Virus record (IMG/VR): IMGVR_UViG_3300023242_000003
Location: 1 to 64,000 of that record
Strand: one strand, 5' to 3'
DNA: 64,000 bases
DNA from: a virus
Every line of letters begins with the position of its first letter. Positions within the stretch are counted from its first letter, which is position 1. The translations under genes and the position numbers were made by a program. Shown here one piece after another: positions 1-64,000 of this stretch. Under the pieces are notes generated by a model. The model searched no databases. It worked only from the letters and a program-made list of their open reading frames with translations, and was not told where the DNA came from.

Positions 1-412
1 CCTCGCAAATGCCCTCAACCGCTAATTCGTCTAAGTCATTTATTGTATTTGCTGGAATTAATTTTTTGTAAATTTCTATCCAAGTGACTGTACCTCCCGC
101 AGCAGTAGTTGCTCCAAGTGCTTTGTCACTTACGAAATTTCTTGTAATGTTTTTGATGCTTTCAATAAAACCAGCACTAATTGTTGTTGCTGATATTGTT
201 GGAGCATAAAGTGTACCCGTCATAGTATCACCCGTTCGTGACACCCTATCCCAACCTATTTGCAATATTGAATCGGTTGATGTTCCAGATGCGTATAATT
301 TAACATCAGAAGTGTTTAACGCTAATTCACCTAATTGTATTTGTCCAGCCGTTGGTATATTTCCAGCGATATTAGAACGTTTAAGTAATAGTGTGTTTTT
401 TCTAGTTACCAT
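1..412 (-). CDS. Tail fibre-type protein, N-terminal part (runs off window edge)
   Basis: Manual translation from ATG at 412: MVTRKNTLLLKRSNIAGNIPTAGQIQLGELALNTSDVKLY...; the LKRS...GELALN..D.KLY motif is typical of T4-like long tail fibre N-termini; frame open to position 1. Confidence 0.7.
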   Translation of the reverse strand, partial: MVTRKNTLLLKRSNIAGNIPTAGQIQLGELALNTSDVKLYASGTSTDSILQIGWDRVSRTGDTMTGTLYAPTISATTISAGFIESIKNITRNFVSDKALGATTAAGGTVTWIEIYKKLIPANTINDLDELAVEGICE

Positions 413-510
413 ATAAATGGATTATTTAAACTTCTATGTAGAAGTGTTATGTTTTTTTGGTTATATAACCATCATATTATAAATATGTCGTAAATAAAGT
501 TTAGGTGATA

Positions 511-535
511 AAAAAAGGGACCGAAGCCCTTTTTT
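511..535. terminator. Intrinsic terminator (bidirectional-type)
   Basis: AAAAAAGGGACCGAAGCCCTTTTTT hairpin flanked by A/T tracts. Confidence 0.65.
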
Positions 536-536
536 G

Positions 537-635
537 TTATATTTTATTTTTAAATTTCCAAATAAAACCACCAGCTGATTTAGCTTTTCCATTACAAACA
601 TTACCAACATTAAAACCGCCATCTAATCCTTTCAT
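537..635 (-). pseudogene. Homing-endonuclease remnant (NUMOD1/IENR1-like C-terminus only)
   Basis: Manual translation MKGLDGGFNVGNVCNGKAKSAGGFIWKFKNKI*; the CNGK.KSAGGFIWK motif is typical of NUMOD1 tails; no nuclease domain upstream. Confidence 0.6.
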
Positions 636-734
636 GACGATTTTTTATTTTTAAAACAATAAAAGTATTTTAAAAGTCAATAGTTTCCTCGGTCTAAATA
701 AAATATTAATTATAACTAATTAATAATCAATGTC

Positions 735-1745
735 TTAGTAAATACCCCCATCTAAAATGTCGAACTCAGCTAACACCCTAACGCCATTTGGTGTGGTTAC
801 ATTGGTGCTTCTAATAACAACGTCATTCAATTGTGTAACCCAAGCTCTATTCGCATATCCAGTTGAACCACCATATTCTGCAATTGAAGGTATTTGAGTT
901 GATGTTAAACCTGTAAAGGTATTCATGGTTCTAATATCTAAATTAACATCACCAGCACTAACACCGTTACCATCTTGTATTGTCCAACCAGCACCAATTG
1001 ACGTTGCAGCTGTGTTTCCTGTTGGATTAAAATTAATGGTAATGTTATCATCTTCTACGTATAATTGAGAAGTAAATGCAGAAACGCTAGCACCAAATAC
1101 TGTTAATGAACCGTTAATAACTACATCACCAGTTCCAGACAACCCAGGCGAACCACCACTACCAACTGTTAAACCACCACTACCAACTGATAACGAACCA
1201 TCTGTTGGTAACGACATATTGGTTCCATCAAAGGTTGCTGTGCCAGTAATTAATTTACCAGAAGTTGTTGTGTAAACCAACCTATTAGCTGTTAAATCAG
1301 AAACTGTTAAACCAGTCATTGTGTTTATCAATATTGATAAATCATCTTGACCTTGATTTCTTTTAATTGTAGCAACGTTATTTGAGTATGTAAACCCAGT
1401 TACGTATGTGTCAATACTGCTAATACTTGAAATGTTTGCCAATACAAACCCGTTAGTTGTACCAGATAAAAATTTACCAACTAAACCAGCGCCAGAAACA
1501 CCTTCATATTTAGTAATTCTATTCCTTAATTGTAAATCATAAAGATTAGAACCAGCTTCAAAAAAGTTTGCTATCAAACCAATACCAGCTGGAACCCAGT
1601 TATTTGTAGAGCTTGTTACACCAGAAAAGTAAACAATACCATCTGCTGTATTTACTATTGGTTCACCACCTAATAAAGATGTTGGTAATGGTCGATTAAC
1701 GATGTTACTATTCTTTAATATGTGGGTTGTTATTCTATTTGCCAT
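735..1745 (-). CDS. Tail fibre/virion structural protein
   Basis: Gly/Thr/Ser-rich; N-terminal LKNS...GEPIVNTADG fibre-like motif; VEDDNITIN segment; C-terminal LDGGIY. Confidence 0.6.
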   Translation of the reverse strand: MANRITTHILKNSNIVNRPLPTSLLGGEPIVNTADGIVYFSGVTSSTNNWVPAGIGLIANFFEAGSNLYDLQLRNRITKYEGVSGAGLVGKFLSGTTNGFVLANISSISSIDTYVTGFTYSNNVATIKRNQGQDDLSILINTMTGLTVSDLTANRLVYTTTSGKLITGTATFDGTNMSLPTDGSLSVGSGGLTVGSGGSPGLSGTGDVVINGSLTVFGASVSAFTSQLYVEDDNITINFNPTGNTAATSIGAGWTIQDGNGVSAGDVNLDIRTMNTFTGLTSTQIPSIAEYGGSTGYANRAWVTQLNDVVIRSTNVTTPNGVRVLAEFDILDGGIY

Positions 1746-1789
1746 AATTAATTGTTTTTTTTATTGTTTTATTATAACTATTTAGTTTT

Positions 1790-2188
1790 TTAATATACAC
1801 CACCATTTAAGATATCATTTTCTATGATTGAGTTATTTGCTGTGATAATTCTATTTTCATCTAGAGAGCTTAAACCTAAATCTATTTCTGGTGTGTTTAT
1901 TTTTTGTGTTGATGTCCAAACAGAAGATGCTCCACTAATTGTATTTATATTTCTAAATCTAAGACTTGGTATTCCTAAATCATTCTCACCATCAATAAGT
2001 GGTATTATGTTTTTACTTACTTCTATATTATCCCTTAGAATTATTATTGTTCCATCATCATCACAGCTAATTAACCTATTAGTGTAAATAGCTGTACAAG
2101 CAGATAAAGTAGTGGTGTTTCCAGTTATTTCTAAAGGTTCTAGAATAAATGTTTGGTTAATGTCCGATACGTTGAAAAAATAACTCAT
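1790..2188 (-). CDS. Virion structural protein (fibre-associated)
   Basis: IIP..D...DLG.PSLRF motif common in fibre proteins; ends LNGGVY like its neighbour. Confidence 0.5.
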   Translation of the reverse strand: MSYFFNVSDINQTFILEPLEITGNTTTLSACTAIYTNRLISCDDDGTIIILRDNIEVSKNIIPLIDGENDLGIPSLRFRNINTISGASSVWTSTQKINTPEIDLGLSSLDENRIITANNSIIENDILNGGVY

Positions 2189-3246
2189 TATGTTGTGCTA
2201 CCTATTAATTTAAACGAACCTATAATTGCTAGTGGTTTATAAACCCTAACAAAAACCGTATCGTTACTATTAACGATTAAGGGTGTGTTCAAGTTTAAAC
2301 CGTCAAAAACAACTAAGTCGTTAATTTTTATTGTTATTCTACTTATACCTTCAATCTCAATAATATTTGTAAAATTAGCAGAATATTGTGCGATAAAAGA
2401 AAATTGTGTTTCAGCTCTTGGTTTAAAAATAAAAGCGAAAGTTACTGTATTACCTTTTTTAGTTTCTTTAATGATATTATTATCATAAACTTTAGGTTCT
2501 TCAGACTCAATAGTTAATATATTTCTATTCATTGTTGGTATAACTTCATAGTCATCTTCATCTAGTATATATCCCAATAATTTCATTTCGAACAATTGAA
2601 CATAAAACCTTCTATTTTCAAAATCATCTATATTACTTTCATCACCAATTGATTCTAAATGCAATGGCATAGGGTGGCCGTTTACGTTCAAATAACATTG
2701 CTTAGACTGAAAAGCTCTTTGAATTTTTCTATTAAATTTATTTAAGTCTTTCATTTTACTGGTAAAAATTCTTACTTCATAAGTTAAGTCAACAGATGTT
2801 GGTTGTGGTACTTTATATAAATCAACACCACGTCTTACACCATCCCATGTTGGTACTTTCATATAAGTATATGTTCTGTTTCCTGGGATATTCCATAAAC
2901 CAGCTTGATTTTGGCCTTGTTGAATATCTGGTTTTCTAACAACAGTTATAAAAGGCATCTCAATATTTTTATATTTATCAGTAAATTGCCATGTTTTAGT
3001 AAATTCAGTCCATCGTTGTATAGTTAAAAAAATTACTGGTATTTTATCTTCACCAACACTAATTGAAAAACCTTTATCGTTATTCATAAAATCGATAAAA
3101 CTTTGGTCCATATCTTCTTCTAAAACACCTTTAGGTAAAAACGTGCCTTTATCAGCAATACCATCTAGAATTTCTTGTCTTCTTTCTGGACCTATTTTTT
3201 GGTTTTTTATATTTATGTCGGTTATATATCCTTTAGGCATTGCCAT
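2188..3246 (-). CDS. Putative tail completion/terminator protein (gp15-like)
   Basis: MPFITVVR...P..VDLTYEV pattern; adjacent to neck-like gene. Confidence 0.45.
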   Translation of the reverse strand: MAMPKGYITDINIKNQKIGPERRQEILDGIADKGTFLPKGVLEEDMDQSFIDFMNNDKGFSISVGEDKIPVIFLTIQRWTEFTKTWQFTDKYKNIEMPFITVVRKPDIQQGQNQAGLWNIPGNRTYTYMKVPTWDGVRRGVDLYKVPQPTSVDLTYEVRIFTSKMKDLNKFNRKIQRAFQSKQCYLNVNGHPMPLHLESIGDESNIDDFENRRFYVQLFEMKLLGYILDEDDYEVIPTMNRNILTIESEEPKVYDNNIIKETKKGNTVTFAFIFKPRAETQFSFIAQYSANFTNIIEIEGISRITIKINDLVVFDGLNLNTPLIVNSNDTVFVRVYKPLAIIGSFKLIGSTT

Positions 3247-3260
3247 ATCTTATACTTTAT

Positions 3261-3782
3261 TTATAAACCTCTGAATTCATTAGCGTCAACTGCTGCACAT
3301 TCAACAGTTCTAAAAGCACCTTTGTAACCCATAATAGTATGTTTGTTATCGTAATTTTTAACCCCATCATTAACGATGCTAAAATATCTAATTTCAGTTT
3401 CTGTAACTGGGTAACCTATGTAATCACCATAGCTAAGTGTAGTGTCTAATTCTGACAATTGTGAATCATAAATCCCAAATGTTAAATTTCCATCTTGCAA
3501 ATACCTTAAAATACCATTTTTGTTGTATGTTTTATTTTCTGGTGTTGCCATAATAGGAATCACTTTTAGTTCTACTGGTGGAAAAAATCTAATACCATCT
3601 TTAGATGCTTCACCATAAAGATTATCGTATTCGCTAATATCTCTATTAACTCTATATAATATTATTGTGAAATTGCCATCACCTTCAATCGCTTCCCTAC
3701 CCATAGAAATTTCCAAGTTAAAATCCGATTCGGAAAAAAACTTGTTAACTCGTGTTATGGGTGTGATTTTTTTATTGTCCAT
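3261..3782 (-). CDS. Putative head completion/neck protein (gp14-like)
   Basis: YDNLYGEA...F..P.EL and YGDYI motifs; structural context. Confidence 0.5.
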   Translation of the reverse strand: MDNKKITPITRVNKFFSESDFNLEISMGREAIEGDGNFTIILYRVNRDISEYDNLYGEASKDGIRFFPPVELKVIPIMATPENKTYNKNGILRYLQDGNLTFGIYDSQLSELDTTLSYGDYIGYPVTETEIRYFSIVNDGVKNYDNKHTIMGYKGAFRTVECAAVDANEFRGL

Positions 3783-3892
3783 GGTTTTAATTATAAATAT
3801 TTATCTTTTTATTAATAACCACAAACTATTGATTTTTATTTATATTTTATTATCTTTACGTATAATTATACCAGGACTAAAAACAAAAAGAT

Positions 3893-6847
3893 TTGATAAA
3901 TTTAGACGATATACGAGGGCGTTCAGCCATTTCATTGCTTGAGACATATGAAGGGATAAATCCATACATCAAAAAACTAAAAATAGCTTTTTTGAAAAAT
4001 AATAAATTAGCTTTAACTGAAAACCAATCAAAGTACATTACTGAAAACCATGAAAGAGAACCTCTTTTCATTAATAGGATTGTTGGTATAACTCCTTATC
4101 TAGGTGAAGAACTAAAAAAAATGGATGAGTTATCGTTCACACCAGAAAAAGTTTTAATTGAATTTATTCTTGCTGATACAGATAAAACATTTCATATATA
4201 CGGCAAACTAAAACAAAACCAAAAAGAGTCTAAAATGTATTGGTTACCTAAAACACAGCTAACTGATGACCCATATTTTGAACCTAGTAATATAGAAGTA
4301 GATTTTAACCTATATAACGAAGTTTTATCAGAATATGGAAAGAAACTATATCAACACCAAGAAGAAGGTGTTAAATTCCTTCTTTCCAGAAACGGTTGTA
4401 TTTTAGCTGATGATATGGGGTTGGGGAAAGCTTGGTTATCGAGTACTTACATATACACCCCTAAAAATAAGGTTAAAATAGGTACACTTAAAGTAGGTGA
4501 CAAGGTAATTGGTTCTGATGGAAACCCATGTAATGTTACTGGTGTTTTCCCACAAGGGGTTAAAGATTTATATCGTATTACGTTTAATGATGGTTATAGT
4601 GGTTTAGTTTGTAAAGAACATTTATGGACTGTATCGTCAAATAATTCTGGTAATAATTCAAAAAATAGAGAAAATAGGTACATTACACTAAGTACCGAAC
4701 AAATGCTCAATAAAGAATTGGTTATTGAACAAAAAGGGACGGGTTGGAATGAAAAAAGACCATATAAATTAAAGACATATTATAAACATAGTAATGGTCA
4801 AAATAAGTGGCAAATTCCAATTGTCAAACCAATAGAATTTTATAATAATATTGAATTACCGATTGAACCTTATTTATTAGGACTTGGTTTAGGGGATGGT
4901 TATTTTGATAATAGAAATAATATTAAAATAGAATTACACCAAAATGATTTTGAAGAAATATTTAAAAAACTAAATATTAATGAATACGCTGCAACAAATA
5001 ATAATCTAACAGCCTACATTAAATTAAATCATGAATTAATAGATTTAGGTTTAAACAATAAAAAATCAGATACTAAATTTATCCCTAACATCTATAAATA
5101 TTCATCAATTAATGATAGAATAGCTATACTACAAGGTCTCATGGATACTGATGGTCATTGTATTAAATCTAATGCTGGTGTATTTACTGGTACCGAGTAC
5201 TGTAGTGTATCGGAACAACTAACTGATGATGTAGCTGAAATTGTTCATAGTTTAGGTGGTATTGTTAGAAAATCATCTAAGGTTGGTTCTTACAAAAAAG
5301 AGGATGGAACTAGGGTAATATGTAAACGTGCTTTTAGGTTAAATATCAAGATGCCAGAAGGTATTAACCCATTTAGACTTAAAAGAAAAGCTAATTCTTA
5401 TAACTCGCCAAAAAAATATCCAGTTGGTCGATATATTTCTAATATTGAATTAGAAACAAAAGGTGATGCGGTATGTATTTCTGTAGATACTCCAGATAAG
5501 TTATATGTTGTCGAACATGGAATTGTTACACACAATACAACACAATCGATTGTAGCGGCACTAGAAAGTGGTGCTAAAAAAATATTAGTCGTTTGCCCGT
5601 CATCAACAAAAATTAACTGGGAGCGTGAAATTAATGTTTTTTGTGATGACACAACAATTATCGATGGTAAAAAATGGAGTGATGCTAAATTCACTATAAT
5701 TAATTTTGATATTCTTAAAAATTTCCATACTTTATCTTCTGGTAAAAAACCAAAAGAAGGTGAACCAGAAGAAATTTTAAATAGAGAATTGGTAAACGCT
5801 AATTATGATTTATGTATCATTGATGAGGCTCATTATTTAAAAAATAATGAAAGTATTAGAGGTAAAATAATGGTGGAACTTTGTGCTAAGGAAAAAATAG
5901 AGAAGGTTTGGTTGTTAACTGGTACACCCGTCGCAAATAGACCTATGGATTTCTTTAATCTTTTAAAGATTATTAAATCTCCTATCGCAGATAATTGGAA
6001 ACATTATGCTGTAAGGTATTGTGATGCTAGAAAGTTCTTTAGAACGCTTAAGAATGGTCAAAAAAAACAAATATGGCTTACTGATGGTGCTAGTAATTTA
6101 GAAGAACTAGCTAATAAAACCAAAAATACTATTATTAGACGTTTAAAAACTGAAGTGTTAGATATGCCAGATAAAGTAGTGACACCTATGCACCATATGT
6201 TAGATAAAAAAGGTGTTAAACAATATGAATTACTTTGGGAAGAATACTTACAAAAAAGGAAATTAGAGGGTAAGAAAACAGATAATCTACAAAAAGATTT
6301 GGTTGAACTTATTCTACTTAGACAATTTATTGCGCAAGAAGCTATTCCTTATACTATTGAAATGATAGAAAACGCTATTGAAATGGGTCGTAAAGTGATA
6401 GTATTTACTAGTTTTACTGATGAATTAGAAATGATATCTAATCACTTTGGTAAATTGGCGGTTAAACACAACGGCCTAATGACAACATTACAAAAACAAA
6501 AATCAGTTGATTCGTTTCAAAACAACGACAAGGTAAAAGTTTTTGTTGGTAATATAAAATCTGCTGGTGTTGGTATCACACTTACTGAAGCAACTGTGGT
6601 TATTTTTAACTCATTTGATTGGGTTACTGGTAATAACGAACAAGCTGAAGATAGAGCGTATAGAATTGGACAAAAGAATGATGTTAATGTTTATTATCAA
6701 TTATTTGACGACACTATATCAATAAGGATGTGGGAAACTTTAAAACAAAAACAAGAAATAATTAACATAATATTAGGTGTTGAAAATATAACCAAAGAAA
6801 ATGAAACAGATTTATTAACCCAAAAAATATTGAATGGTGATTTATAA
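3893..6847 (+). CDS. SNF2/HARP-like SF2 helicase containing an intein
   Basis: LADDMGLGK-[intein]-TTQS Walker A, IIDEAH Walker B, LTGTP, SAGVGITL and QAEDRAYRIGQ motif VI. Confidence 0.92.
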   Translation: MINLDDIRGRSAISLLETYEGINPYIKKLKIAFLKNNKLALTENQSKYITENHEREPLFINRIVGITPYLGEELKKMDELSFTPEKVLIEFILADTDKTFHIYGKLKQNQKESKMYWLPKTQLTDDPYFEPSNIEVDFNLYNEVLSEYGKKLYQHQEEGVKFLLSRNGCILADDMGLGKAWLSSTYIYTPKNKVKIGTLKVGDKVIGSDGNPCNVTGVFPQGVKDLYRITFNDGYSGLVCKEHLWTVSSNNSGNNSKNRENRYITLSTEQMLNKELVIEQKGTGWNEKRPYKLKTYYKHSNGQNKWQIPIVKPIEFYNNIELPIEPYLLGLGLGDGYFDNRNNIKIELHQNDFEEIFKKLNINEYAATNNNLTAYIKLNHELIDLGLNNKKSDTKFIPNIYKYSSINDRIAILQGLMDTDGHCIKSNAGVFTGTEYCSVSEQLTDDVAEIVHSLGGIVRKSSKVGSYKKEDGTRVICKRAFRLNIKMPEGINPFRLKRKANSYNSPKKYPVGRYISNIELETKGDAVCISVDTPDKLYVVEHGIVTHNTTQSIVAALESGAKKILVVCPSSTKINWEREINVFCDDTTIIDGKKWSDAKFTIINFDILKNFHTLSSGKKPKEGEPEEILNRELVNANYDLCIIDEAHYLKNNESIRGKIMVELCAKEKIEKVWLLTGTPVANRPMDFFNLLKIIKSPIADNWKHYAVRYCDARKFFRTLKNGQKKQIWLTDGASNLEELANKTKNTIIRRLKTEVLDMPDKVVTPMHHMLDKKGVKQYELLWEEYLQKRKLEGKKTDNLQKDLVELILLRQFIAQEAIPYTIEMIENAIEMGRKVIVFTSFTDELEMISNHFGKLAVKHNGLMTTLQKQKSVDSFQNNDKVKVFVGNIKSAGVGITLTEATVVIFNSFDWVTGNNEQAEDRAYRIGQKNDVNVYYQLFDDTISIRMWETLKQKQEIINIILGVENITKENETDLLTQKILNGDL
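4430..5536 (+). mobile_element. Class 3 intein with LAGLIDADG endonuclease in helicase Walker A
   Basis: Starts with Ala (AWLSS), HLW block B, VCISV block F, ends VTHN/T; LLGLGLGDG and LQGLMDTDG motifs. Confidence 0.88.
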
Positions 6848-6895
6848 TTTTTTTCTTCTAACTTTACTCCTATTCAAATTACCTTCATAATGAAC
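6842..6895 (-). pseudogene. Detached 3' end of the HNH gene (VHYEGNLNRSKVRRKKL*)
   Basis: Joins in frame to ...TTRIING of ORF 8333-8827 across the TGTT direct repeat; its stop overlaps the helicase stop in TTATAA (6842-6847). Confidence 0.8.
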
Positions 6896-6936
6896 AGTTA
6901 CTAATTTCATATAAAAATATATAAATTTAGTTTTTT

Positions 6937-8103
6937 TTAGTTAGAGAAACTGTAAATTCCTCTATTATAAATATTAATACTTGCATTATAATCAGCATCT
7001 ATTTCATATTTACAACTTGTACATTTGAAGTTCTCGCCTTGGCGAGACTTCTTATCTACATGACCGCAACTAGAACATGTTTGTGAGGTATATGCTGGTG
7101 AAACCTTCACCAACATAATACCGTTATCCTCACATATCCTATTTATTTTATCAATGGTCTTGACATAAGACCATCTTTGTATTTTATTTGTAAAATATTT
7201 CTTACCAGTTTTAACTGATACTAAATCTTCTATTATTATATTATTAACATCTTCGATGTTAATTAAATTACATAACCTATTTATTTCATTATCTCTATGA
7301 TTTAAACTTCGTTTAAATCCATTACTACCTTGTTTACATCTACTTATTTTAGAATATATATCACTTAAATCACCATTAATAACTTGATTATCAGATGTAA
7401 CAATTAATTTTTTATACCCCATATCAATTCCAATGGCTTTGCCATTGGTTTTAATATCTATCTCTTTTTCCCAAATAAGGCTAATATAATAATTATTTTT
7501 TACCTTCTTAATTTGTATATTATTTCTTAATTTAAACGTATTATGTTTAAATGATAATGAATGTTTATGGTGATTAAATGGTATATTTATTTGTAGGGCA
7601 CGAGTGCCCTTTTCATTAAAATAAGGTAATTTAAGATTAATAAAGTTATCAAAATGGGAACCATTTTGTATATTAAAAAATTCATTTGTTAGATTAATAC
7701 TAACATTATTTAGATTAGGTTTAGTGAAATATTTAGTTTTTAATATATTATTTAATGATAGGTCAGAGAATTTAGTTTTACAGAATGAAGAATCAGGATG
7801 ATTCTTCATCATATATGTGTATGTTTTTTTATATGATGAATATCTTTTCTTTTTACTTTTATCTAATTGACTTCTTATAATTTCTGATGCTTGTTTATAT
7901 ATTTCTCTTTTATATTTAGAATGTTTTATTACTTCTGTAGGAAGTAATTTAGATGATAAATTAGGTTTAAGGGGTAATACACCCTCTATTATATAGTTTA
8001 TATATATTTCTAAATCATGTTTATAATCAATAAATACTTGGTCAAGGGAAGCAAGCTTCCCTTGATTAGCATTTGATATAATATGTTTAGATGTTCTAAT
8101 CAT
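6937..8103 (-). CDS. tnpB: TnpB RNA-guided endonuclease (IS200/IS605/IS607 superfamily)
   Basis: RuvC-I GIDMG, RuvC-II IIEDL, YTSQTCSSCG...CTSC zinc finger, RuvC-III DADYNAS; catalytic D/E/D intact. Confidence 0.92.
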   Translation of the reverse strand: MIRTSKHIISNANQGKLASLDQVFIDYKHDLEIYINYIIEGVLPLKPNLSSKLLPTEVIKHSKYKREIYKQASEIIRSQLDKSKKKRYSSYKKTYTYMMKNHPDSSFCKTKFSDLSLNNILKTKYFTKPNLNNVSINLTNEFFNIQNGSHFDNFINLKLPYFNEKGTRALQINIPFNHHKHSLSFKHNTFKLRNNIQIKKVKNNYYISLIWEKEIDIKTNGKAIGIDMGYKKLIVTSDNQVINGDLSDIYSKISRCKQGSNGFKRSLNHRDNEINRLCNLINIEDVNNIIIEDLVSVKTGKKYFTNKIQRWSYVKTIDKINRICEDNGIMLVKVSPAYTSQTCSSCGHVDKKSRQGENFKCTSCKYEIDADYNASINIYNRGIYSFSN

Positions 8104-8252
8104 TATTTATTTTCTAATTCTTTTAGAATCAGTTTAGTAATTAATTTAGACATACCAATATTGTTTTCCAAACAATATTGTTGCAATTCAGTTTTAGTAG
8201 AATCTGTGATTCTTATAAAAACTCTATTTGTTTTATTTATTTTTGTTCGCAC
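8103..8252 (-). CDS. Small ribbon-helix-helix protein, 49 aa (not in ORF track)
   Basis: GTG start; (M)RTKINKTNRVFIRITDSTKTELQQYCLENNIGMSKLITKLILKELENK*; stop overlaps tnpB ATG (TAATG). Confidence 0.75.
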   Translation of the reverse strand: MRTKINKTNRVFIRITDSTKTELQQYCLENNIGMSKLITKLILKELENK

Positions 8253-8332
8253 ATTAATAAATATATAGATAAAATGAAAAAGATAAAAAAATATATTTTA
8301 TTTTAAAAATAAGTTTTATCTGAATGATAATA

Positions 8333-8827
8333 TTATATATTTTTATATGTTTTATTAACTACGTTAATAACACCGTTAATAATCCTAGTTGTACCCCACA
8401 TTGGTCTAAGGTTAGATAATGCATTTACAATACTAGGGTGTTCAGTCGTTTCAAAACTACCGACTGGTTTTATGTGGTCAACGTGCCATTCACCATGGTT
8501 TCTCCATGTCATACCCTCAGTAAATAATGCTGTAATATGTTCTTTAAACTCCAAAGCGGAATAACCTAATAAATCTATAGTGTGACCTTCTTTTTTGGTG
8601 TTTAATCTCCATAAAGACATTTTAAGAACACTTCTCCATAAACCAACGTGTTTATTTTTTAACCTATATTCTTGTCTTTTATTTTGGTTTATTTTATTAT
8701 ATTCTTTTTTGTAAATATTTTTACATTCTTTACATTGACAATGATAACCATCTTTACCTAAATTATTAACGTGAAATTCAGCGATTGATTTTTCAAGATT
8801 ACATTTAGTACAAATTTTAGTCTTCAT
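8333..8827 (-). pseudogene. HNH homing endonuclease truncated by the TnpB element
   Basis: N-terminal CxxC...CxxC finger, WHVDHIKP and NLRPMW; last ~11 codons derive from the inserted element; true C-terminus at 6842-6895. Confidence 0.8.
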
Positions 8828-9272
8828 TTACAATTACTGTAAAATCAATATTATATGGTGTTCTATCTTCTAAATAAAATAAAACAGAGCCATAAACCAT
8901 TTTATTATCTTTATTCGTTTTTATTTCTGACACTATAGTTTCAAAACTTAAATTTTCTTTTAATGTTTTTTCTAAAACTGTTTTAAGTGTGTGATTAAAT
9001 TCAAACAGTTCATTTGTTAAAACTTTATTTAAAACCATTTTAGTTAACAATATCTTAATTGATTTTTCTTGTGATAAAAAAATACCATCTGTGATAAAAT
9101 TAATATCATCATTTATAAATTTAATTATTTTATCACTCATTGATAAAGATTCAATTTTACATTTATTTTTAAACTTATTTTTGAGTTCAGAATTTATCCT
9201 AATTTTTATTTCAGTTTCTTTCATTTTATTAAATTTTATCATATTTATTATTTGTGGTAACATTGTACCCAT
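8817..9272 (-). CDS. RHH-domain protein with C-terminal extension (likely start at 9224)
   Basis: MKETEIKIRINSELKNKFKNKCKIESLSMSDKIIKFI is RHH-like; overlaps the HNH start. Confidence 0.7.
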   Translation of the reverse strand: MGTMLPQIINMIKFNKMKETEIKIRINSELKNKFKNKCKIESLSMSDKIIKFINDDINFITDGIFLSQEKSIKILLTKMVLNKVLTNELFEFNHTLKTVLEKTLKENLSFETIVSEIKTNKDNKMVYGSVLFYLEDRTPYNIDFTVIVNED

Positions 9273-9339
9273 ATTAATAAATATACTAATATTTTAAAAA
9301 AGATATAAATATTTACTTTTTATTTAAAATATTTATAAT

Positions 9340-9552
9340 GGGAATAATGAACAAGCAGAAGATAGAGCATTCCGTATTGGTCAAAAAAATGATGTCAATG
9401 TTTACTATCAATTATTTGACGATACTATTTCGAGTAGAATGTGGTCTATGTTAAATAGTAAAAAAGACATCATCAATATAATTATGGGTGATAAAAAATT
9501 AACAGAAGATGAAATAACTGCCTTATTGGTAGATGACTTAATAACAATGTAA
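9340..9552 (+). pseudogene. Orphaned original 3' end of the helicase (70 codons, no start at its 5' end)
   Basis: GNNEQAEDRAFRIGQKNDVNVYYQLFDDTISSRMWSML...; 30/31 aa identical to 6629-6721; stop sits 1 nt before the glutaredoxin ATG. Confidence 0.88.
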
Positions 9553-9553
9553 T

Positions 9554-9808
9554 ATGATAACAATTTATAGTTTCCCAGAATGCCCTTATTGCAAGGAATT
9601 AAAAAAGATTTATGATTCACAAGGCATTAAATATCGTGACGTAAACATAAACTTAGAAGAAAATATTAAAGAATGGGATGAAATTTCTGAAGCATCAAAA
9701 GCTGAAGAAGTCCCAGTGATAAAAATAGATAAACAATTATTGGTACCTAATGTTTCCTTCCAATCAATTAGTGAAGCTGTTGAGATAACTAAGAAGTTTT
9801 TAAGTTAA
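9554..9808 (+). CDS. Glutaredoxin/NrdH-like redoxin
   Basis: CPYC active site and VPVI motif, 84 aa. Confidence 0.88.
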   Translation: MITIYSFPECPYCKELKKIYDSQGIKYRDVNINLEENIKEWDEISEASKAEEVPVIKIDKQLLVPNVSFQSISEAVEITKKFLS

Positions 9809-9847
9809 ATTAAAACTTATTGATATTTATAATAAAACAAATTTATT

Positions 9848-9892
9848 ATGTCAATAACTATAGACGAAAAAGAAAAACTATTCCTTAGATAA
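9848..9892 (+). pseudogene. Orphaned original 5' stub of the neck-protein gene
   Basis: MSITIDEKEKLF(LR*) parallels MAISNDERDKLFR at 10908; both are preceded by TGATATTTATAnTAAAA. Confidence 0.75.
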
Positions 9893-10658
9893 CATGATTA
9901 AGATATTTAAGGATGTTTTTTCTATATGGAATAATTATTAATTTAATATTATTATCGTTACAATAATTTTCTTTTATTTTATCTCTACTTTTTAATTTAT
10001 TAAAAACCGTTTCACCACCAAACCATTTTATTGGTTTATAATGTTGTTCCCCATGAAATTCGATACATGTGTTATAATCTGGTAAATAAAAATCGAATGG
10101 TAATTTATTAATATTTTTACAATCATTAAATTTATATTGTGGTGAAAAGTTAATTTTTTTAGATTCTAATATATTTCTAATTTCTTTTTCACCTTTTGAT
10201 TCACGACAATTCGGACAACCTTTACCTCTTAAATGTTCATACGGTAATTGTTCGAAATTTCCATGTATAGGACAAATTATATTAATTTTAGTCTTTGAAT
10301 TAATATAATTAACTAATTTATAAATATAAAAATTATAATGTTTTATTATAAATTTATTTATTAATTCATCGTTAGTGATTAATTTAATTTTTAATTTATT
10401 AGTTCTTGCTTTAATACTTTTTATACTTCTATTTAATACTTTAACACAACCATGTATGCCAATTTTACTATAATTCTCAATTAAGAAAATATCATCATTC
10501 TTAACCCATTTTTCTTCCAGAATCAACCCTAATTTAAATGCTTTCATATAAATAGATTTAGTTGTTTTACCTAATTTTTTTACACAATAATCACTACAAT
10601 TAACAGAATAATTATTTTTTAAAAAATCTATTTCATTAGTACTCCACCTATTTGCCAT
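9885..10658 (-). CDS. Free-standing endonuclease (Vsr/DUF559-like PD-(D/E)xK with Zn-finger and helical repeats)
   Basis: Two W...FL..NYS repeats, ICPIHG...HLRGKGCPNC, SKGEKEI and PFDFYLP...IEFHGEQHY. Confidence 0.8.
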   Translation of the reverse strand: MANRWSTNEIDFLKNNYSVNCSDYCVKKLGKTTKSIYMKAFKLGLILEEKWVKNDDIFLIENYSKIGIHGCVKVLNRSIKSIKARTNKLKIKLITNDELINKFIIKHYNFYIYKLVNYINSKTKINIICPIHGNFEQLPYEHLRGKGCPNCRESKGEKEIRNILESKKINFSPQYKFNDCKNINKLPFDFYLPDYNTCIEFHGEQHYKPIKWFGGETVFNKLKSRDKIKENYCNDNNIKLIIIPYRKNILKYLNHVI

Positions 10659-10808
10659 TTATAATAATTTTTTTTTTAAATCCATTTCTATTAATAATTT
10701 TATTCGTTTTGATAGTGAATAACCGTTTTTATTACAGTATTCATTGTATTCTTCTTTTATTTTTTTATTTATCCTAATATTTAAATAATCGTTGTTTTGT
10801 GTTGACAT
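10659..10808 (-). CDS. Small ribbon-helix-helix protein, 49 aa (not in ORF track)
   Basis: MSTQNNDYLNIRINKKIKEEYNEYCNKNGYSLSKRIKLLIEMDLKKKLL*; stop abuts the endonuclease ATG. Confidence 0.78.
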   Translation of the reverse strand: MSTQNNDYLNIRINKKIKEEYNEYCNKNGYSLSKRIKLLIEMDLKKKLL

Positions 10809-10817
10809 GTCATTACA
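10798..10817. promoter_or_regulatory. Tandem TGT-N4-ACA boxes (putative RHH operator)
   Basis: TGTGTTGACA and TGTCATTACA span the RHH start; equivalent boxes at 8244-8253, 9253-9262 and 9264-9273. Confidence 0.55.
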
Positions 10818-10907
10818 TTTTTAATATAAATATATGAGTTATGTTAAAAAAAATAAATATTATTGTTTTATTTTATCTGTCAATGATATTTATAGTAAAA
10901 AGGAACT

Positions 10908-12062
10908 ATGGCTATAAGTAATGATGAACGTGATAAGTTATTTCGTCAATTCAGACATTCATTGGGCGCACCAGTGCGTCAAATTGAATTGGAAGATGAG
11001 CAACTTTGTACCCTATTAGAAATTTCAATAGAGGACTATGCTCAATATGTCCAAGAATGGTTAGTTGAACATCAATGGCAATCTTTATTAGGTCAAAATT
11101 TAGACACAACAGATATGGCATTTGCTTTGAGTGTTAGAAACTTTAACTTTATGACCCAATATACTTATGCTTATTCTAAACAAGTTGGTTTACAGTCTAA
11201 TGGTCCGTGGGAGTTAAAAAAAGACTATGTCGAAGTTGAAGCTGGAAGACAAGTTTATGTTATCCCAGCTGGTCGTGAAATTAACGAAGTGCTTTGGATT
11301 ACTCCACCTCCCACGAATAGAGCTTTATTAGCTAATTTTGGTGGTATTGACGCTGGTTTTGGTGGTGGTTTTGGACAAATGGGTGGTGGTGTAGGTACAA
11401 TGGGTGCTGGTGGTGGAAATATGGGTTATTATATTGCACCAGCTTTTGATATATTGCTAACTGCTGCCGATATGAATTTAAAAAATCGTATTGTTAGAAG
11501 TGAATTAGCGCATAAAATAACAGCTGGACCAAACGGAACCAAACTACTTCATTTAATGAGTACTCCTGGTTCAAAATTATCTTTTGGTGGTTCAGCTGGC
11601 GGTTTAGGTACTGGGGTTGGTGGTGCAATGAACATGGCTGGTTGTCAAGTTTGGTATCACTATTACGACACTACACCAGAGAATTTAGGTAAATGTCTTG
11701 ACGACAATCCAGATATTATTAAAATGCCAAATCAAGTACCATTAGCTAGGCTAGATTACGCTGAATTTAACGAACCAACAAAAACACTTATTCGTCAGCT
11801 ATTTATTGCGGAAGCTAAAAGAGCTTTAGGCAGAACTAGAGGTAAGTTTGGTGGGATTGTTGGGCCGCCAGAAGCGGAAAGAACTATGGATTATGAAACA
11901 CTTATCTCAGAAGGTAATGACGAGAAAAAAGCTGTGTTAGAAAGATTGGAAGCTAGACTACTTAGACTTTCATCCACATCGCAATTAGAAAGAGGTGCTA
12001 AAGAAGCAACAGACTTAAATACTTCGATGAAATACAGACCATTAGGGTTTTGGGTTTATTAA
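10908..12062 (+). CDS. Neck protein (gp13-like)
   Basis: LGAPV..IEL.DEQL N-terminus, LGR.RGKF..I..P and terminal PLGF; typical of T4-like gp13 family. Confidence 0.75.
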   Translation: MAISNDERDKLFRQFRHSLGAPVRQIELEDEQLCTLLEISIEDYAQYVQEWLVEHQWQSLLGQNLDTTDMAFALSVRNFNFMTQYTYAYSKQVGLQSNGPWELKKDYVEVEAGRQVYVIPAGREINEVLWITPPPTNRALLANFGGIDAGFGGGFGQMGGGVGTMGAGGGNMGYYIAPAFDILLTAADMNLKNRIVRSELAHKITAGPNGTKLLHLMSTPGSKLSFGGSAGGLGTGVGGAMNMAGCQVWYHYYDTTPENLGKCLDDNPDIIKMPNQVPLARLDYAEFNEPTKTLIRQLFIAEAKRALGRTRGKFGGIVGPPEAERTMDYETLISEGNDEKKAVLERLEARLLRLSSTSQLERGAKEATDLNTSMKYRPLGFWVY

Positions 12063-12065
12063 AAT

Positions 12066-12090
12066 AAAAAGGGGCGTAAGCCCCTTTATT
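12066..12090. terminator. Bidirectional terminator between convergent genes
   Basis: AAAAAGGGGC-GTAA-GCCCCTTT. Confidence 0.75.
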
Positions 12091-12094
12091 ATTT

Positions 12095-15000
12095 CTAAAA
12101 ACCCCAATCATCTTCTAGCTTTTCTTTTTTAACCTCTACCACTGGTATAGGTGGTTGTAGTTGCTGTAATTCAGATTTATCATCTATTTCGTTTATACTA
12201 GCTAGTTCTTGGTTATCAACATAGTACAGTGTGTCATCAACTACATAACCTTCTGGTACTTCACCATATGTGTCATCAAATTCATCATCTAATTTTAAAT
12301 CTTCATCGTTTCTAACTAAATTACCGTCTTCATCTTCTTCAATTTCATCGTCTTCATCTTCAATCATAACACGCTTTTTTATAACCTCTACTGTCTGTTC
12401 AATAACTACGTTGGACGAATTTTCTTTTACCTTATTAAGTATAAAAACCATGTTTTTATGGTCAACAATGGTTTCGAATTCAGAACCTATTGTTTCTCCA
12501 GTCATTACTTTACACTCGGCTAAATAATCTAACCATTCTTCATATCGATTATCGTTATTTTCTTTACCAACTATTTTGTAGTAGTTATCCCGTTCTACTG
12601 CTTGCTTTTCATACTTAAATATATCATTAAAATAACACAATGGTTCATTCCATTTTCTAGAAATAAGTGAAAACGAATCATCATCTGAAATATCGCATAA
12701 AACTAATATATCTATAGGTAACACACCTTGCATTGATTTTTCTAAATCTTTAAGTTCCAAATGTTTAATTATATCTTCTATCGTTTCTTTTTCAAGAATT
12801 AAACCTTCTATTTTAGCGATACGCATACGTTCGTAGTAATCAACTCTAAGTTCTTCCCATTCAGTTTCTTCCATGTTATTTGGCAACTTATTAACCTTAT
12901 CCCAAAACTTTATTTCTTTATCTTCCATTCGCATTAGGTCTTGGTAAGAATCTTGGTCAGCTTCCTTAAAAGGTATACCAGAAACCAACTCACATTCATT
13001 TCTAGTGAATATTTGTCTTTCCTTTAACTTTTCAGTTATTTTTTTAGTTTCTTTATCTTTTATCTTAACAATATCTAATAGAATATTATCACGTATTTCT
13101 GGGGTAAAACAAACTAATAATGGTTTAACTTTTTTATTAAATGCATCTAAGTAACGAGCAACATTGTACTCATCAGTGAATAATTGGGAATCAATACTTT
13201 CCATTCTAAGTTTTAGTGTTTCAATGTCCTCATCATCTTCTTCCAAAGCAGCAACTGCTTTTTTCAACATTTCGAGTTCTTTAATCAGTTCAAAATCACG
13301 CTCAACAATCTCTGGGTCTATTAATTTACTGTTTAATTGAACCTCTTTCCTAACAACTGGTAATGACATATCTGGATTTTCCAATTTCCAAGCATCAGCT
13401 TGTTTCTTAGTCATTTTATTAATCTCAACTGTTTTTAAGTCACCTTGTGATTTAGTAGTACCAATATTTATGTAATATAAAACATCACCTAAAGTAATAT
13501 TTAAAGCTTCTCTCATGGCCAATTCCATGTGTGCTTGTTTAGGTAATGGGTTACCAGCTTTATTTTTCATCGTAGCTTTTTTCTTGTAATCAGTCATTGA
13601 TAACTTAACTTTAGCTTTAGAAGCTATTTTAACCAAAGGTATTTGGTAATTATAAATTCTATCGACATATTCATAATAATAATTAATGAATGAATGACCA
13701 TCACCGTCTAACAACATACGAATAGATTTACCCAAGAAATCTTCTATGTAAACAGACATTCTTTTAGATTTTACCGAGTTACCTACTAGTTTAATCTTTC
13801 CACCAATATCGTTAGCGTAGTTTTTACGAGCAAAATTAATTGTAGAATTACAAATATCGTCAATATCTAACCCCATACGACCTTCCATATAATTTTCGTT
13901 AAACTCAGCCAACACAGCATCTAGCCCAGATAATTCTTTTCCAGCATCCTCCGTTGTTTTCCAATGGCTACCCTTGGCTATATATTTTATGTCATTAACG
14001 TTGTCTGGAAATGAAAAGTTAAATCCATCGGTATCACCAACTAGTGCACGAAACCCATGTGTTTCAGTAAAGTGTCGAACCATCAAACGTAAATACTGAC
14101 GACCACGACATGTTGTTTCTTCTGCTGAATCAGTATCACCCCAATTAAAAATATAAGGTGCACCGTATGAACCAAACCATGAGTTGGCAAGAATTTTAAG
14201 CGGTAATTGTTTTTTATCGTACAAGTTAGCTAAAGCTTTATGTTCTTGTATTTCTTTTTTAAGTGTTTCTTTTTCTTTGTCTAATAAAGTTTTTTCCTCT
14301 TTAAGTTTTGTTTCTAAATTTTTGTAGATTTTCTTTTCTTTACCGTTTAAGAATTTAAACTTATCACGTGTATCAACCACATAAGTTAACATCCCCTCCA
14401 TCACACCACTAATATCTAATTCTGGGAAAATGTTGTGTGTAAGTTGTGTTTTAGGGTAAAGTGCTGCGTAATCTAGCTTTACCACATTTCTAGCGTATCC
14501 TACTTCTAATAGACGAGAAAGACCACCAGTAAAATCTCTTTTAGTTTGTGTTTCTGGAATAGCTAAACCGTTTTCATAAGACCATGCAGCCATAATAAGT
14601 TTCCATTGACCAGCAGTACCCATTGTTGATGAACGTTGGAATGTTGTTGGTAACATCTTTGCGATAAGAAAACTGGCTTGGTTGAATATATTATCTATTT
14701 GTTCAGTCTCCCAAAGGTCATCACACAAGTATCGTTGTACGATAAATTGACCAGTAGTTTTGATATAATTCTTTTTTAATGGGTTCTTGTCTGTAATTTT
14801 AAACCAATCACCATTTTCATTGTTAAAAGCGTAACTGTTTGCCTTATCAGCCCAAGTTGAATTAATTTTATCACCAGCAACATAAACACGATTAGCTTTA
14901 GCTATCTCAGAATATTGCGTGATGTACTTTAAACCCCATGATTTAATTTCAGTATTAATTGCCATCGCTCTACGTACAGCATGTGAAATATCAATAATGT

Positions 15001-15898
15001 TATAACCATACATATGTGTCTGGTTATAAGCTTCCGTTTCACCACCTAACTTAAGTGTTGATGGTTTACGTTTAATCTTAGAAACTCTATTAAGGGTGAT
15101 AGCTAATTCCGTTATTGGAATAGATAAACGTTCAGCACGTTCAAATAAGAAAGGCCAGTCAAAATTTTCAGAATTATAACCAGTAATTATATCTGGTTTA
15201 ACCATATCAATTACTCTAAAGAATTTCTGGATGGTTTCTCTTTCTGAATCACGTTTTTCGTAGCCGTTAGTTCCTTTAACTTCCATTACTTCTTCTAAAC
15301 CTCGATTATCCCTAACCCCAATTTGAAATATTGCATTTTTGCTAGCGTATAACCCCTCAGTTTCTAAGTCAAATTGAAACCTATGCACATCGTCATAATT
15401 ATCCATCCCTTTAAATAAACGTTTACCTGTTTGAATGAGAAATTGTTCAGTGGGGCTAAAAATAACAAACTCTCGATTGTTGTCTTTACTAAACACATCA
15501 ACCCCACCCTCTTTAAAAAAATTTACTAGGTTATTGTACGATTTTTTACATGTAGCTATGTACTTGTAACCGTTTTCCATACGTAACGGAATGTTTCCTT
15601 CATCATCATCAGTTCTAAGTAACGTGATTTTAACATCGTATTTTCTACATGCTTCGATTATTTTCATACGCTTACCACCGTATAATTTATCAGTTACACT
15701 ATCCTTAAACCATAAAAATGGCTTATAAGGGTGGTCTTCTAACTTTTTGGTTGGGGTAGCGTCTTTGTTGTTGATTACAAGAGTAACCATTGGTTTATCA
15801 TAATTAGCTTCTACCGCTACTATGTATTGTTGTGGGTCGTTACCTTGAAGGAAAGACTCAATAAGTTCATTACTTACTTTTGTTTTTGTTTGACTCAT
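12095..15898 (-). CDS. Family B DNA polymerase with long acidic C-terminal extension
   Basis: Exonuclease motifs FDLET, GYNSENFDW; polymerase motifs LDYAALYP, KILANSWFG, GDTDG. Confidence 0.93.
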   Translation of the reverse strand: MSQTKTKVSNELIESFLQGNDPQQYIVAVEANYDKPMVTLVINNKDATPTKKLEDHPYKPFLWFKDSVTDKLYGGKRMKIIEACRKYDVKITLLRTDDDEGNIPLRMENGYKYIATCKKSYNNLVNFFKEGGVDVFSKDNNREFVIFSPTEQFLIQTGKRLFKGMDNYDDVHRFQFDLETEGLYASKNAIFQIGVRDNRGLEEVMEVKGTNGYEKRDSERETIQKFFRVIDMVKPDIITGYNSENFDWPFLFERAERLSIPITELAITLNRVSKIKRKPSTLKLGGETEAYNQTHMYGYNIIDISHAVRRAMAINTEIKSWGLKYITQYSEIAKANRVYVAGDKINSTWADKANSYAFNNENGDWFKITDKNPLKKNYIKTTGQFIVQRYLCDDLWETEQIDNIFNQASFLIAKMLPTTFQRSSTMGTAGQWKLIMAAWSYENGLAIPETQTKRDFTGGLSRLLEVGYARNVVKLDYAALYPKTQLTHNIFPELDISGVMEGMLTYVVDTRDKFKFLNGKEKKIYKNLETKLKEEKTLLDKEKETLKKEIQEHKALANLYDKKQLPLKILANSWFGSYGAPYIFNWGDTDSAEETTCRGRQYLRLMVRHFTETHGFRALVGDTDGFNFSFPDNVNDIKYIAKGSHWKTTEDAGKELSGLDAVLAEFNENYMEGRMGLDIDDICNSTINFARKNYANDIGGKIKLVGNSVKSKRMSVYIEDFLGKSIRMLLDGDGHSFINYYYEYVDRIYNYQIPLVKIASKAKVKLSMTDYKKKATMKNKAGNPLPKQAHMELAMREALNITLGDVLYYINIGTTKSQGDLKTVEINKMTKKQADAWKLENPDMSLPVVRKEVQLNSKLIDPEIVERDFELIKELEMLKKAVAALEEDDEDIETLKLRMESIDSQLFTDEYNVARYLDAFNKKVKPLLVCFTPEIRDNILLDIVKIKDKETKKITEKLKERQIFTRNECELVSGIPFKEADQDSYQDLMRMEDKEIKFWDKVNKLPNNMEETEWEELRVDYYERMRIAKIEGLILEKETIEDIIKHLELKDLEKSMQGVLPIDILVLCDISDDDSFSLISRKWNEPLCYFNDIFKYEKQAVERDNYYKIVGKENNDNRYEEWLDYLAECKVMTGETIGSEFETIVDHKNMVFILNKVKENSSNVVIEQTVEVIKKRVMIEDEDDEIEEDEDGNLVRNDEDLKLDDEFDDTYGEVPEGYVVDDTLYYVDNQELASINEIDDKSELQQLQPPIPVVEVKKEKLEDDWGF

Positions 15899-15911
15899 TG
15901 TTATATTTTTA

Positions 15912-15919
15912 CAAAGGTA
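15912..15919 (-). promoter_or_regulatory. Bacteroidota-type -7 box (TAnnTTTG) upstream of DNA polymerase
   Basis: TACCTTTG on minus strand; same box at 22557-22564 (+), 24418-24425 (+) and 52520-52527 (-). Confidence 0.6.
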
Positions 15920-16016
15920 CTAAACAAAAATGAATCTGACAAGTAAAAACACTAAATATTTTTAACTTTGTATGTTACAAAGTTACGATTTTAATTTTAA
16001 TATTGCAACTAAACAG

Positions 16017-16391
16017 TTATTTTTTTACACTCCCATCTAAGATATTGATAAATAACTCTTCCCTAATAGGTACGATTAAATTACCAGAACCATCTAAGAA
16101 ATCAATTTCAAATTGACCCACATACCTACCAGCGTGGCTAGTTTGGTTTTGATTAAAGTTGAATGTTAAATAAAATTCATCACCTGTACAATCGGTTCTA
16201 GGTTCTACTTGTTCAATAGTAGCTAATTTTTTAGCAATACGTTTAACACCAGTTATAACATCGGTCATGGTAAAAAATATATTTGCGTTTTGAATTTTAT
16301 AGTTAAATTTTTTAAAATCGTTTCTACCATCATTTATTAATTCTAATTTTAATACTGGTAATGTTGAGTCTTTATTTATGTGAAATTCCAT
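16017..16391 (-). CDS. Small structural protein (BppU-like Ig fold possible)
   Basis: I..DSTLP.L...AG.Y.G.FEI.F.DG...P pattern. Confidence 0.45.
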   Translation of the reverse strand: MEFHINKDSTLPVLKLELINDGRNDFKKFNYKIQNANIFFTMTDVITGVKRIAKKLATIEQVEPRTDCTGDEFYLTFNFNQNQTSHAGRYVGQFEIDFLDGSGNLIVPIREELFINILDGSVKK

Positions 16392-16477
16392 AGTTTTTTT
16401 AATATAATTTTTTATTCTTTATCTATAATATAAAATTGGTTGTCTCCATCACCAAAAATTGTTAAATCAGTTTCAAG

Positions 16478-18211
16478 CTATCTATTGCTTGGTAAACCAT
16501 ATTTCCCACCATCTACTTTACAACTGATATCTATATCGTTAAAAGTTATATCACAAATGTTAAACTTAAACTCTGATATTTCACCGATAAAAGTACCAGC
16601 AAAATTTCTCTCTATGTTTAAACCTAAATCATTAATATCTTGCCCATCAAAAGTCATGTTTTCTAGCAATCCTTGTGAACCACCTCCAATACTTAGATTA
16701 AACGGTACGCCAATTTGTTTGGCGTAATATTCGTCTAATCTTTTAGCTACAAACTCTTCAAAATTATCAAAAACGACTTTTAATCTACAATTAACATAAA
16801 TCATTAAACGCCCTTTTCTTCTATTTTTACATATTAATTCTTGTTCAGTATACGTTTCATTTGCAACAAAACGTATACTTATTTTACTCCATTCATCATC
16901 TTTTACAATACCAGCTGGTGAATAATGTTCATCTATTGTAACACCAGTAACATAAATATCGTCACTACACTGACCAGTTAATTTTAAGCTTCTATAACCA
17001 ATACTACCATCGTCTTTAATTCTAAAACCAACAGCGTTATCAATTATGTCTACATCTTTATCTACTTCATATTTAGGTTCGCTATCACCACTATAAGAAC
17101 AAACTGTTTCACGACCATAACCATCACTAGTTCTATTACCACAACCAGTACATGTTTGATTATCTTTTGCTCTACCATAAACCAAAAATGGGTTAGTATA
17201 ATCTGTTTTTTTTGTTTCTAAACTACTAACAAAAATACCACCACCACTATAAGAACAAACTGTTTCACGACCAAATGGTCGGTTGTCTCTACCCGAACCA
17301 CATTTGTTGCACTTATAATTATCATCAGCTCTACCATAAATCAAAAATTGGTTTGTGATTTTTTCAATTTTTATTTGTGGGGGACTTAAAGGCACCATAA
17401 TACTAGATGGTTCATCTAAAATATCAATAGTTGTTTCTTTAATTGTTGTACAAAAATTTGTTATCGTATCAGTACAACCTGTATCAGATGTGCAATTTAT
17501 TGTGCAGCCTGTATTATTTCCATCAAAAATATTCCAAAATTTATTTTCCGCTCTAGTACCCATGTAAAAGAAAAAACCCTTATTGTTAGGGTATAAGTCA
17601 TTTAAAGTAGTGCCAGTATGCGATATTTCTGTTTTATTTAACCAAAAATCAGCAACCCACGCTTTCTTAGTCCTAGTAGGTAATACTTCATATGTTGAAC
17701 CATCTATTTTATAAAAACCTTGATAAAAACCACCGCTTAGCCTTAATTTAGTCCCAATAGGGGTAGTGTCATTAACCAACTCGATAGGGTAAACAAATTG
17801 GTTGGTTGAACCACTAACTAAATTTAATTTTAATCTAAAATCATTAGCTGGTATTGTTAAGTTAGTCGTATTTAAAATATCTAATAAACCAATATTAGAA
17901 TCATCACCAAACGATTTAACATACCTTAACTTACCATTATCTAACCCAGTTAACCCAAAGGTGGGGAAAGTATAACCACTATTAACCGCACCATCCCAAG
18001 CTGCTAAACTAACAATGGTTTCTATACCAACACTATTTTGATAAATCAAAGGGTTATTAAAATCATACCATACAGCTAAACAGCCGTTAGAATCTAACCC
18101 ACCATAATTTATTTCATCTTGGGAATCATTGGCCAAATAAAAGTCCCAATAATCACTATTGGATAATTTTAGGTCTAGTTTGTTAACGTTAAAATTTTTA
18201 ATATTTCCCAT
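16478..18211 (-). CDS. Putative virion protein with Cys-rich duplicated segment (LamG-like features)
   Basis: 577 aa; SIGGGSQG...F.G.ISEF C-terminal pattern; internal repeat. Confidence 0.5.
   Translation of the reverse strand: MGNIKNFNVNKLDLKLSNSDYWDFYLANDSQDEINYGGLDSNGCLAVWYDFNNPLIYQNSVGIETIVSLAAWDGAVNSGYTFPTFGLTGLDNGKLRYVKSFGDDSNIGLLDILNTTNLTIPANDFRLKLNLVSGSTNQFVYPIELVNDTTPIGTKLRLSGGFYQGFYKIDGSTYEVLPTRTKKAWVADFWLNKTEISHTGTTLNDLYPNNKGFFFYMGTRAENKFWNIFDGNNTGCTINCTSDTGCTDTITNFCTTIKETTIDILDEPSSIMVPLSPPQIKIEKITNQFLIYGRADDNYKCNKCGSGRDNRPFGRETVCSYSGGGIFVSSLETKKTDYTNPFLVYGRAKDNQTCTGCGNRTSDGYGRETVCSYSGDSEPKYEVDKDVDIIDNAVGFRIKDDGSIGYRSLKLTGQCSDDIYVTGVTIDEHYSPAGIVKDDEWSKISIRFVANETYTEQELICKNRRKGRLMIYVNCRLKVVFDNFEEFVAKRLDEYYAKQIGVPFNLSIGGGSQGLLENMTFDGQDINDLGLNIERNFAGTFIGEISEFKFNICDITFNDIDISCKVDGGKYGLPSNR
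17086..17273. repeat. 32-bp perfect direct repeat encoding GRETVCSYSG
   Basis: CACCACTATAAGAACAAACTGTTTCACGACCA at 17086-17117 and 17242-17273. Confidence 0.85.
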
Positions 18212-18213
18212 TT

Positions 18214-19947
18214 TTAAAAGCTTTCTAAGTTAGCACGTTTCCACCCAGTGCTTGTTTTAATATATACGTAATCCTCATCTCTAGTGATGTTACCTAATGT
18301 TCCAAACATATCACTAGACGAAGTTGGTGTGTATTGTGGGATTGTTAATGTGTTAGGTTTGAAACCATTGTTTGTGGTCCAGTTACCTTCTGAATCTGTA
18401 ACTAAATCAGCCGATAAACCAAGACCTTTTGCGTGTAAAACCCTAATTCCACCATCAACCCCTGTTTCTGGTGTACCGTTATAATTCAAATCAATATTAT
18501 TATCTTCAGCTAATATTGTTTGTGTTTCTAAAAAATGATTAGATGTTGTGCCAGAAGTTATCTCTTTAATTGCCTCAACTAACAAAGGTATTACCCCATC
18601 AATATGTAATCCTTTATAACCATCTTCATCTTCATTTGTAAACACCAATAAAGGTTCAACAATTTCTACTTGTTGTGCTATGAAACCTAATTTAATAGCA
18701 TTAGTTCCAGCATTTCTATCTTTCCATTGATAAGTAACCCCTTGAAGGGCTTTTATTTTAGCCAACGCACCAGTCAATGGTGTTATGTTTTCTTTAAGTC
18801 GTTCATCCGAAGTATTGGTAGTAAGATTACCATTGGCATCAATTCTAACATCATTAACAGATGCTTGTGATGAAATTCGCTTAATGTTTAAAAAATCAAC
18901 ATATGTTGTATTTCTTAGGTCCCCAAAAATGTCGTTACCTAAAACGATGGTGTACTCAGCGTCAGCGGTTGAAGCAGAACCATAAACAAATGACATAAAA
19001 CCATTAGCTATAGTTTCAGAACCACCAGCATATGACCCATAACCATTTGCTTGTGTTCTAAACCCTTCAGCATGTGAATAACTACCAGTTGCTTGTGTTT
19101 CAAAACCTTCAGCGTGTGATGATTCACCACTAGCTATTGTGCTTTGACCTTCAGCGTGTGATGATTTTCCACTAGCTATTGTGCCAGAACCTTCAGCATG
19201 TGACGCAAAACCAGAGGTTAAACAATTATTTCCTTCTGTAACAGAATAATCGCCACTACCCACACCACCAGAACCACTCAATACTGCTGAAGAAACCCCA
19301 GTTCCAGCCACCCAAATATTTGACGTTGACCCACTAGTACCGCCAGAACTAGGTAAAAAACCAACCATACCTTCAGAGTCGATACACGTCAACACATAGC
19401 CTACTTGTGGGTCATTTGTAACAATTAATCTATCGGTTCTTGTAATACCAGATACGTCAGCCCATATTGTTCTTCCAGTAAAATCTAAAGTTCCAGCTGA
19501 TAAATAAAACAAGTTGTTAGTTTGTACTGTACCACTATAATTTCCACTACCTAAATCATCCATAGTTAAAACATCTACATCGTATGAAAAACCAGTATAT
19601 GTTAAATTTATTAAATTCTCATCAATTACAGTTGTTGTTTCAGAATAAAAAATAGGGTCAATTGTTTGAGTTGTTGCGGAATTAGTGGGTGTTATTGCAG
19701 ATAAATATGGTTCGCCTAAGACCATAATAGGGTCACCCCAAGTAAAATTTGTTGTTGTGTTATTCCCAGAAAAATCACTTAAAACAAAATAATCTTGAGT
19801 GACACCACTAGTTAAAAGGTTTGGACCTGTTGGTAGATTACCAAAAGGTACTCCAAAATTAGTTGCACCAGACAAAACAGTAGTTGTTACTATGTCTTGT
19901 TTAACTTGTCTATTGTTAGAAAAATCTAATTTTGTTCTAAATGCCAT
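18214..19947 (-). CDS. Tail fibre/spike with YadA-like SHAEG repeats and S74-type intramolecular chaperone domain
   Basis: Repeated SHAEG..T.ASG units; SDERLKENI...GFIAQQVE...PLLVEAIKE. Confidence 0.82.
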   Translation of the reverse strand: MAFRTKLDFSNNRQVKQDIVTTTVLSGATNFGVPFGNLPTGPNLLTSGVTQDYFVLSDFSGNNTTTNFTWGDPIMVLGEPYLSAITPTNSATTQTIDPIFYSETTTVIDENLINLTYTGFSYDVDVLTMDDLGSGNYSGTVQTNNLFYLSAGTLDFTGRTIWADVSGITRTDRLIVTNDPQVGYVLTCIDSEGMVGFLPSSGGTSGSTSNIWVAGTGVSSAVLSGSGGVGSGDYSVTEGNNCLTSGFASHAEGSGTIASGKSSHAEGQSTIASGESSHAEGFETQATGSYSHAEGFRTQANGYGSYAGGSETIANGFMSFVYGSASTADAEYTIVLGNDIFGDLRNTTYVDFLNIKRISSQASVNDVRIDANGNLTTNTSDERLKENITPLTGALAKIKALQGVTYQWKDRNAGTNAIKLGFIAQQVEIVEPLLVFTNEDEDGYKGLHIDGVIPLLVEAIKEITSGTTSNHFLETQTILAEDNNIDLNYNGTPETGVDGGIRVLHAKGLGLSADLVTDSEGNWTTNNGFKPNTLTIPQYTPTSSSDMFGTLGNITRDEDYVYIKTSTGWKRANLESF

Positions 19948-20009
19948 ATTTATAGGTTTTATTATAAATATTCTACTTTTTGAATATATTTATAATAAAA
20001 CGATAATTT

Positions 20010-20501
20010 ATGGCAACATTTAAAAAGAAACAATTTACTGAATCAGTTGGTGGCGATATTTTTTCTGACGGAAGTGATAGAAACGTTACTAATAACAGTG
20101 AAATAGAAACTGGACCAGTTGAAAAACCATACAACGATAATTCTGATTACGAAAAAGGTAGGGCAACAACAACAGATAAAGTATTTGGTCGTTACAGACA
20201 AAATATTCCATGGTTTGCTGTCTATAGTTTTGGTGGTTCTAGGACTGGTGGTGTAGCTGTTAATTATGGTTTAAGGGAATATGATGTAAAAACCATTGTA
20301 AAAAAGAAAACAGTAGAAGAAAAAATAGAAGATTTGGTTAAAAAAAGTAAAACTTCTGATGTTACAGATAAAAACTATAACCCAAAATTAGCTAAAATGA
20401 TTGACACAATTAATGATATTGATTTAACCGATACTCAAATTGAAGACGTTAAAAAAGCATTGGATAGTAAAAAAAATGAAAATAAACCAAAAAATATTTA
20501 A
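20010..20501 (+). CDS. Hypothetical protein
   Basis: 163-aa ORF preceded by ATATTTAT motif. Confidence 0.6.
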   Translation: MATFKKKQFTESVGGDIFSDGSDRNVTNNSEIETGPVEKPYNDNSDYEKGRATTTDKVFGRYRQNIPWFAVYSFGGSRTGGVAVNYGLREYDVKTIVKKKTVEEKIEDLVKKSKTSDVTDKNYNPKLAKMIDTINDIDLTDTQIEDVKKALDSKKNENKPKNI

Positions 20502-20503
20502 CA

Positions 20504-20944
20504 ATGAACAGGAATATAAAAGACAAAGTTTTAACTACTGGTAAAGAAGAGGGTAAAAAACACCAAGCATATGCTATGGAATTATCTAGACTTAAATCAG
20601 CAAAAGAAATTTGTCTTAACACCAAAAATTGTGTTGAATATAACACATTAGGTGGCGATGCTAGATTTAATGAAATTGAAACAGTTGTTGAAAACCCTAA
20701 AAAGGCTGATGAGTTCAGAAGAAAAACTCAAAAAGATACAAACCCTAACAATATGTATCAAGATGAAAAATCACCAACTGATATTAATACACCTAGTGTA
20801 TCTAGGAAAAGCAACCATGATGGTGGTGAAAAACATAAAATATTAAATAACTATCAAGCTTTAAGCGAGGGAATAACAAAAGAAATTTCTGAAATCAGAT
20901 ATTTAATAGAATATATGAATAATAACAAAAAACAAAACTTATAA
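20504..20944 (+). CDS. Hypothetical protein
   Basis: 146-aa ORF, tightly packed. Confidence 0.6.
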   Translation: MNRNIKDKVLTTGKEEGKKHQAYAMELSRLKSAKEICLNTKNCVEYNTLGGDARFNEIETVVENPKKADEFRRKTQKDTNPNNMYQDEKSPTDINTPSVSRKSNHDGGEKHKILNNYQALSEGITKEISEIRYLIEYMNNNKKQNL

Positions 20945-20947
20945 CAC

Positions 20948-21406
20948 ATGCCACAAGTTTACAATGGTGGGCAATCCCCACTAGAATTTTATGCAATTAA
21001 TGGTAACTCATTATATCCTGGTTCTGGTAGATTAGCGATAATCAATCATTCAGCTATCGGTACTGGAAAATACGCTTTCCAAGGACCTTACAAAAACCCT
21101 CAAATAACAGGTAATGTAAATGATAAATATAGTGCTACCAATACCAATGCTATCGCTGACCAACAATCACCATATAATGGTAAAGGTACTGGTGACGGTC
21201 TTACTCTAGGTGTTTATGCAGCGCCAAAAAATTATAATGGTGGTAACACTGAAGATATTAATGGTACTTTGGGTGTTTTTGGTTCTGGTAGAAACTCCCA
21301 AATAACACTTAACGTTGGTACTTGGGGTTATGGTCCTTATCAAGTTGCTGGAGCTGATTACACATTACCTAACACCGCTCTTAATATAGGACAAATAATT
21401 ATTTAA
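20948..21406 (+). CDS. Gly/Asn-rich hypothetical (probable virion) protein
   Basis: 152-aa ORF with duplicated GSGR motifs. Confidence 0.55.
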   Translation: MPQVYNGGQSPLEFYAINGNSLYPGSGRLAIINHSAIGTGKYAFQGPYKNPQITGNVNDKYSATNTNAIADQQSPYNGKGTGDGLTLGVYAAPKNYNGGNTEDINGTLGVFGSGRNSQITLNVGTWGYGPYQVAGADYTLPNTALNIGQIII

Positions 21407-21415
21407 AAAAAGACA

Positions 21416-21895
21416 ATGAAACTTTACAATCTATTTAAAGAAGTTATATTAGAAGAAATTAACAAAACTCGTCAGATTATTTCTGAGGGTGTAGCTGTTA
21501 ATGATGTTAAGGCTGCTATAGATGGTAAATATAACGTAAACATTTTATATAGAGATTATGAAGGTCAAGAACCTAGTAAAAGATATGTTCAAGTTTACAA
21601 TTTAGCTAAGACTAAAGCGGGTAATGATTGTATAAGAGCTTATCAAATTTTTGGTGGTTCTAAAACAACACCAAAAAGTGGTGCTTGGAAAATATTTAGA
21701 CTAGATAGGATTGAAGGTTGGTATCCAACAAATATGAAATGGCAGAACCCAGTATCTGATATTAATTCAGGTATTCCAACATATAATCAAACAGGTGACA
21801 AAAGTATGTCTGTTGTTAATAAAAAGGTTAACCCAGATACATTTACTAGACAAAGAAGCGATATTAGTCAAGCACCAACAAATAAAGAAATATAA
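21416..21895 (+). CDS. WYL-like domain protein
   Basis: I.Y......R.V...RAYQ...WKIFRLDRI, a WYL-fold signature. Confidence 0.6.
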   Translation: MKLYNLFKEVILEEINKTRQIISEGVAVNDVKAAIDGKYNVNILYRDYEGQEPSKRYVQVYNLAKTKAGNDCIRAYQIFGGSKTTPKSGAWKIFRLDRIEGWYPTNMKWQNPVSDINSGIPTYNQTGDKSMSVVNKKVNPDTFTRQRSDISQAPTNKEI

Positions 21896-21909
21896 AAATA
21901 AAAAGAAAT

Positions 21910-22500
21910 ATGGAAGCACCAGTACCAGTTAATTTATCCGAATTAAGTGGGATATTAGCAAAATCTAGACAAATAATGTCCAAGGTTGAAAATGAAAAAC
22001 CAGTTAAGGAATCAAGAGATAGTGTTATGAGAGAAAGTTATGGCTCTGGTTATGATGAAAAAGATGAAAGAGAAGCAATCTATGAAAATTATGAAACACA
22101 ACAAAATAGTTTTGACCCAACAAATGTTCAAGATTATACTGAAGAACAAGTTATGAATTCTAAATTACCAGCTAACGTAAAAGAAGCTATGATTAAAAAT
22201 AGAATACCTAGACTTAGTGCTCCACCATCTAAATTTACCGCTGAAGATATTTCTAGAATTACAGGTGCTCCAATTAAAAGACCTACACAATCTAGACCAA
22301 TGGTTAATGAAAACATTCAAAAACCACAACAAAATTCTGAAATGGTTACTATTAGTAAAACAGAATTAAAAGAAATGATTAATGAGGGTATAAATACTTT
22401 CTTCAAACAAGTTTATAATAAAACTATAACCGAGGAAACTATTAAGAAAACAATTAACTTGCTAATCAAAGAAGGTAAAATAACACTAAAAAAGAAATAA
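21910..22500 (+). CDS. Hypothetical protein
   Basis: 196-aa ORF followed by terminator. Confidence 0.6.
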   Translation: MEAPVPVNLSELSGILAKSRQIMSKVENEKPVKESRDSVMRESYGSGYDEKDEREAIYENYETQQNSFDPTNVQDYTEEQVMNSKLPANVKEAMIKNRIPRLSAPPSKFTAEDISRITGAPIKRPTQSRPMVNENIQKPQQNSEMVTISKTELKEMINEGINTFFKQVYNKTITEETIKKTINLLIKEGKITLKKK

Positions 22501-22507
22501 TATTAAT

Positions 22508-22531
22508 AAAAAGACCCATATGGGTCTTTTT
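22508..22531 (+). terminator. Intrinsic terminator
   Basis: AAAAAGACCCATATGGGTCTTTTT perfect palindrome with T tract. Confidence 0.7.
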
Positions 22532-22626
22532 CTATTTACTAATGTTTTTAATAACTTATATTTGGGTATTAATAAAACTTTATACAAATTAACGAAAATT
22601 AATAAAAAAAAAATAAAATAATAAAA

Positions 22627-23906
22627 ATGAAACAAAATAAAACAAACATCACCCCAGTTGGTCGCAAAATAAAGGTATTAGTAATACCTAGCGACAGAAC
22701 TGGGGTGAGCTGAAAAGTTACTTTAGAAGCACCAACCCACATATTGCGTTAGAAAATAAATACCCATCGGAATTCCATGTTGACGTGGATTACGAACCAC
22801 AGTTAAATAATGACGATTGGTTAAAACAATACGATATCATTCACTATCATAGAACACTTGGCCCATACGAACAAATGGAATCTTTAATTGAAAAATTTAA
22901 TTCTTTGGGGATTGTTTCTATTATGGATTTAGATGATTATTGGGCACCAGGCACACACCACCCAGCATATCATTTAATTAAAAATAATGAAATCGATAAA
23001 AAAATACTTAACAACCTTAAAGTTGCTAAAAATATTACAACGACTACTAATTTATTTGCTGACGAAATAAAAAAATTTAATAAAAATGTTTTTGTTTTAC
23101 CTAATGCCATTGACCCCACAGAAAAACAATTCACACCAAACTTACAAAAATCTGACAGAATTAGAATTGGGTGGTTAGGTGGTTCTTCACATTTAAAAGA
23201 TTTAGAAATACTTAACAATGTTGTTGGTTGTTTAAGAGCGGATGGTTTATTAGATAAAGTACAATTTGTATTATGTGGTTTTGATACTAGAGGTACACAT
23301 ACAATGATTGATAGTATTACTGGTGAACAAAAAACTAGGGCTATTAAACCATTGGAAAGCGTTTGGTATAAATATGAACAGATTTTTACTGATAACTATC
23401 AAACGATTAGTCCAGAGTATAAAGATTTTTTAATGAAATTTACTTTAGATGAGTACCCTAATATTAGTAATGAACCGTATAGACGTGTTTGGACTAAACC
23501 AATTTCTACATATGCTTCAAACTATAATTTATTTGATATTTCTCTAGCACCTTTAGAAGAAAACATATTTAACAAAGTTAAAAGTCAATTAAAAGTAATT
23601 GAAGCTGGTTTTCACCATAAAGCTATTATAGCGCAAAACTTTGGGCCGTATAAAATTGATTTAAAAAATACAATCAAATATGGTGGTGGTTTTGATATGA
23701 CAGCCAACAGTGTATTGGTCGATTCAAATAAAAACCATAAAGATTGGTATTCAGCGATAAAAAAATTGATTCAAAACCCAGAAGTTGTGACAGCATTACA
23801 AGAAAATCTTCACAATACAATTAAAGACATCTACTCTATGGATAAAGTTACCGAACAAAGAAGAACTTTATACTTAGATTTACTAAATAACAAAATAACA
23901 AAATAA
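22627..23906 (+). CDS. GT-B glycosyltransferase, interrupted by an 8-nt stop-containing insert at ~22709-22716
   Basis: N-terminal frame MKQNK...KIKVLVIPSDRTGVS* (22627-22713) continues in the -1 frame as SYFRSTNPHIAL... into ORF 22785-23906 (MDLDDYW, IGWLGGSSH, FNKVKSQLKVIEAG). Confidence 0.75.
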
Positions 23907-23912
23907 CAAATC

Positions 23913-24389
23913 ATGAGTAAAAAAAACGATTTAAAATTAGTATTTGACTTTATAGCTGAATACTTAACTAGCGATGAAGAGCAAACAGAAGTAAGAAAAG
24001 GTAAGGGTTTATTAATCGAAGATTTTAACCCTAAACTTAACACAGAAATATCTGATGACGTAATAACTAAATTAAAATCACCGATTGATAATATCGGTGC
24101 TGATGCTAGTTATATTAAAAACTTAATGGATAGAGTTGAAACTAAAACAAACGACCAAGCACACATAAACAATCAATTAGCTATTCAACGAAAAGAATTT
24201 GGTGTTGAAATTAAAAAACTTAAAGAAAAAATTTCTGAAGATTTAAAAACAGAAAAACTTAATGAAGAAGGTATTGTTGTTTCTGGTGGTACTATTAATG
24301 TAATCACTGAAAATGGTGTTGAAAAAGTTATTGTTGATGATACAGTTTCTAAAACTACATATGAAAAAAAACCTAAAAAACAATACTAA
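23913..24389 (+). CDS. Hypothetical protein
   Basis: 158-aa ORF. Confidence 0.55.
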   Translation: MSKKNDLKLVFDFIAEYLTSDEEQTEVRKGKGLLIEDFNPKLNTEISDDVITKLKSPIDNIGADASYIKNLMDRVETKTNDQAHINNQLAIQRKEFGVEIKKLKEKISEDLKTEKLNEEGIVVSGGTINVITENGVEKVIVDDTVSKTTYEKKPKKQY

Positions 24390-24460
24390 AAGACTTGTTT
24401 TTTAGGTTTTTTGTTCGTATATTTGTAAAAAATATATAACACATTTAAACAAAAAAAACA

Positions 24461-25030
24461 ATGTCTTTAGAACAAGAAAAAATCGTTGCTAACACAAAAA
24501 AATATTTTGATACTGCAACAAAATTAGGTTTCATGAACAATGAGTTGATGACCTTCTTAGGTGAAGCTTTTATCAAAGCGCCAGCATCTACCATGGAATC
24601 ATTACACAACGCTTTTGAAGGTGGTCTTATTGACCATTCATTAAGAGTGGCACAGTATGCTGTGTTAATAAACAAAGCCTTACCAGAATCTGAACAAGTA
24701 GACCAAGCATCTTTGCTTAAGGTTTGTCTGTTACATCAAATAGGTAAGACCAACCTATACACGCCATGTGCTTCTGAATGGCACCGTAAGAATCAAGGTA
24801 AGATGTATGAATTCAATGAGGATTTAGTGTCTATGCGAGTAAGTGAACGTAGTCTTTATTATGCTTTATCCCATGGTATTTTATTCAATGAAGAAGAATA
24901 CGCTGCTATTATTATGTTTGATAAAAAAGATGATAAAATGGCTGAATACCATAATACCATCTTAGGTGAGTTATTAAAAATGGGTAATACGTTTGCTATT
25001 AAACATGAAAAAAACAAAGCTAGTAAATAA
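24461..25030 (+). CDS. HD-domain-like phosphohydrolase
   Basis: APAS...[13 protein letters not shown]...LLHQIGK (HD appears as HQ). Confidence 0.72.
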
Positions 25031-25611
25031 TGGTGATAGTTGAAAAAATGAGAGCAAGACTTTTAGAAGTCGTAGACCCAAACAATCCTTATTCGCAAGA
25101 AGATTTCGATAACGAATTTGCTAGTAATTTGTCAACCATTACTGTTGATGAAGATTATTATAAAATAAAACTAAGCTTTTTAAATAAATCAACCAATGAA
25201 GACCCACAGTACGAAACTGTTGGGTCATCTGGTTTTGATTTAAGGGCTAATTTAATTGGAAAATTAGTAATACCATCTGGTAAAAGAGAAATAGTACCAA
25301 CTGGATTATTTTTTGAAATCCCAGAAAGTTTTGAAATTCAAATAAGACCACGTAGTGGTTTGGCTGCTAAAAACGGGGTGACTGTTTTAAATACACCTGG
25401 AACTATAGATGCGGATTATAGAGGTGAAATAAAAATTATATTAATCAATCTAGGTAGTGAAGATTTTATAGTTAACCATGGTGATAGAATAGCGCAAGGG
25501 GTTGTAGCGGCTGTAAGTGCAAAAAACATTATTAAATTAACAAAGGTTAATGAAATCTCCGTAAATACACAACGTGGTGAAGGTGGTTTCGGTTCAACTG
25601 GTTTAAACTAA
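25030..25611 (+). CDS. dut: dUTPase
   Basis: [28 protein letters not shown] and [10 protein letters not shown] motifs. Confidence 0.95.
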
Positions 25612-25616
25612 ACAAC

Positions 25617-26390
25617 ATGATAAATAAATTTGATTTTAACGATATATTAATTAAACCAAGTAAAACGTCTGATATAAAAAGTAGACAAGATATAAACCCA
25701 AGACGAACATTTTTTTTACCGCTTATAACTGCACCTATGGATACAGTTATAAGTGAGAAAAACAAGTTGATTTACTCTAATCTAAACATAATTACATGTT
25801 TACCTAGAGGTGAAAAAAATAATAGTGATTTTGAATCTTATTCATTGCGAGAAATAGAAGAAGAATTAAACTCTAAACGTTTAAAATCAAATGGATTTTA
25901 TTTAATAGATATAGCTAATGGTCATATGTCAAGATTAATCACCGTCACTAAAAAAATTAAAAGAACTTTACCTAAAGTTACATTAATGGTTGGTAATGTT
26001 GCTAACCCAGAAACTTATGTTGAGCTATCTAACGCTGGTGCCGATTATATTAGGGTTGGTATTGGTAACGGTGGTGGTTGTTTTGTTGGTGAAACAAAAG
26101 TAATAACAAAAGATGGTGAAAAAGACATTAAAGATATTATAATTGATGATTTAGTTTTAACACACACTGGTGAATTTAAACTAGTATCTAGTACTTTAGC
26201 TTATCCAACTAGTGAATCATTAATAAAAATAAATGAAACAATTTCAACTAAAAAACATGAATATTACGTTGTAAATAAAAAATTTTCTAATTTAGTTAAT
26301 GATAATAATATTCATGAATATGCCGAATGGTTAAGTGCCGATTTACTAACTAAAGAATATTTTTTATTGGAATACGTAACTAATGTCTGA
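25617..26390 (+). CDS. IMPDH/GMP reductase N-terminal half fused to split-intein N part
   Basis: FNDILIKP, TAPMDTV, IDIANGH, GNVA, GADYIRVGIGNGGG, then CFVGETKV... (intein N, 26079-26387). Confidence 0.88.
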   Translation: MINKFDFNDILIKPSKTSDIKSRQDINPRRTFFLPLITAPMDTVISEKNKLIYSNLNIITCLPRGEKNNSDFESYSLREIEEELNSKRLKSNGFYLIDIANGHMSRLITVTKKIKRTLPKVTLMVGNVANPETYVELSNAGADYIRVGIGNGGGCFVGETKVITKDGEKDIKDIIIDDLVLTHTGEFKLVSSTLAYPTSESLIKINETISTKKHEYYVVNKKFSNLVNDNNIHEYAEWLSADLLTKEYFLLEYVTNV

Positions 26391-26426
26391 CCTTTTAATT
26401 AGTTCGACATATTTATAATTAAAGAT

Positions 26427-27452
26427 ATGTTAAAAGAAAAATTTAATGAGGGTAATAAATGTTTAGAATGTGGTGTTGTATTTAAAAAAGACACTAATAA
26501 TAAAAATTATTTATCTTTCATAAGTCATTTAAAAAAAGACCATAATATTAGTAATAGTGAATATTATTTAAAACATTATTTGAATAATAAAATAGTTTTA
26601 TGTGGTTGTGGTTGTGGTAAAAAAACTAATTATTTTAAAGGTAAATTTTTAAAATATTATTCTAATCATAAAAATTTTATTACCCCATCTGAAGATACTT
26701 TATTTAAAGTAAATAAATCAAAAAAAGAGTATAATAATATTGACAATTTAATAAAAAAAACTGGTATTAGTTTTGAGACAATAAATAGAACATTCGATGA
26801 GTTTATAAGGTTAGAAAAACCAATTAGTGTTTTGAGTAAAGATTTATTTATAGATTTTAGAACATTAAAAAGTTATTGGTTTAAATTAGGTCTTATTAAA
26901 AATAAAGAAGAATTTAAGCGAATCTCTTTAAAATCTAAAGTTAAGTGGATGGTAAACCCACTTAAACCTAACGATACAATTATCAATATTCTAAATGAAA
27001 ATATTTTAATTTTAAAAAAAGAATTAGAGAGTAAAGAGAAATTAACGTTTAATGATATTATAACAATAATAGGTGTTGATGTTAATAAAAATTTTTTAAG
27101 TTTTTATTTAAAAGAAAAATTATCATATAATGAGATTAAAAAAATAAAATTTATTAAACAAAGTCAGATTGAAATTGAGTTTCAAAACGTTTTAAAATTT
27201 TATTTCGGCAAATCAATTACTGGTTCTTTTGAATTAGATGGTAGAGTTTTCGACTATAAGTTAGGTAATAAAATATTAATAGAGTTAGATGGTGAATATT
27301 GGCACTCTAAAGAAGAAGCTAAAAAAAATGATTTATTAAAAAATAAGATAGCTGAAAAAAATAAATTAATATTAATAAGAGTTAATGATAAAGAGGTTAA
27401 ATCTTTAGGGTTTATTAATAAATTAAAAAAAATATATGATGAATTTAAATAA
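26427..27452 (+). CDS. Free-standing endonuclease between split-intein halves (Vsr/DUF559-like)
   Basis: CLECG...HLKKDH zinc finger, CGCGCG, SQIE...FDYK...IELDGEYWH; own ATATTTAT promoter motif. Confidence 0.8.
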   Translation: MLKEKFNEGNKCLECGVVFKKDTNNKNYLSFISHLKKDHNISNSEYYLKHYLNNKIVLCGCGCGKKTNYFKGKFLKYYSNHKNFITPSEDTLFKVNKSKKEYNNIDNLIKKTGISFETINRTFDEFIRLEKPISVLSKDLFIDFRTLKSYWFKLGLIKNKEEFKRISLKSKVKWMVNPLKPNDTIINILNENILILKKELESKEKLTFNDIITIIGVDVNKNFLSFYLKEKLSYNEIKKIKFIKQSQIEIEFQNVLKFYFGKSITGSFELDGRVFDYKLGNKILIELDGEYWHSKEEAKKNDLLKNKIAEKNKLILIRVNDKEVKSLGFINKLKKIYDEFK

Positions 27453-28107
27453 ATATAGGTTAATAGAAATTTCTACTATTGAGGAAATTAATAATGATAA
27501 TTATGAAATGGTTTATGATTTAACTATTGAGGATAATGAGTCATACACAGCTAATAAAAATATAGTTCATAACTGTTCAACAACTGTACATACAGGTGTT
27601 GGTTACCCTATGGGGTCCTTGGTTCAAGAATGTTACGAACTTTCATGTACTTTAGATAAACCAGCCAAAATTGTTGCTGATGGTGGTATGCAGAATTATA
27701 GTGATATAATTAAAGCATTGGCTTTAGGTGCTGATTTTGTTATGATTGGTAGTTTATTTAATAAAGCTATAGAATCATGTGGTGATAACTATTTGTGGAA
27801 ACATATCAAGGTGTCTCAAAATATAGCTGAAAAAGCTTACAAATTAAAAATACCTGTTTATAAAAAATTTAGAGGTATGAGTACTAAAGAAGTTCAAAAG
27901 AAATGGGGTAAAGTTGTTCCAACTACGTCTGAAGGCGTTATTCGATATAGAAAAGTTGAATATACGTTACAACAATGGACAAATAATTTTGAAGATTATT
28001 TGCGTTCAGCCATGAGTTATTCTAACGCTAAAAATTTGATAGATTTTATTGGTAAAGCAGAAATAATAAAAATAACGGATAACGCTTATAACAGATTTAA
28101 AAAATGA
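27436..28107 (+). CDS. Split-intein C part fused to IMPDH/GMP reductase C-terminal half
   Basis: VYDLTIEDNESY...IVHN (27436-27573), then CSTT, IVADGG, KALALGADFVMIGS, FRGMS, SEG, LRSAMSY. Confidence 0.88.
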   Translation: MMNLNKYRLIEISTIEEINNDNYEMVYDLTIEDNESYTANKNIVHNCSTTVHTGVGYPMGSLVQECYELSCTLDKPAKIVADGGMQNYSDIIKALALGADFVMIGSLFNKAIESCGDNYLWKHIKVSQNIAEKAYKLKIPVYKKFRGMSTKEVQKKWGKVVPTTSEGVIRYRKVEYTLQQWTNNFEDYLRSAMSYSNAKNLIDFIGKAEIIKITDNAYNRFKK

Positions 28108-29753
28108 TAACGGTAATATATTGTACTAGAGAAAGTAAACCAGAACATAAAGAACATCTAATTAAGACTTCTGGACTCCATAAACACATCGAGGTAATCG
28201 AAATAATCAATAATGGTGAATCACTAACTCAAATATATAATCGTGGGTTAAAACAAGCTAAAAACGATATCGTTGTGTTTTGTCATGATGACTTAACTGT
28301 TGAAACCAATCAATGGGGTAAAAAACTAATCAAAATGTTTGAAAAAAACCCAGAATTTGGTATTATAGGTGTTGCTGGGTCTAAAAACATGCCAGTATCT
28401 GGTCAGTGGTGGGAAAACCCTAAAAAAATGTATGGTCGTGTCGCACACACACACGAAGGTAAAACTTGGTTATCTGCTTATTCCGATGACTTAGGTCAAA
28501 TACTGGAAGAAGTGGTTGTTTGTGATGGTGTTTGGTTTGCGTTAGACAAAACGAGAATTAAAAAAGAATTTAACGAAAATGTAGAAGGATTTCATTTTTA
28601 CGATGTAACCTTTGCGTTCGAAAATTATTTAGAAGGTGTTAAGATTGGCGTTACCACAGCTATCAGAATCAACCATCAATCTATCGGTATGACTAATGAA
28701 GCTTGGGATAAAAATAGAACTGACTTTTCGGAAACCTACCAAGGACATTTGCCAGCTAACATAAAGAGAGTATTAAGAAAGGGTGAAAAATTAAATGTCC
28801 TTATTGGTTGTTTGAGTTTTGCCAATTTTACTGGTTCCGAACTTTATGTTTTTGAATTAGCTAAACAATTAGTAAAAAAAGGTTGTGAGGTTAGTGTATG
28901 TTCGAATATTGGTATGCCATTGGCTGGTTTAGCTAAATCTATTGGTATTAAAATGTATAGTTTACAAGAACCTCCTGGTTTTAAGTTAGGTGATGGTAAA
29001 TGGTTATTAAAGTCTCCTCAAGGTGATGTAGTTTCACAAGAAAATACGCTATATAATATTTCAAAAATTAATTTTGATATTGTTCACTTAAACCATAAAC
29101 CAGTAACCGAACACTTACTAAGACTGTATCCAAATACGCCAGTTATTTGTTCAATTCATTCAGAAGTTATATCATTAGAAGAACCAGTTATTTCTGAGTC
29201 TATTAAACAATATATTGCTATTAGGCAAGAAATAAAAGACCATATCATAAATTCGTTTGGTGTTCCAGAGGACAAGGTTTGTGTTATTCATAACCCTATC
29301 GATGGTGATAAATTTAAAATCACTAATTCAAACGAAAAACGTGAAAAGAAAAGAATCCTTTTTGTTGGTACAATTGATTACCTTAGAAAAAATACTATAC
29401 AAGAACTTATAAATAAAACCAAAGAAGAAAATCAAGAACTTTGGATTGTTGGTAAGAAAAACGACAAGTATTTAGATGAAACGATAAACAATCAAGAACA
29501 TGTTAGTTATTTTGAACCGACAGCTAATATTGAAAAATTCATTCATCAATGTGATGAAACAGCTGGTATTCTTTTAGGTAGAACAACAATTGAAGGTTGG
29601 ATGTGTGGTAAAGCTGGTTGGATTTATGATGTTGATTCTAGTGGAAATGTTTTAAGTCAAAAACTACACCCTGTTCCAGAAGACATTGTTAAATTTGATA
29701 GTAAGTCAATTACGGCAGAAATAATAGAAGAATACAAAAAAATATTAGAATAA
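28104..29753 (+). CDS. Two-domain glycosyltransferase (GT-A + GT-B)
   Basis: YNRGL..AKNDIVVFCHDD and FHFYD; second half TGSELYV...ILFVG...GRTTIEG. Confidence 0.8.
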   Translation: MITVIYCTRESKPEHKEHLIKTSGLHKHIEVIEIINNGESLTQIYNRGLKQAKNDIVVFCHDDLTVETNQWGKKLIKMFEKNPEFGIIGVAGSKNMPVSGQWWENPKKMYGRVAHTHEGKTWLSAYSDDLGQILEEVVVCDGVWFALDKTRIKKEFNENVEGFHFYDVTFAFENYLEGVKIGVTTAIRINHQSIGMTNEAWDKNRTDFSETYQGHLPANIKRVLRKGEKLNVLIGCLSFANFTGSELYVFELAKQLVKKGCEVSVCSNIGMPLAGLAKSIGIKMYSLQEPPGFKLGDGKWLLKSPQGDVVSQENTLYNISKINFDIVHLNHKPVTEHLLRLYPNTPVICSIHSEVISLEEPVISESIKQYIAIRQEIKDHIINSFGVPEDKVCVIHNPIDGDKFKITNSNEKREKKRILFVGTIDYLRKNTIQELINKTKEENQELWIVGKKNDKYLDETINNQEHVSYFEPTANIEKFIHQCDETAGILLGRTTIEGWMCGKAGWIYDVDSSGNVLSQKLHPVPEDIVKFDSKSITAEIIEEYKKILE

Positions 29754-30475
29754 TGGAAGGTATTACGGTGATATTGAATGGTTTTAAAAGACCACAATTC
29801 CTAAAACAACAGATTGATACTATAAACAATCAAACGGTTAAACCGAAAGAAATTATGTTATGGCAAAACAACGTAGAAGGTTTTGATTCAGAATTAACAG
29901 ATTCAATCACAACTGCTTCGTGTAATAAAAACTTAGGTGTGTGGGCAAGATTTGCATTTGCACTTAACGCTAAAACAGAATATGTTTGTGTTTTTGATGA
30001 TGACACCATACCAGGTAAAATGTGGTTTGAAAATTGTTTAAACACAATGGAGACGCATGAAGGGTTGTTAGGGACGATTGGTTTGGTTTATAATAACGAA
30101 GACGGTTACTTACCTAATGTTAGACACGGTTGGGATAATCCTAATTTAAAACCCATTAGAGTTGATATAGTTGGTCATGCTTGGTTTTTTAAAAGAGAGT
30201 GGTTATCAACATATTGGAGAGAATTACCACCAGATGGTTTTGATTTCGTAGGTGAAGATATGCACTTTTCATACATGTTACAAAAATACTTAGGTTTAAA
30301 TACGTATGTACCACCTCACCCACCACACGTCCCAGAAATGTGGGGTAGTACAAAGGGATGGGAAATGGGAACCGAAAAAAATGGTTTATCATTGGTGCCA
30401 GCAAATATTAACAAAATGAATGAGTATTACAAACATTTGGTACATAATGGGTTTAATATTATAAATTCAAAGTAA
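29753..30475 (+). CDS. GT-A glycosyltransferase
   Basis: VILNGFKRP, VFDDD and GEDMH motifs. Confidence 0.78.
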   Translation: MEGITVILNGFKRPQFLKQQIDTINNQTVKPKEIMLWQNNVEGFDSELTDSITTASCNKNLGVWARFAFALNAKTEYVCVFDDDTIPGKMWFENCLNTMETHEGLLGTIGLVYNNEDGYLPNVRHGWDNPNLKPIRVDIVGHAWFFKREWLSTYWRELPPDGFDFVGEDMHFSYMLQKYLGLNTYVPPHPPHVPEMWGSTKGWEMGTEKNGLSLVPANINKMNEYYKHLVHNGFNIINSK

Positions 30476-30485
30476 AAAAAAATAT

Positions 30486-31215
<730 letters not shown>

Positions 31216-31824
31216 ATGGGAAACATTAATTTAGGGTATTATACGGTAACACATGAGACTACTGGTGGTGTGTGTGTAGATGTTGGGTGTAATTTAGGTG
31301 ATTTCACTGACAAATATAAAAAACATTTTAAGAAAATATATTTTATAGAGCCTCAAAAACAATTATTTGATAATCTAATAACAAGGTTTGAGTTAGATGA
31401 AAACATTTACGGTTTTAATTTAGCTGCGTGGTCAATTTCAGATATTGAGTTAGAATTAGTTGGTCATAGTAACAATGACCATGGGTCTGTTGGTGTTAAA
31501 AGCGAATTATTAAATAGTGATTGGGGTGATAATGTTGTGAATAAAGTTAAATCTGTAGATATCAACACATTATTCGGTAAAATAAATGAAAAATATATTG
31601 ACTACATGAAAATTGATTGTGAAAATTCAGAATATGAATTTTTATTAAATAAAGATTTGTCTAATATAGGTTATATTGGGATAGAATTACACAATCAAAT
31701 GGGTATAGGTAAATATACAAGTTTAATTGATTGGATTCAAGTTACGCACGAATTAGTTAATGGTGATTTAACCTACAAGGTTAATTGGAATAATGAAGTA
31801 CTTTTTAAAAATAAAATAAAATGA
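31216..31824 (+). CDS. FkbM-family methyltransferase
   Basis: VDVGCNLG, IEP, IDYMKIDCE and IELH. Confidence 0.85.
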   Translation: MGNINLGYYTVTHETTGGVCVDVGCNLGDFTDKYKKHFKKIYFIEPQKQLFDNLITRFELDENIYGFNLAAWSISDIELELVGHSNNDHGSVGVKSELLNSDWGDNVVNKVKSVDINTLFGKINEKYIDYMKIDCENSEYEFLLNKDLSNIGYIGIELHNQMGIGKYTSLIDWIQVTHELVNGDLTYKVNWNNEVLFKNKIK

Positions 31825-32819
31825 TTTTATTAACTTACGGTACTCGACCAGAATTCATCAAAATTAAACCTTTGATTGACGAAATGGAAAAAGAAAATAT
31901 TCCATTTAAAATATTATTTACTGGTCAACATAAAACAATCTCAAACGGTATATTTGATTATTATTTAAGTGGATTAGACTATGGTAAAAATAGATTAGAC
32001 AGTATTATAATGAACTGTATGAATATACCAGATGAGTTTTTAAATGACATAACACACATTTTAGTACAAGGTGATACAACATCAGTTACGGGTTTAGCGT
32101 TATCTGCTTTACATAGACAAATCCCTGTTATCCATTTAGAGGCTGGTTTAAGGACTTATGATACCGAAAACCCATATCCAGAAGAGAACAACAGAAGAAT
32201 CGTTTCTACGATAGCTAAAGTGCATCTATGTCCTACTGAATTAAACCGTAAAAACCTAGAGAGCGAGCATACGTTAGGTGATATCTATGTTGTTGGAAAT
32301 ACTGTGTTGGATAATTTAATCCATTACAAAGACAAATGTGAATACACAGATAAAGTTTTAGTTACGCTTCACAGACGTGAAAACCATGACCAAATCGATT
32401 TATGGTTTAATGAAATCAATAAATTGGCAAAAGAAAACCCAGAACTTGAGTTTATTTTGCCAATTCACCCAAACCCTAATGTTTTAAAACACAAAGATAT
32501 TTTAACGAACGTCACAGTTATCGAACCAATGACACATTCTAATTTATTAGAGTTGTTGGTTAAAACAAAAATAGTAATCACAGATAGTGGGGGTCTTCAA
32601 GAAGAATGTTCTTTCTTTAATAAAAAATGTTTGGTATGTAGAAAAATTACTGAAAGACCAGAATCTATTGGTTTAAGTAGTTATATGGTAATTGAACCTA
32701 GTGATTTAAAACCAAGTTTCGATTCTCAAATAAAGGAATATATTATCGATGTTGAATCACCATATGGGGATGGTGGTTCATCGAAAAAAATAATTGAAAT
32801 TTTTAAAAAAATATTATAA
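31821..32819 (+). CDS. wecB: UDP-N-acetylglucosamine 2-epimerase
   Basis: GTRPEFIK, TGQH, VQGDT, HLEAGLR, PEE.NR, TLHRREN, TDSGGLQEE and TERPE. Confidence 0.93.
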   Translation: MILLTYGTRPEFIKIKPLIDEMEKENIPFKILFTGQHKTISNGIFDYYLSGLDYGKNRLDSIIMNCMNIPDEFLNDITHILVQGDTTSVTGLALSALHRQIPVIHLEAGLRTYDTENPYPEENNRRIVSTIAKVHLCPTELNRKNLESEHTLGDIYVVGNTVLDNLIHYKDKCEYTDKVLVTLHRRENHDQIDLWFNEINKLAKENPELEFILPIHPNPNVLKHKDILTNVTVIEPMTHSNLLELLVKTKIVITDSGGLQEECSFFNKKCLVCRKITERPESIGLSSYMVIEPSDLKPSFDSQIKEYIIDVESPYGDGGSSKKIIEIFKKIL

Positions 32820-33757
32820 TGGGTATTAAAAAATGGATGGGTATTTTATCGTTATCGTTAAGTAACGTTGAAAAAAATGCTCTTAGTCAAATAGGTGGAG
32901 CGTTAAGTGATGATGTTTCACAATCTTGTAGGTTAACTCAAGGACAATTAGCTGATTCATTAATCAACGGTGAAATAACACAAGAAGTTTTAAATTTAAA
33001 ATGGCGAACATATAAAATACTTAAAGCAAGTGAAGGTGTTACAGCTAAAATTATTGGTTACGATAATGATGGTATGCCAATTACTAAAGTAATAAAACGA
33101 AATAATAAAAAAGCTCTTAAAAAAGTTAAAGTTGATGAAGTAGATACTTTTATTGTTGAAATGGTTATTGATAATAGTGAAATTTCTTCTGGAAGCAATC
33201 AAGTTATGAATAATGAATATGTGAGTATTTACGACCAAGTTAATATAAATCATGGTGATGATGGTGAAATAATTAGTGCTAGCCATGGCGAAATAGATGG
33301 TTTAGAGTACTTTGCGACAAACAAAGCGGGAAAACCTATTAAAATAATTAGAAACGAAGCCTCTAGTTTTTCGATAGAAAACTTTACAAAAAAATTAGTC
33401 GTTAGAAAAATAAGTAAAACAAAAAAAATGTTGGAGTTTTATGTTAGTGTTTATCCAGATGAATATAACAGAACTAGTCGTTTATTTATTAGCGCTATAA
33501 AAAAAGCTATTGAAAACCCACAACATTCTAACATGTTAAATTTTAAATCTGTTGAGTTTGTAACGTATAAATCTTTAGGTGTTTCTGATTTTTTAGAATT
33601 TGAATACGAAATCGAATCTTTTGATAAAATTATAGAGTTTAATGGGTCATATGTTATTAAGTTCATCGCCAACACTATAGTAAACGGTAAAGACATAATG
33701 GAGGGACACAGAGTGGAAGAACTCGATAAAAAATATGCTGATAAAACTAAAAAATAA
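32819..33757 (+). CDS. Hypothetical protein
   Basis: 312-aa ORF, coupled to wecB. Confidence 0.6.
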   Translation: MGIKKWMGILSLSLSNVEKNALSQIGGALSDDVSQSCRLTQGQLADSLINGEITQEVLNLKWRTYKILKASEGVTAKIIGYDNDGMPITKVIKRNNKKALKKVKVDEVDTFIVEMVIDNSEISSGSNQVMNNEYVSIYDQVNINHGDDGEIISASHGEIDGLEYFATNKAGKPIKIIRNEASSFSIENFTKKLVVRKISKTKKMLEFYVSVYPDEYNRTSRLFISAIKKAIENPQHSNMLNFKSVEFVTYKSLGVSDFLEFEYEIESFDKIIEFNGSYVIKFIANTIVNGKDIMEGHRVEELDKKYADKTKK

Positions 33758-33800
33758 AATAATTGATAATATGAGCTATATTTATTAATAAAACAAATTT

Positions 33801-35777
33801 ATGTCAAAAAAAGTTTCAACACCGTTAAAAACAACTGCTGCTAAACCAGCTAGAACCACTAGAACTAAAAAAACAGAAACTAACGAAATTGTTTCTTCGG
33901 CACACATAAAACAAGACTTACTTAGCCAGATAAAAATAGATTTAAAACATAAGAATGAGGTTCAGAAAAAACTTACCCAATCAATCAAAAATGGTGATGT
34001 AACTATTTGTACTGGCCCAGCTGGTACTGGTAAAGCCCAACCACTTGATTCATTAATTTTAACCCCAAAAGGGTATGTTAAAATGGGTGATATTAATGTA
34101 GGTGATGAGGTTATTGGGGTTAATGGTACCCCTATATTAGTAGATGGTGTTTACCCACAAGGTGAAAAAGAAATTTATTTAATTTCTTTTTCAGATGGAA
34201 CACAAACTGAGTGTTGTGGTGAACATTTATGGTTTACTCAAACCTATGAAGAGAGGAATAAACGTAAAAGAGTAACTGATGATAATGGGAAACGTATTTA
34301 TATCGGTAAAAATCCAAATAAAGGTTCAGTTAGAAATACGATTGATATTATGAATTCGTTAGTTGTTGGTAAAAAATCACAAAAAGTTAATCACTCAATT
34401 CCAATTGTTAAACAAATTGAATTTAAAACCAAAGAAGTTACTATTGACCCTTATTTATTAGGTTGTTTATTAGGTGATGGTGGTTTTACCACACCAGCAA
34501 TATCCTTAACAACAAATGATGTACAAATTGTTGAAACGATTTCTAATATTTTACCAAAAAATCATATTCTAAAAGAAAAATATGGTCAAAATTATATTAT
34601 AAAGTCGGTTGGGGTTAAAAAAAATGATATAACAGAGTATTTACGTGAAGTTAATTTATTTGGATTAACTTCTTCATACAAATTCATTCCAGAAGAATAT
34701 CTAATTAACGATACTAACACTAGATTAGAAATTTTAAGGGGGTTATTAGACACTGATGGTTCCGTGGATACAAAAACTGGTACACCGTTATTCTATTCTA
34801 CTTCTGAGAAGTTAATAGATGGAGTAACCTTTATAGTACAATCACTTGGTGGTATAGTTAAAAAAACACAAAAAATAGGTAAATATAGAAAACTAAATGG
34901 TGAGGTAAAAGAATGTAAGGTTATTTATTCGCTACATATTAACTTACCACTAGGGGTAATACCATTTAAATTAGATAGGAAAATAAATCTAATGAAACAA
35001 AGAGTTAAATATTTTCCTATTCGGTATATTAAAAATGTTGAACTAATAGGTAAGAAAAAGGCTCAATGTATTTCTGTAAATGACGAAAACCATTTATATT
35101 TAACAAATGATTGTATTGTAACGCACAACACCTTATTAAGTGTTGCTGAGGCGTTAATCTTATTAAAAACTCACCCAGAAATTTATTATGAAATCAAACT
35201 AGTTAAATCAATCATTCAACTTAAAGATGAGGATTTAGGTACTTTACCTGGTGATGAAAGAGATAAATTAAAATTTATTATGATGTCTTTCTTTGATGCT
35301 TTCTATAAACTAATAGGTGAAGAACTAACTAATAAATTGTTAGATGCTGGTTACATAAAAATGGAGGTTTTTGGTTCTATTCGTGGTAGGTCACTATCAA
35401 ACTGTATCGTGTTATTTGATGAATTTCAAAACGTTACCGATAACAACGGAAAAACACTTCTTACTCGTTTCTCTGAAAACACCAAAGTAATAGCTCTAGG
35501 TGATAGTAATCAAGTAGATTTAAAAAAACCAGAATCTAGTTGTTTAGGTGAGTTAGTCAGAATGGCTAAATTACACCCAGAAGAAGGTGTTAATGTGGTT
35601 GAATTTACTGAAAATGAAGTTGTTAGACATAGGTTAACAAAATATTTTATAAACATTTTTGAACATAAAGACTACAAAAAAATTACGGTACCAAAACCAT
35701 CATCAAGTAGAATAATTAAAAAATCTGGTTTTTTTAGTTTTTTAAACTTTTTAAAAAAAAAAATAGATAATTTATAA
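33801..35777 (+). CDS. phoH: PhoH-like ATPase containing an intein
   Basis: GPAGTGK-[intein]-TLLS, LGTLPG, IRGRSL, DEFQN, LGD..Q.D and VVRH. Confidence 0.9.
   Translation: MSKKVSTPLKTTAAKPARTTRTKKTETNEIVSSAHIKQDLLSQIKIDLKHKNEVQKKLTQSIKNGDVTICTGPAGTGKAQPLDSLILTPKGYVKMGDINVGDEVIGVNGTPILVDGVYPQGEKEIYLISFSDGTQTECCGEHLWFTQTYEERNKRKRVTDDNGKRIYIGKNPNKGSVRNTIDIMNSLVVGKKSQKVNHSIPIVKQIEFKTKEVTIDPYLLGCLLGDGGFTTPAISLTTNDVQIVETISNILPKNHILKEKYGQNYIIKSVGVKKNDITEYLREVNLFGLTSSYKFIPEEYLINDTNTRLEILRGLLDTDGSVDTKTGTPLFYSTSEKLIDGVTFIVQSLGGIVKKTQKIGKYRKLNGEVKECKVIYSLHINLPLGVIPFKLDRKINLMKQRVKYFPIRYIKNVELIGKKKAQCISVNDENHLYLTNDCIVTHNTLLSVAEALILLKTHPEIYYEIKLVKSIIQLKDEDLGTLPGDERDKLKFIMMSFFDAFYKLIGEELTNKLLDAGYIKMEVFGSIRGRSLSNCIVLFDEFQNVTDNNGKTLLTRFSENTKVIALGDSNQVDLKKPESSCLGELVRMAKLHPEEGVNVVEFTENEVVRHRLTKYFINIFEHKDYKKITVPKPSSSRIIKKSGFFSFLNFLKKKIDNL
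34035..35129 (+). mobile_element. Class 3 intein with LAGLIDADG endonuclease in PhoH Walker A
   Basis: AQPLDS start, HLW, QCISV, VTHN/T; LLGCLLGDG and LRGLLDTDG. Confidence 0.9.
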
Positions 35778-35819
35778 AATTTACTTTACTTATTGATGAC
35801 TATCCCGTAAATTGGTATC

Positions 35820-36428
35820 ATGAAAATAGGTATAAGTATAAATGAGGTTTTAAGAGATTTTATCGGCCAATTGGTTTACACATATGATAAGTATATTGGC
35901 GAAACTAATTTAACAGAAGAAGACGTTACTAATTTTAATTTAATAGAACATTTTAAATTCGATAACGTTAACAAACTTAATTCGTTTCTATATTTAGAAG
36001 CACCTCTAGAAATTTTTGGTCATGCTGACCAAATGTCTGATGGTTTAATTAACCATTTTAATAATTTTATTATGGATATTGTCGATGATGATGAACACCA
36101 AGTTGAATTGGTGAGTCGTGAAATCGATAAAAGTATCCCGTCTACCTATTTCTTCTTATCTAAAACCAGCTGTAGAATCGGAAACATTAGATTCGTTAAA
36201 CAAAACTCTGATGAATGGGGTGATTGTGACGTATTAATCACCGCCAACCCAGTAGCTTTAGAAAATAAACCTTCTGGTAAAATAAGCGTGAAGGTCAACG
36301 CATCTTACAATAAAAAAGTTGCTTCTGATTATCAGATTGACTCAATTTTGGATTTTATTAACGATGAAGAACTTAGAAATAGGATTTTAACAACGACAAC
36401 AATAACAACAACTTACGAAGAAATTTAA
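35820..36428 (+). CDS. 5'(3')-deoxyribonucleotidase-like HAD-fold protein (degenerate motif)
   Basis: KIGISINEVLRDF in place of canonical IGIDIDxVL. Confidence 0.5.
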   Translation: MKIGISINEVLRDFIGQLVYTYDKYIGETNLTEEDVTNFNLIEHFKFDNVNKLNSFLYLEAPLEIFGHADQMSDGLINHFNNFIMDIVDDDEHQVELVSREIDKSIPSTYFFLSKTSCRIGNIRFVKQNSDEWGDCDVLITANPVALENKPSGKISVKVNASYNKKVASDYQIDSILDFINDEELRNRILTTTTITTTYEEI

Positions 36429-36432
36429 AAAT

Positions 36433-36786
36433 ATGATTGAATTTGGAGGAATAATCTATCAACTAGATTTAGATGCTTTAAACGAAGCGATTAAAATAAA
36501 AGGTCAAAACTCTAAAGACATTGTTGAAAGAGTTGAAAAAACTTATACTAACGAAAAAGGTGAAGTTACTGGTGGTGAAATATTAGAAACGTTTAGAGGT
36601 CGTTTTCCTCTTTTAGATTCTAATAAATACGAAATAATAAGAATGTTAATTGATATTCTTATGGATGACGTAGATGAAGAACCAGACGATTCATTAGGTA
36701 TTGAAAGAGCTTTAAGTAAAAAACCAGTATCGTATAGAATAGCATTCAACACGCTAAAAAATTATAAAATATTAAAAGAAATATAA
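36433..36786 (+). CDS. Hypothetical protein
   Basis: 117-aa ORF. Confidence 0.55.
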   Translation: MIEFGGIIYQLDLDALNEAIKIKGQNSKDIVERVEKTYTNEKGEVTGGEILETFRGRFPLLDSNKYEIIRMLIDILMDDVDEEPDDSLGIERALSKKPVSYRIAFNTLKNYKILKEI

Positions 36787-36805
36787 CAACCCAAAAACAA
36801 AAAAA

Positions 36806-37954
36806 ATGGAAGGACAAACAAAACAAATTGAAGAACAAATCGATAACGTTACCAAAGTAATCAAAAATTTAAAAAATAAAGATTTTAATGTTTATTTCTT
36901 TACTCTAGACACTAAAGGTAACCCTACAGCTGGTATCGCAAATATCTATGAGCATGTTAAAATGCTTAATGAATTAGGTTATAATGCCGCTATTCTACAC
37001 GAAAAAAACGATTATAAATTAAAAGCCGATGAAAATGGTCAAGGAATTAGTGAATGGTTAGGTGAAGAATATGCTTCATTACCACACATTTCAATTGAAG
37101 GGCAGAATTTAAATATTAGTCCAGCTGATATTATTGTCATACCAGAAATATTTTCAAATGTTATGGACCAAGTAAAAGGGTTCCCATGTAAAAAAGTTGT
37201 TTTCTCGCAAAGTTATGATTACTTATTGGAGTTATTACCTATCGGTAAAAGATGGAACACTGATTATGGTTTTAATGATGTAATAACGACTTCAGAAAAA
37301 CAAGCTGATTATTTAAAATCACTATTCCCATCAATCAACACACAAGTTGTACCAGTATCAATACCCTCTTATTTTAAAGATAGTGATAAACCTAAAATCC
37401 CAGTTGTGTCAATCCTTACCAGAAACCAAGGTGATGCGGCTAAAATTGCAAAATCATTTTATTTACAATACCCAATTTATAAATGGGTTACTTTTAAAGA
37501 ATTAAGGGGTTTGCCTAGACAACAATTCGCCACTGAATTAGCTAAATCTTGTTTAGCTGTATGGGTTGATGATACTTCTGGTTTTGGAACATTCCCTTTA
37601 GAAGCTATTGAGTGTAACACAACGGTTATCGGTAAAATGCCTAATCTTATCCCAGAATGGATGGAAACTAAAGATGAAGAAGGTAATTTAGTTATCAATA
37701 ATAATGGTGTTTGGACAAACACAACTATGAATATTCCAGAATTAATTGCAACCTATTTAAAAGTTTGGTTAGAAGACTCCGTACCAACTGATTTGATTGA
37801 GGGAATTAAAGGCTCACAAGGTTTATACACAGAAGAAAAACAAAAAGATGCGTTATCTAAAGCGTATGATACTTTAACGAATAACAGAATCCTAGAAGTT
37901 CAAAATTCTTTAGCTAAATTAGAAGAAGCTAAAACACAAACAACTAACGTTTAA
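36806..37954 (+). CDS. GT-B glycosyltransferase-like protein
   Basis: IYEHV..LNELG, IVIPE and GFGTFPLEA (GT4-like E-x7-E region). Confidence 0.7.
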   Translation: MEGQTKQIEEQIDNVTKVIKNLKNKDFNVYFFTLDTKGNPTAGIANIYEHVKMLNELGYNAAILHEKNDYKLKADENGQGISEWLGEEYASLPHISIEGQNLNISPADIIVIPEIFSNVMDQVKGFPCKKVVFSQSYDYLLELLPIGKRWNTDYGFNDVITTSEKQADYLKSLFPSINTQVVPVSIPSYFKDSDKPKIPVVSILTRNQGDAAKIAKSFYLQYPIYKWVTFKELRGLPRQQFATELAKSCLAVWVDDTSGFGTFPLEAIECNTTVIGKMPNLIPEWMETKDEEGNLVINNNGVWTNTTMNIPELIATYLKVWLEDSVPTDLIEGIKGSQGLYTEEKQKDALSKAYDTLTNNRILEVQNSLAKLEEAKTQTTNV

Positions 37955-37979
37955 TTAAATATAAAATAAAAAAAGAAAA

Positions 37980-38777
37980 ATGGAAAAACAAACACAAATA
38001 AGCGTTATCCTTCCAGTTCATGATTTGAACGAAGTAACAAAACCTATGTTTCAAAACGCAATCCAAAGCGTTACAAACCAAACAGTGCAACCAGACAAAT
38101 TAATTATTGTTGTACCTAAAGGAAGTGAAACAGCAAAATACATCAAATCTTTTGATTTTGGTGAAAATAAAAAATTAGTAGTTATCGCTGAAAATGATGG
38201 TGCTACTGATTTTGCCTCGCAAGTTAATTACGGTGTTTCCGTTACCAAAACAGAATGGTTCTCTATCTTAGAATTCGATGATGAATATGCTAAGATTTGG
38301 TTCAAAAATGTTGTTGAATACATAGATGCACATAGCAACGTTGATTTATTTTTACCAATTGTAATTGATGTAGATTCAGTAGGAAACTTTATTGGTTTTA
38401 CCAACGAAGCAGTTTGGGCCAACAGTTTTTCAGATGAGTTAGGTATTTTAGATAACAATGCATTATTAACCTATCAAAACTTTAATATTGATGGAATGGT
38501 TATTAAAAAATCTACTTATGAAGAATTTGGTGGGTTTAAACCTAGTATTAAATTAACGTTTATCTATGAGTTTTTATTACGTATGACATTCAAGGATGTT
38601 AGGGTAATGGTTGTACCTAGATTTGGTTACAAACACGTAAACCAAAGACCAGGTTCTTTATTCTCATACTACAAAGAAACTCTAGACCCAATTGAAGCTA
38701 AGTGGTGGTTATCAACAGCAAAAAAAGAATACTATTTTCCAAAAGATAGACAGATAACATACGATTCACAAAGTTAA
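37980..38777 (+). CDS. GT2 glycosyltransferase
   Basis: ISVILPVH, SV.NQT, N.GV and EFDD. Confidence 0.8.
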   Translation: MEKQTQISVILPVHDLNEVTKPMFQNAIQSVTNQTVQPDKLIIVVPKGSETAKYIKSFDFGENKKLVVIAENDGATDFASQVNYGVSVTKTEWFSILEFDDEYAKIWFKNVVEYIDAHSNVDLFLPIVIDVDSVGNFIGFTNEAVWANSFSDELGILDNNALLTYQNFNIDGMVIKKSTYEEFGGFKPSIKLTFIYEFLLRMTFKDVRVMVVPRFGYKHVNQRPGSLFSYYKETLDPIEAKWWLSTAKKEYYFPKDRQITYDSQS

Positions 38778-38780
38778 TAA

Positions 38781-39509
38781 ATGATTATAAAAAGAGGGCG
38801 TAAAAGAAAAAATGATATGTACTTTGGTCCAGAGGAAGAAGAAGCGGTCGTTAAATTTTTAGAGTCAGATAGTGAAACAGAAAGAAATGTTATTTTTAAT
38901 GAATGGTTAAAAGCGCCATTAGATAAGATGATTGAATCAATTATCAGAAGGTATAAATTATATAGAAAGGGTGAAACTTTTGAAGAACTTCATGGTGACA
39001 CCGTTTCTTTTCTGATAACTAAAGTGCATAAATTTGAAACTGGAAGAGGGAAAAAAGCTTATTCGTATTTTGGAACAATAGCCAAGAATTATATTCTTGG
39101 GTTATTAATAAAAGATGAAAAATACATGAAACAGACATCATCTTATGAAGATATGTCGTCAAGTATAGAGGAAAGGTCAGATATGACTTATGTTATTGAT
39201 GGTGATGAGCTTATGATGGATAATTTTTTAAAAAAATTATCTAGTGGTATCCAAGAAGAAATGAACGATGAAAACCAACCACAAAAAAAGAAATTAAATG
39301 ATAATGAAAGAAAAGTGGGGTTAGCTCTTATCGAAATTCTAGAAAACTGGGAAACAGCGTTTGAATCTATGGACGGTGGTTCTAAATATAATAAAAATTC
39401 TGTTTTAGAAACCATGAGAAATTACACCAACTTATCGACAAAAGATATTAGATTGGCTATGAAAAGATATAAAGAGCTTTATGAGTTATTAAAACACCAT
39501 GGTTTATAG
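38781..39509 (+). CDS. Phage sigma factor (T4 gp55-like)
   Basis: N-terminal NDMYF and KF...GKKAYSYFGTIAKNY, matching the gp55-family region-2 motif. Confidence 0.7.
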   Translation: MIIKRGRKRKNDMYFGPEEEEAVVKFLESDSETERNVIFNEWLKAPLDKMIESIIRRYKLYRKGETFEELHGDTVSFLITKVHKFETGRGKKAYSYFGTIAKNYILGLLIKDEKYMKQTSSYEDMSSSIEERSDMTYVIDGDELMMDNFLKKLSSGIQEEMNDENQPQKKKLNDNERKVGLALIEILENWETAFESMDGGSKYNKNSVLETMRNYTNLSTKDIRLAMKRYKELYELLKHHGL

Positions 39510-39560
39510 AATTATTACGATAAAACCAAACTAACAGGTATTTATAGTAAAACAAAAATC

Positions 39561-39947
39561 ATGGGAAGAAAGAAAAAACAAGAAGTTAAAGTAAATAACA
39601 ATGAATCGCTAGAGGGTTTAATGCAAGAAACCTATAACGATGCGTGTCTACAAATAAATGACGCTCAAAAAACAATCAATGAATTGTCAGCTAGCGCTAC
39701 CCCAGTAGATATTGATGATTTAACTAAAGTAGCTAAAGAAAAAGGTGGTTTATTAAAAATAAAAGATTCAGCTATTAGGATAAAATTAGAATTGGCTAAA
39801 CTACAAAGCGATATCATCAAAAATAGAGGTGATGCTGAGGGTGCTATTTCTGAAAGAAGTAACGGTTCCGCATCTCTTAGTGATTTTAAAACTATTCGTG
39901 AAATGTTGAAAAACAAAGGAATTGAAGAAGAAGAAGAAAACAAATAA
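39561..39947 (+). CDS. Hypothetical coiled-coil protein
   Basis: 128-aa ORF preceded by GTATTTAT motif. Confidence 0.55.
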   Translation: MGRKKKQEVKVNNNESLEGLMQETYNDACLQINDAQKTINELSASATPVDIDDLTKVAKEKGGLLKIKDSAIRIKLELAKLQSDIIKNRGDAEGAISERSNGSASLSDFKTIREMLKNKGIEEEEENK

Positions 39948-39996
39948 TAAATTAAACCCACTAACGTTTAGAAATTAGTTTTAATAAAAAAACATT

Positions 39997-41418
39997 ATGA
40001 GTGTCTTAAATAAAAAAAGAAAAATCTTTGGAAATATTGCTGCCGCTAAGACTTTGACAGAATCGATGCCAAATTTAAAACTAAGCTCATCGTTTCCTTC
40101 GGTTAATAACAATGGGGATAGCATAACTTTCCTAACTGACCTAATCCAATCTTTGATTGGGTATGCTGCGTTAATAAAAGCATTGGTTGACACTCTAACC
40201 CACTCAATCGAAGAAATAGAAGTGGAGGTTAAAAAAGCACTTAAAACAGAATTAAAAAGTATTGTTAGTTGCGGTATAGACCCTAGTTTACCAGCCTTTA
40301 TTAAATCAAACACCACTACTGGTATAGTGATTGAAGTTAAAAAGATTGATTTTTTAGACCTAATGAAAGTTGACCCAACTAGTGTGTCTGGTAAATTAAT
40401 GTATGACGACCCAACAGCTGGTCTGGCTTCAACAGACTTCAATACTTTTTTATATGCGGTTATACAAGATGATGGAAACACCCATACGTGGCAAAACATT
40501 ATTGATTTTAAATTTGTTTCATTAGACCCTAATGGTGTCAACCCTAATAACTCGCTTATTATAAAAGCAAACCCAAGTTTTGATACAAAAACGCTTAATG
40601 ATTTAAACAATAATTTTGTTGATAGTCTTAACTTATTTAATTCTCAAGGGTTAATCAATAAAATAATCGATATTGTTTTTGGTTCTATATCATTTAGTTT
40701 AGGTAAAAGTAGTAAACAATTAGAAGCCGAGGCGAAGATTAATAATGTAGTCGATAAAATAGTCAATACAGATGAAGGTCAAACTATTGGTGATAATTAT
40801 TTTACTTTTGACAACCAAGAAATTTCTAAAATACAAAATGACGTTGATAATAGAAAAAAAGGTATTGTAAAAATTAAATCAGCAACAACATTCGATGCCT
40901 CAATACCCGAAACTAATTTAACTAATTTTAATAATGATATGGGCACTGCGGTTACGGTTCAACAAAAAAAAGAAGTTTTAAATAGTCACTTGGATAAAAT
41001 GGCTGACAAAACAACAATTAATTCGCCAAACCCACAAGATAAACAAACGATTAAATTAAATTTTATTCAAGGAATTATTAGTACTTTGATTAAAGGGATT
41101 GTAAGCGTTATTTTATCACCAAAGGTTGTTCTTATTTTTTTAGTTAATTTTAAAATAGTATACGGCCCAACAGTAACTTATACTGATGGTGTTGATTTTA
41201 TTAAAAAAAACAAAGCTTTAGTTAAAAATATAATAAAAAGAATAACAACTATGATTATTGAAATGTTATTGGCAATTGCGTTGAAAAGAATAGCGGAATT
41301 AATTGGTGAGGCACAAATAAAAAAACAAATTGATGTGTTAAAAAATAAAACCACTCAACTGCTAAGTTTAGTGGGCGTTTCGCAAGAAGCGATTAGAAGA
41401 ATAAAAGGTTTAGGATAA
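39997..41418 (+). CDS. Hypothetical protein (baseplate-region)
   Basis: 473-aa ORF upstream of gp5-like gene. Confidence 0.55.
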   Translation: MSVLNKKRKIFGNIAAAKTLTESMPNLKLSSSFPSVNNNGDSITFLTDLIQSLIGYAALIKALVDTLTHSIEEIEVEVKKALKTELKSIVSCGIDPSLPAFIKSNTTTGIVIEVKKIDFLDLMKVDPTSVSGKLMYDDPTAGLASTDFNTFLYAVIQDDGNTHTWQNIIDFKFVSLDPNGVNPNNSLIIKANPSFDTKTLNDLNNNFVDSLNLFNSQGLINKIIDIVFGSISFSLGKSSKQLEAEAKINNVVDKIVNTDEGQTIGDNYFTFDNQEISKIQNDVDNRKKGIVKIKSATTFDASIPETNLTNFNNDMGTAVTVQQKKEVLNSHLDKMADKTTINSPNPQDKQTIKLNFIQGIISTLIKGIVSVILSPKVVLIFLVNFKIVYGPTVTYTDGVDFIKKNKALVKNIIKRITTMIIEMLLAIALKRIAELIGEAQIKKQIDVLKNKTTQLLSLVGVSQEAIRRIKGLG

Positions 41419-41870
41419 TGGCGTTTAATATAGATAAAAAAGAAGAAATAAAATCGATTAATTCTAGTTTCAATCTAGGTAGTATAAGTGGTGTTTTGAA
41501 CCTTATTTTATCTGCTTTTTCAATACCAGATGAACCTGTTGTTCCATTACCACCACCACTTATATTGATTGGCGCTAAACTAAGACCTGGTGTTTCGGCA
41601 AGTGCAGTTGCTTCTAGAATAATTTCTAGGCAATCAGAAGCTGGAAGACAAGTCGGTGATGTGTTTGCTGATGGTCCTAATAACGAAGAAGCCATGGAAC
41701 TTATTCGAATCGAAGAAATAATCAATGCCGTTTTAACCGAAGCTAAAATAGAGGTTGTAATCCCACCAGGCGTATCCGTTACCACTATTGGTGTTGGTAA
41801 CTTAGGCGCACCAGTTATTTCAAAAGGTGCAACAACTACAATGGGTATAGGTGACGGTGTAATTAGATAA
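41418..41870 (+). CDS. Hypothetical protein (possible spike-associated)
   Basis: 150 aa, Pro/Gly-rich. Confidence 0.55.
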   Translation: MAFNIDKKEEIKSINSSFNLGSISGVLNLILSAFSIPDEPVVPLPPPLILIGAKLRPGVSASAVASRIISRQSEAGRQVGDVFADGPNNEEAMELIRIEEIINAVLTEAKIEVVIPPGVSVTTIGVGNLGAPVISKGATTTMGIGDGVIR

Positions 41871-41881
41871 AACATAAAAAT

Positions 41882-42061
41882 ATGTATGAAGATTTAAAAG
41901 AAAAATCAAACAATGAAATTTTGTTTGAGATAAAACAAATGGAGGCAGACCACGAAGCTATCAAATTAAAAATGTTGCAAGACTATGATAAATTGGTTGA
42001 AATAGAAAAAAAATTTGATGTTGCAAATAAACTAATACTAAAGAGATTAAAAGGGGAATAA
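41882..42061 (+). CDS. Small coiled-coil protein, 59 aa (not in ORF track)
   Basis: MYEDLKEKSNNEILFEIKQMEADHEAIKLKML...LKGE* fills the gap, ending 1 nt before the next ATG. Confidence 0.7.
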   Translation: MYEDLKEKSNNEILFEIKQMEADHEAIKLKMLQDYDKLVEIEKKFDVANKLILKRLKGE

Positions 42062-42062
42062 T

Positions 42063-43040
42063 ATGTATTTTTTTGAAGGTACTAATAAATTAAATAGAGG
42101 CGAAAAAAGCGGATACGAAAACGTAAGTAGTTTTAAGTATTTAAAATATGGTGAAGTTATTTCTATCACAGATGAATTTGGTTTAGGTAGAATAAAAGTT
42201 AGGGTAAAAGGTTCCCAATCAGTTGGGGGTGATGATGGTATATTAAATGCTGATTTACCTTACGCTACACCTATGTTACCTAAATTTTTATCAACATACC
42301 CAAAAATAGGTGAAGCGGTTTGGGTTTTTGTTTTAGACAAAACCAAACAACAAGTTGATAGATTATATATTGGTCCAATAATCTCACAATTAGATAAATT
42401 AAATAGAGATAGCGGGTTAACAACAGCATTGGCTGGTTTCAGTTTTGGACCAATAGCTCCAAAAGTAAATATTGATACAATACCACAACTTAAAGGTGTA
42501 TTTCCAGATTTAGAAGATATATCTATTCAAGGTAGGTTTAACACAGATATAACTCAGAAAAAAAATGAGATAGTTCTTAGGGCTGGTAAATTTGAAAACA
42601 CACCAGTATCGGCAAAAAACCCGTTTCCGTTTCAATTTAACACTAAAACTCAAGCGTTTATCCAAATTAAAAACGATGTTACGATAAATAAAGAAACACG
42701 TGAAAAGGGTACAATCACAAATATTGTCGCTAATAAAATTAATTTAATAACACATAAAGATGGTAGTCCTAGATTTAACGTAACTGACCAAAATAATTTG
42801 GTTAGTGAAGCCGAAATGATTAAAATTTTAGAAGAAGCACACCAGTTACCTTTTGGTGATGTTTTGATTGAATACCTTAAATTATTAAAAGAAGCTTTAT
42901 TTTCTCACGTCCATAACGGTAATGGAAACCCAGCAACCGATTTAACAGCGTCTGGTAATAAACAAGCATTAGCTACTTTTAAATCTAAAGCCGAAGACTT
43001 AGAAAAATCAATGTTATCTAAAAACATTCGCATTAATTAA
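42063..43040 (+). CDS. Baseplate hub/spike protein (gp5/VgrG-like OB fold)
   Basis: D..GLGRIKVRV...P.IGE.V.V; QGRF; H.H near C-terminus. Confidence 0.7.
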   Translation: MYFFEGTNKLNRGEKSGYENVSSFKYLKYGEVISITDEFGLGRIKVRVKGSQSVGGDDGILNADLPYATPMLPKFLSTYPKIGEAVWVFVLDKTKQQVDRLYIGPIISQLDKLNRDSGLTTALAGFSFGPIAPKVNIDTIPQLKGVFPDLEDISIQGRFNTDITQKKNEIVLRAGKFENTPVSAKNPFPFQFNTKTQAFIQIKNDVTINKETREKGTITNIVANKINLITHKDGSPRFNVTDQNNLVSEAEMIKILEEAHQLPFGDVLIEYLKLLKEALFSHVHNGNGNPATDLTASGNKQALATFKSKAEDLEKSMLSKNIRIN

Positions 43041-43071
43041 TCTTCTTAGATATTTATTAATAAAAGATAAA

Positions 43072-44478
43072 ATGGTAATACGAACATACTTCGATAAGAG
43101 CAACACTATCGTCAGCAATACTAACGTTAACACTGGGTTAAACCCAGTAACTGAACTATTCTATGGTGGCACTGACAGTCAACAACGATATAGTAGATTT
43201 TTATTATACTTCGATGAAACTCGAATTAAAGAATTGTATACTGGCGATACATTTACGGATTTAACAAAATTAAAACATACTCTTAGAATGACCAATACTG
43301 GTTCATTTGATAAAGAATTATTAAACAAAAATATGGGTTCAAAAGATAGAACAGCATCTTTTGATTTAATTGCTTTCAAGATTAATCAACCATGGGATAA
43401 CGGTGTTGGTTATGATTATGAGATACCCATATTAACTAACGGTGACGCATCATTTAATAATGGTGTTTCAAACTGGGTGAATGCAAGAACAGGTGTTGAA
43501 TGGGCTAATGGGACTGGGGTTTATTCTGGTTCACCTTCTGGCATTACTGTTTCTACACAACATTTTGATAAAGGAAACGAAAATATTGAAATGGATATAA
43601 GTGATTTCGTTAACGGAGTATTAACTGGTGATACTAATCATGGTTTAGGTATAGCATATTCTAGAGCTTACGAAGCAATAAACACTACCGAATTACAATA
43701 TGTTGGTTTCTTCACAAATAATACTCAAACATTCTACGAACCATTTATCGAAACAACTTATTCTAATCACATTAAAGATGATAGGAATGATTTTTATTTG
43801 GATAAGAACAACAAATTATTTTTATATGTAAATTTAGCTGGTAACCCACATAACTTAGATTTTAAACCAACAGTAGATATATACGATAATAACGATGTTT
43901 TATTTTCTGGTTTTTCGGATACTGAAGTAAATCATGTAACCAAAGGAGTTTACTCAATAGATTTATTGGTGCCAACCACTACTGAAAATATAGAAACCAT
44001 GTATACTGATACTTGGTCTAATATATATATTGATGGTGTTGCTAGACCAGATATTTCATTGGATTTTGTCGTTAAAGACTCTTTAGGGTATTATAACATC
44101 GGTAACACTGATTATCTACCCAAAAAAGTTGGGTTGACTGTTTCTGGTGTTAAACATAATGAAAAAATTAAACGTGGTGATATAAGAAAAATTTTAGTTT
44201 CTGCTAGAATACCTTATACTGTTGAACAAAATCAAAAAATAAGTGATTTAGAATATAGGTTATATGTTAAAGAAGGTTCAGCTGAATTAACCGTTATAGA
44301 TTTTCAACCAGTTGAAGCCACCCCAAACAATTATTATTTTTTAATAGATACTAGTAGTCTTATACCAAATATTTATTATTTAGATATAAAAGTTACATCT
44401 AACCTAGATGTGACTACGATTAAAGAAAATATTAAATTTGAGATTGTCAATCAAGTTGACCTTAGAAATTCTCAATAA
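43072..44478 (+). CDS. Putative virion structural protein
   Basis: SRFLLYFD...WDNGVG (DNRLRE-like) and KGVY.I segment. Confidence 0.55.
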   Translation: MVIRTYFDKSNTIVSNTNVNTGLNPVTELFYGGTDSQQRYSRFLLYFDETRIKELYTGDTFTDLTKLKHTLRMTNTGSFDKELLNKNMGSKDRTASFDLIAFKINQPWDNGVGYDYEIPILTNGDASFNNGVSNWVNARTGVEWANGTGVYSGSPSGITVSTQHFDKGNENIEMDISDFVNGVLTGDTNHGLGIAYSRAYEAINTTELQYVGFFTNNTQTFYEPFIETTYSNHIKDDRNDFYLDKNNKLFLYVNLAGNPHNLDFKPTVDIYDNNDVLFSGFSDTEVNHVTKGVYSIDLLVPTTTENIETMYTDTWSNIYIDGVARPDISLDFVVKDSLGYYNIGNTDYLPKKVGLTVSGVKHNEKIKRGDIRKILVSARIPYTVEQNQKISDLEYRLYVKEGSAELTVIDFQPVEATPNNYYFLIDTSSLIPNIYYLDIKVTSNLDVTTIKENIKFEIVNQVDLRNSQ

Positions 44479-44530
44479 AAGCTTGACAAAAAATAATTTT
44501 GTCGTATATTTATTATTACGTTAACTCACG

Positions 44531-44588
44531 TATTAGTTTCGAGTCATTATTTGACTTTAGAGTTGTTAAAGCAACAAAGAAATTAGTA
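44531..44588 (+). ncRNA. Candidate structured 5' leader (three-way junction)
   Basis: Outer stem TATTAGTTTC/GAAATTAGTA encloses hairpins GAGTCA-TTATT-TGACTT and GTTGT-TAAA-GCAAC (pairing done by eye). Confidence 0.4.
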
Positions 44589-44619
44589 CAATAATAACAA
44601 CTATTAAAAGTTAAATAAA

Positions 44620-45528
44620 ATGAAAAAACAAATGATTAGTGGTCCGTCTAAAACGGTACCAACAGCAAACATTGCTGTAAACAAAAGTAGAATAAAAGTC
44701 TACAACAAAGAAGGCGAAATGCCATCCTATTATCTTCAAAGCGGACAAGAGTTCCAAATTGAAATCTTTAACCCAACAACAGAAGTTGTGTTGGCAAAAA
44801 TCACACTAAATAATAAATCCTTATCTCAAGGTGGGTTGGTATTAAATCCTGGCCAGAGAATATTCTTAGACCGTTACTTAGACGTTGCTAAAAAATTCTT
44901 GTTCGATACTTACGAAGTGTCAAACACTAGCGAAGTAAAAAAAGCCATAGAAAACAATGGTGACGTTAAGGTAGAATTTTTTAAAGAAAAAGTACAACAA
45001 TACTATGGTGGCATACTAAAAAGACAAGGAAGCCGCACAATATTCGGTGGTCCAACGTTTACCACAAACACTGGTGGTTATGTTCACTATAGTACAACTA
45101 ATGATATTGATGGTATGGGTTCTTTTACTTCACTAAATAGTAATTTTATCGGGTTAACGGCTCTTAATAGTTCAAGTATTGCCACGACAGATTCGATAGA
45201 TTTGTTAGCTCTAGGTGATGTAACTTACACACAAAGAACTGTACCCATCAAAGATAGTAAATTAAAACCGCTATCTAGTATTACTCGTTCAGCAAAAATA
45301 ATTGAAACTGGTAGAGTTGAACAAGGTTCTAGTTCTGACCAAAAATTTAAAACGGTAAACAAAGAATTTGATTACTTTGCTTTCCATGTGGTAGAATATA
45401 AACTTCTTCCAGTATCACAAAAAATAAACACAGTCGAAGATTTAAACGTTAAAGTTTACTGTACAAACTGTGGTGCAAAATTAGGTAAAGGACATAATTT
45501 CTGTTCTAGCTGTGGTACAAAAGCTTAA
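44620..45528 (+). CDS. Hypothetical protein with C-terminal zinc ribbon
   Basis: YCTNCG...FCSSCG C-terminus; IETGRVEQG motif. Confidence 0.7.
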   Translation: MKKQMISGPSKTVPTANIAVNKSRIKVYNKEGEMPSYYLQSGQEFQIEIFNPTTEVVLAKITLNNKSLSQGGLVLNPGQRIFLDRYLDVAKKFLFDTYEVSNTSEVKKAIENNGDVKVEFFKEKVQQYYGGILKRQGSRTIFGGPTFTTNTGGYVHYSTTNDIDGMGSFTSLNSNFIGLTALNSSSIATTDSIDLLALGDVTYTQRTVPIKDSKLKPLSSITRSAKIIETGRVEQGSSSDQKFKTVNKEFDYFAFHVVEYKLLPVSQKINTVEDLNVKVYCTNCGAKLGKGHNFCSSCGTKA

Positions 45529-45552
45529 ATAAAATATAAGAGTTAACGTAAT

Positions 45553-45584
45553 AAAAAAAGCCTAGGTAATTCTAGGCTTTTTTT
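45553..45584. terminator. Bidirectional terminator
   Basis: AAAAAAGCCTAG-GTAATT-CTAGGCTTTTTT between convergent genes. Confidence 0.8.
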
Positions 45585-45586
45585 AT

Positions 45587-46234
45587 TTAATCTAGTTTAA
45601 TTATCGTTTTGTTTAGTTTGAATACGTCATTTAATTCTTTTACTGTAGTTTTGGTTATTAACCCATTTATATTAGAACCAATCCAACAGAATACTTTTTC
45701 ATCAATATAAACGACTTTGAAGAACGACATAGGGATTGGTATTTTTGATTTACCCATGTATGTGGTCTTTTTACCGTCATAGATGACTCCTGTGACAATA
45801 ATAGCGTCTTTCTTGTACTTGGCTATAGAATCTTCAACAGAACGTTCTATTTGGGCCCATTTACCTCTATTAAAAGCTGCTAGTTGTGGCGCTGCATTAA
45901 ATAAACTAAAAGACCTATGGTTTAATTCATTATTATAAGAAGTAATATGTGATGGTGTTAAGTGTCCAATATCATAACCAGTTCTTAAATAATAATCTTT
46001 TGTATATTTTCCTTTGTAGGTGTCTTGAAACCATCTATTGTCTCTTTCTTTATCTAATTTTAAAAAGTCAGAATAAGTTATCACATGTTTAGAGGCTAAA
46101 GCGCATGTGTCTTTTGTTAGATATAAAGTAATATCTCCATGTGAGATGGTTAATTTATTATCTATCGTAATTGTTTGACCAATCGAAACTATGGATACCA
46201 GACCTAACCCCAATATTAATAATTTTTTAACCAT
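45587..46234 (-). CDS. DNA/RNA non-specific endonuclease with signal peptide
   Basis: GYDIGHL.P (DRGH-like), NAAPQ..FNRG.W..E, IP..FFKV; hydrophobic N-terminus followed by Q. Confidence 0.85.
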   Translation of the reverse strand: MVKKLLILGLGLVSIVSIGQTITIDNKLTISHGDITLYLTKDTCALASKHVITYSDFLKLDKERDNRWFQDTYKGKYTKDYYLRTGYDIGHLTPSHITSYNNELNHRSFSLFNAAPQLAAFNRGKWAQIERSVEDSIAKYKKDAIIVTGVIYDGKKTTYMGKSKIPIPMSFFKVVYIDEKVFCWIGSNINGLITKTTVKELNDVFKLNKTIIKLD

Positions 46235-46308
46235 AACTTTTTTATTATAATGAGTAACTATAAATAATAAAGTAAAAACTACATTAACTATTGGTTTTTT
46301 AAGTTATT

Positions 46309-46857
46309 TTAAAGTTCTATTCTATTAAATTTATTATCAAAAAACGGTATGTCACCAATACTTGCTTTAAATTCATTAAAAATATCGGGTTCATGCGTTT
46401 TAAGGTATTCAATCATATTACTACCTATTTTTGAGTTATCGGTAGAATCTCTAATACCTAAAATATACTTGCTTAACCCGTTAAGTGGTCCAATTAAGAA
46501 TTCTTCGGATTCAACATAATTATTTCTTGTTACCGATGATTTACTTGGGGCTTTTCCACCATAATAATCGTAAGGGATTAATTTATTACCATAATCTCGT
46601 TTAATTAAATCACCATCTAAAATTAATTGAGCATCACCAAATACAACATCTTTATTCCTAGTAAAAGACACCCCAGTATATTTTCTATCCTCTTTATTAA
46701 ATTTTGTTTTTATTGTTTGAGTAGTTCTAGCTTCAATCTTATTAATTGATAACATATTCATAACTGCATCGATGTGGGATGAATGGTATATTAAATTTCT
46801 ACCCCTAAATGGTGAATTAAAATTCTCTCTTAATAATTTTTTAATTAATGTTTTCAT
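46309..46857 (-). CDS. Hypothetical protein, possible ADP-ribosyltransferase-like fold
   Basis: IYHSS...VSFTR...ESEE spacing; N-terminal IKKLLRE. Confidence 0.4.
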   Translation of the reverse strand: MKTLIKKLLRENFNSPFRGRNLIYHSSHIDAVMNMLSINKIEARTTQTIKTKFNKEDRKYTGVSFTRNKDVVFGDAQLILDGDLIKRDYGNKLIPYDYYGGKAPSKSSVTRNNYVESEEFLIGPLNGLSKYILGIRDSTDNSKIGSNMIEYLKTHEPDIFNEFKASIGDIPFFDNKFNRIEL

Positions 46858-46904
46858 ATAAATATAAATATATGATATTCAGTAATAGTTAAATATATAA
46901 AATA

Positions 46905-46934
46905 AAAAAGGCTACCGTTATGGTAGCCTTTTTT
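46905..46934 (-). terminator. Terminator after major capsid gene
   Basis: AAAAAGGCTACC-GTTAT-GGTAGCCTTTTT. Confidence 0.8.
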
Positions 46935-46954
46935 ATTTTATAGCGTTAATTAGA

Positions 46955-48781
46955 TTATCTTAATTCTCTTACGTCAAATGTAGGTACACCGTCTACTCTT
47001 ACGTGACCGTAAAAACGGTTGTTCACAACTTTCTTAGCGTAACGTGTCATGATACCTTTAACTGGCGCAAAGTTGAACGGGTTGTACATCGTTGGCGTTA
47101 ATTGTAATGGTACGTATGGAGCGTAGATATAACCAGTATCAAGTAAAGATTTACCTTTGTGACCAATGATTACTGAGTAAGATGGCGCATAAGGGTCTCT
47201 GTATACTTGGAAACGTCCAGATAATGAACCGATTCTTTCGATACCCATGTTATATTGGTCTTGCTCTGGGTTAGCATCACTTACGTGGAAGTATTCTAAA
47301 TCATCAAAGATAGCAGAGATTTCAGAAGAAACTACGATAAAGTTAGCACCACCTCTAAGAGTAGATTTGTGGATTTGAGCAGAAACTTGGGTTAATCTAG
47401 TGATTAAAGTTTGGTTCCAGTCTTTTTGTGTGTATGGGCTAGCAGCTGAAGAAGCACTTCTCCATCCGTTATAGTCCCAACGTAATTGCCATGCAGCAGC
47501 TTTACGGATATCTCTAAGGATTTCACGGTCAATCTCAGCAGCAACTTGTTCTGATAACATAGCTGTTAATTCAGCTTCAGCATCAATGTTGTGGAATGCA
47601 CTAACGTCTTGAGCAAGCTCTGGAGACCAAGTAGCACGTAATTTTCTTTCTTCAACAACAACAACAACTTCGTCTAATCTGAAAGATACTTCTCCCATTT
47701 CAGTTTCAAGTTCTAATGTTGCATATCTTGCCCATGCAGATGTAAAAGTAAATGCAGATACAGTAGAAGCAGAAGCACCAACGTAACCATCATAAGTTGT
47801 AGTTCCAGCAGCAGCAGCAGTTCCAGCAGCAGTTGTTCCTACAGGGTGACGTAAGTCTAATTCTAAGAAACATACACCAGTTCCATCAGTTAATGCGTTA
47901 GAACCAGATACGATACCTTTACCATATTGTTGGGTAACAAGACGGAAAGGAATTTCTTTACCAGCAGCAATAATTGTGTTTGCGTCTCTATCTAAGATAG
48001 CGTTAGTAGACAATACGTGTAATGAAGCTAAGAAAGATTCAGTATCCATTTGGTTACCATCAGCACCTGTCATTACTTCTCTACCGTTAGTTGTTAAACC
48101 AGCTGAGAAACCAGAAATACCAACAATGATACCTCTTAATGAACCATCAGTTGCAGTTGGTAAAGTAGCACTAGGAGCAGCAATAGCGAAAGCACCGTCA
48201 ACACCCATAGTGTAAACTTGATTAGCACCAGCAACAATTGTTAAAGTACCTTTTGAGTTATCAAATAAACCATCGTTATAGAATGCATCGTATAAGTTTT
48301 TTCCGATGAATTGAGTAACTGCACAGTTAGTTTGGTCGATACAAGATGGAACACCACCGTTCATTGCTGTATGAGCAGAGAAAGTAGTACCATAAGCACC
48401 ACCAGTAGCATAATTATCACCAGCTACACCAGCAGCATCTACACGAGATGAAGTTTGTGGTACGAAGTAAAATAATTTACCGATTGGCATGTTCATAGCT
48501 TGTACAGACACGATGTCGTTAGCTAATAATTTAGAGAATACTCTACGTACAATTGGGAATACAACTGTTTCGAAAGAACCAGAAGATTGTGTAGTAGTAC
48601 CTTCACTTAATAATGTAGATGCTTGGTTTTCATATAACTGAGCAATGTTTTCTTTAACGTGTCCTTTTAGACCGTCTAGGAATCCTAATGAATCCCATTT
48701 AGATTGTGTTTCTTTACGGATAGCCTTCATGTGGTTTAATCCGATGTTACCAACCTGTCCAGATGCTAATAAATGTGACAT
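46955..48781 (-). CDS. Major capsid protein (T4 gp23-like)
   Basis: IVSVQAM..P.G..F, RKL.A.WS.ELAQD..A.H.IDAEAEL, YAPYVPL and GIMTRY. Confidence 0.95.
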   Translation of the reverse strand: MSHLLASGQVGNIGLNHMKAIRKETQSKWDSLGFLDGLKGHVKENIAQLYENQASTLLSEGTTTQSSGSFETVVFPIVRRVFSKLLANDIVSVQAMNMPIGKLFYFVPQTSSRVDAAGVAGDNYATGGAYGTTFSAHTAMNGGVPSCIDQTNCAVTQFIGKNLYDAFYNDGLFDNSKGTLTIVAGANQVYTMGVDGAFAIAAPSATLPTATDGSLRGIIVGISGFSAGLTTNGREVMTGADGNQMDTESFLASLHVLSTNAILDRDANTIIAAGKEIPFRLVTQQYGKGIVSGSNALTDGTGVCFLELDLRHPVGTTAAGTAAAAGTTTYDGYVGASASTVSAFTFTSAWARYATLELETEMGEVSFRLDEVVVVVEERKLRATWSPELAQDVSAFHNIDAEAELTAMLSEQVAAEIDREILRDIRKAAAWQLRWDYNGWRSASSAASPYTQKDWNQTLITRLTQVSAQIHKSTLRGGANFIVVSSEISAIFDDLEYFHVSDANPEQDQYNMGIERIGSLSGRFQVYRDPYAPSYSVIIGHKGKSLLDTGYIYAPYVPLQLTPTMYNPFNFAPVKGIMTRYAKKVVNNRFYGHVRVDGVPTFDVRELR

Positions 48782-48817
48782 AATTTGTTTTTGTTTTATT
48801 TTTTATTGTTAGGGTTA

Positions 48818-49984
48818 TTATCTTTTTTCAACTCTGTTAATCAAATCCATGATTCTCTTCGTTGAAGGGTCAACATAAGCAGTGCTTTCATTTAATTGTT
48901 TTGAAGTACTAGTAGTTGCCTCTTTAATAATTTTACGCTCAATCGATTCGTTGATTGGTTTTCTTGTATCCAATTCGTTAGCGATTGTTTTGTAAAGTTT
49001 TTTTGATTCTTTAAGGTTAGAAACCTCTTCATCAAATCTTTTTATAATATTTTGTTTTTCACCTTTTGTAGTTGAATGTTCCATTAACAATTTAGTTACA
49101 TATGTAAGGTTAGAATTAAACACCACAGTTTCTACTAACTTAGTTCTAAATTCTTTAAGAGCAGCTCTGAATTCTTCGTTCTCCCCTTTAAGTTTTCTAG
49201 CTTCAATCAATAAACTATTATATTTTTTTGTTGTTTCAAAAACTAATTGTTTCGCTTTTGTAGATTCGTTTACCGATTTAGGGTTTTCTGGAGCTCCGAT
49301 AGAACCAGGTCCTCTTTTGTTACGGTGAGTACCTTGACTCATTCCCGTACCAACGCCAATTTTTTCTTCGATTGCCTCAATCTCTTCTTCTTCTTCTTCT
49401 TCTTCATCAGCTGGTACTAAGTCATCTGGCGTTTCTGATTCATCATTATCATCATCCATCTCAATTTCGTATTCAACATCGTCAGTTCCTTCTAAATCTT
49501 CACCACCCATTTCAGCTGGTTCTAATTCTAATTCTTCTTCCTCTGCTCCTACACCATCAAGTTTAACTACGTATTCACCTGGTTCAGCGATATTCATGTG
49601 GATTTCATCACCCACGATTTCGATTTCGTCTTCGCCACTTAATTTTTTATAAATTGCGATTACTTCATCATCCGATGCTTCGGTCATATCCATTTCTTCT
49701 CCACCTAACACGTCTGTGTCCATTCCTAATTCAGAGCCCATTTCTGGTCCCTCTTTTGGGGTTTCAATGTCGCCTAAGCTATCGTCTTCTTCACCACCCA
49801 TTTCAGCTGGTTCCAATTCCAATTCTTCTTCTTCATAAACCTCGTATAGAGATTCTTTCACCACACCATTAATTTCTTCTTTAGCAACGCTACGAAGTAT
49901 TTCTTTAGTGTTGGCATTAAGAGCGTTTTGAATATTTTTGATATCCAATAATGCTTCTTCAATTATAGATTTTTTATCTGCCAT
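48818..49984 (-). CDS. Prohead scaffold/core protein (gp22-like), acidic
   Basis: Between protease and capsid genes; likely start MADKKSII at 49984 rather than 50041; duplicated EEEELELEPAEMGGE. Confidence 0.72.
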   Translation of the reverse strand: MADKKSIIEEALLDIKNIQNALNANTKEILRSVAKEEINGVVKESLYEVYEEEELELEPAEMGGEEDDSLGDIETPKEGPEMGSELGMDTDVLGGEEMDMTEASDDEVIAIYKKLSGEDEIEIVGDEIHMNIAEPGEYVVKLDGVGAEEEELELEPAEMGGEDLEGTDDVEYEIEMDDDNDESETPDDLVPADEEEEEEEEIEAIEEKIGVGTGMSQGTHRNKRGPGSIGAPENPKSVNESTKAKQLVFETTKKYNSLLIEARKLKGENEEFRAALKEFRTKLVETVVFNSNLTYVTKLLMEHSTTKGEKQNIIKRFDEEVSNLKESKKLYKTIANELDTRKPINESIERKIIKEATTSTSKQLNESTAYVDPSTKRIMDLINRVEKR

Positions 49985-50106
49985 TTTTTTTTTTATCTTT
50001 TTTAGTTTTATTTTATAGATAAAGAATGAGATAGAACTCATTTGTTAATAAATATACGTTATTTCATTAAAAATCATTTTTTCAATAAAAATGATTAAAA
50101 AAAATC

Positions 50107-51984
50107 TTATTCAGATAAAAATTTATCTAAATCGTTTAATAGGTTTTCTTTTATTAATGGTTTCTTGGTTTCTTTGTTCTCAACATAAGGTTTCATTTCT
50201 TCTCTACTTCTACCAATCCATGCGTCTGGGGTAGAAGGGGCTGTAACTACATCCCAACAAATAATTTCAAAATCTTCTTGAACTATTTGTTCACCATTTT
50301 CCCCTTCAACTAACGAACCAACACCTCTAGAGGAAACACCAATCTTAATTCTATTTCTTAATAAGTTAGCCACTTCATCTCCTTTTGTTGACACTATACC
50401 GTAGTTAATAAAACCAGGTGTCATCAAAATTTCCATTTTACCCATAAGTGTGTGACCTTCCCACCATGTCTCAACAATATTATGTGAAATTCTATCACCA
50501 GCAATAATAGATGAATTTCCATTCCAACAAGTTTTACCATTATCTCTAACATAGAACACGTGATTAGGTACATCAACACAATAAACATTATCGTTATACT
50601 CAACTAATTCCGTTTTTAACGTTCTTTTATCTAAATAAATACCTTTTGTTTTTGAAATATGTAATCTATTCATTGGGTTTGAATGACCTTTTTTAATTAC
50701 TCTATTTTCAAACATTCTATCATAATTTCGTTCCTCAATTCTTAAATTAGATGAGTACCCAATTTTTAATATAATTTCTTGTAAATCATTTATTAATTTT
50801 TTAGAAGTACTAAAAACTTCTCGATATTTACCATCTCTAACTCGTCCATCCCCCAAAACAAACCAATCTAAAAAATCAGATAATAAGTTATCACTCAATC
50901 CTTTTAATTCAGTTGGTATAAATTTATCTTGTGATTTACCAAATTGTTTTAAATAATTATGTAATCTAGCATCATTTATTTTAAAATCTACTTTACCATC
51001 TGAATAGATTATTTCTTTAAAACTTAACGGTAATAATTGTAATAATTCCCTTATCAGTATTTTACCATTTTCTTTTTTCTGTGTTATTTTACAAACATAA
51101 CCACTATCAGATGATTCAAAACCATATTCTGTTTCACCATTTTCAGTTATTCTAGATATTCTTTTTTTTGTTTTGTTAACCACAACACAACCATCGGCTA
51201 AATAAACACCCATAAATTTGACCCATAAATCCATTGGTATCTCAATATCACTCATCAATTCTAATTTTTTACTGTATGAGGTATTAAAAGCTATTTCATT
51301 TTCATCTAGACCTTTAATAGTAAAAAATTTTTTATCGTCACCAACCCACTTACCAAGTTTAGGTATATACATTTTATCAATACCTTTAATCTTGTGTTCG
51401 TGTATGTCTGTGGCGGTAATAAAACTCCCATTACCGTTTCTATCTATAACCCAAAATTTATGGTTAGGTGTGACCATTAAGTCAATTGACCTACCTTTTA
51501 TTGAAATCATATTACCGTTGTAGTGCTTAACTATTTTTTTTGTTATAGTTTTTAGCTCTATTTGGTTTGAAATTGGGTTTAAAGTATATACTTCTTCAGT
51601 TGAAGAAATATCTTTAATATATTTCCACCCATCTTTAGTTAAAATTTCAGCACTTTGTCGGTGACATTCTGGGTGGTCTAATTCACCAACTGCTCTTCTT
51701 TCTCTAATTGCTTCTTGATATAGTCTGTCTTGGCTTTTAAGTATCGCTTCTCGATAGATTCTACCGTTACGATTAAGAATACCAAATTTTTGTAAAACCA
51801 CATAAACGATAAGTGGTTCCATTATAGCTAGTTTGCCACCTGTATCTAATTTTTTTATCTCATTGATAAAAAGTTGGTTTCTCGGTTCTTCTGGGGAGAT
51901 ATATCCAGCATCGTGCTCGATTAGCCCACCCCAACCGCTCTCACCACGTTTAAGTATTCTAAAGTCTTTATAATTTATGTCCAT
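50107..51984 (-). CDS. Prohead protease (gp21-like) containing an intein
   Basis: NRNGRIY, GELDHPE-[intein]-SS, GVSSRGVGS and WDVVTAPSTPDA. Confidence 0.92.
   Translation of the reverse strand: MDINYKDFRILKRGESGWGGLIEHDAGYISPEEPRNQLFINEIKKLDTGGKLAIMEPLIVYVVLQKFGILNRNGRIYREAILKSQDRLYQEAIRERRAVGELDHPECHRQSAEILTKDGWKYIKDISSTEEVYTLNPISNQIELKTITKKIVKHYNGNMISIKGRSIDLMVTPNHKFWVIDRNGNGSFITATDIHEHKIKGIDKMYIPKLGKWVGDDKKFFTIKGLDENEIAFNTSYSKKLELMSDIEIPMDLWVKFMGVYLADGCVVVNKTKKRISRITENGETEYGFESSDSGYVCKITQKKENGKILIRELLQLLPLSFKEIIYSDGKVDFKINDARLHNYLKQFGKSQDKFIPTELKGLSDNLLSDFLDWFVLGDGRVRDGKYREVFSTSKKLINDLQEIILKIGYSSNLRIEERNYDRMFENRVIKKGHSNPMNRLHISKTKGIYLDKRTLKTELVEYNDNVYCVDVPNHVFYVRDNGKTCWNGNSSIIAGDRISHNIVETWWEGHTLMGKMEILMTPGFINYGIVSTKGDEVANLLRNRIKIGVSSRGVGSLVEGENGEQIVQEDFEIICWDVVTAPSTPDAWIGRSREEMKPYVENKETKKPLIKENLLNDLDKFLSE
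50515..51666 (-). mobile_element. Intein with LAGLIDADG endonuclease in prohead protease
   Basis: CHRQSAEILT...TPNH...VYCVDVP...WNGN/S; FMGVYLADG and VLGDG. Confidence 0.88.
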
Positions 51985-52020
51985 ATTTATGTGTTATGTA
52001 TATAAATATGTCAGTAAAAT

Positions 52021-52052
52021 AAAAAAACCCTTAGTAGAGCTACTAAGGGTTT
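52021..52052 (-). terminator. Intrinsic terminator
   Basis: AAACCCTTAGTAG-AG-CTACTAAGGGTTT with A tract on the left. Confidence 0.75.
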
Positions 52053-52056
52053 AAGT

Positions 52057-52500
52057 TTATATTTTTTTTCTGTGAAAATTAAACGTTTTGTTGTCATCGA
52101 AAACGTGTTTAATTATAATTGGTGTAATCTCATCTAGGTTTTTTTTCATTTGTTTTGAATTAGCTGGAACCTTTTCTTGTAGATATAGAGTTATTTCACA
52201 ACTCATAAAACTACGTTTACCATATCTAATACCAGACTCCCTAATATCTAAATCGACAATTGTATTTTGTTTTACAAAATTATTGTTTGGGTGGTTCTGG
52301 AAATAATTATAAATAACTTGTTTTGTTTTTTTATGTATATCTCTTATTACTCTAGAGTAATTTTTTTCTTCATCACTAAGTGGCTCTACCCATGCCGAAA
52401 TGTTGATGTAAATCGCTTTTGGTGTTTTATTGTTTACACTTCCAAAAACTACGTTGTAGTTTTTAAAGTCGTTCATTTTAATTTCTTTTCCCGTTTTCAT
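52057..52500 (-). CDS. Hypothetical protein
   Basis: 147-aa ORF with TAnnTTTG box upstream. Confidence 0.6.
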   Translation of the reverse strand: MKTGKEIKMNDFKNYNVVFGSVNNKTPKAIYINISAWVEPLSDEEKNYSRVIRDIHKKTKQVIYNYFQNHPNNNFVKQNTIVDLDIRESGIRYGKRSFMSCEITLYLQEKVPANSKQMKKNLDEITPIIIKHVFDDNKTFNFHRKKI

Positions 52501-52559
52501 GTGTTGTTTTTTTTATTTACAAATATAAACATTTTTTACCAGGAAGTCAAACTTTAAAA

Positions 52560-52898
52560 TTAACGTAATTTACCCCAAATTACTATAACAATACCAATAG
52601 CTATTTGAACAAAAGAAATAATTGCTATAGCCGATGTAATTAACCCTTTTTGTTTATAGATTTCATCTTTACCTTCTTTCATCTGTGAAGGTGACCAAAC
52701 GTCATTTACTTTTTCAATCCATCTTGAAGTAGTCTCAAGATTTTTTTCAAGGTTTTTAACGTTACTAAGCTTTAGATTCATCTCATTAAGTTTTGTATCA
52801 AAATCAGAACGCATTTTTTCGTGGTTGTCATTTAAACGTTCTAATTCTTTTAGAACTAGTTTACTATAATCACCCCAATTATTTTTTTCTTCTATCAT
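52560..52898 (-). CDS. Coiled-coil protein with C-terminal transmembrane helix (holin/XhlA-like?)
   Basis: Heptad region followed by AIAIISFVQIAIGIVIVIW. Confidence 0.5.
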   Translation of the reverse strand: MIEEKNNWGDYSKLVLKELERLNDNHEKMRSDFDTKLNEMNLKLSNVKNLEKNLETTSRWIEKVNDVWSPSQMKEGKDEIYKQKGLITSAIAIISFVQIAIGIVIVIWGKLR

Positions 52899-52912
52899 TA
52901 TTTTAGTTTATT

Positions 52913-53143
52913 TTAATTTATTTTAATATTGTCTAAAATGTTAGTGATGTTTATGCACATATTTTCATAACATTTCATCTTAGCTTTGATTGTTTTTAAA
53001 CTGATAATTTCTTTTTTACTACTATCTAAAACGTTTTTTAAATTTAAGAACATTCCTTTATATCCATCATTGTTTTGTTTGCTGCAAATTTCATGAGTTA
53101 ATTTTCTCAATTTTAATATGTTTTCACTTGGAACTGTTGTCAT
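52913..53143 (-). CDS. Hypothetical protein
   Basis: 76-aa ORF in operon orientation. Confidence 0.5.
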   Translation of the reverse strand: MTTVPSENILKLRKLTHEICSKQNNDGYKGMFLNLKNVLDSSKKEIISLKTIKAKMKCYENMCINITNILDNIKIN

Positions 53144-53170
53144 TTATTTATATTTTAAAACTATATTATT

Positions 53171-53935
53171 TTATTTTAAACTAACTCTCAACTCAAGTAA
53201 CTTAGAAATATTTTTAATAAAATCCTCATTTACTTCTTGTTTATCGTTTAATAATTTGTCTTTTACACGTAATAATTTGTCTTTAGCTTCTAAACTTGAT
53301 TCAACTAATTTTTCGTTGATTAAATCGATACATTCTCTAAGAGTTGTTAAATAAAGTTCTTTCTTTTTTTTATCATCTGATTCAAATAAAACTTTAATAA
53401 ATTGTTTTTCTGTCTCATCCAAGTCAACATATTTTTCGTTATACTTATCAACCATTATTGTAGTTAACATACTATTAGGTAAATCAATACTTTCCTTAAT
53501 TTCTTTTTCTTTATTGTTTTTCATAAAATCAATAATGTTAGCTGTTGCTTCAACAATCTCATTAATGTTTTTAGAATTTTTTTCGGTGAATATAAGTGTT
53601 GTGATATTTTCGTGTAGTATCTGGTTAGGGTAACTAACTTCTTCAACATCTAATATCGGTTTAGCCAATAAAAAATTTGCTTCTAATAATTCTCTTTTTG
53701 AAAACTTATTTAAAAGAGCTATGTTTTCTTGTAAAAACAAATTAGCTTTAAATTCATTTGTTTCTACTTTGTTTTCTATATTGTTGTAAACCATGAACTG
53801 AGTTTTTAAAGACTCATTTTCTTTGATTGTTTTAATGTATTTTTTGAATGTTTGTTTATTTTTTGTATCTATAGATAACAATCCTTCTACTAAAATTCCA
53901 TTAAATGCGTTTGTGATTTTACCAAAATTTTGCAT
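53171..53935 (-). CDS. Hypothetical protein (head-gene cluster)
   Basis: 254-aa ORF after portal, with ATATTTAT motif upstream. Confidence 0.6.
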   Translation of the reverse strand: MQNFGKITNAFNGILVEGLLSIDTKNKQTFKKYIKTIKENESLKTQFMVYNNIENKVETNEFKANLFLQENIALLNKFSKRELLEANFLLAKPILDVEEVSYPNQILHENITTLIFTEKNSKNINEIVEATANIIDFMKNNKEKEIKESIDLPNSMLTTIMVDKYNEKYVDLDETEKQFIKVLFESDDKKKKELYLTTLRECIDLINEKLVESSLEAKDKLLRVKDKLLNDKQEVNEDFIKNISKLLELRVSLK

Positions 53936-53981
53936 AAGTTTAGTTTTTAATAATAAATATTATAGTTTTAAGTAAAAAGTC

Positions 53982-56900
53982 TTATTCGTCCAACATTTTA
54001 TCAATATCATTAATCATACTATTAACTGTTTGATTAACCTTTACTGTTTTGTCGTATATTTTAACTTTTTCAGTTGATTTATTTTTTTCGCTAGGTTTAA
54101 CTGATTCAACTAAAGCATCAACCCATTTGTTTTGATATTTTTTAGTTCTTTCATTAAGTTTTTTAGATAAAATAATTTTTTCTTCTTTTAATAATTTATC
54201 AACCCTTTTTAAAGATTCAGCAACGGTTTGTGGTTCGGTATCCGTAGTTTCTTCAGCTCCAGCTAAAGCTTCTGCTCCAGCTTCTAATTCAGCTCCAGCT
54301 TCTTCTTCTTCGCCACCAGCTTCTTCAGCTTCACCAAAATCTAAATCTTCACCACCAGCTCCACCACCACCGAATGAACCACCTAGACCACCACTGCCAC
54401 CACCTACGGCATCAGCGTCAGCTTCACCAGCACCACCACCACCAGCCATTGCCGCTTTAAAATCACCATAGATTCTATCAACTGTGTCAAACATTCCCGT
54501 GTGTTTGATAACATTGGCCGTATTTTGTAGTTCAGCAGACGCTGCTTTTTCCATACGTTGTTCAAGTAAATCTGATTTTATTTCATCATCAGACCAACCC
54601 ATAATATCTCTGTGTGCACGAGTCCATGACATAGTACCAAAACCATTACCAATATCAGATACAGCATCTTTAAGTAATGTAACTTTTTGTTGCATGTGTT
54701 CGATTTTAAGCATTTCGGCTTGAGTAGAAGGATTATTCAATGTAAGGGTAAAGTTGTCTAAATCTTCTTCAAACCCTAGAATATATAAGTGAATAATGGC
54801 AATCTTGTTAAGTTCTTGTAACATTGATTGTTGTATACGGTTAATTGTTCTAGAAAAACGAATATCTTGTATTGCTAAGTTTTTACCATCACCAGTTGCT
54901 TCCTCAAACCCTAAAAAAGGTTTTGGAACACGTAATGCAGTAAATAAATTTCTTTGCAAGTACTCAATATCTGCAATTTGGTCCAAATTAGATGCCCCAG
55001 GCAAAGTATCAATAGGGTTAGGTGCGTCTTCAGTTCTTACTGGAATAAAGAAATCTTGGTCGTTAGCTAATTGATTATAACGTAAATCTATTTGCCCTGT
55101 TTGTGGGTCAGTAATAGGCATACGTTTAAATCTATCAGCAATTGTATTTACATACGCCTCAACATCAGCATCGTCAATATTACCAACATAAATCTTATAT
55201 ACACGTCTTTCTGGCGCTCTTGTCACACGATAAACGAGCATTGAGTCTTCTGAAAGGATAAGTTGTTTCCATATACGTCTAGCCTTCTCTAACACAGAAT
55301 TATGTACAACGATACCATTTGCATAGAAATTATGATTATCATTTTCAACATATATATCGTATGTTTCGTGTTCACCACTTTCCTCAATTGATTTAATCGG
55401 TTCTAAAATAAAATCGTTAGTTAACCTATTACCAATTAAATCATATTTATTTTTTTGTCTTACACTACTATCATAAAAATAAAAATAAAAACTTTCTTGT
55501 TGTGTTTTAAATCTCCTATCACCAATACCAGAACCCTTACGAAGTCTACTACATATTTTACCAGATTTCAAACCCAAAGATTGAACTAAAATTTTAATAT
55601 CGTTAATAAGTTCTTCATTTGACAGTTCGATAGAATATCTTAGACAATCTGATTTATCTATAAATAACGAACCATCAGCGTCAATAATACCATTCAAGAA
55701 AGCTTGTCTTACCTCCATAGAAGAAGTATAAACCCATTTAGGTATTCTTTTACTATAAACATCACCTATGAAACCCATATCTCTAAGAATTATTGATAAA
55801 GTTTTAGAATTACAGATACCTTGTGCCATACCATTATCACCACCAGAAAATTTAATATCTCTACCAGTAATTTGATTCATATATTTAATATATTTTTTGT
55901 TTATTGATTTATGTTCTGATAAGGCTATAAAAACTGAATCATTGTGAACCCAACCATCACCTATTAAATAACCGAAAAATTCTGCAAATTTAGTGTCAAC
56001 AAAATCGGGTATCAACCCAACATTATTCCAAAACCCATTTTTGTTTGATTCTGGTTTATTTTTAATTATTGGAACGTTAACATTATTTAGATTAATTTTA
56101 TCAACAACCAATAAATCACCTACTTTAAAATCTAGCGTATTTTTATAATCGAATTTATTTAATTCGGTATTATAATACATTATCTTATGTTCTTTAGATG
56201 CGTCTATAAAATTATGTTTGGTACTAAGTTTATAAGTTTTTTTATTACCAGAATTAACAGTATCCAATACTTTTGACAATACTTTAACTTGATTTATCTC
56301 ATCAAATGAATAAACCATATCACCAATAACAATATCTTTTATCTCCTTATACCCCTCACTTGTCTCAACTCTAGAATTATATTTTAAACACGTACCATAA
56401 GGTAAACGTCTATCATCACCTAATAAACGGAAATGTGCAATTTGCCAAGAATTAAATTCAACATCATTACTTCTCCAGTAAAACTTAACTTTATCATTAG
56501 TTTCTTGACCATCAGTCATTTCTCTACCAGATATCATGTCAAATAACCCAGCTTCTCTACGTTCCATTTCATAATTAGGCATTTGTTTAGCACCTAATAT
56601 ACCATGTGAATCGTTTATATTCAAGAATACGAAGTTATCACCGTATTTACACGTATTTCTAGTCCACATTGGAAGCGAAGTGTGTAAATCTAAACGATTA
56701 AAAAATAAGTCTTCAAGTATTCCTTTAACTCGTTTACTGTCAGAATAAATGTTAAGAACTCTACCGTGTTCATTAACCGTAGTTGATTCTTCCATCATCA
56801 CATCTAAGGCAGCCGCAATTGTTGGGTAAAACTCCATAGCTTCAAAATCAGAATATGAACCAATACGTGTTGTTTCATAATTTATTGATTGTTGAAACAA

Positions 56901-57113
56901 ACCACTTTCTACTTTTTTCCAAAGACCACCTAGGTATTTGTTTTGCTGGGCTTGTAATTTAGCTTTTTCAAATTCAGCTTTGTTATTCGTTTTAAGTAAC
57001 TCTCCGTTACCCAAGTTATATCGTTGAGTTGGTTGTTTTTGTGTTAGCGTGTTAGAATCTGGACTAAGTACTTGACCTAATCTTTGAAATAACGTTAAAT
57101 TTTTATTTGCCAT
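53982..57113 (-). CDS. Portal protein (gp20-like) containing an intein
   Basis: IAHFRL...PYGT-[intein]-SVLEKARRIWKQL..ED.MLVYR..RAPERRV, IDTLPGA and ALRVPK. Confidence 0.93.
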   Translation of the reverse strand: MANKNLTLFQRLGQVLSPDSNTLTQKQPTQRYNLGNGELLKTNNKAEFEKAKLQAQQNKYLGGLWKKVESGLFQQSINYETTRIGSYSDFEAMEFYPTIAAALDVMMEESTTVNEHGRVLNIYSDSKRVKGILEDLFFNRLDLHTSLPMWTRNTCKYGDNFVFLNINDSHGILGAKQMPNYEMERREAGLFDMISGREMTDGQETNDKVKFYWRSNDVEFNSWQIAHFRLLGDDRRLPYGTCLKYNSRVETSEGYKEIKDIVIGDMVYSFDEINQVKVLSKVLDTVNSGNKKTYKLSTKHNFIDASKEHKIMYYNTELNKFDYKNTLDFKVGDLLVVDKINLNNVNVPIIKNKPESNKNGFWNNVGLIPDFVDTKFAEFFGYLIGDGWVHNDSVFIALSEHKSINKKYIKYMNQITGRDIKFSGGDNGMAQGICNSKTLSIILRDMGFIGDVYSKRIPKWVYTSSMEVRQAFLNGIIDADGSLFIDKSDCLRYSIELSNEELINDIKILVQSLGLKSGKICSRLRKGSGIGDRRFKTQQESFYFYFYDSSVRQKNKYDLIGNRLTNDFILEPIKSIEESGEHETYDIYVENDNHNFYANGIVVHNSVLEKARRIWKQLILSEDSMLVYRVTRAPERRVYKIYVGNIDDADVEAYVNTIADRFKRMPITDPQTGQIDLRYNQLANDQDFFIPVRTEDAPNPIDTLPGASNLDQIADIEYLQRNLFTALRVPKPFLGFEEATGDGKNLAIQDIRFSRTINRIQQSMLQELNKIAIIHLYILGFEEDLDNFTLTLNNPSTQAEMLKIEHMQQKVTLLKDAVSDIGNGFGTMSWTRAHRDIMGWSDDEIKSDLLEQRMEKAASAELQNTANVIKHTGMFDTVDRIYGDFKAAMAGGGGAGEADADAVGGGSGGLGGSFGGGGAGGEDLDFGEAEEAGGEEEEAGAELEAGAEALAGAEETTDTEPQTVAESLKRVDKLLKEEKIILSKKLNERTKKYQNKWVDALVESVKPSEKNKSTEKVKIYDKTVKVNQTVNSMINDIDKMLDE
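55299..56390 (-). mobile_element. Intein with LAGLIDADG endonuclease in portal
   Basis: CLKYNSRV...TYDIYVE...VVHN/S; FFGYLIGDG and LNGIIDADG. Confidence 0.9.
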
Positions 57114-57161
57114 AAGTTTTTTATAAAGTATAATTAATTTTTTTAAAAATTAAATAGTTTG

Positions 57162-60100
57162 TTAATGTTTTCTCACACCACCAAACAACCAAGAATATTG
57201 CCCTCTAGGGTCTTGTGTGTTTCTATAGGCTGTGTGTTGTTGGTTTATTTTAGTGACAGTTTTACCTGTTTCTTTATCTACTGTTGTTATTGTTGGTTTT
57301 GTTGGGTTGGAAGGCATATTAGCACCACTTATCCAACTATTTAAAATAGCTTTGTTTTGTTTTTCAAGTCTCTCCAAGTTTTTAAACGAGTGTTCAATAA
57401 CCCATAAAGCCATACCCATAGACATAAGTAAATCATCATGGTAGCCTTCCATATGGTCTGGTCTACCATTTTTATAGACAAACGTTTTCATTTCAGAAAC
57501 CATTCTAGATGAACGAATTTTAACACCGTTGGTTCTAATTTTATATTCTAAATTTGAAATCATAGGTAAACGAACACCAGTGGCGTGGAAACCTGGAATT
57601 TTATTCTGTTTATCGTATTGAGATAACTCTCTCTGTCTAGCTGAAAGAATTTTACCGTTGGTGTTGTCATAATGTAATAATTTGTAATCAAATTCCATAA
57701 GTTTTAACACTGTTGATACACCCATACCGCCAGTCACATCGACAACTGTATACGCTTTATACCTTTCACCGTATTCTTCCACAATTTGAGCCAATAAATC
57801 TGGTTGTATTTTACCTTGATACTCCATGACTTGTTCCATTGTTGTAAAATCAAGAATAACTATTGTTGAACTGTCTTCTCCATCACCTCTTGATACATCG
57901 ACACCCATCACATATTGATGACCTTCTTGTGGTTCTTCCCAAACCCATATTTCATTTTCTCCACCAAAAGTGATTGCTGGTTCTTTAACGTTATTTTTTT
58001 CTTGGAATTCGATATATTCTTCACTAATCACGTTACCACCAGAACCAATAAATGATACATCTAACTCTTGAGCAATCATCTTGGCATCGTTATTCAGACC
58101 CATAGACATTTCCTCATACCATGATGAAGTTGGTTTCCAAGCGTCATCTAAACGTTTCTGGTACGACTCAAAAGTAAATTCAACCTCAACCTCAACCAAA
58201 TCATCTTTTAACCATCTTAAATCTTTGTTGTAACGTAAATCCTCGTACCATTTCATTTCAATAATATTGAAGTTATTCTTTTTGGTTTTTGCTTGGTCGT
58301 ATGTTTTATAGTATAATGAATCCATACCATTGGGTGTTTGATGACCTAATATACCATTATAAATAACGGAATGACACCAAAAATCATTAGTTTCAGGTAA
58401 TGAAACATCATATGTTTTGTTTTTAAGTTTTTCTAATTTAGTTATTGGAACCCATTTTGAATCTTTAAAATTAATTTTATCAATTGAATATCTGGATAAA
58501 TCAAGATTTAAAACATTAATAAAATAATCTATAAATTCATTAAAAATATTTACTGATAAATTAGCTGTTTTGTTTTTATTAGAAATTCTAATTTTATTAA
58601 CTAGTAAACCAGTGTTAGATAATTTTTTAACTAATTTATGTTCGTTTATGATATTTCTAATTATATTCTTACCGTTTGGTATTATTCTATATCTATTATT
58701 ATATGATACTAATTTATTTTGGTCTCTTTTTATTTGTTTCCTATTAAATCTAAAACCAATGGTATCGTAATATTTATCCGCATCAATAGATGTTGATGAA
58801 AGTCTATAATATTGACTACTAACTTTAACTTTTTTAGTTGGTGGTGTTATTCCTTCTGAATAATCAGTTAATATACCAAGATTTAAAAATAAAAACCTTA
58901 TTTGTTGAATTAATTTTTTAGAGGACAAATTTATACCTATCCTACCTCTAATATTATCAGAATAACCATCACCATCCATAATACCTTGTAGCATAGCAAT
59001 AATATTTTCACGCCCCATTTCAAGTAAACGTTTAGGTATTAATTTATTTGGGGCTTTTAAGGTTAAATCAAACCCCAAATACTCTAATAAACCACCTAAA
59101 TATTTAGATGAAATTTTATAGTGTAAATTATCGTGTGATGAATAATTAAACCCAGCATTAGATATGTATGTACTAACATCATCGCCACATGTTATCGTAA
59201 TATCACAACCAACAATAATACCATCAATATTTTTTGGTTTATAACAAGACCCTTCTGATAAATATAAACCAATTAGGTAAGCTAAATCAGTATTTATTTT
59301 ATCATAAACTATTTTTGGTTTATGTTCTCTATTTGAAAACTCATAGGTAAAATCAATAGTATCGTTATTACCAAAAATATTAAACGAATGTTGTACATTA
59401 ACATAATCACCAATTTCTAATTCACTAACCGTAAACCAATCATATTTATTTTTTTTATTTGAATAAGACCACAATTTATGTGTTTCAGTTGACTCAAGTT
59501 CTGAATTAGTAGTTGTTAATTTTATAGTTTCTTGAAAACCATTATTAACAATTAAATTTGATTTCCTAGATATATTATTTCCTCTAATATTATAATCTTT
59601 AACATAATAACCTAAATTAGGTATATCTGGTTCATTATAATTAATAATGTCTTTCATTTGTTGTAAACCAGTGTCAGTAAAAATAAAAGTATCTTCAGTA
59701 ACACAAGAAATTAAGGTCGCTCGACCCCCAGTATTATGACTTATAATACCGTTTGAAATAAATGAATTTGTTTCTGGTACATGTAAATCATAAGTATAAT
59801 CTTCTGACTCAGTTATAGAAATAATTTCATCAATATAAAATAATTCTTGTCTTTTTAATTGTTCAGTTAATGATAATAAAAAACTATTATTTGGTAATAA
59901 GTTTAATAAACGCTTTAATGATTCGACACTTAATCTATTTAAGTCTGATTCCCAAAATCTTTCTAAAAATCTAACTTTAGTTTTAACTATATTATTTATT
60001 TGTAAAACTTCTAAAATTTCTTTATTACTTACATTAACAAATCTTGAGTTTTGTTTCTTATTTAATAAAAATTCTTTATTATTTTGTTTTCTATCTAATC

Positions 60101-61622
60101 TGAAACCAATTTCGTCATAAAATTTAATTGCATAATTTGAATATATTTTTAAGTTGTAAATTTTACAAATACGTTTTTTATTTTTTAATATTGATGATTT
60201 AGATGTTTTTTGTTCTTCATATTTAACATGTGATATAATACCAAAATTAAATAATAAAGTTTGTAGAGTTTGAATTAGTTTTTTAGATGTACTTGAATAT
60301 TTAATATCTTTTATAGTACTCATACCATCACCATCGAACATACCTTGTAAAAATGCTTTAATGACATATTTAGGCATCTTTAATAAAGCTAAAGGTATTT
60401 CTTTATCCCTAGCGTTATGTTTATCCAATCCAAACATTTTAAACCATTCAATTAATTCAGTTGAGTGAAATTGATAATGTCGGTCATCAACTTTTTTAAA
60501 TGCGTTACCTAAACAAGCTTTATCTGTTAATAGAAAATTTGTTATATAATCGTCAATATTTGTGATGGTAATACCTCTTGAATTAAAATTACCCTTAGCT
60601 ACGAATAAACCTAATAAATAAGAAAAATCTAAATTGTCACTAAGCTTTTTAGGTATTGTGATATTTTTATTATTTTTGGTTTTATTGAAAACAAAATTTA
60701 CTTCACTATTATCACTAAAACAATTTTGACCATATTGAATTATTGGTTTGTCACCAATTTTTAAATCGTTCATACGAACCCAATTTTCAGTTCCATTCCT
60801 ATCAATTAAGATAGGATGCTTCCAACTCCCCTCTAATTCAACACCTAATTTAGTTTTTATTTTAAATGTTTGACCATATTCACTAACAAAAGTTTGAGTT
60901 GCATCAACAATATCACCATCTTTATTACAAACTTTATGTGGTAACTCCAAATCAGTAAAACCTATTTTATCTTTTTCAGAAACTAATTCATTAAGTTGAA
61001 TTAAACCATTTTCAGTTAAAATTAACGAATCTTTTGTTAAGCATCCTAATGCAGTAAGTGCGGCACCAAATACTTGAGCCCCGTTATCAATATATGCCGC
61101 CTCATCCATGATAAGGAATGTCGGTGTAAATCCACGCAATGCATCTTTAGATGTAGCTACGGCCTTTACACGACTACCATTAGGTAATCTAATTTCTTTC
61201 TTGGAATCGGTTAAAAAAATAGTTTTACCCTCATTTTTTTTGTTCCCGTAATACTCAGTACCCCAAATCCATCTAGGTAATTGATTTAAAAAGTCTTTAA
61301 TTTTTTCCAAGAACTCAAAAGCTAAGTCTTGTTTATTGGCAATGATAAGTATATTCTCTGGGTTGTCGGCATCAGCCCAACCCACTTTGATAGACATATA
61401 TGCCGCTGTAGTAGTTGATACACCAGCTTGTCTAGGTTTTGTTACGATATTAAATCTATGTTTTTCATATGCGAGTATGATTTCCTTTTGCCTAGGAAAC
61501 AACTTAAAAGGAACGAAACCCTCTTGTGTTTTATCAAATGTTTCCAAATACGTCTCAATAGCGTATGATGTATCCATTAAACCCTTGGTGTATTCCTTAA
61601 GCATCTCAGTTGTGGTTAACAT
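57162..61622 (-). CDS. Terminase large subunit (gp17-like) with two inteins
   Basis: LFPRQ, KPRQAGVST, IMDEAA, LIS..TPNG, GVDVSRGDGEDSS and HDDLLM. Confidence 0.93.
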   Translation of the reverse strand: MLTTTEMLKEYTKGLMDTSYAIETYLETFDKTQEGFVPFKLFPRQKEIILAYEKHRFNIVTKPRQAGVSTTTAAYMSIKVGWADADNPENILIIANKQDLAFEFLEKIKDFLNQLPRWIWGTEYYGNKKNEGKTIFLTDSKKEIRLPNGSRVKAVATSKDALRGFTPTFLIMDEAAYIDNGAQVFGAALTALGCLTKDSLILTENGLIQLNELVSEKDKIGFTDLELPHKVCNKDGDIVDATQTFVSEYGQTFKIKTKLGVELEGSWKHPILIDRNGTENWVRMNDLKIGDKPIIQYGQNCFSDNSEVNFVFNKTKNNKNITIPKKLSDNLDFSYLLGLFVAKGNFNSRGITITNIDDYITNFLLTDKACLGNAFKKVDDRHYQFHSTELIEWFKMFGLDKHNARDKEIPLALLKMPKYVIKAFLQGMFDGDGMSTIKDIKYSSTSKKLIQTLQTLLFNFGIISHVKYEEQKTSKSSILKNKKRICKIYNLKIYSNYAIKFYDEIGFRLDRKQNNKEFLLNKKQNSRFVNVSNKEILEVLQINNIVKTKVRFLERFWESDLNRLSVESLKRLLNLLPNNSFLLSLTEQLKRQELFYIDEIISITESEDYTYDLHVPETNSFISNGIISHNTGGRATLISCVTEDTFIFTDTGLQQMKDIINYNEPDIPNLGYYVKDYNIRGNNISRKSNLIVNNGFQETIKLTTTNSELESTETHKLWSYSNKKNKYDWFTVSELEIGDYVNVQHSFNIFGNNDTIDFTYEFSNREHKPKIVYDKINTDLAYLIGLYLSEGSCYKPKNIDGIIVGCDITITCGDDVSTYISNAGFNYSSHDNLHYKISSKYLGGLLEYLGFDLTLKAPNKLIPKRLLEMGRENIIAMLQGIMDGDGYSDNIRGRIGINLSSKKLIQQIRFLFLNLGILTDYSEGITPPTKKVKVSSQYYRLSSTSIDADKYYDTIGFRFNRKQIKRDQNKLVSYNNRYRIIPNGKNIIRNIINEHKLVKKLSNTGLLVNKIRISNKNKTANLSVNIFNEFIDYFINVLNLDLSRYSIDKINFKDSKWVPITKLEKLKNKTYDVSLPETNDFWCHSVIYNGILGHQTPNGMDSLYYKTYDQAKTKKNNFNIIEMKWYEDLRYNKDLRWLKDDLVEVEVEFTFESYQKRLDDAWKPTSSWYEEMSMGLNNDAKMIAQELDVSFIGSGGNVISEEYIEFQEKNNVKEPAITFGGENEIWVWEEPQEGHQYVMGVDVSRGDGEDSSTIVILDFTTMEQVMEYQGKIQPDLLAQIVEEYGERYKAYTVVDVTGGMGVSTVLKLMEFDYKLLHYDNTNGKILSARQRELSQYDKQNKIPGFHATGVRLPMISNLEYKIRTNGVKIRSSRMVSEMKTFVYKNGRPDHMEGYHDDLLMSMGMALWVIEHSFKNLERLEKQNKAILNSWISGANMPSNPTKPTITTVDKETGKTVTKINQQHTAYRNTQDPRGQYSWLFGGVRKH
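58338..59705 (-). mobile_element. Terminase intein 2 (C-terminal Gln)
   Basis: CVTEDTFIFT...TYDVSLP...ILGHQ/T; LIGLYLSEG and LQGIMDGDG. Confidence 0.88.
59733..61043 (-). mobile_element. Terminase intein 1
   Basis: CLTKDSLILT...TYDLHVP...ISHN/T; LLGLFVAKG and LQGMFDGDG. Confidence 0.9.
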
Positions 61623-61725
61623 ATTGTTTTTACTAATAAATATGGTGAAATAAAGTAAAATGTCTTATGTTAAAAGACAAAGGCCCCAAACGGAGCCCTT
61701 AATCAAATATTATTTGTTCAAAATC

Positions 61726-63045
61726 TTAAAATAATTCCCCAAAATCAAAACCTTCTTCATTATCTTCTTCATTATTTGCATCGTCACTACCTTTAAGACC
61801 CATAAGTTCTTCAAAATCAAAACCTTCAACCTCTTCTTCCGAATCACGGTAGTTTTCTTCACCATAATTACTTATTTCATTCATTGTTTCATTAAACTCA
61901 TCTTCTTGTAAATCAGCTTTAACTTCTTTAACTATCCCTTTTATTATGGCTTTACCCTCTTTAGTCCCACCCATAACTTCTCTCATTTTTATGTTGAACT
62001 CATCAACTGGTAAACTAGCCATTTCAGAATAAATATGGTGTTTTAAGTCAAAATCTTCGGAATCAATTGCGTCAGTAAACTTACCCCATAACGCTGGACC
62101 TATTCTCATATCCCATGGTTCGGCCGATAAAAAATCGGCTTTATTTATTACAAATTCACCAGTTTTTTTATCTTTAGGTAAACCGTGTGCTGAAAGTAAT
62201 TCCATAACACCTTTTACCAATTCATGTATAAGTACTGGAAAAACCATTGCTTGTACATGTATAATAGCTTTTGGGTTAGATTGTGTTGGGAATTGAACCC
62301 TAACAACACCTCCAGTAGTACCATTTTCCATTTCAGGTATAACATAATACATATAATCAGCAGCCGCCATCATCTTAGCATATTTGCTAGCTAATCTAGG
62401 CTCCATCGCAGTTAATTCTTCGTCAACCATGTGGAACATATGGTTACATTTTTTAGCGGCACCTTGGGTCATTGCGTTAAGGAAACGTCTTTTATAAACT
62501 TCTTTATTTGCTTTAACCATATCTTCATGGTTATTAAACTCCATTTCAGTAGTCATTGGTTTAGGGTTTTTCTTAGTACCAACTAGACTAATTCTAGGTG
62601 TTAATTCAGCGTGTATTTCAACAATGTCTTCACCCATATCGTATTCTTCTCTAATCATTCTAACAGCTAAATCTTCTAACTTTTTTTTGTGTTTAGATTC
62701 TAACGACATAGATTCATTTACTAGCGGCATCATTTCACCAACTAATTTACTATTGTCAATACTGTCACAGTCAAATGCTCTTTTATATCTAGTGGCTACC
62801 TCGTTAAAACGTTCACCCATTATTTTTTGGTCAAAAGAAGCTTCATCACCTTCTGGAAACACAGGGTGTTTTCCTAAAGAATGTTTACGTTCAGCTAGTT
62901 CACTTTCCAATTGAGGGTGCATTCTTTCGTTAAGCCCATCTGGATATACAACACTTTCATTAAGTTTTGGTTTCTCAGGCTTTGCTGCTTTAGCTAACTT
63001 AGCTTTTCTTAAAGCTTCTTCTGCTATTTTTTTATAATCTGCCAT
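61726..63045 (-). CDS. Hypothetical protein with acidic C-terminal tail
   Basis: 439-aa ORF; FPVLIHELVKG motif. Confidence 0.65.
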   Translation of the reverse strand: MADYKKIAEEALRKAKLAKAAKPEKPKLNESVVYPDGLNERMHPQLESELAERKHSLGKHPVFPEGDEASFDQKIMGERFNEVATRYKRAFDCDSIDNSKLVGEMMPLVNESMSLESKHKKKLEDLAVRMIREEYDMGEDIVEIHAELTPRISLVGTKKNPKPMTTEMEFNNHEDMVKANKEVYKRRFLNAMTQGAAKKCNHMFHMVDEELTAMEPRLASKYAKMMAAADYMYYVIPEMENGTTGGVVRVQFPTQSNPKAIIHVQAMVFPVLIHELVKGVMELLSAHGLPKDKKTGEFVINKADFLSAEPWDMRIGPALWGKFTDAIDSEDFDLKHHIYSEMASLPVDEFNIKMREVMGGTKEGKAIIKGIVKEVKADLQEDEFNETMNEISNYGEENYRDSEEEVEGFDFEELMGLKGSDDANNEEDNEEGFDFGELF

Positions 63046-64000
63046 TATTTAATATCTTTTGCTTTGATTGTTTTTATTACTTTCTTTTTCCTCAACGATT
63101 CTAATAATTGATTTTTGGTAATTCTTTTCGTTTCAGCTAGTGCTGCTGGTTCTTCTGCACCATCTTTAGCTATATCTTTAAACGAAGCCATCAACGTACT
63201 TAATTTATTCAAAGGAACCCCAATTTCGTTGGCCATTGCTTGTAAGAATTGAACTTGTTCTATCGGTTTATCTAGTTTTGACAAAGCTATACTAAACTTA
63301 TCTTTTATTAATTTAGATAATTTTTTAACGTCAGCTTGCAGTTTAGAAGTATCGGTACCATTACCCATATCTTCGGTTTCAACTATATCTTTTTTAAAAT
63401 AATCACCTAATCTAAATTTTTTAAGTGTCCTAGCATCCATATAATCTTCACCATCACCTAATTTTTGACCAGAAGTCATCATTTCTTTAGTGGTTTTAAA
63501 TCTAGCTGTTACTTTACCATTATCTATGTTAACAAAGAAATGCTTATGCCCCTCTAAATCTCTGAGATTAAGGTAGTCAATAAAACCTTCCTTATCGTGG
63601 TATTCTCTTTCATCGTCAGCAAAGCCGTAACCTTCTTCTTCAATTGGCATACTTTTACATTCTTTTTCTAACATTGGCTTTGCCACTCTAGATTCAAATT
63701 CTTCAATTGAATGAATCATATTTTCACCAGCATCGTTCATGTCGTCATGACAGAAAACTGCCATTACAATTTGTTTAGATTTGTCAATACCTCTAATCAT
63801 TTGATATCTTTTATCTGCAATAGTAAATGATTGTGAAACTTTACCTGTTTTTGAATCCTTAACGTTAGAAAGATATTTGATAGTTGCTTGGTCTTTTGGT
63901 TCTATCACTGCGTTGTCTTCTTTCAAAGAAGAATTGAATAAATGGGCAAATTCAGCGCTTGGACGAAAAGTTGCATCTTGACCTTTTAAATCTTTAAGGG
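63045..64000 (-). CDS. Hypothetical protein, 5' end outside window
   Basis: The ORF-track frame stays open upstream of 63926 to the window edge. Confidence 0.6.
   Translation of the reverse strand, partial: LKDLKGQDATFRPSAEFAHLFNSSLKEDNAVIEPKDQATIKYLSNVKDSKTGKVSQSFTIADKRYQMIRGIDKSKQIVMAVFCHDDMNDAGENMIHSIEEFESRVAKPMLEKECKSMPIEEEGYGFADDEREYHDKEGFIDYLNLRDLEGHKHFFVNIDNGKVTARFKTTKEMMTSGQKLGDGEDYMDARTLKKFRLGDYFKKDIVETEDMGNGTDTSKLQADVKKLSKLIKDKFSIALSKLDKPIEQVQFLQAMANEIGVPLNKLSTLMASFKDIAKDGAEEPAALAETKRITKNQLLESLRKKKVIKTIKAKDIK

Follow-up and report, generated by a model that had tools for sequence, protein, structure and literature searches.

A probable hotspot of free-standing homing endonuclease genes in the genome of a large uncultured phage, with two gene-end-capturing cassettes and an IS607-family TnpB element

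Introduction

Free-standing homing elements of phage T4 either occupy intergenic positions or divide a gene so that it encodes two proteins; I-TevI itself represses its own promoter. To our knowledge, no T4 free-standing element carries a replacement terminus, and none has a ribbon-helix-helix (RHH) partner. The Seg and Mob proteins are free-standing homing endonucleases of T4-like phages that act by intronless homing (reviewed in PMC2988022). In fungal mitochondria, mobile endonuclease ORFs (mORFs) combine an inserted foreign C-terminus with a native remnant, as in Glomus atp6, atp9, cox2 and nad3 (PMC3630166); a gene-end-replacing endonuclease ORF in Allomyces macrogynus atp6 is cited in the same paper. 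In Arc-containing IS605-family transposons, an RHH/Arc micro-protein encoded just upstream of tnpB binds and represses the element promoter, and Arc genes adjoining homing endonuclease genes have also been noted (bioRxiv 10.64898/2026.09.24.754181).

Here we analysed positions 1–64,000 of IMG/VR record IMGVR_UViG_3300023242_000003, a metagenome assembly of an uncultured large phage (99.6 kb; CheckV completeness 28%). We refer to this whole 64,000-nucleotide stretch as the window and focus on positions 6629–10943. These 4.3 kb hold three minus-strand units, each comprising a TATATTTAT promoter-like motif, one or more TGT-N4-ACA boxes, a small gene for an Arc-like RHH protein and a nuclease gene that abuts it. 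A preliminary description had reported this common layout, which gene calls and motif searches confirmed almost in full, and had named the nucleases as HNH, Vsr/PD-(D/E)xK-like and TnpB, identities borne out by Pfam and PHROG profiles, motifs and structure matches. Its interpretation, a single system of RHH-regulated, gene-end-replacing cassettes, is partly supported. We regard the region as a likely hotspot of free-standing homing endonuclease genes, made up of two gene-end-capturing cassettes and one IS607-family TnpB element.

Results

The HNH cassette and the helicase gene

The helicase gene and the HNH cassette comprise the following features.

3893–6847, plus strand: SNF2-family helicase gene, in use (Pfam SNF2-rel_dom, Helicase_C)
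4430–5536, plus strand: LAGLIDADG intein of the helicase, 369 aa, in the P-loop region (Pfam LAGLIDADG_3, Hom_end_hint)
6629–6847, plus strand: cassette-borne ('A-type') helicase 3′ end, 72 codons and a stop, nearest to the attached ends of other cassettes
6842–6895, minus strand: orphaned native HNH 3′ tail, 17 codons and a stop, colinear with the tail of the intact HNH genes of L064, L066 and L111
8333–8827, minus strand: HNH/EndoVII-like endonuclease, 164 aa (PHROG)
8817–9224, minus strand: p151, an N-terminal RHH domain with a further C-terminal domain of ~85 aa (longest ORF start, 9272)
9242–9341, minus strand: HNH-cassette control region, with TATATTTAT at 9277–9285 and a TGT-N4-ACA box at 9253–9262 (motif search and relatives)
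9342–9552, plus strand: native helicase 3′ end as a remnant, 69–70 codons in open frame, matching the local backbone
9554–9808, plus strand: glutaredoxin gene, a conserved neighbour (Pfam Glutaredoxin, E 3e-12)

The helicase 3′ end is duplicated (6625–6816 versus 9336–9527, 74% identity over 192 nt), and the A-type end is only 66% identical to its own remnant. It is closest to the attached ends of other cassette-bearing contigs (80–85% nucleotide identity), while the remnant shares 85% with the ends in use in L006 and L012, whose helicase backbones are also the nearest. At the junction the remnant lacks its own start codon; a plus-strand promoter-like ATATTTATAAT at the right edge of the control region points at the remnant and the glutaredoxin gene.

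The preliminary description had proposed comparing empty with occupied alleles, and empty helicase alleles do exist in related contigs: in most of 80 related loci, the helicase, glutaredoxin and neck genes are tightly packed, ~40 bp apart. The HNH cassette with its remnant was found in 13 contigs, this record counted among them, and in the five sequence types read across the right junction, that junction is identical within 3 nt. Attached ends have other attached ends as nearest matches (80–92% nucleotide identity), and remnants match the in-use ends of those empty alleles that are nearest in the helicase body. This pattern supports the view that cassette-borne ends track the cassette across different backbones and remnants track the local backbone. 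RHH–HNH cassettes also occur without any duplication (L034/35, L123 and L129), those of L034/35 and L123 being intergenic and without a remnant. In eight relatives, an intein lies 8 codons from the cassette junction: the same target, a different element.

Left of the junction, all nine scorable cassette alleles encode W-V-T, compared with 17 empty alleles, the other 44 encoding W-V-P; for the window, for L059 and for L066, the nearest empty relatives all have P. We counted this linkage as support for putative co-conversion on that side. Immunity through recoding, as earlier proposed, was weakly seen at the helicase. The Pro-to-Thr codon, 7–9 nt left of the junction, is the single cassette-linked difference and, being present in those 17 empty alleles, is not exclusive to occupied ones; over the 20 nt to its right, empty and occupied alleles do not differ, which leaves the linked codon as the one candidate basis of immunity.

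The nuclease matched PHROG 'endonuclease VII' (E 2.8e-21) and also PHROG 'HNH endonuclease', with no match to an HNH family in Pfam, and its homologues have invariant W-H-V-D-H-I and N-A-L-x-N-L motifs. In the window its last 12 residues are encoded by the end of the inserted IS element and the conserved Y-x-G-N-L-N tail is missing. The insertion has probably crippled the gene, and this copy may no longer home because the conserved C-terminal motif is lost. The stop codons of the orphaned tail and the helicase overlap. The upstream p151 gene overlaps the HNH gene by 11 nt; conservation in relatives makes Met at 9224 its most likely start, although the 8817–9272 minus-strand ORF is longer. At least three different C-terminal domains are attached to one RHH domain among p151 relatives. 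The AlphaFold model of p151 was of too poor quality for use. The control region has one TGT-N4-ACA box in the window and two in tandem in relatives.

The TnpB unit

Inside the HNH 3′ end lies a further element.

6893–8372, minus strand: IS607-family element with RHH1 and TnpB, inserted in the HNH 3′ end (core 6897–8368)
6898–7110, minus strand: candidate omega-RNA scaffold, from the 3′ part of tnpB through the element right end (predicted fold)
6937–8103, minus strand: TnpB, 388 aa (Pfam, PHROG, alignment to solved chains)
8103–8252, minus strand: RHH1, an Arc-like ribbon-helix-helix protein, 49 aa, GTG start (Pfam, PHROG)
8244–8265, minus strand: promoter-like TATATTTAT and a TGT-N4-ACA box over the RHH1 start (motif search)

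The element is flanked by TGTT (8369–8372 and 6893–6896), and its RHH1 and TnpB genes overlap by 1 nt. TnpB matched Pfam Cas12f1-like_TNB (E 5.5e-20) and, aligned to solved TnpB/Cas12f chains, conserves the RuvC Glu and Asp and the zinc ribbon. The same element, 94–96% identical and with identical ends, is found at other sites in L106–L110, and L111 has the empty site in its HNH gene. The sister copy in L106 encodes a Resolvase-domain serine-recombinase TnpA where the window has RHH1; by this comparison, the unit is an IS607-family element with an RHH gene in place of the transposase gene. The 6898–7110 segment, with a predicted fold of −54.8 kcal/mol (z = −5.9 versus shuffles) and no match to an Rfam family, may be an omega-RNA scaffold with the flank at 6875–6892 as putative guide.

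The preliminary description had treated TnpB as a cassette of the same family. It shares the RHH gene and operator layout, but it is not a free unit beside the HNH gene: it is an IS607-family element with a serine-recombinase sister, replaces no host gene end and instead damages the HNH gene. The arrangement is one of a selfish element nested in a selfish element.

The Vsr-like cassette and the neck-like gene

The second duplication surrounds the Vsr-like nuclease gene.

9820–9884, plus strand: native neck-gene promoter and first 12 codons, a remnant colinear with the glutaredoxin-to-neck region and gene start of empty alleles
9885–10658, minus strand: Vsr/EDxHD-like homing endonuclease, 257 aa (PHROG, AlphaFold fold match)
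10659–10808, minus strand: RHH3, Arc-like, 49 aa (PHROG)
10798–10834, minus strand: a pair of adjoining TGT-N4-ACA boxes over the RHH3 start; TATATTTAT lies upstream (motif search)
10880–10944, plus strand: cassette-borne neck-gene promoter and first 12 codons, now in use (sequence comparison)
10908–12062, plus strand: neck-like/head-tail adaptor-like gene, 384 aa (weak PHROG match, head-tail adaptor Ad2, E 7e-7)

The neck-like gene is conserved at 72–89% in 174 viral contigs, and its duplication (old copy 9820–9884, new copy 10880–10944) was found only in this record. The frame of the remnant enters the end of the Vsr-like gene and stops after 14 codons; the cassette-borne codons resemble those of lineages such as L038, which have a Vsr-like gene just upstream of the neck gene. 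RHH3 and the nuclease gene abut with zero gap. The nuclease combines a PD-(D/E)xK core with one CapR/DUF723 zinc module and a helical repeat region at its N-terminus, and matched PHROG 'homing endonuclease' (E 2e-34). The best PDB matches of its AlphaFold model were Vsr (1cw0, 1vsr) and the I-Bth0305I catalytic domain (3r3p), with probabilities of 0.98–0.99 but weak E-values (0.02–0.06). A third gene-end case was found in L011, L027, L059 and L066, where an RHH-less CapR–Vsr cassette replaces the glutaredoxin 3′ end.

Two cassettes had earlier been described as lying antisense in conserved genes with a replacement terminus, and both the helicase and the neck duplications were confirmed. Sequence comparison supports reading the HNH and Vsr-like units as mobile nuclease cassettes whose host genes would be kept whole by a diverged copy of the displaced terminus.

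RHH proteins and putative operators

The three small proteins appear to be RHH proteins on weak scores (E about 1e-3 to 1e-4). All three matched PHROG 'Arc-like repressor' (E about 2e-4), RHH1 scored 21.4 bits against Pfam RepB-RCR_reg (cut-off 21), and a profile built from eight family members matched solved DinJ and SvtR (E about 1e-3). RHH1 and RHH3 are 40% identical over 37 aa. In the 64 kb, TATTTAT-N(1–12)-TGT-N4-ACA was found four times versus 0.3 expected, all four sites being at the three RHH gene starts. TATATTTAT is enriched in the window (16 versus 6.2 expected), and TGT-N4-ACA alone is not (26 versus 27.6). Across divergent cassettes, the operator position is conserved and the N4 spacer variable. 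These motifs support a common promoter and putative operator layout for the three RHH genes. By analogy with Arc in IS605 elements, the RHH proteins most likely repress their own promoters via TGT-N4-ACA operators. In other phages, most of the Vsr-like and HNH relatives lack an RHH gene.

Discussion

We propose that one cassette (Arc-like RHH protein and HNH) entered the helicase gene at the DNA for SNF2 motif VI and another (RHH protein and Vsr/EDxHD-like nuclease) entered the neck-like gene after codon 12. Each would have brought its former host's terminus, the helicase 3′ end or the neck promoter and 5′ end, so that the interrupted gene is complete without splicing, with the recipient's own terminus remaining beside the cassette as a remnant. 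Such composites most probably began with a nuclease gene that was intergenic, as today in L034, L123 and L038, and that, in a co-infection, cleaved the adjacent gene of a naive phage. Repair would then have copied the donor gene end together with the nuclease gene and, on the far side, have been resolved at the break rather than in diverged homology. The resulting composite would have homology on both sides of the cut and could therefore home like an intron. We place the putative cut sites at the cassette junctions. The RHH-bearing TnpB element landed in the HNH gene.

The preliminary description saw one coherent new family, in which RHH regulator, interchangeable nuclease and replacement terminus form a single evolved, splicing-free counterpart of introns and inteins. 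The layout common to three cassettes within 4.3 kb, the gene ends replaced by two of them, the RHH1–RHH3 similarity and the widespread RHH–HNH composite all speak for it. We nevertheless judge it unlikely: RHH genes and end replacement each occur without the other in relatives and so do not form one system; the TnpB unit derives from IS607 and has a sister copy with a transposase; and the RHH–Vsr form with the neck-gene duplication was found once only.

Still less probable, in our view, is that the RHH–nuclease pairs are mainly toxin–antitoxin-like modules or anti-phage weapons that spread by addiction or rival exclusion and not by homing, the RHH protein, and above all p151 with its additional C-terminal domain, binding and restraining the nuclease and repressing the operon. 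A small RHH gene preceding an overlapping nuclease gene is indeed the order of type II toxin–antitoxin operons, the best solved match of the RHH profile is the antitoxin DinJ, and the varied C-terminal domains of p151 relatives would fit. However, RHH1 and RHH3 are bare 49-aa domains with no space for a toxin-binding tail, and the allele pattern fits homing: the site is constant, the flanks are linked to the cassette, and the same motif is also the position of an intein. That the duplications are assembly chimeras of co-occurring strains, or products of random illegitimate recombination independent of the nucleases, seems highly improbable, even for a window from a metagenome assembly in which the neck-gene duplication is a single observation. 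The copies, 66–74% identical, are too diverged to mislead an assembler, the helicase composite recurs across the 13 contigs, with a near-identical junction in the five sequence types read, and duplication and cassette boundaries coincide in each case.

The preliminary description knew of no earlier account of this combination as a family. Gene-end-carrying homing nucleases have long been known in fungal mitochondria, and we found no description of them in phages in the literature searched, within which phage gene-end replacement is thus apparently undescribed; gene-end capture and Arc genes next to TnpB or homing endonuclease genes are each already known separately (PMC3630166; bioRxiv 10.64898/2026.09.24.754181).

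As in mORFs (PMC3630166), an endonuclease gene travels with a diverged host 3′ end that replaces the native end in frame, and the native end stays downstream as a remnant that matches close relatives, the inserted end being foreign. The present cassettes, in contrast, occur in a phage and encode HNH and Vsr/EDxHD-like nucleases rather than LAGLIDADG or GIY-YIG enzymes; their nuclease genes run antisense, each with a promoter of its own and an RHH gene, whereas the mORF is fused in frame; and one cassette replaces a promoter and 5′ end, of which PMC3630166 has no case. With T4 Seg and Mob genes (PMC2988022), the cassettes share their own promoters, positions adjoining conserved genes, presence/absence polymorphism and co-conversion of flanking markers. 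The TnpB unit resembles Arc-containing IS605 elements (bioRxiv 10.64898/2026.09.24.754181) in having an RHH/Arc-type gene just upstream of tnpB, but is of IS607 type, with a serine recombinase in its sister copy; its RHH gene replaces tnpA, which Arc accompanies in IS605 elements; and it resides in a phage, inside another selfish gene, with repression here putative. The Vsr-like nuclease shares the fold of its catalytic domain with I-Bth0305I (PDB 3r3p), which is intron-encoded, and N-terminal CapR/DUF723 zinc DNA-binding modules, repeated in relatives, with the CapR-repeat homing endonucleases of ICP1, which have T5orf172 nuclease domains (PMC10448857); unlike the window cassette, neither comes with a gene terminus or RHH partner. 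Finally, the same conserved helicase codons are also targeted by inteins with homing endonuclease domains, which likewise keep the host gene functional; but where an intein restores the protein by splicing, the cassette would restore the gene by supplying a new end.

Organization of the region

The 99.6-kb IMG/VR virus record whose first 64 kb form the window is rated 28% complete by CheckV, so the window covers only part of the genome of a large phage. Neither the region (6629-10943) nor its neck-like protein had a DNA or protein match in the GenBank phage collection; relatives of the neck-like protein, 72-89% identical, were found in 174 IMG/VR contigs. Loci from related viral contigs (L-numbers) were compared with the window. 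No Rfam family matched within 6000-12200. The genes are arranged in the following order.

Gene order in the region (coordinates in the window)
3893-6847 (intein at 4430-5536, cassette-borne 3' end from 6629), plus strand; SNF2 helicase with a P-loop intein
6937-8103, minus strand; TnpB
8103-8252, minus strand; RHH1
8333-8827, minus strand; HNH nuclease
8817-9224, minus strand; p151, an RHH-type protein
9342-9552, plus strand; helicase 3' fragment (the remnant)
Plus strand; glutaredoxin
9885-10658, minus strand; Vsr-like nuclease
10659-10808, minus strand; RHH3
10908-12062, plus strand; neck-like gene
Minus strand; family B DNA polymerase

The 369-aa intein carries LAGLIDADG and Hint signatures and directly follows the G-L-G-K of the helicase P-loop; its presence varies among relatives, as seen from a gap of ~1 kb between N- and C-terminal helicase matches.

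The three nucleases named in the preliminary description (HNH, Vsr-like and TnpB) were confirmed by profiles, motifs and fold. PHROG matches and conserved motifs place the HNH/EndoVII-like enzyme in a homing endonuclease family, as do a PHROG match and a Vsr/I-Bth0305I-like fold for the Vsr-like enzyme, whose fold comes closest in the PDB to those of Vsr and the homing endonuclease I-Bth0305I (weak E-values, high probabilities). A PDB sequence search returned no match for either protein. TnpB contains a RuvC-like nuclease, with its RuvC residues kept, and a zinc ribbon.

An HNH cassette carrying a helicase 3' end

The helicase 3' end is present twice, at 6625-6816 and 9336-9527, with 74% identity between the copies, in agreement with the earlier proposal that the cassette supplies a recoded end to the gene that it occupies. 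Comparing empty with occupied helicase alleles in related contigs, as had been suggested, we found both, and the HNH cassettes have a junction in common. Of the 80 related loci, most are empty alleles in which the helicase, glutaredoxin and neck genes are tightly packed (glutaredoxin-neck spacing ~40 bp). In 13 contigs, including this record, an HNH gene and a p151-type RHH gene lie antisense, with an attached helicase end on one side and a remnant on the other. Among the five sequence types whose junctions were read, the right junction is identical within 3 nt and maps to the codons for Asn-Asn-Glu-Gln in SNF2 motif VI.

The attached helicase ends are nearest to one another (80-92% at the nucleotide level) regardless of backbone. 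For each remnant, by comparison, the closest sequence is the in-use end of empty alleles whose helicase bodies are also the closest, which pairs the window with L006/L012, L059 with L041-43/L054 and L066 with L062/63/70. The codon 7-9 nt left of the junction encodes Thr in all 9 scorable cassette alleles and Pro in the nearest empty relatives of the window, L059 and L066, the count over all empty alleles being 44 Pro and 17 Thr. The attached end and the Thr codon are thus linked to the cassette across different backbones, as expected of co-conversion, and at least a short leftward stretch was therefore converted together with it. Sliding-window comparison resolved no left tract longer than about 30-100 nt, given the high conservation of the motif VI region.

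In L034/35 and L123, the cassette lies between helicase and glutaredoxin with no remnant, and the helicase ends in the cassette-linked type. The empty lineages L049, L055-58 and L078/81 also have this type of end. Together, these loci make a source lineage and an intergenic starting state for the cassette plausible.

It had also been proposed that recoding makes the occupied allele immune to cleavage. The linked Pro/Thr codon speaks weakly for this, but the 20 nt right of the junction are alike in both alleles, leaving the CCN/ACN codon as the sole linked sequence hint of immunity at the helicase site.

Eight relatives carry an intein in SNF2 motif VI, 8 codons from the HNH cassette junction, and thus two kinds of selfish element target one conserved stretch of DNA. 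This intein (L008:6452-7500; also L009, L027, L032, L061, L070 and L085) is ~350-370 aa long, follows Q-A-E-D-R and has Cys at +1. Among the relatives, it was never seen together with the HNH cassette. Separately, L029 (6468-7013) and L030 have an HNH gene 45% identical to that of the window, in forward orientation between helicase and glutaredoxin, with no RHH gene and no duplication.

Cassettes at the neck-like and glutaredoxin genes

The second gene end described as recoded, the promoter and 5' end of the neck-like gene, was recovered in the window only. Here, the native intergenic promoter and 12 neck codons are kept after the glutaredoxin stop, colinear with empty alleles, and run directly into the stop of the Vsr-like gene. 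A second promoter and 12 recoded codons lie beyond RHH3, joined to the rest of the neck gene. The in-use start resembles that of lineages including L038, in which the neck gene is immediately preceded by a Vsr-like gene. Across the 80 related loci, the 5' coding duplication was found in the window alone, with promoter-motif matches alone elsewhere, and only the window has the RHH+Vsr cassette at this site. A related RHH gene is present at the same edge of the neck gene in L077, with no duplication.

In L077 (6454-7924), another TnpB, of 390 aa and with 28% identity to that of the window, has cut the RHH+nuclease cassette by the neck gene, leaving the RHH gene and a 43-aa nuclease N-terminal piece. 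In L044 and L046 (8001-9611), the match to the neck-like gene is ~470 nt longer than elsewhere, with a different apparent start, and the gene may contain another insertion.

A Vsr-like nuclease with three or four repeated CapR/DUF723 modules and no RHH gene occupies the glutaredoxin 3' end in L011 (2860-4081), L027, L059/60/64 and L066/68/69. Glutaredoxin in these relatives ends in a cassette-linked tail common to different backbones, and its native last codons are found just before the neck promoter. Elsewhere in the window's own genome (G000:C1:77525-77623), a 33-aa piece 52% identical to the C terminus of the Vsr-like nuclease is probably the remnant of another such gene.

An IS607-family element in the HNH gene

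The TnpB unit had been counted as a third cassette. Its RHH-TnpB layout stands, but the unit is an IS607-family derivative inserted in the 3' end of the HNH gene. In L064, L066 and L111, this gene ends in a conserved Y-x-G-N-L-N tail, with a stop codon overlapping that of the helicase; in the window, the tail is orphaned at 6842-6895 and the HNH gene ends in 12 unrelated residues. The insert has a core at 6897-8368 with TGTT on both sides. The same insert, 94-96% identical and with identical ends, is present at other sites in four other contigs, one of which holds two copies; the element has defined ends common to copies at different sites, and L111 has an empty site.

In a sister copy, L106 (TnpB 96% identical), the position of RHH1 is taken by a Resolvase-domain TnpA. 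The element therefore belongs to the IS607 family, and the window copy, in which RHH1 stands in the place of the serine-recombinase TnpA, is a non-autonomous derivative without transposase. The 3' part of the element has a stable predicted fold (z = -5.9 against shuffled sequence) without an Rfam match, in copies too alike for covariation; a fold at the right end is as expected for an omega-RNA, for which it is a candidate.

Two copies of the element, one with the serine-recombinase TnpA and the other with an RHH gene, share one contig (L106:1858-3717 and L108:2231-3714). At L107:1983-2501, an RlpA-like ORF immediately precedes the RHH-TnpB module, which starts exactly at its promoter motif; the ORF has no in-frame stop across the promoter and continues into the RHH gene.

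A shared promoter-like motif, candidate operator and RHH gene

The single layout ascribed to the three minus-strand units was evident in each, which opens with TATATTTAT, followed by boxes, an RHH gene and a nuclease gene, the two genes abutting or overlapping. The motif is enriched in the 64-kb window (16 found versus 6.2 expected). In all three units and in relatives, one TGT-N4-ACA box or two come next, at the RHH start codon or shortly ahead of it; this position makes them candidate RHH operators. TGT-N4-ACA alone is not enriched within the window; the combined pattern occurs 4 times in 64 kb versus 0.3 expected, exclusively at the three RHH-unit gene starts.

Similarity of the proteins to RHH families is weak in score but consistent. 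All three match a PHROG annotated 'Arc-like' (E ~2e-4), RHH1 alone reaches Pfam RepB-RCR_reg (21.4 bits, cut-off 21), and a profile of eight family members matches DinJ and SvtR in the PDB (E ~1e-3). RHH1 and RHH3 are 40% identical over 37 aa. The AlphaFold model of p151 has a mean pLDDT of 44, and its protein-atlas matches are all sub-threshold, one being an RHH cluster. The RHH proteins probably repress their own promoters, as Arc has been demonstrated to do in IS605-family elements (bioRxiv 10.64898/2026.09.24.754181). Arc genes adjoining homing endonuclease genes were noted in the same work. Relatives of p151 combine one RHH domain with three different C-terminal domains, which leaves room for an antitoxin-like role, with HNH as the candidate toxin.

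In L123 (1225-2582), a 285-aa protein upstream of HNH takes the place of p151 and combines a terminase large-subunit ATPase-like domain (Pfam Terminase_6N, E 1.7e-7) with a C-terminal RHH_1.

Separable parts and a proposed route to gene-end capture

The preliminary description had joined RHH, nuclease and gene-end replacement into one new system, which the related loci do not bear out. All three parts do coincide in the window and in the HNH cassettes with a remnant. RHH genes are confined to an HNH clade (≥66% identity), to L129 at another locus and to the window's units; other HNH and Vsr-like relatives have none. No gene-end duplication flanks the RHH+HNH cassettes of L129 and L123, and the glutaredoxin 3' end cassettes show duplication without RHH. 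As each occurs without the other, these are separable parts. An assembly chimera was rejected for the helicase: the copies, 66-74% identical, have diverged too far to confuse an assembler, the arrangement recurs in 13 contigs, with a common junction in the five sequence types read, and the duplication ends where the nuclease cassette does.

At the level of allele comparison, three points are established: presence and absence at one site, cassette-linked flanks and backbone-native remnants. We propose that the nuclease cleaves empty alleles close to the junction. In forming the first composite, repair would have copied the donor gene end together with the nuclease gene, resolving at the break on the far side. 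The remnant would then supply homology right of the cut, so that the composite could home like an intron, and the carried end would terminate (or start) the gene. A plus-strand promoter-like motif at the right edge of the cassette, facing the remnant and the glutaredoxin gene, may restore glutaredoxin expression.

From these sequence patterns, there is good support at the helicase for a gene-end-capturing homing cassette; the case at the neck gene comes from a single record. A broader reading, which we regard as speculative and rather unlikely, is that a portable Arc-type promoter-operator-RHH module was recombined onto at least three unrelated nucleases (HNH, Vsr/EDxHD and TnpB) in a large-phage lineage. 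Gene-terminus capture would then be a recurrent mode of entry, favoured by selection, that opens the best-conserved cores of essential genes to such cassettes with no need of an intron or intein, the remnant serving as homology arm and the outward promoter restoring downstream expression.

Relation to known elements

A homing endonuclease with a spare gene end would constitute, besides introns and inteins, a third route into the conserved core of a phage gene. Gene-end capture, seen three times in three adjacent genes, has support at the population level from many metagenomes. It would account for mosaic gene ends and for orphaned pieces of genes in phage genomes, and annotators should take duplicated termini of this kind as real. 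From the junctions, target sites can be predicted for the HNH and Vsr-like enzymes, which are new candidate site-specific nucleases. If the RHH proteins act as proposed, the control of selfish nucleases by Arc-type regulators, described recently for bacterial IS605 elements, would also reach phage homing endonucleases and an IS607 derivative.

We found no description of phage homing endonucleases with duplicated gene ends in the open-access literature searched. In fungal mitochondria, endonuclease ORFs (mORFs) bring a foreign gene C terminus and leave the native one as a remnant, as in Allomyces atp6 and Glomus atp6, atp9, cox2 and nad3 (PMC3630166). Replacement of a promoter and 5' end is a feature of the phage window that is absent from that study. 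Phage cassettes and mORFs alike insert a complete, in-frame terminus and leave the native one beside it as a remnant. The two also share a phylogenetic signature, a native-like remnant beside a foreign inserted end, which was found for the helicase and, by inspection only, for the neck gene.

What the first reader, a model, noticed from the sequence alone, without database searches (positions are those of the whole stretch)
6842..8372. TnpB element nested in the HNH gene: a parasite of a parasite, with exact junctions
Removing 6897-8372 (element plus one TGTT copy) restores ...NLRPMWGTTRIING-V-HYEGNLNRSKVRRKKL* in frame. That restores the NL helix expected to carry the final HNH metal ligand, so the insertion should inactivate the HNH. 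TnpB catalytic residues are intact. By the established TnpB mechanism the guide is the DNA flanking the element's right end, here (TGTT)CATTATGAAGGTAATTTG, which is the HNH gene. TnpB would therefore cut phages carrying the uninterrupted HNH cassette and home into them.
Basis: partly seen in the sequence, partly recalled or inferred. Interest (0 to 1): 0.8.

Follow-up and report, generated by a model that had tools for sequence, protein, structure and literature searches.

The report
RNA-guided transposon inside phage endonuclease gene
A small mobile element carrying an RNA-guided nuclease (TnpB) has inserted precisely into the end of a mobile endonuclease gene of a T4-like phage, and its predicted guide matches the uninterrupted version of that gene, making it a natural candidate for RNA-guided homing between co-infecting phages.

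Summary
Removing 6897-8372 restores a 169-aa endonuclease whose length and C-terminal tail match intact homologues from related phages (80-88% identical).

The insert is a 1.47-kb IS607-family element. Copies 94-96% identical sit at four other sites in other phage contigs, and one carries the IS607 serine recombinase TnpA. The window copy carries a 49-aa Arc-like ribbon-helix-helix (RHH) gene in place of tnpA.

TnpB is intact: the RuvC D/E/D residues and the zinc finger are present, and dN/dS between copies is 0.15-0.30. Its 3' end overlaps a structured RNA with two covarying hairpins.

Comparing 26 elements changes the end anatomy. The repeated core is TRT rather than TGTT, the left flank reads RG-TRT (the predicted TAM; GGTGT here), and the right end reads AAC-TRT.

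The predicted guide is the displaced tail of the endonuclease gene. Intact alleles in relatives keep GGTGT and differ from the guide at one base.

The endonuclease is itself part of a facultative cassette, flanked by a duplicated helicase 3' end.

Cleavage, the TAM and homing are inferred, not shown. This is a new variant of a known kind. The scan's first readers had already noted the element ends and the duplicated helicase end.

The parts
6842..6896 (-). Displaced 3' end of the endonuclease gene (last 17 codons plus stop at 6842-6844). The stop overlaps the stop of the convergent SNF2 gene.
   Evidence: Translation. The same tail is present in intact homologues.
6875..6893 (-). Predicted target-matching (guide) segment of the omegaRNA, the roughly 16-20 nt directly after the right-end core. 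The exact first base is uncertain by 1 nt.
   Evidence: The right-end boundary is fixed by independent copies. Guide position follows the TnpB/IS607 precedent (PMC10711439). The segment is unique in the 99.6-kb record.
6894..6896 (-). TGT core copy at the right-end junction, preceded by the invariant AAC of the right end.
   Evidence: AAC-TRT is invariant in 30 aligned right ends. R matches the left-flank R.
6897..6936 (-). Non-coding right end with subterminal repeats. The inverted-repeat arm is 6908-6929.
   Evidence: Inverted repeat I4, 22 nt, 91% complementary to 8328-8349. The region is conserved in copies.
6894..7113 (-). Predicted omegaRNA scaffold overlapping the tnpB 3' end, with covarying hairpins at 7095-7113 and 6942-6964.
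   Evidence: RNAalifold and pair counts give helices 97.8% and 99.5% paired, with compensatory changes; 0 of 500 shuffles reach the observed values. Folding z-score is -6.5. The 5' end is not mapped.
6937..8103 (-). tnpB, 388 aa, an RNA-guided nuclease with intact RuvC (D227, E292, D371) and zinc finger (C343, C346, C361, C364).
   Evidence: Pfam PF07282 at 5.5e-20. NCBIfam guided_TnpB at 113 bits, cut-off 100. Invariant columns. PDB alignments. dN/dS 0.15-0.30.
8103..8252 (-). 49-aa Arc-like RHH gene in the position of tnpA. Its stop overlaps the tnpB start by 1 nt.
   Evidence: Pfam RepB-RCR_reg at 2.4e-4. PHROG Arc-like repressor at 2e-4. The gene recurs upstream of TnpBs that are 54-96% identical.
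8253..8369 (-). Left end. It holds a gene-start motif at 8254-8265, the inverted-repeat arm at 8328-8349, and variable first bases at 8366-8369.
8370..8372 (-). TGT core copy at the left junction. With 8373-8374 (GG) it forms the predicted TAM, GGTGT.
   Evidence: Homology breakpoints of four copies. RG-TRT is seen at left flanks.
8373..8827 (-). 5' part (codons 1-152) of the His-Me/HNH-type endonuclease gene. The interrupted ORF continues to 8333 with an 11-residue tail encoded by the element.
   Evidence: PHROG 'endonuclease VII' at 5e-23.
8817..9272 (-). 151-aa gene with an Arc-like N-terminus, co-linear with the endonuclease. It is the second gene of the endonuclease cassette.
   Evidence: PHROG hits. 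It is syntenic in relatives and absent together with the endonuclease in L022.
9340..9543 (+). Orphaned copy of the last ~68 codons of the SNF2 gene, which marks the far edge of the endonuclease cassette.
   Evidence: tblastn gives 66% identity to the in-use SNF2 tail. The orphan resembles the tail of the cassette-free L022 allele.

Best explanation
This is a non-autonomous IS607-family insertion sequence made of a left end, an Arc-like RHH gene, tnpB, the omegaRNA and a right end. It entered the phage's free-standing His-Me/HNH endonuclease gene by serine-recombinase (TnpA) recombination at a GG-TGT-T site, with TnpA supplied in trans by an autonomous sister copy. The insertion cut off the conserved last 16 residues of the endonuclease.

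The element is transcribed in the same direction as the endonuclease gene. The 3' end of the tnpB transcript folds into the omegaRNA scaffold and runs into the flanking endonuclease tail, which becomes the guide.

TnpB-omegaRNA should therefore cut DNA that has RG-TRT (here GGTGT) next to that tail. That is the uninterrupted endonuclease allele, either the donor site after excision or a co-infecting phage. It should spare its own right-end junction, where AAC precedes the core. Recombinational repair from the occupied allele would then copy the element in.

The RHH protein most likely represses the left-end promoter.

Shown: the anatomy, family membership, exact junctions, conservation, RNA covariation and the existence of target alleles. 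Inferred: cleavage, the TAM, the extent of the guide, homing and RHH function.
For: Exact restoration of a 169-aa protein matching homologues.

Element copies at five independent sites share the same ends. Excision in silico restores long ORFs at other sites too.

The sister copy L083/L176 carries a TnpA that passes the NCBIfam IS607 transposase equivalog (152 bits, cut-off 110).

TnpB passes guided_TnpB. The catalytic D/E/D residues and zinc finger are invariant. dN/dS is 0.15-0.30, including between copies that lack TnpA.

Two hairpins covary, and synonymous sites are frozen in the tnpB 3' end. The folding z-score is -6.5.

The right end is AAC-TRT in 30 of 30 sequences. The left flank is RG-TRT with the same R in all 26 loci. 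That includes 4 loci fixed by homology breakpoints and 6 with only one candidate site.

Intact alleles in relatives carry GGTGT plus a target with one mismatch.

Precedents: IS607 TnpB with a core-containing TAM and a scaffold that absorbs the fixed flank (PMC10711439; bioRxiv 10.1101/2023.11.20.567912); Arc as a repressor of IS605 promoters (bioRxiv 10.64898/2026.09.24.754181).
Against: There is no direct evidence of omegaRNA expression, cleavage or homing.

No TnpA is present in the 99.6-kb record, although that record is only about 28% complete.

None of 17 related loci with this endonuclease carries the insert, so any drive is weak, recent or blocked.

The known intact alleles differ from the guide at the first or second TAM-proximal base, and some have A instead of G before the core.

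The RNA matches no Rfam family, including the IS607-associated one.

T4-like phages often modify their DNA, which could hinder TnpB. This comes from general knowledge and was not tested.
Confidence: 0.6

Rival explanations
1. This is an ordinary transposition event with no inter-phage homing. TnpA from another copy dropped the element into one of many TRT sites that happened to lie in the endonuclease gene. TnpB serves only to restore the element after excision, or does nothing useful in a lytic phage.
For: Sister copies sit at unrelated sites, both intergenic and in various genes, as expected for low-specificity transposition. 0 of 17 related endonuclease loci are occupied. The target motif is short.
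Against: TnpB stays under purifying selection in copies without TnpA, and the RHH-TnpB form persists across lineages 54-96% identical. Both suggest a role for TnpB that does not depend on TnpA in cis.
Confidence: 0.25
2. The RHH-TnpB-RNA unit is a domesticated module that the phage uses for its own benefit. It could act as a weapon against competitor phages carrying the intact endonuclease cassette, or as an RNA-guided regulator, rather than as a selfish element.
For: In this clade tnpA has been replaced recurrently by a small DNA-binding protein. The clade has no relative above 45% identity in 185,579 species genomes but many in viral and metagenome contigs. The left end carries a motif that also precedes phage genes.
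Against: The nuclease residues are intact, unlike the nuclease-dead TnpB-derived regulators. Both transposon ends are kept, and copies occupy different sites in closely related phages, which fits mobile DNA rather than a fixed host gene.
Confidence: 0.1
3. This is an inactive relic: the element and the endonuclease are both dead and simply decaying.
For: The endonuclease is truncated. No transposase is found in the record. One sister copy (L084) has lost its left end.
Against: Both ORFs and both ends are intact, dN/dS is well below 1 and the RNA hairpins are conserved.
Confidence: 0.05

Closest known systems
IS607-family insertion sequences with TnpB (ISXfa1; Clostridium botulinum IStron)
   Same: A serine-recombinase TnpA is present in the autonomous sister copy. 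tnpA is translationally coupled upstream of tnpB. The omegaRNA overlaps the tnpB 3' end and runs into the flank. The same short core sits at both junctions, and the target motif extends upstream of the core.
   Different: The core is TRT with an RG prefix, not GG with TGGG or AGGAG-type TAMs (PMC13565253; 10.1101/2023.11.20.567912). There are subterminal inverted repeats. The element is 23% G+C. The clade is found in phage and metagenome contigs, not in representative bacterial genomes. In many members tnpA is replaced by an RHH gene. There is no match to the IS607_TnpB NCBIfam model or to the Rfam RNA family linked to IS607.
Arc-containing IS605-family elements (bioRxiv 10.64898/2026.09.24.754181)
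   Same: A micro-protein of the Arc/RHH type is encoded inside a TnpB transposon next to its promoter.
   Different: In those elements Arc accompanies a Y1 TnpA in IS200/IS605 elements, often divergently from tnpB. Here it occupies the tnpA slot of an IS607-type element and is co-directional and coupled with tnpB. Repressor activity was not tested here.
Free-standing homing endonucleases of T4-like phages (Seg, Mob) and intronless homing
   Same: The endonuclease gene sits between conserved phage genes, is absent from a related phage, and is flanked by a replaced and orphaned end of the neighbouring gene. That is the footprint expected of cassette invasion.
   Different: This family is a zinc-ribbon plus His-Me/EndoVII-like protein with no Pfam HNH hit. 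Its cleavage site and activity are unknown. In this window it is itself interrupted.
'Non-restorative transposon homing' / TnpB as a gene drive (concept in PMC13565253; Meers et al., PMC10055086)
   Same: An RNA-guided nuclease whose guide matches the empty site, which could convert an unoccupied allele in a co-resident genome.
   Different: The concept was shown for IS605 elements in bacteria and plasmids. Here it is only predicted, for a lytic phage and with another selfish gene as the target.

Membership tests
TnpB (RNA-guided nuclease, OMEGA) | Sequence membership in the TnpB family models | tested here: met
   NCBIfam NF040570 guided_TnpB at 113.4 bits, cut-off 100. Pfam PF07282 at 71.7 bits, cut-off 26.3.
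TnpB (RNA-guided nuclease, OMEGA) | RuvC D-E-D triad and CxxC..CxxC zinc finger | tested here: met
   D227, E292, D371 and C343/C346/C361/C364 are invariant in 24 homologues and align to solved Cas12f/TnpB chains.
TnpB (RNA-guided nuclease, OMEGA) | Structured omegaRNA overlapping the gene's 3' end and reaching the right end | tested here: met
   Two covarying hairpins, 0 of 500 shuffles. Folding z-score -6.5. The ends of the RNA are not mapped.
TnpB (RNA-guided nuclease, OMEGA) | TAM- and guide-dependent DNA cleavage | not testable with these tools
   Needs a TAM library and interference assay.
IS607 family | Serine-recombinase TnpA with an N-terminal HTH upstream of tnpB | tested here: met
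   Met for the element family: sister copy L083/L176 scores 152.4 bits on NF033518 (cut-off 110) and also hits Pfam Resolvase. Not met for the window copy itself, which has the RHH gene instead and is therefore non-autonomous.
IS607 family | Same short core at both junctions and in the empty target, with no true target duplication | tested here: met
   TRT lies at both junctions and once in intact alleles. R is concordant in 26 of 26 elements. The core differs from the usual GG.
IS607 family | Excision as a circle and integration by TnpA | not testable with these tools
HNH / His-Me finger endonuclease | Signature motif (H-x-D-H strand, conserved N, N-L, distal N-x-x-K) | tested here: met
   H115, D117, H118, N135, N139 and L140 are invariant. 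N160 and K163 are nearly invariant in 32 homologues.
HNH / His-Me finger endonuclease | Match to curated family models | tested here: inconclusive
   PHROG 1035 'endonuclease VII' at 5e-23. No Pfam HNH hit above threshold; only 2 of 32 members reach E=0.03.
HNH / His-Me finger endonuclease | Beta-beta-alpha-metal fold | tested here: inconclusive
   AF2 model at pLDDT 91. The Hpy99I zinc module matches at Z=5.1 for residues 1-41. CAD (Z=3.9) and PacI (Z=3.4) match the C-terminal domain only weakly.
Arc/RHH repressor | Ribbon-helix-helix sequence profile | tested here: inconclusive
   Pfam RepB-RCR_reg at 21.4 bits, cut-off 21. PHROG Arc-like at about 2e-4. NCBIfam RelB antitoxin is below its cut-off. 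The protein is short and DNA binding was not tested.

The most novel reading that the evidence does not exclude
A phage-resident IS607 lineage has repeatedly swapped its serine recombinase for an Arc-like repressor. That leaves TnpB-omegaRNA as the only mobility engine, so these elements would spread mainly by RNA-guided homing between co-infecting T4-like phages. In this window the RNA-guided homing nuclease preys on a protein-guided homing endonuclease cassette and disables it, a three-layer hierarchy of selfish DNA.
Probability: 0.3. Interest if true: 0.8.

Novelty: new variant of a known kind. Interest (0 to 1): 0.6.

Why it matters
TnpB elements are the ancestors of Cas12, and their natural role as RNA-guided homing nucleases has been shown only in bacteria and plasmids. 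This locus offers a clean natural test case in a lytic phage. The occupied allele, closely related empty alleles, an autonomous sister copy and a comparative TAM prediction (RG-TRT) are all in hand.

It also documents an AT-rich IS607 clade with a non-GG core. That could yield compact nucleases with a T-rich TAM.

It shows that Arc-type microproteins can replace the transposase, not only accompany it.

Finally, it illustrates how selfish elements stack inside phage genomes: inteins, endonuclease cassettes that replace gene ends, and a transposon inside one of those cassettes.

Tried and rejected
I used the search for related loci instead.
I therefore could not look for empty-site or circle-junction reads.
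- Megablast of 6000-9500 against GenBank phages gave no match.
- An Rfam scan of 6700-8500 at E<=1 gave nothing.
- Foldseek against PDB found no hit at E<=0.001 for the endonuclease model. VIA-align gave only weak nuclease matches.
- BLASTP of the element's RHH against the cassette's 151-aa RHH-like protein gave no alignment, so capture from the cassette is unsupported.
- A search for TnpA in the phage record found nothing, but the record is incomplete.
- A third hairpin, at A2 columns 96-111, is not conserved (57% paired) and was dropped.
- My first reading of a 4-bp TGTT duplication was rejected, because the fourth base does not covary.
- My first placement of the L104 left end was revised to the RG-TGT site 83 nt upstream of tnpA, the distance seen in five other TnpA-bearing copies.
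- A giant-virus/Fanzor origin was considered because of the record size and GVMAG hits. It was rejected because the window encodes T4-type capsid, portal and prohead protease and the TnpB has the canonical D-hydrophobic-G and E signatures.
- Flank homology to this window was found for only 12 of 112 related loci. That is too sparse to prove that all relatives sit in T4-like phages.
Full report
**1. Observation**

On the - strand, a 164-aa ORF (8333..8827) is followed by a 49-aa ORF (8103..8252) and a 388-aa ORF (6937..8103).

- The 164-aa protein has about 400 homologues. The closest (80-88% identical) are all 169 aa long and match only its first ~153 residues.
- Their last 16 residues, a YEGNLN..RRKKL tail, are encoded in the window at 6842-6895 on the - strand.
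- Removing 6897-8372 therefore restores a 169-aa protein of the family's length and tail.
- DNA of 17 intact alleles from related phage contigs shows the uninterrupted site: GG, then TGT or TAT, then T and the tail codons.

**2. What the host genome is**

The window encodes a T4-type major capsid protein, portal and prohead protease, a family-B polymerase and PhoH. Several of these carry inteins.

The record is a 99.6-kb IMG/VR fragment estimated at 28% complete. It is a large, 30% G+C, distant T4-like phage. The nearest cultured capsids are about 38-42% identical. It is not a giant virus.

**3. What the insert is**

*TnpB.* The 388-aa protein passes NCBIfam guided_TnpB and Pfam PF07282.
- D227, E292, D371 and the four zinc-finger cysteines are invariant among 24 homologues.
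- They align to solved Cas12f/TnpB chains.

*Other copies.* Copies 94-96% identical in nucleotides occur in other viral and metagenome contigs at four further sites (L083/L176, L085/L178, L177, L084). Homology to the window begins and ends at the same two positions.

*Family.* One copy (L083/L176) has a 191-aa gene upstream of tnpB that passes the IS607 transposase equivalog and Pfam Resolvase. The family is therefore IS607 (serine recombinase), not IS200/IS605.

*The window copy.* The window copy, L085, L177 and L084 instead carry a 49-aa Arc-like RHH gene in exactly the tnpA slot. It has the same upstream sequence and a 1-nt stop/start overlap with tnpB. No TnpA was found in the phage record, so this copy is non-autonomous. 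One contig holds both a TnpA copy and an RHH copy, so mobilisation in trans is plausible.

*How common the RHH form is.* RHH-TnpB units recur beside TnpBs that are 54-68% identical to this one (L103, L183, L187, L192, L199, L201, L105). They are interleaved with TnpA-TnpB units. One locus keeps only the HTH part of TnpA. A recent preprint shows that Arc proteins of IS605 elements repress the element's promoter (10.64898/2026.09.24.754181). I take that as the likeliest role here, untested.

*Selection.* dN/dS between copies is 0.15-0.30, including between copies that lack TnpA.

**4. Ends, core and predicted TAM**

- Thirty aligned right ends finish with an invariant AAC followed by TRT. The next base varies.
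- At the left side, the four near-identical copies fix the breakpoint: G, then TRT, then the element.
- Across 26 elements there is always an RG-TRT site at the expected distance upstream of the first gene, with the same R as at the right end. In six loci it is the only GTRT site within 260 nt.
- The base after the core does not covary. The repeated unit is therefore TRT, and the window's TGTT is TGT plus a coincidental T.

This is the IS607 pattern of a shared crossover core at both ends and in the target (PMC10711439; 10.1101/2023.11.20.567912). The core here is not the usual GG (PMC13565253).

In silico excision at these boundaries restores long ORFs at other sites too.

The ends also carry a 22-nt subterminal inverted repeat, and this repeat changes in step between lineages.

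Because the empty site reads RG-TRT and the right-end junction reads AAC-TRT, a TAM of about RGTRT would let TnpB tell the empty site from its own junction. This is a comparative prediction only.

**5. The guide RNA**

The last ~220 nt up to the right end fold far better than shuffles (z = -6.5). Two hairpins (window 7095-7113 and 6942-6964) are 98-99% paired across 29 distinct sequences, with compensatory changes. None of 500 shuffles and none of the slid controls reach the observed values. Synonymous positions in the first hairpin are frozen.

No Rfam family matches.

By the TnpB/IS607 precedent the guide is the flank after the core, window 6875-6893 (-), which is the displaced endonuclease tail. 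That sequence occurs once in the record.

Intact alleles L003-L005 carry GGTGT and differ from it at one TAM-proximal base. Others differ at 2-3 bases, or have A before the core.

**6. The interrupted gene and 'parasite of a parasite'**

*What the protein is.* It has an N-terminal four-cysteine module and an H-x-D-H ... N ... N-L ... N-x-x-K pattern.
- PHROGs calls it endonuclease VII (5e-23).
- Pfam HNH is not reached.
- An AF2 model (pLDDT 91) matches the Hpy99I zinc module (Z=5.1). It matches CAD and PacI only weakly.
- I file it as a His-Me/HNH-type nuclease with moderate confidence.

*What the insertion removes.* The lost tail contains invariant G157 and L159 and nearly invariant Y155, N158, N160 and K163. 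Inactivation is therefore likely. The claim that the tail holds the last metal ligand is unproven.

*Why it counts as a mobile cassette.*
- The endonuclease and its 151-aa RHH-like neighbour lie between the in-use SNF2 3' end and an orphaned copy of the last ~68 SNF2 codons (9340-9543, 66% identical).
- The orphan resembles the SNF2 tail of a related phage (L022) that lacks the cassette and has the glutaredoxin gene directly after SNF2.

This is the footprint of a facultative cassette that replaces a gene end, which supports the 'parasite' label.

**7. Distribution**

No representative genome of 185,579 prokaryote species has a TnpB above 45% identity to this one. More than 100 proteins at 55% identity or higher come from viral and metagenome contigs. 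Cultured-phage relatives reach only 41-43%. A phage-resident clade is suggested but not proven.

**8. Verdict**

The nested insertion, its family and its anatomy are solid. RNA-guided cleavage of the intact allele and homing between phages are a well-founded inference from known mechanism, with some counter-indications: 0 of 17 related loci are occupied, and the known alleles mismatch the guide near the TAM. This is a new variant of a known kind.

Noticed in passing
window 3893-6847 (+), residues ~183-560: The SNF2 helicase is split in its GxGK(T) motif by an intein with a LAGLIDADG domain. The intein appears to begin with Ala and is followed by Thr.
   Followed up: partly
window 33801-35777, 50107-51984, 53982-57113, 57162-61622, and probably 46955-48781: PhoH, prohead protease, portal and a 1486-aa protein (two copies) all contain intein/LAGLIDADG insertions. 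The capsid gene matches relatives in two pieces, so the genome is unusually loaded with inteins.
   Followed up: partly
window 8254-8265, 9274-9285, 50045-50056 (-) and 33777-33788 (+): An exact 12-nt motif (TATATTTATTAA) lies 1-24 nt upstream of four start codons, including the element's RHH gene and the cassette's 151-aa gene. It may be a phage promoter or start signal that the transposon also uses. The count alone is not significant.
   Followed up: partly
window 8038-8069 (tnpB codons ~12-22), and the same position in L178, L184, L186, L190, L196, L203: A strong hairpin early in the tnpB ORF is kept in most lineages although its sequence differs. Six G+C-rich hairpins in tnpB were flagged as terminator-like, against 0.3 expected. 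Their function is unknown.
   Followed up: partly
L106:2792-3004: One relative keeps only the 70-aa HTH part of TnpA upstream of tnpB. This is a second route to a unit made of a small DNA-binding protein plus TnpB.
   Followed up: no
L083:2150-2175, L084 and L103 downstream of the right end: A motif resembling TAGTACYTTTGTA recurs in intergenic DNA next to several element copies in related phage contigs. It may be a phage regulatory signal.
   Followed up: no
L103/L184 about 50 nt downstream of the right end: A second right-end-like GCAAC-TGT motif follows the first. It may be a remnant of an earlier insertion at the same place.
   Followed up: no
L084:2441-3001: This copy has lost the left-end repeats and its RHH ORF is fused in frame to an RlpA-like gene. 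Its right end resembles that of another lineage, so it is probably a recombinant, immobile copy.
   Followed up: partly
window 9885-10658 (-): A 257-aa gene beside the glutaredoxin gene has homologues that are variably present or duplicated in related phages.
   Followed up: no
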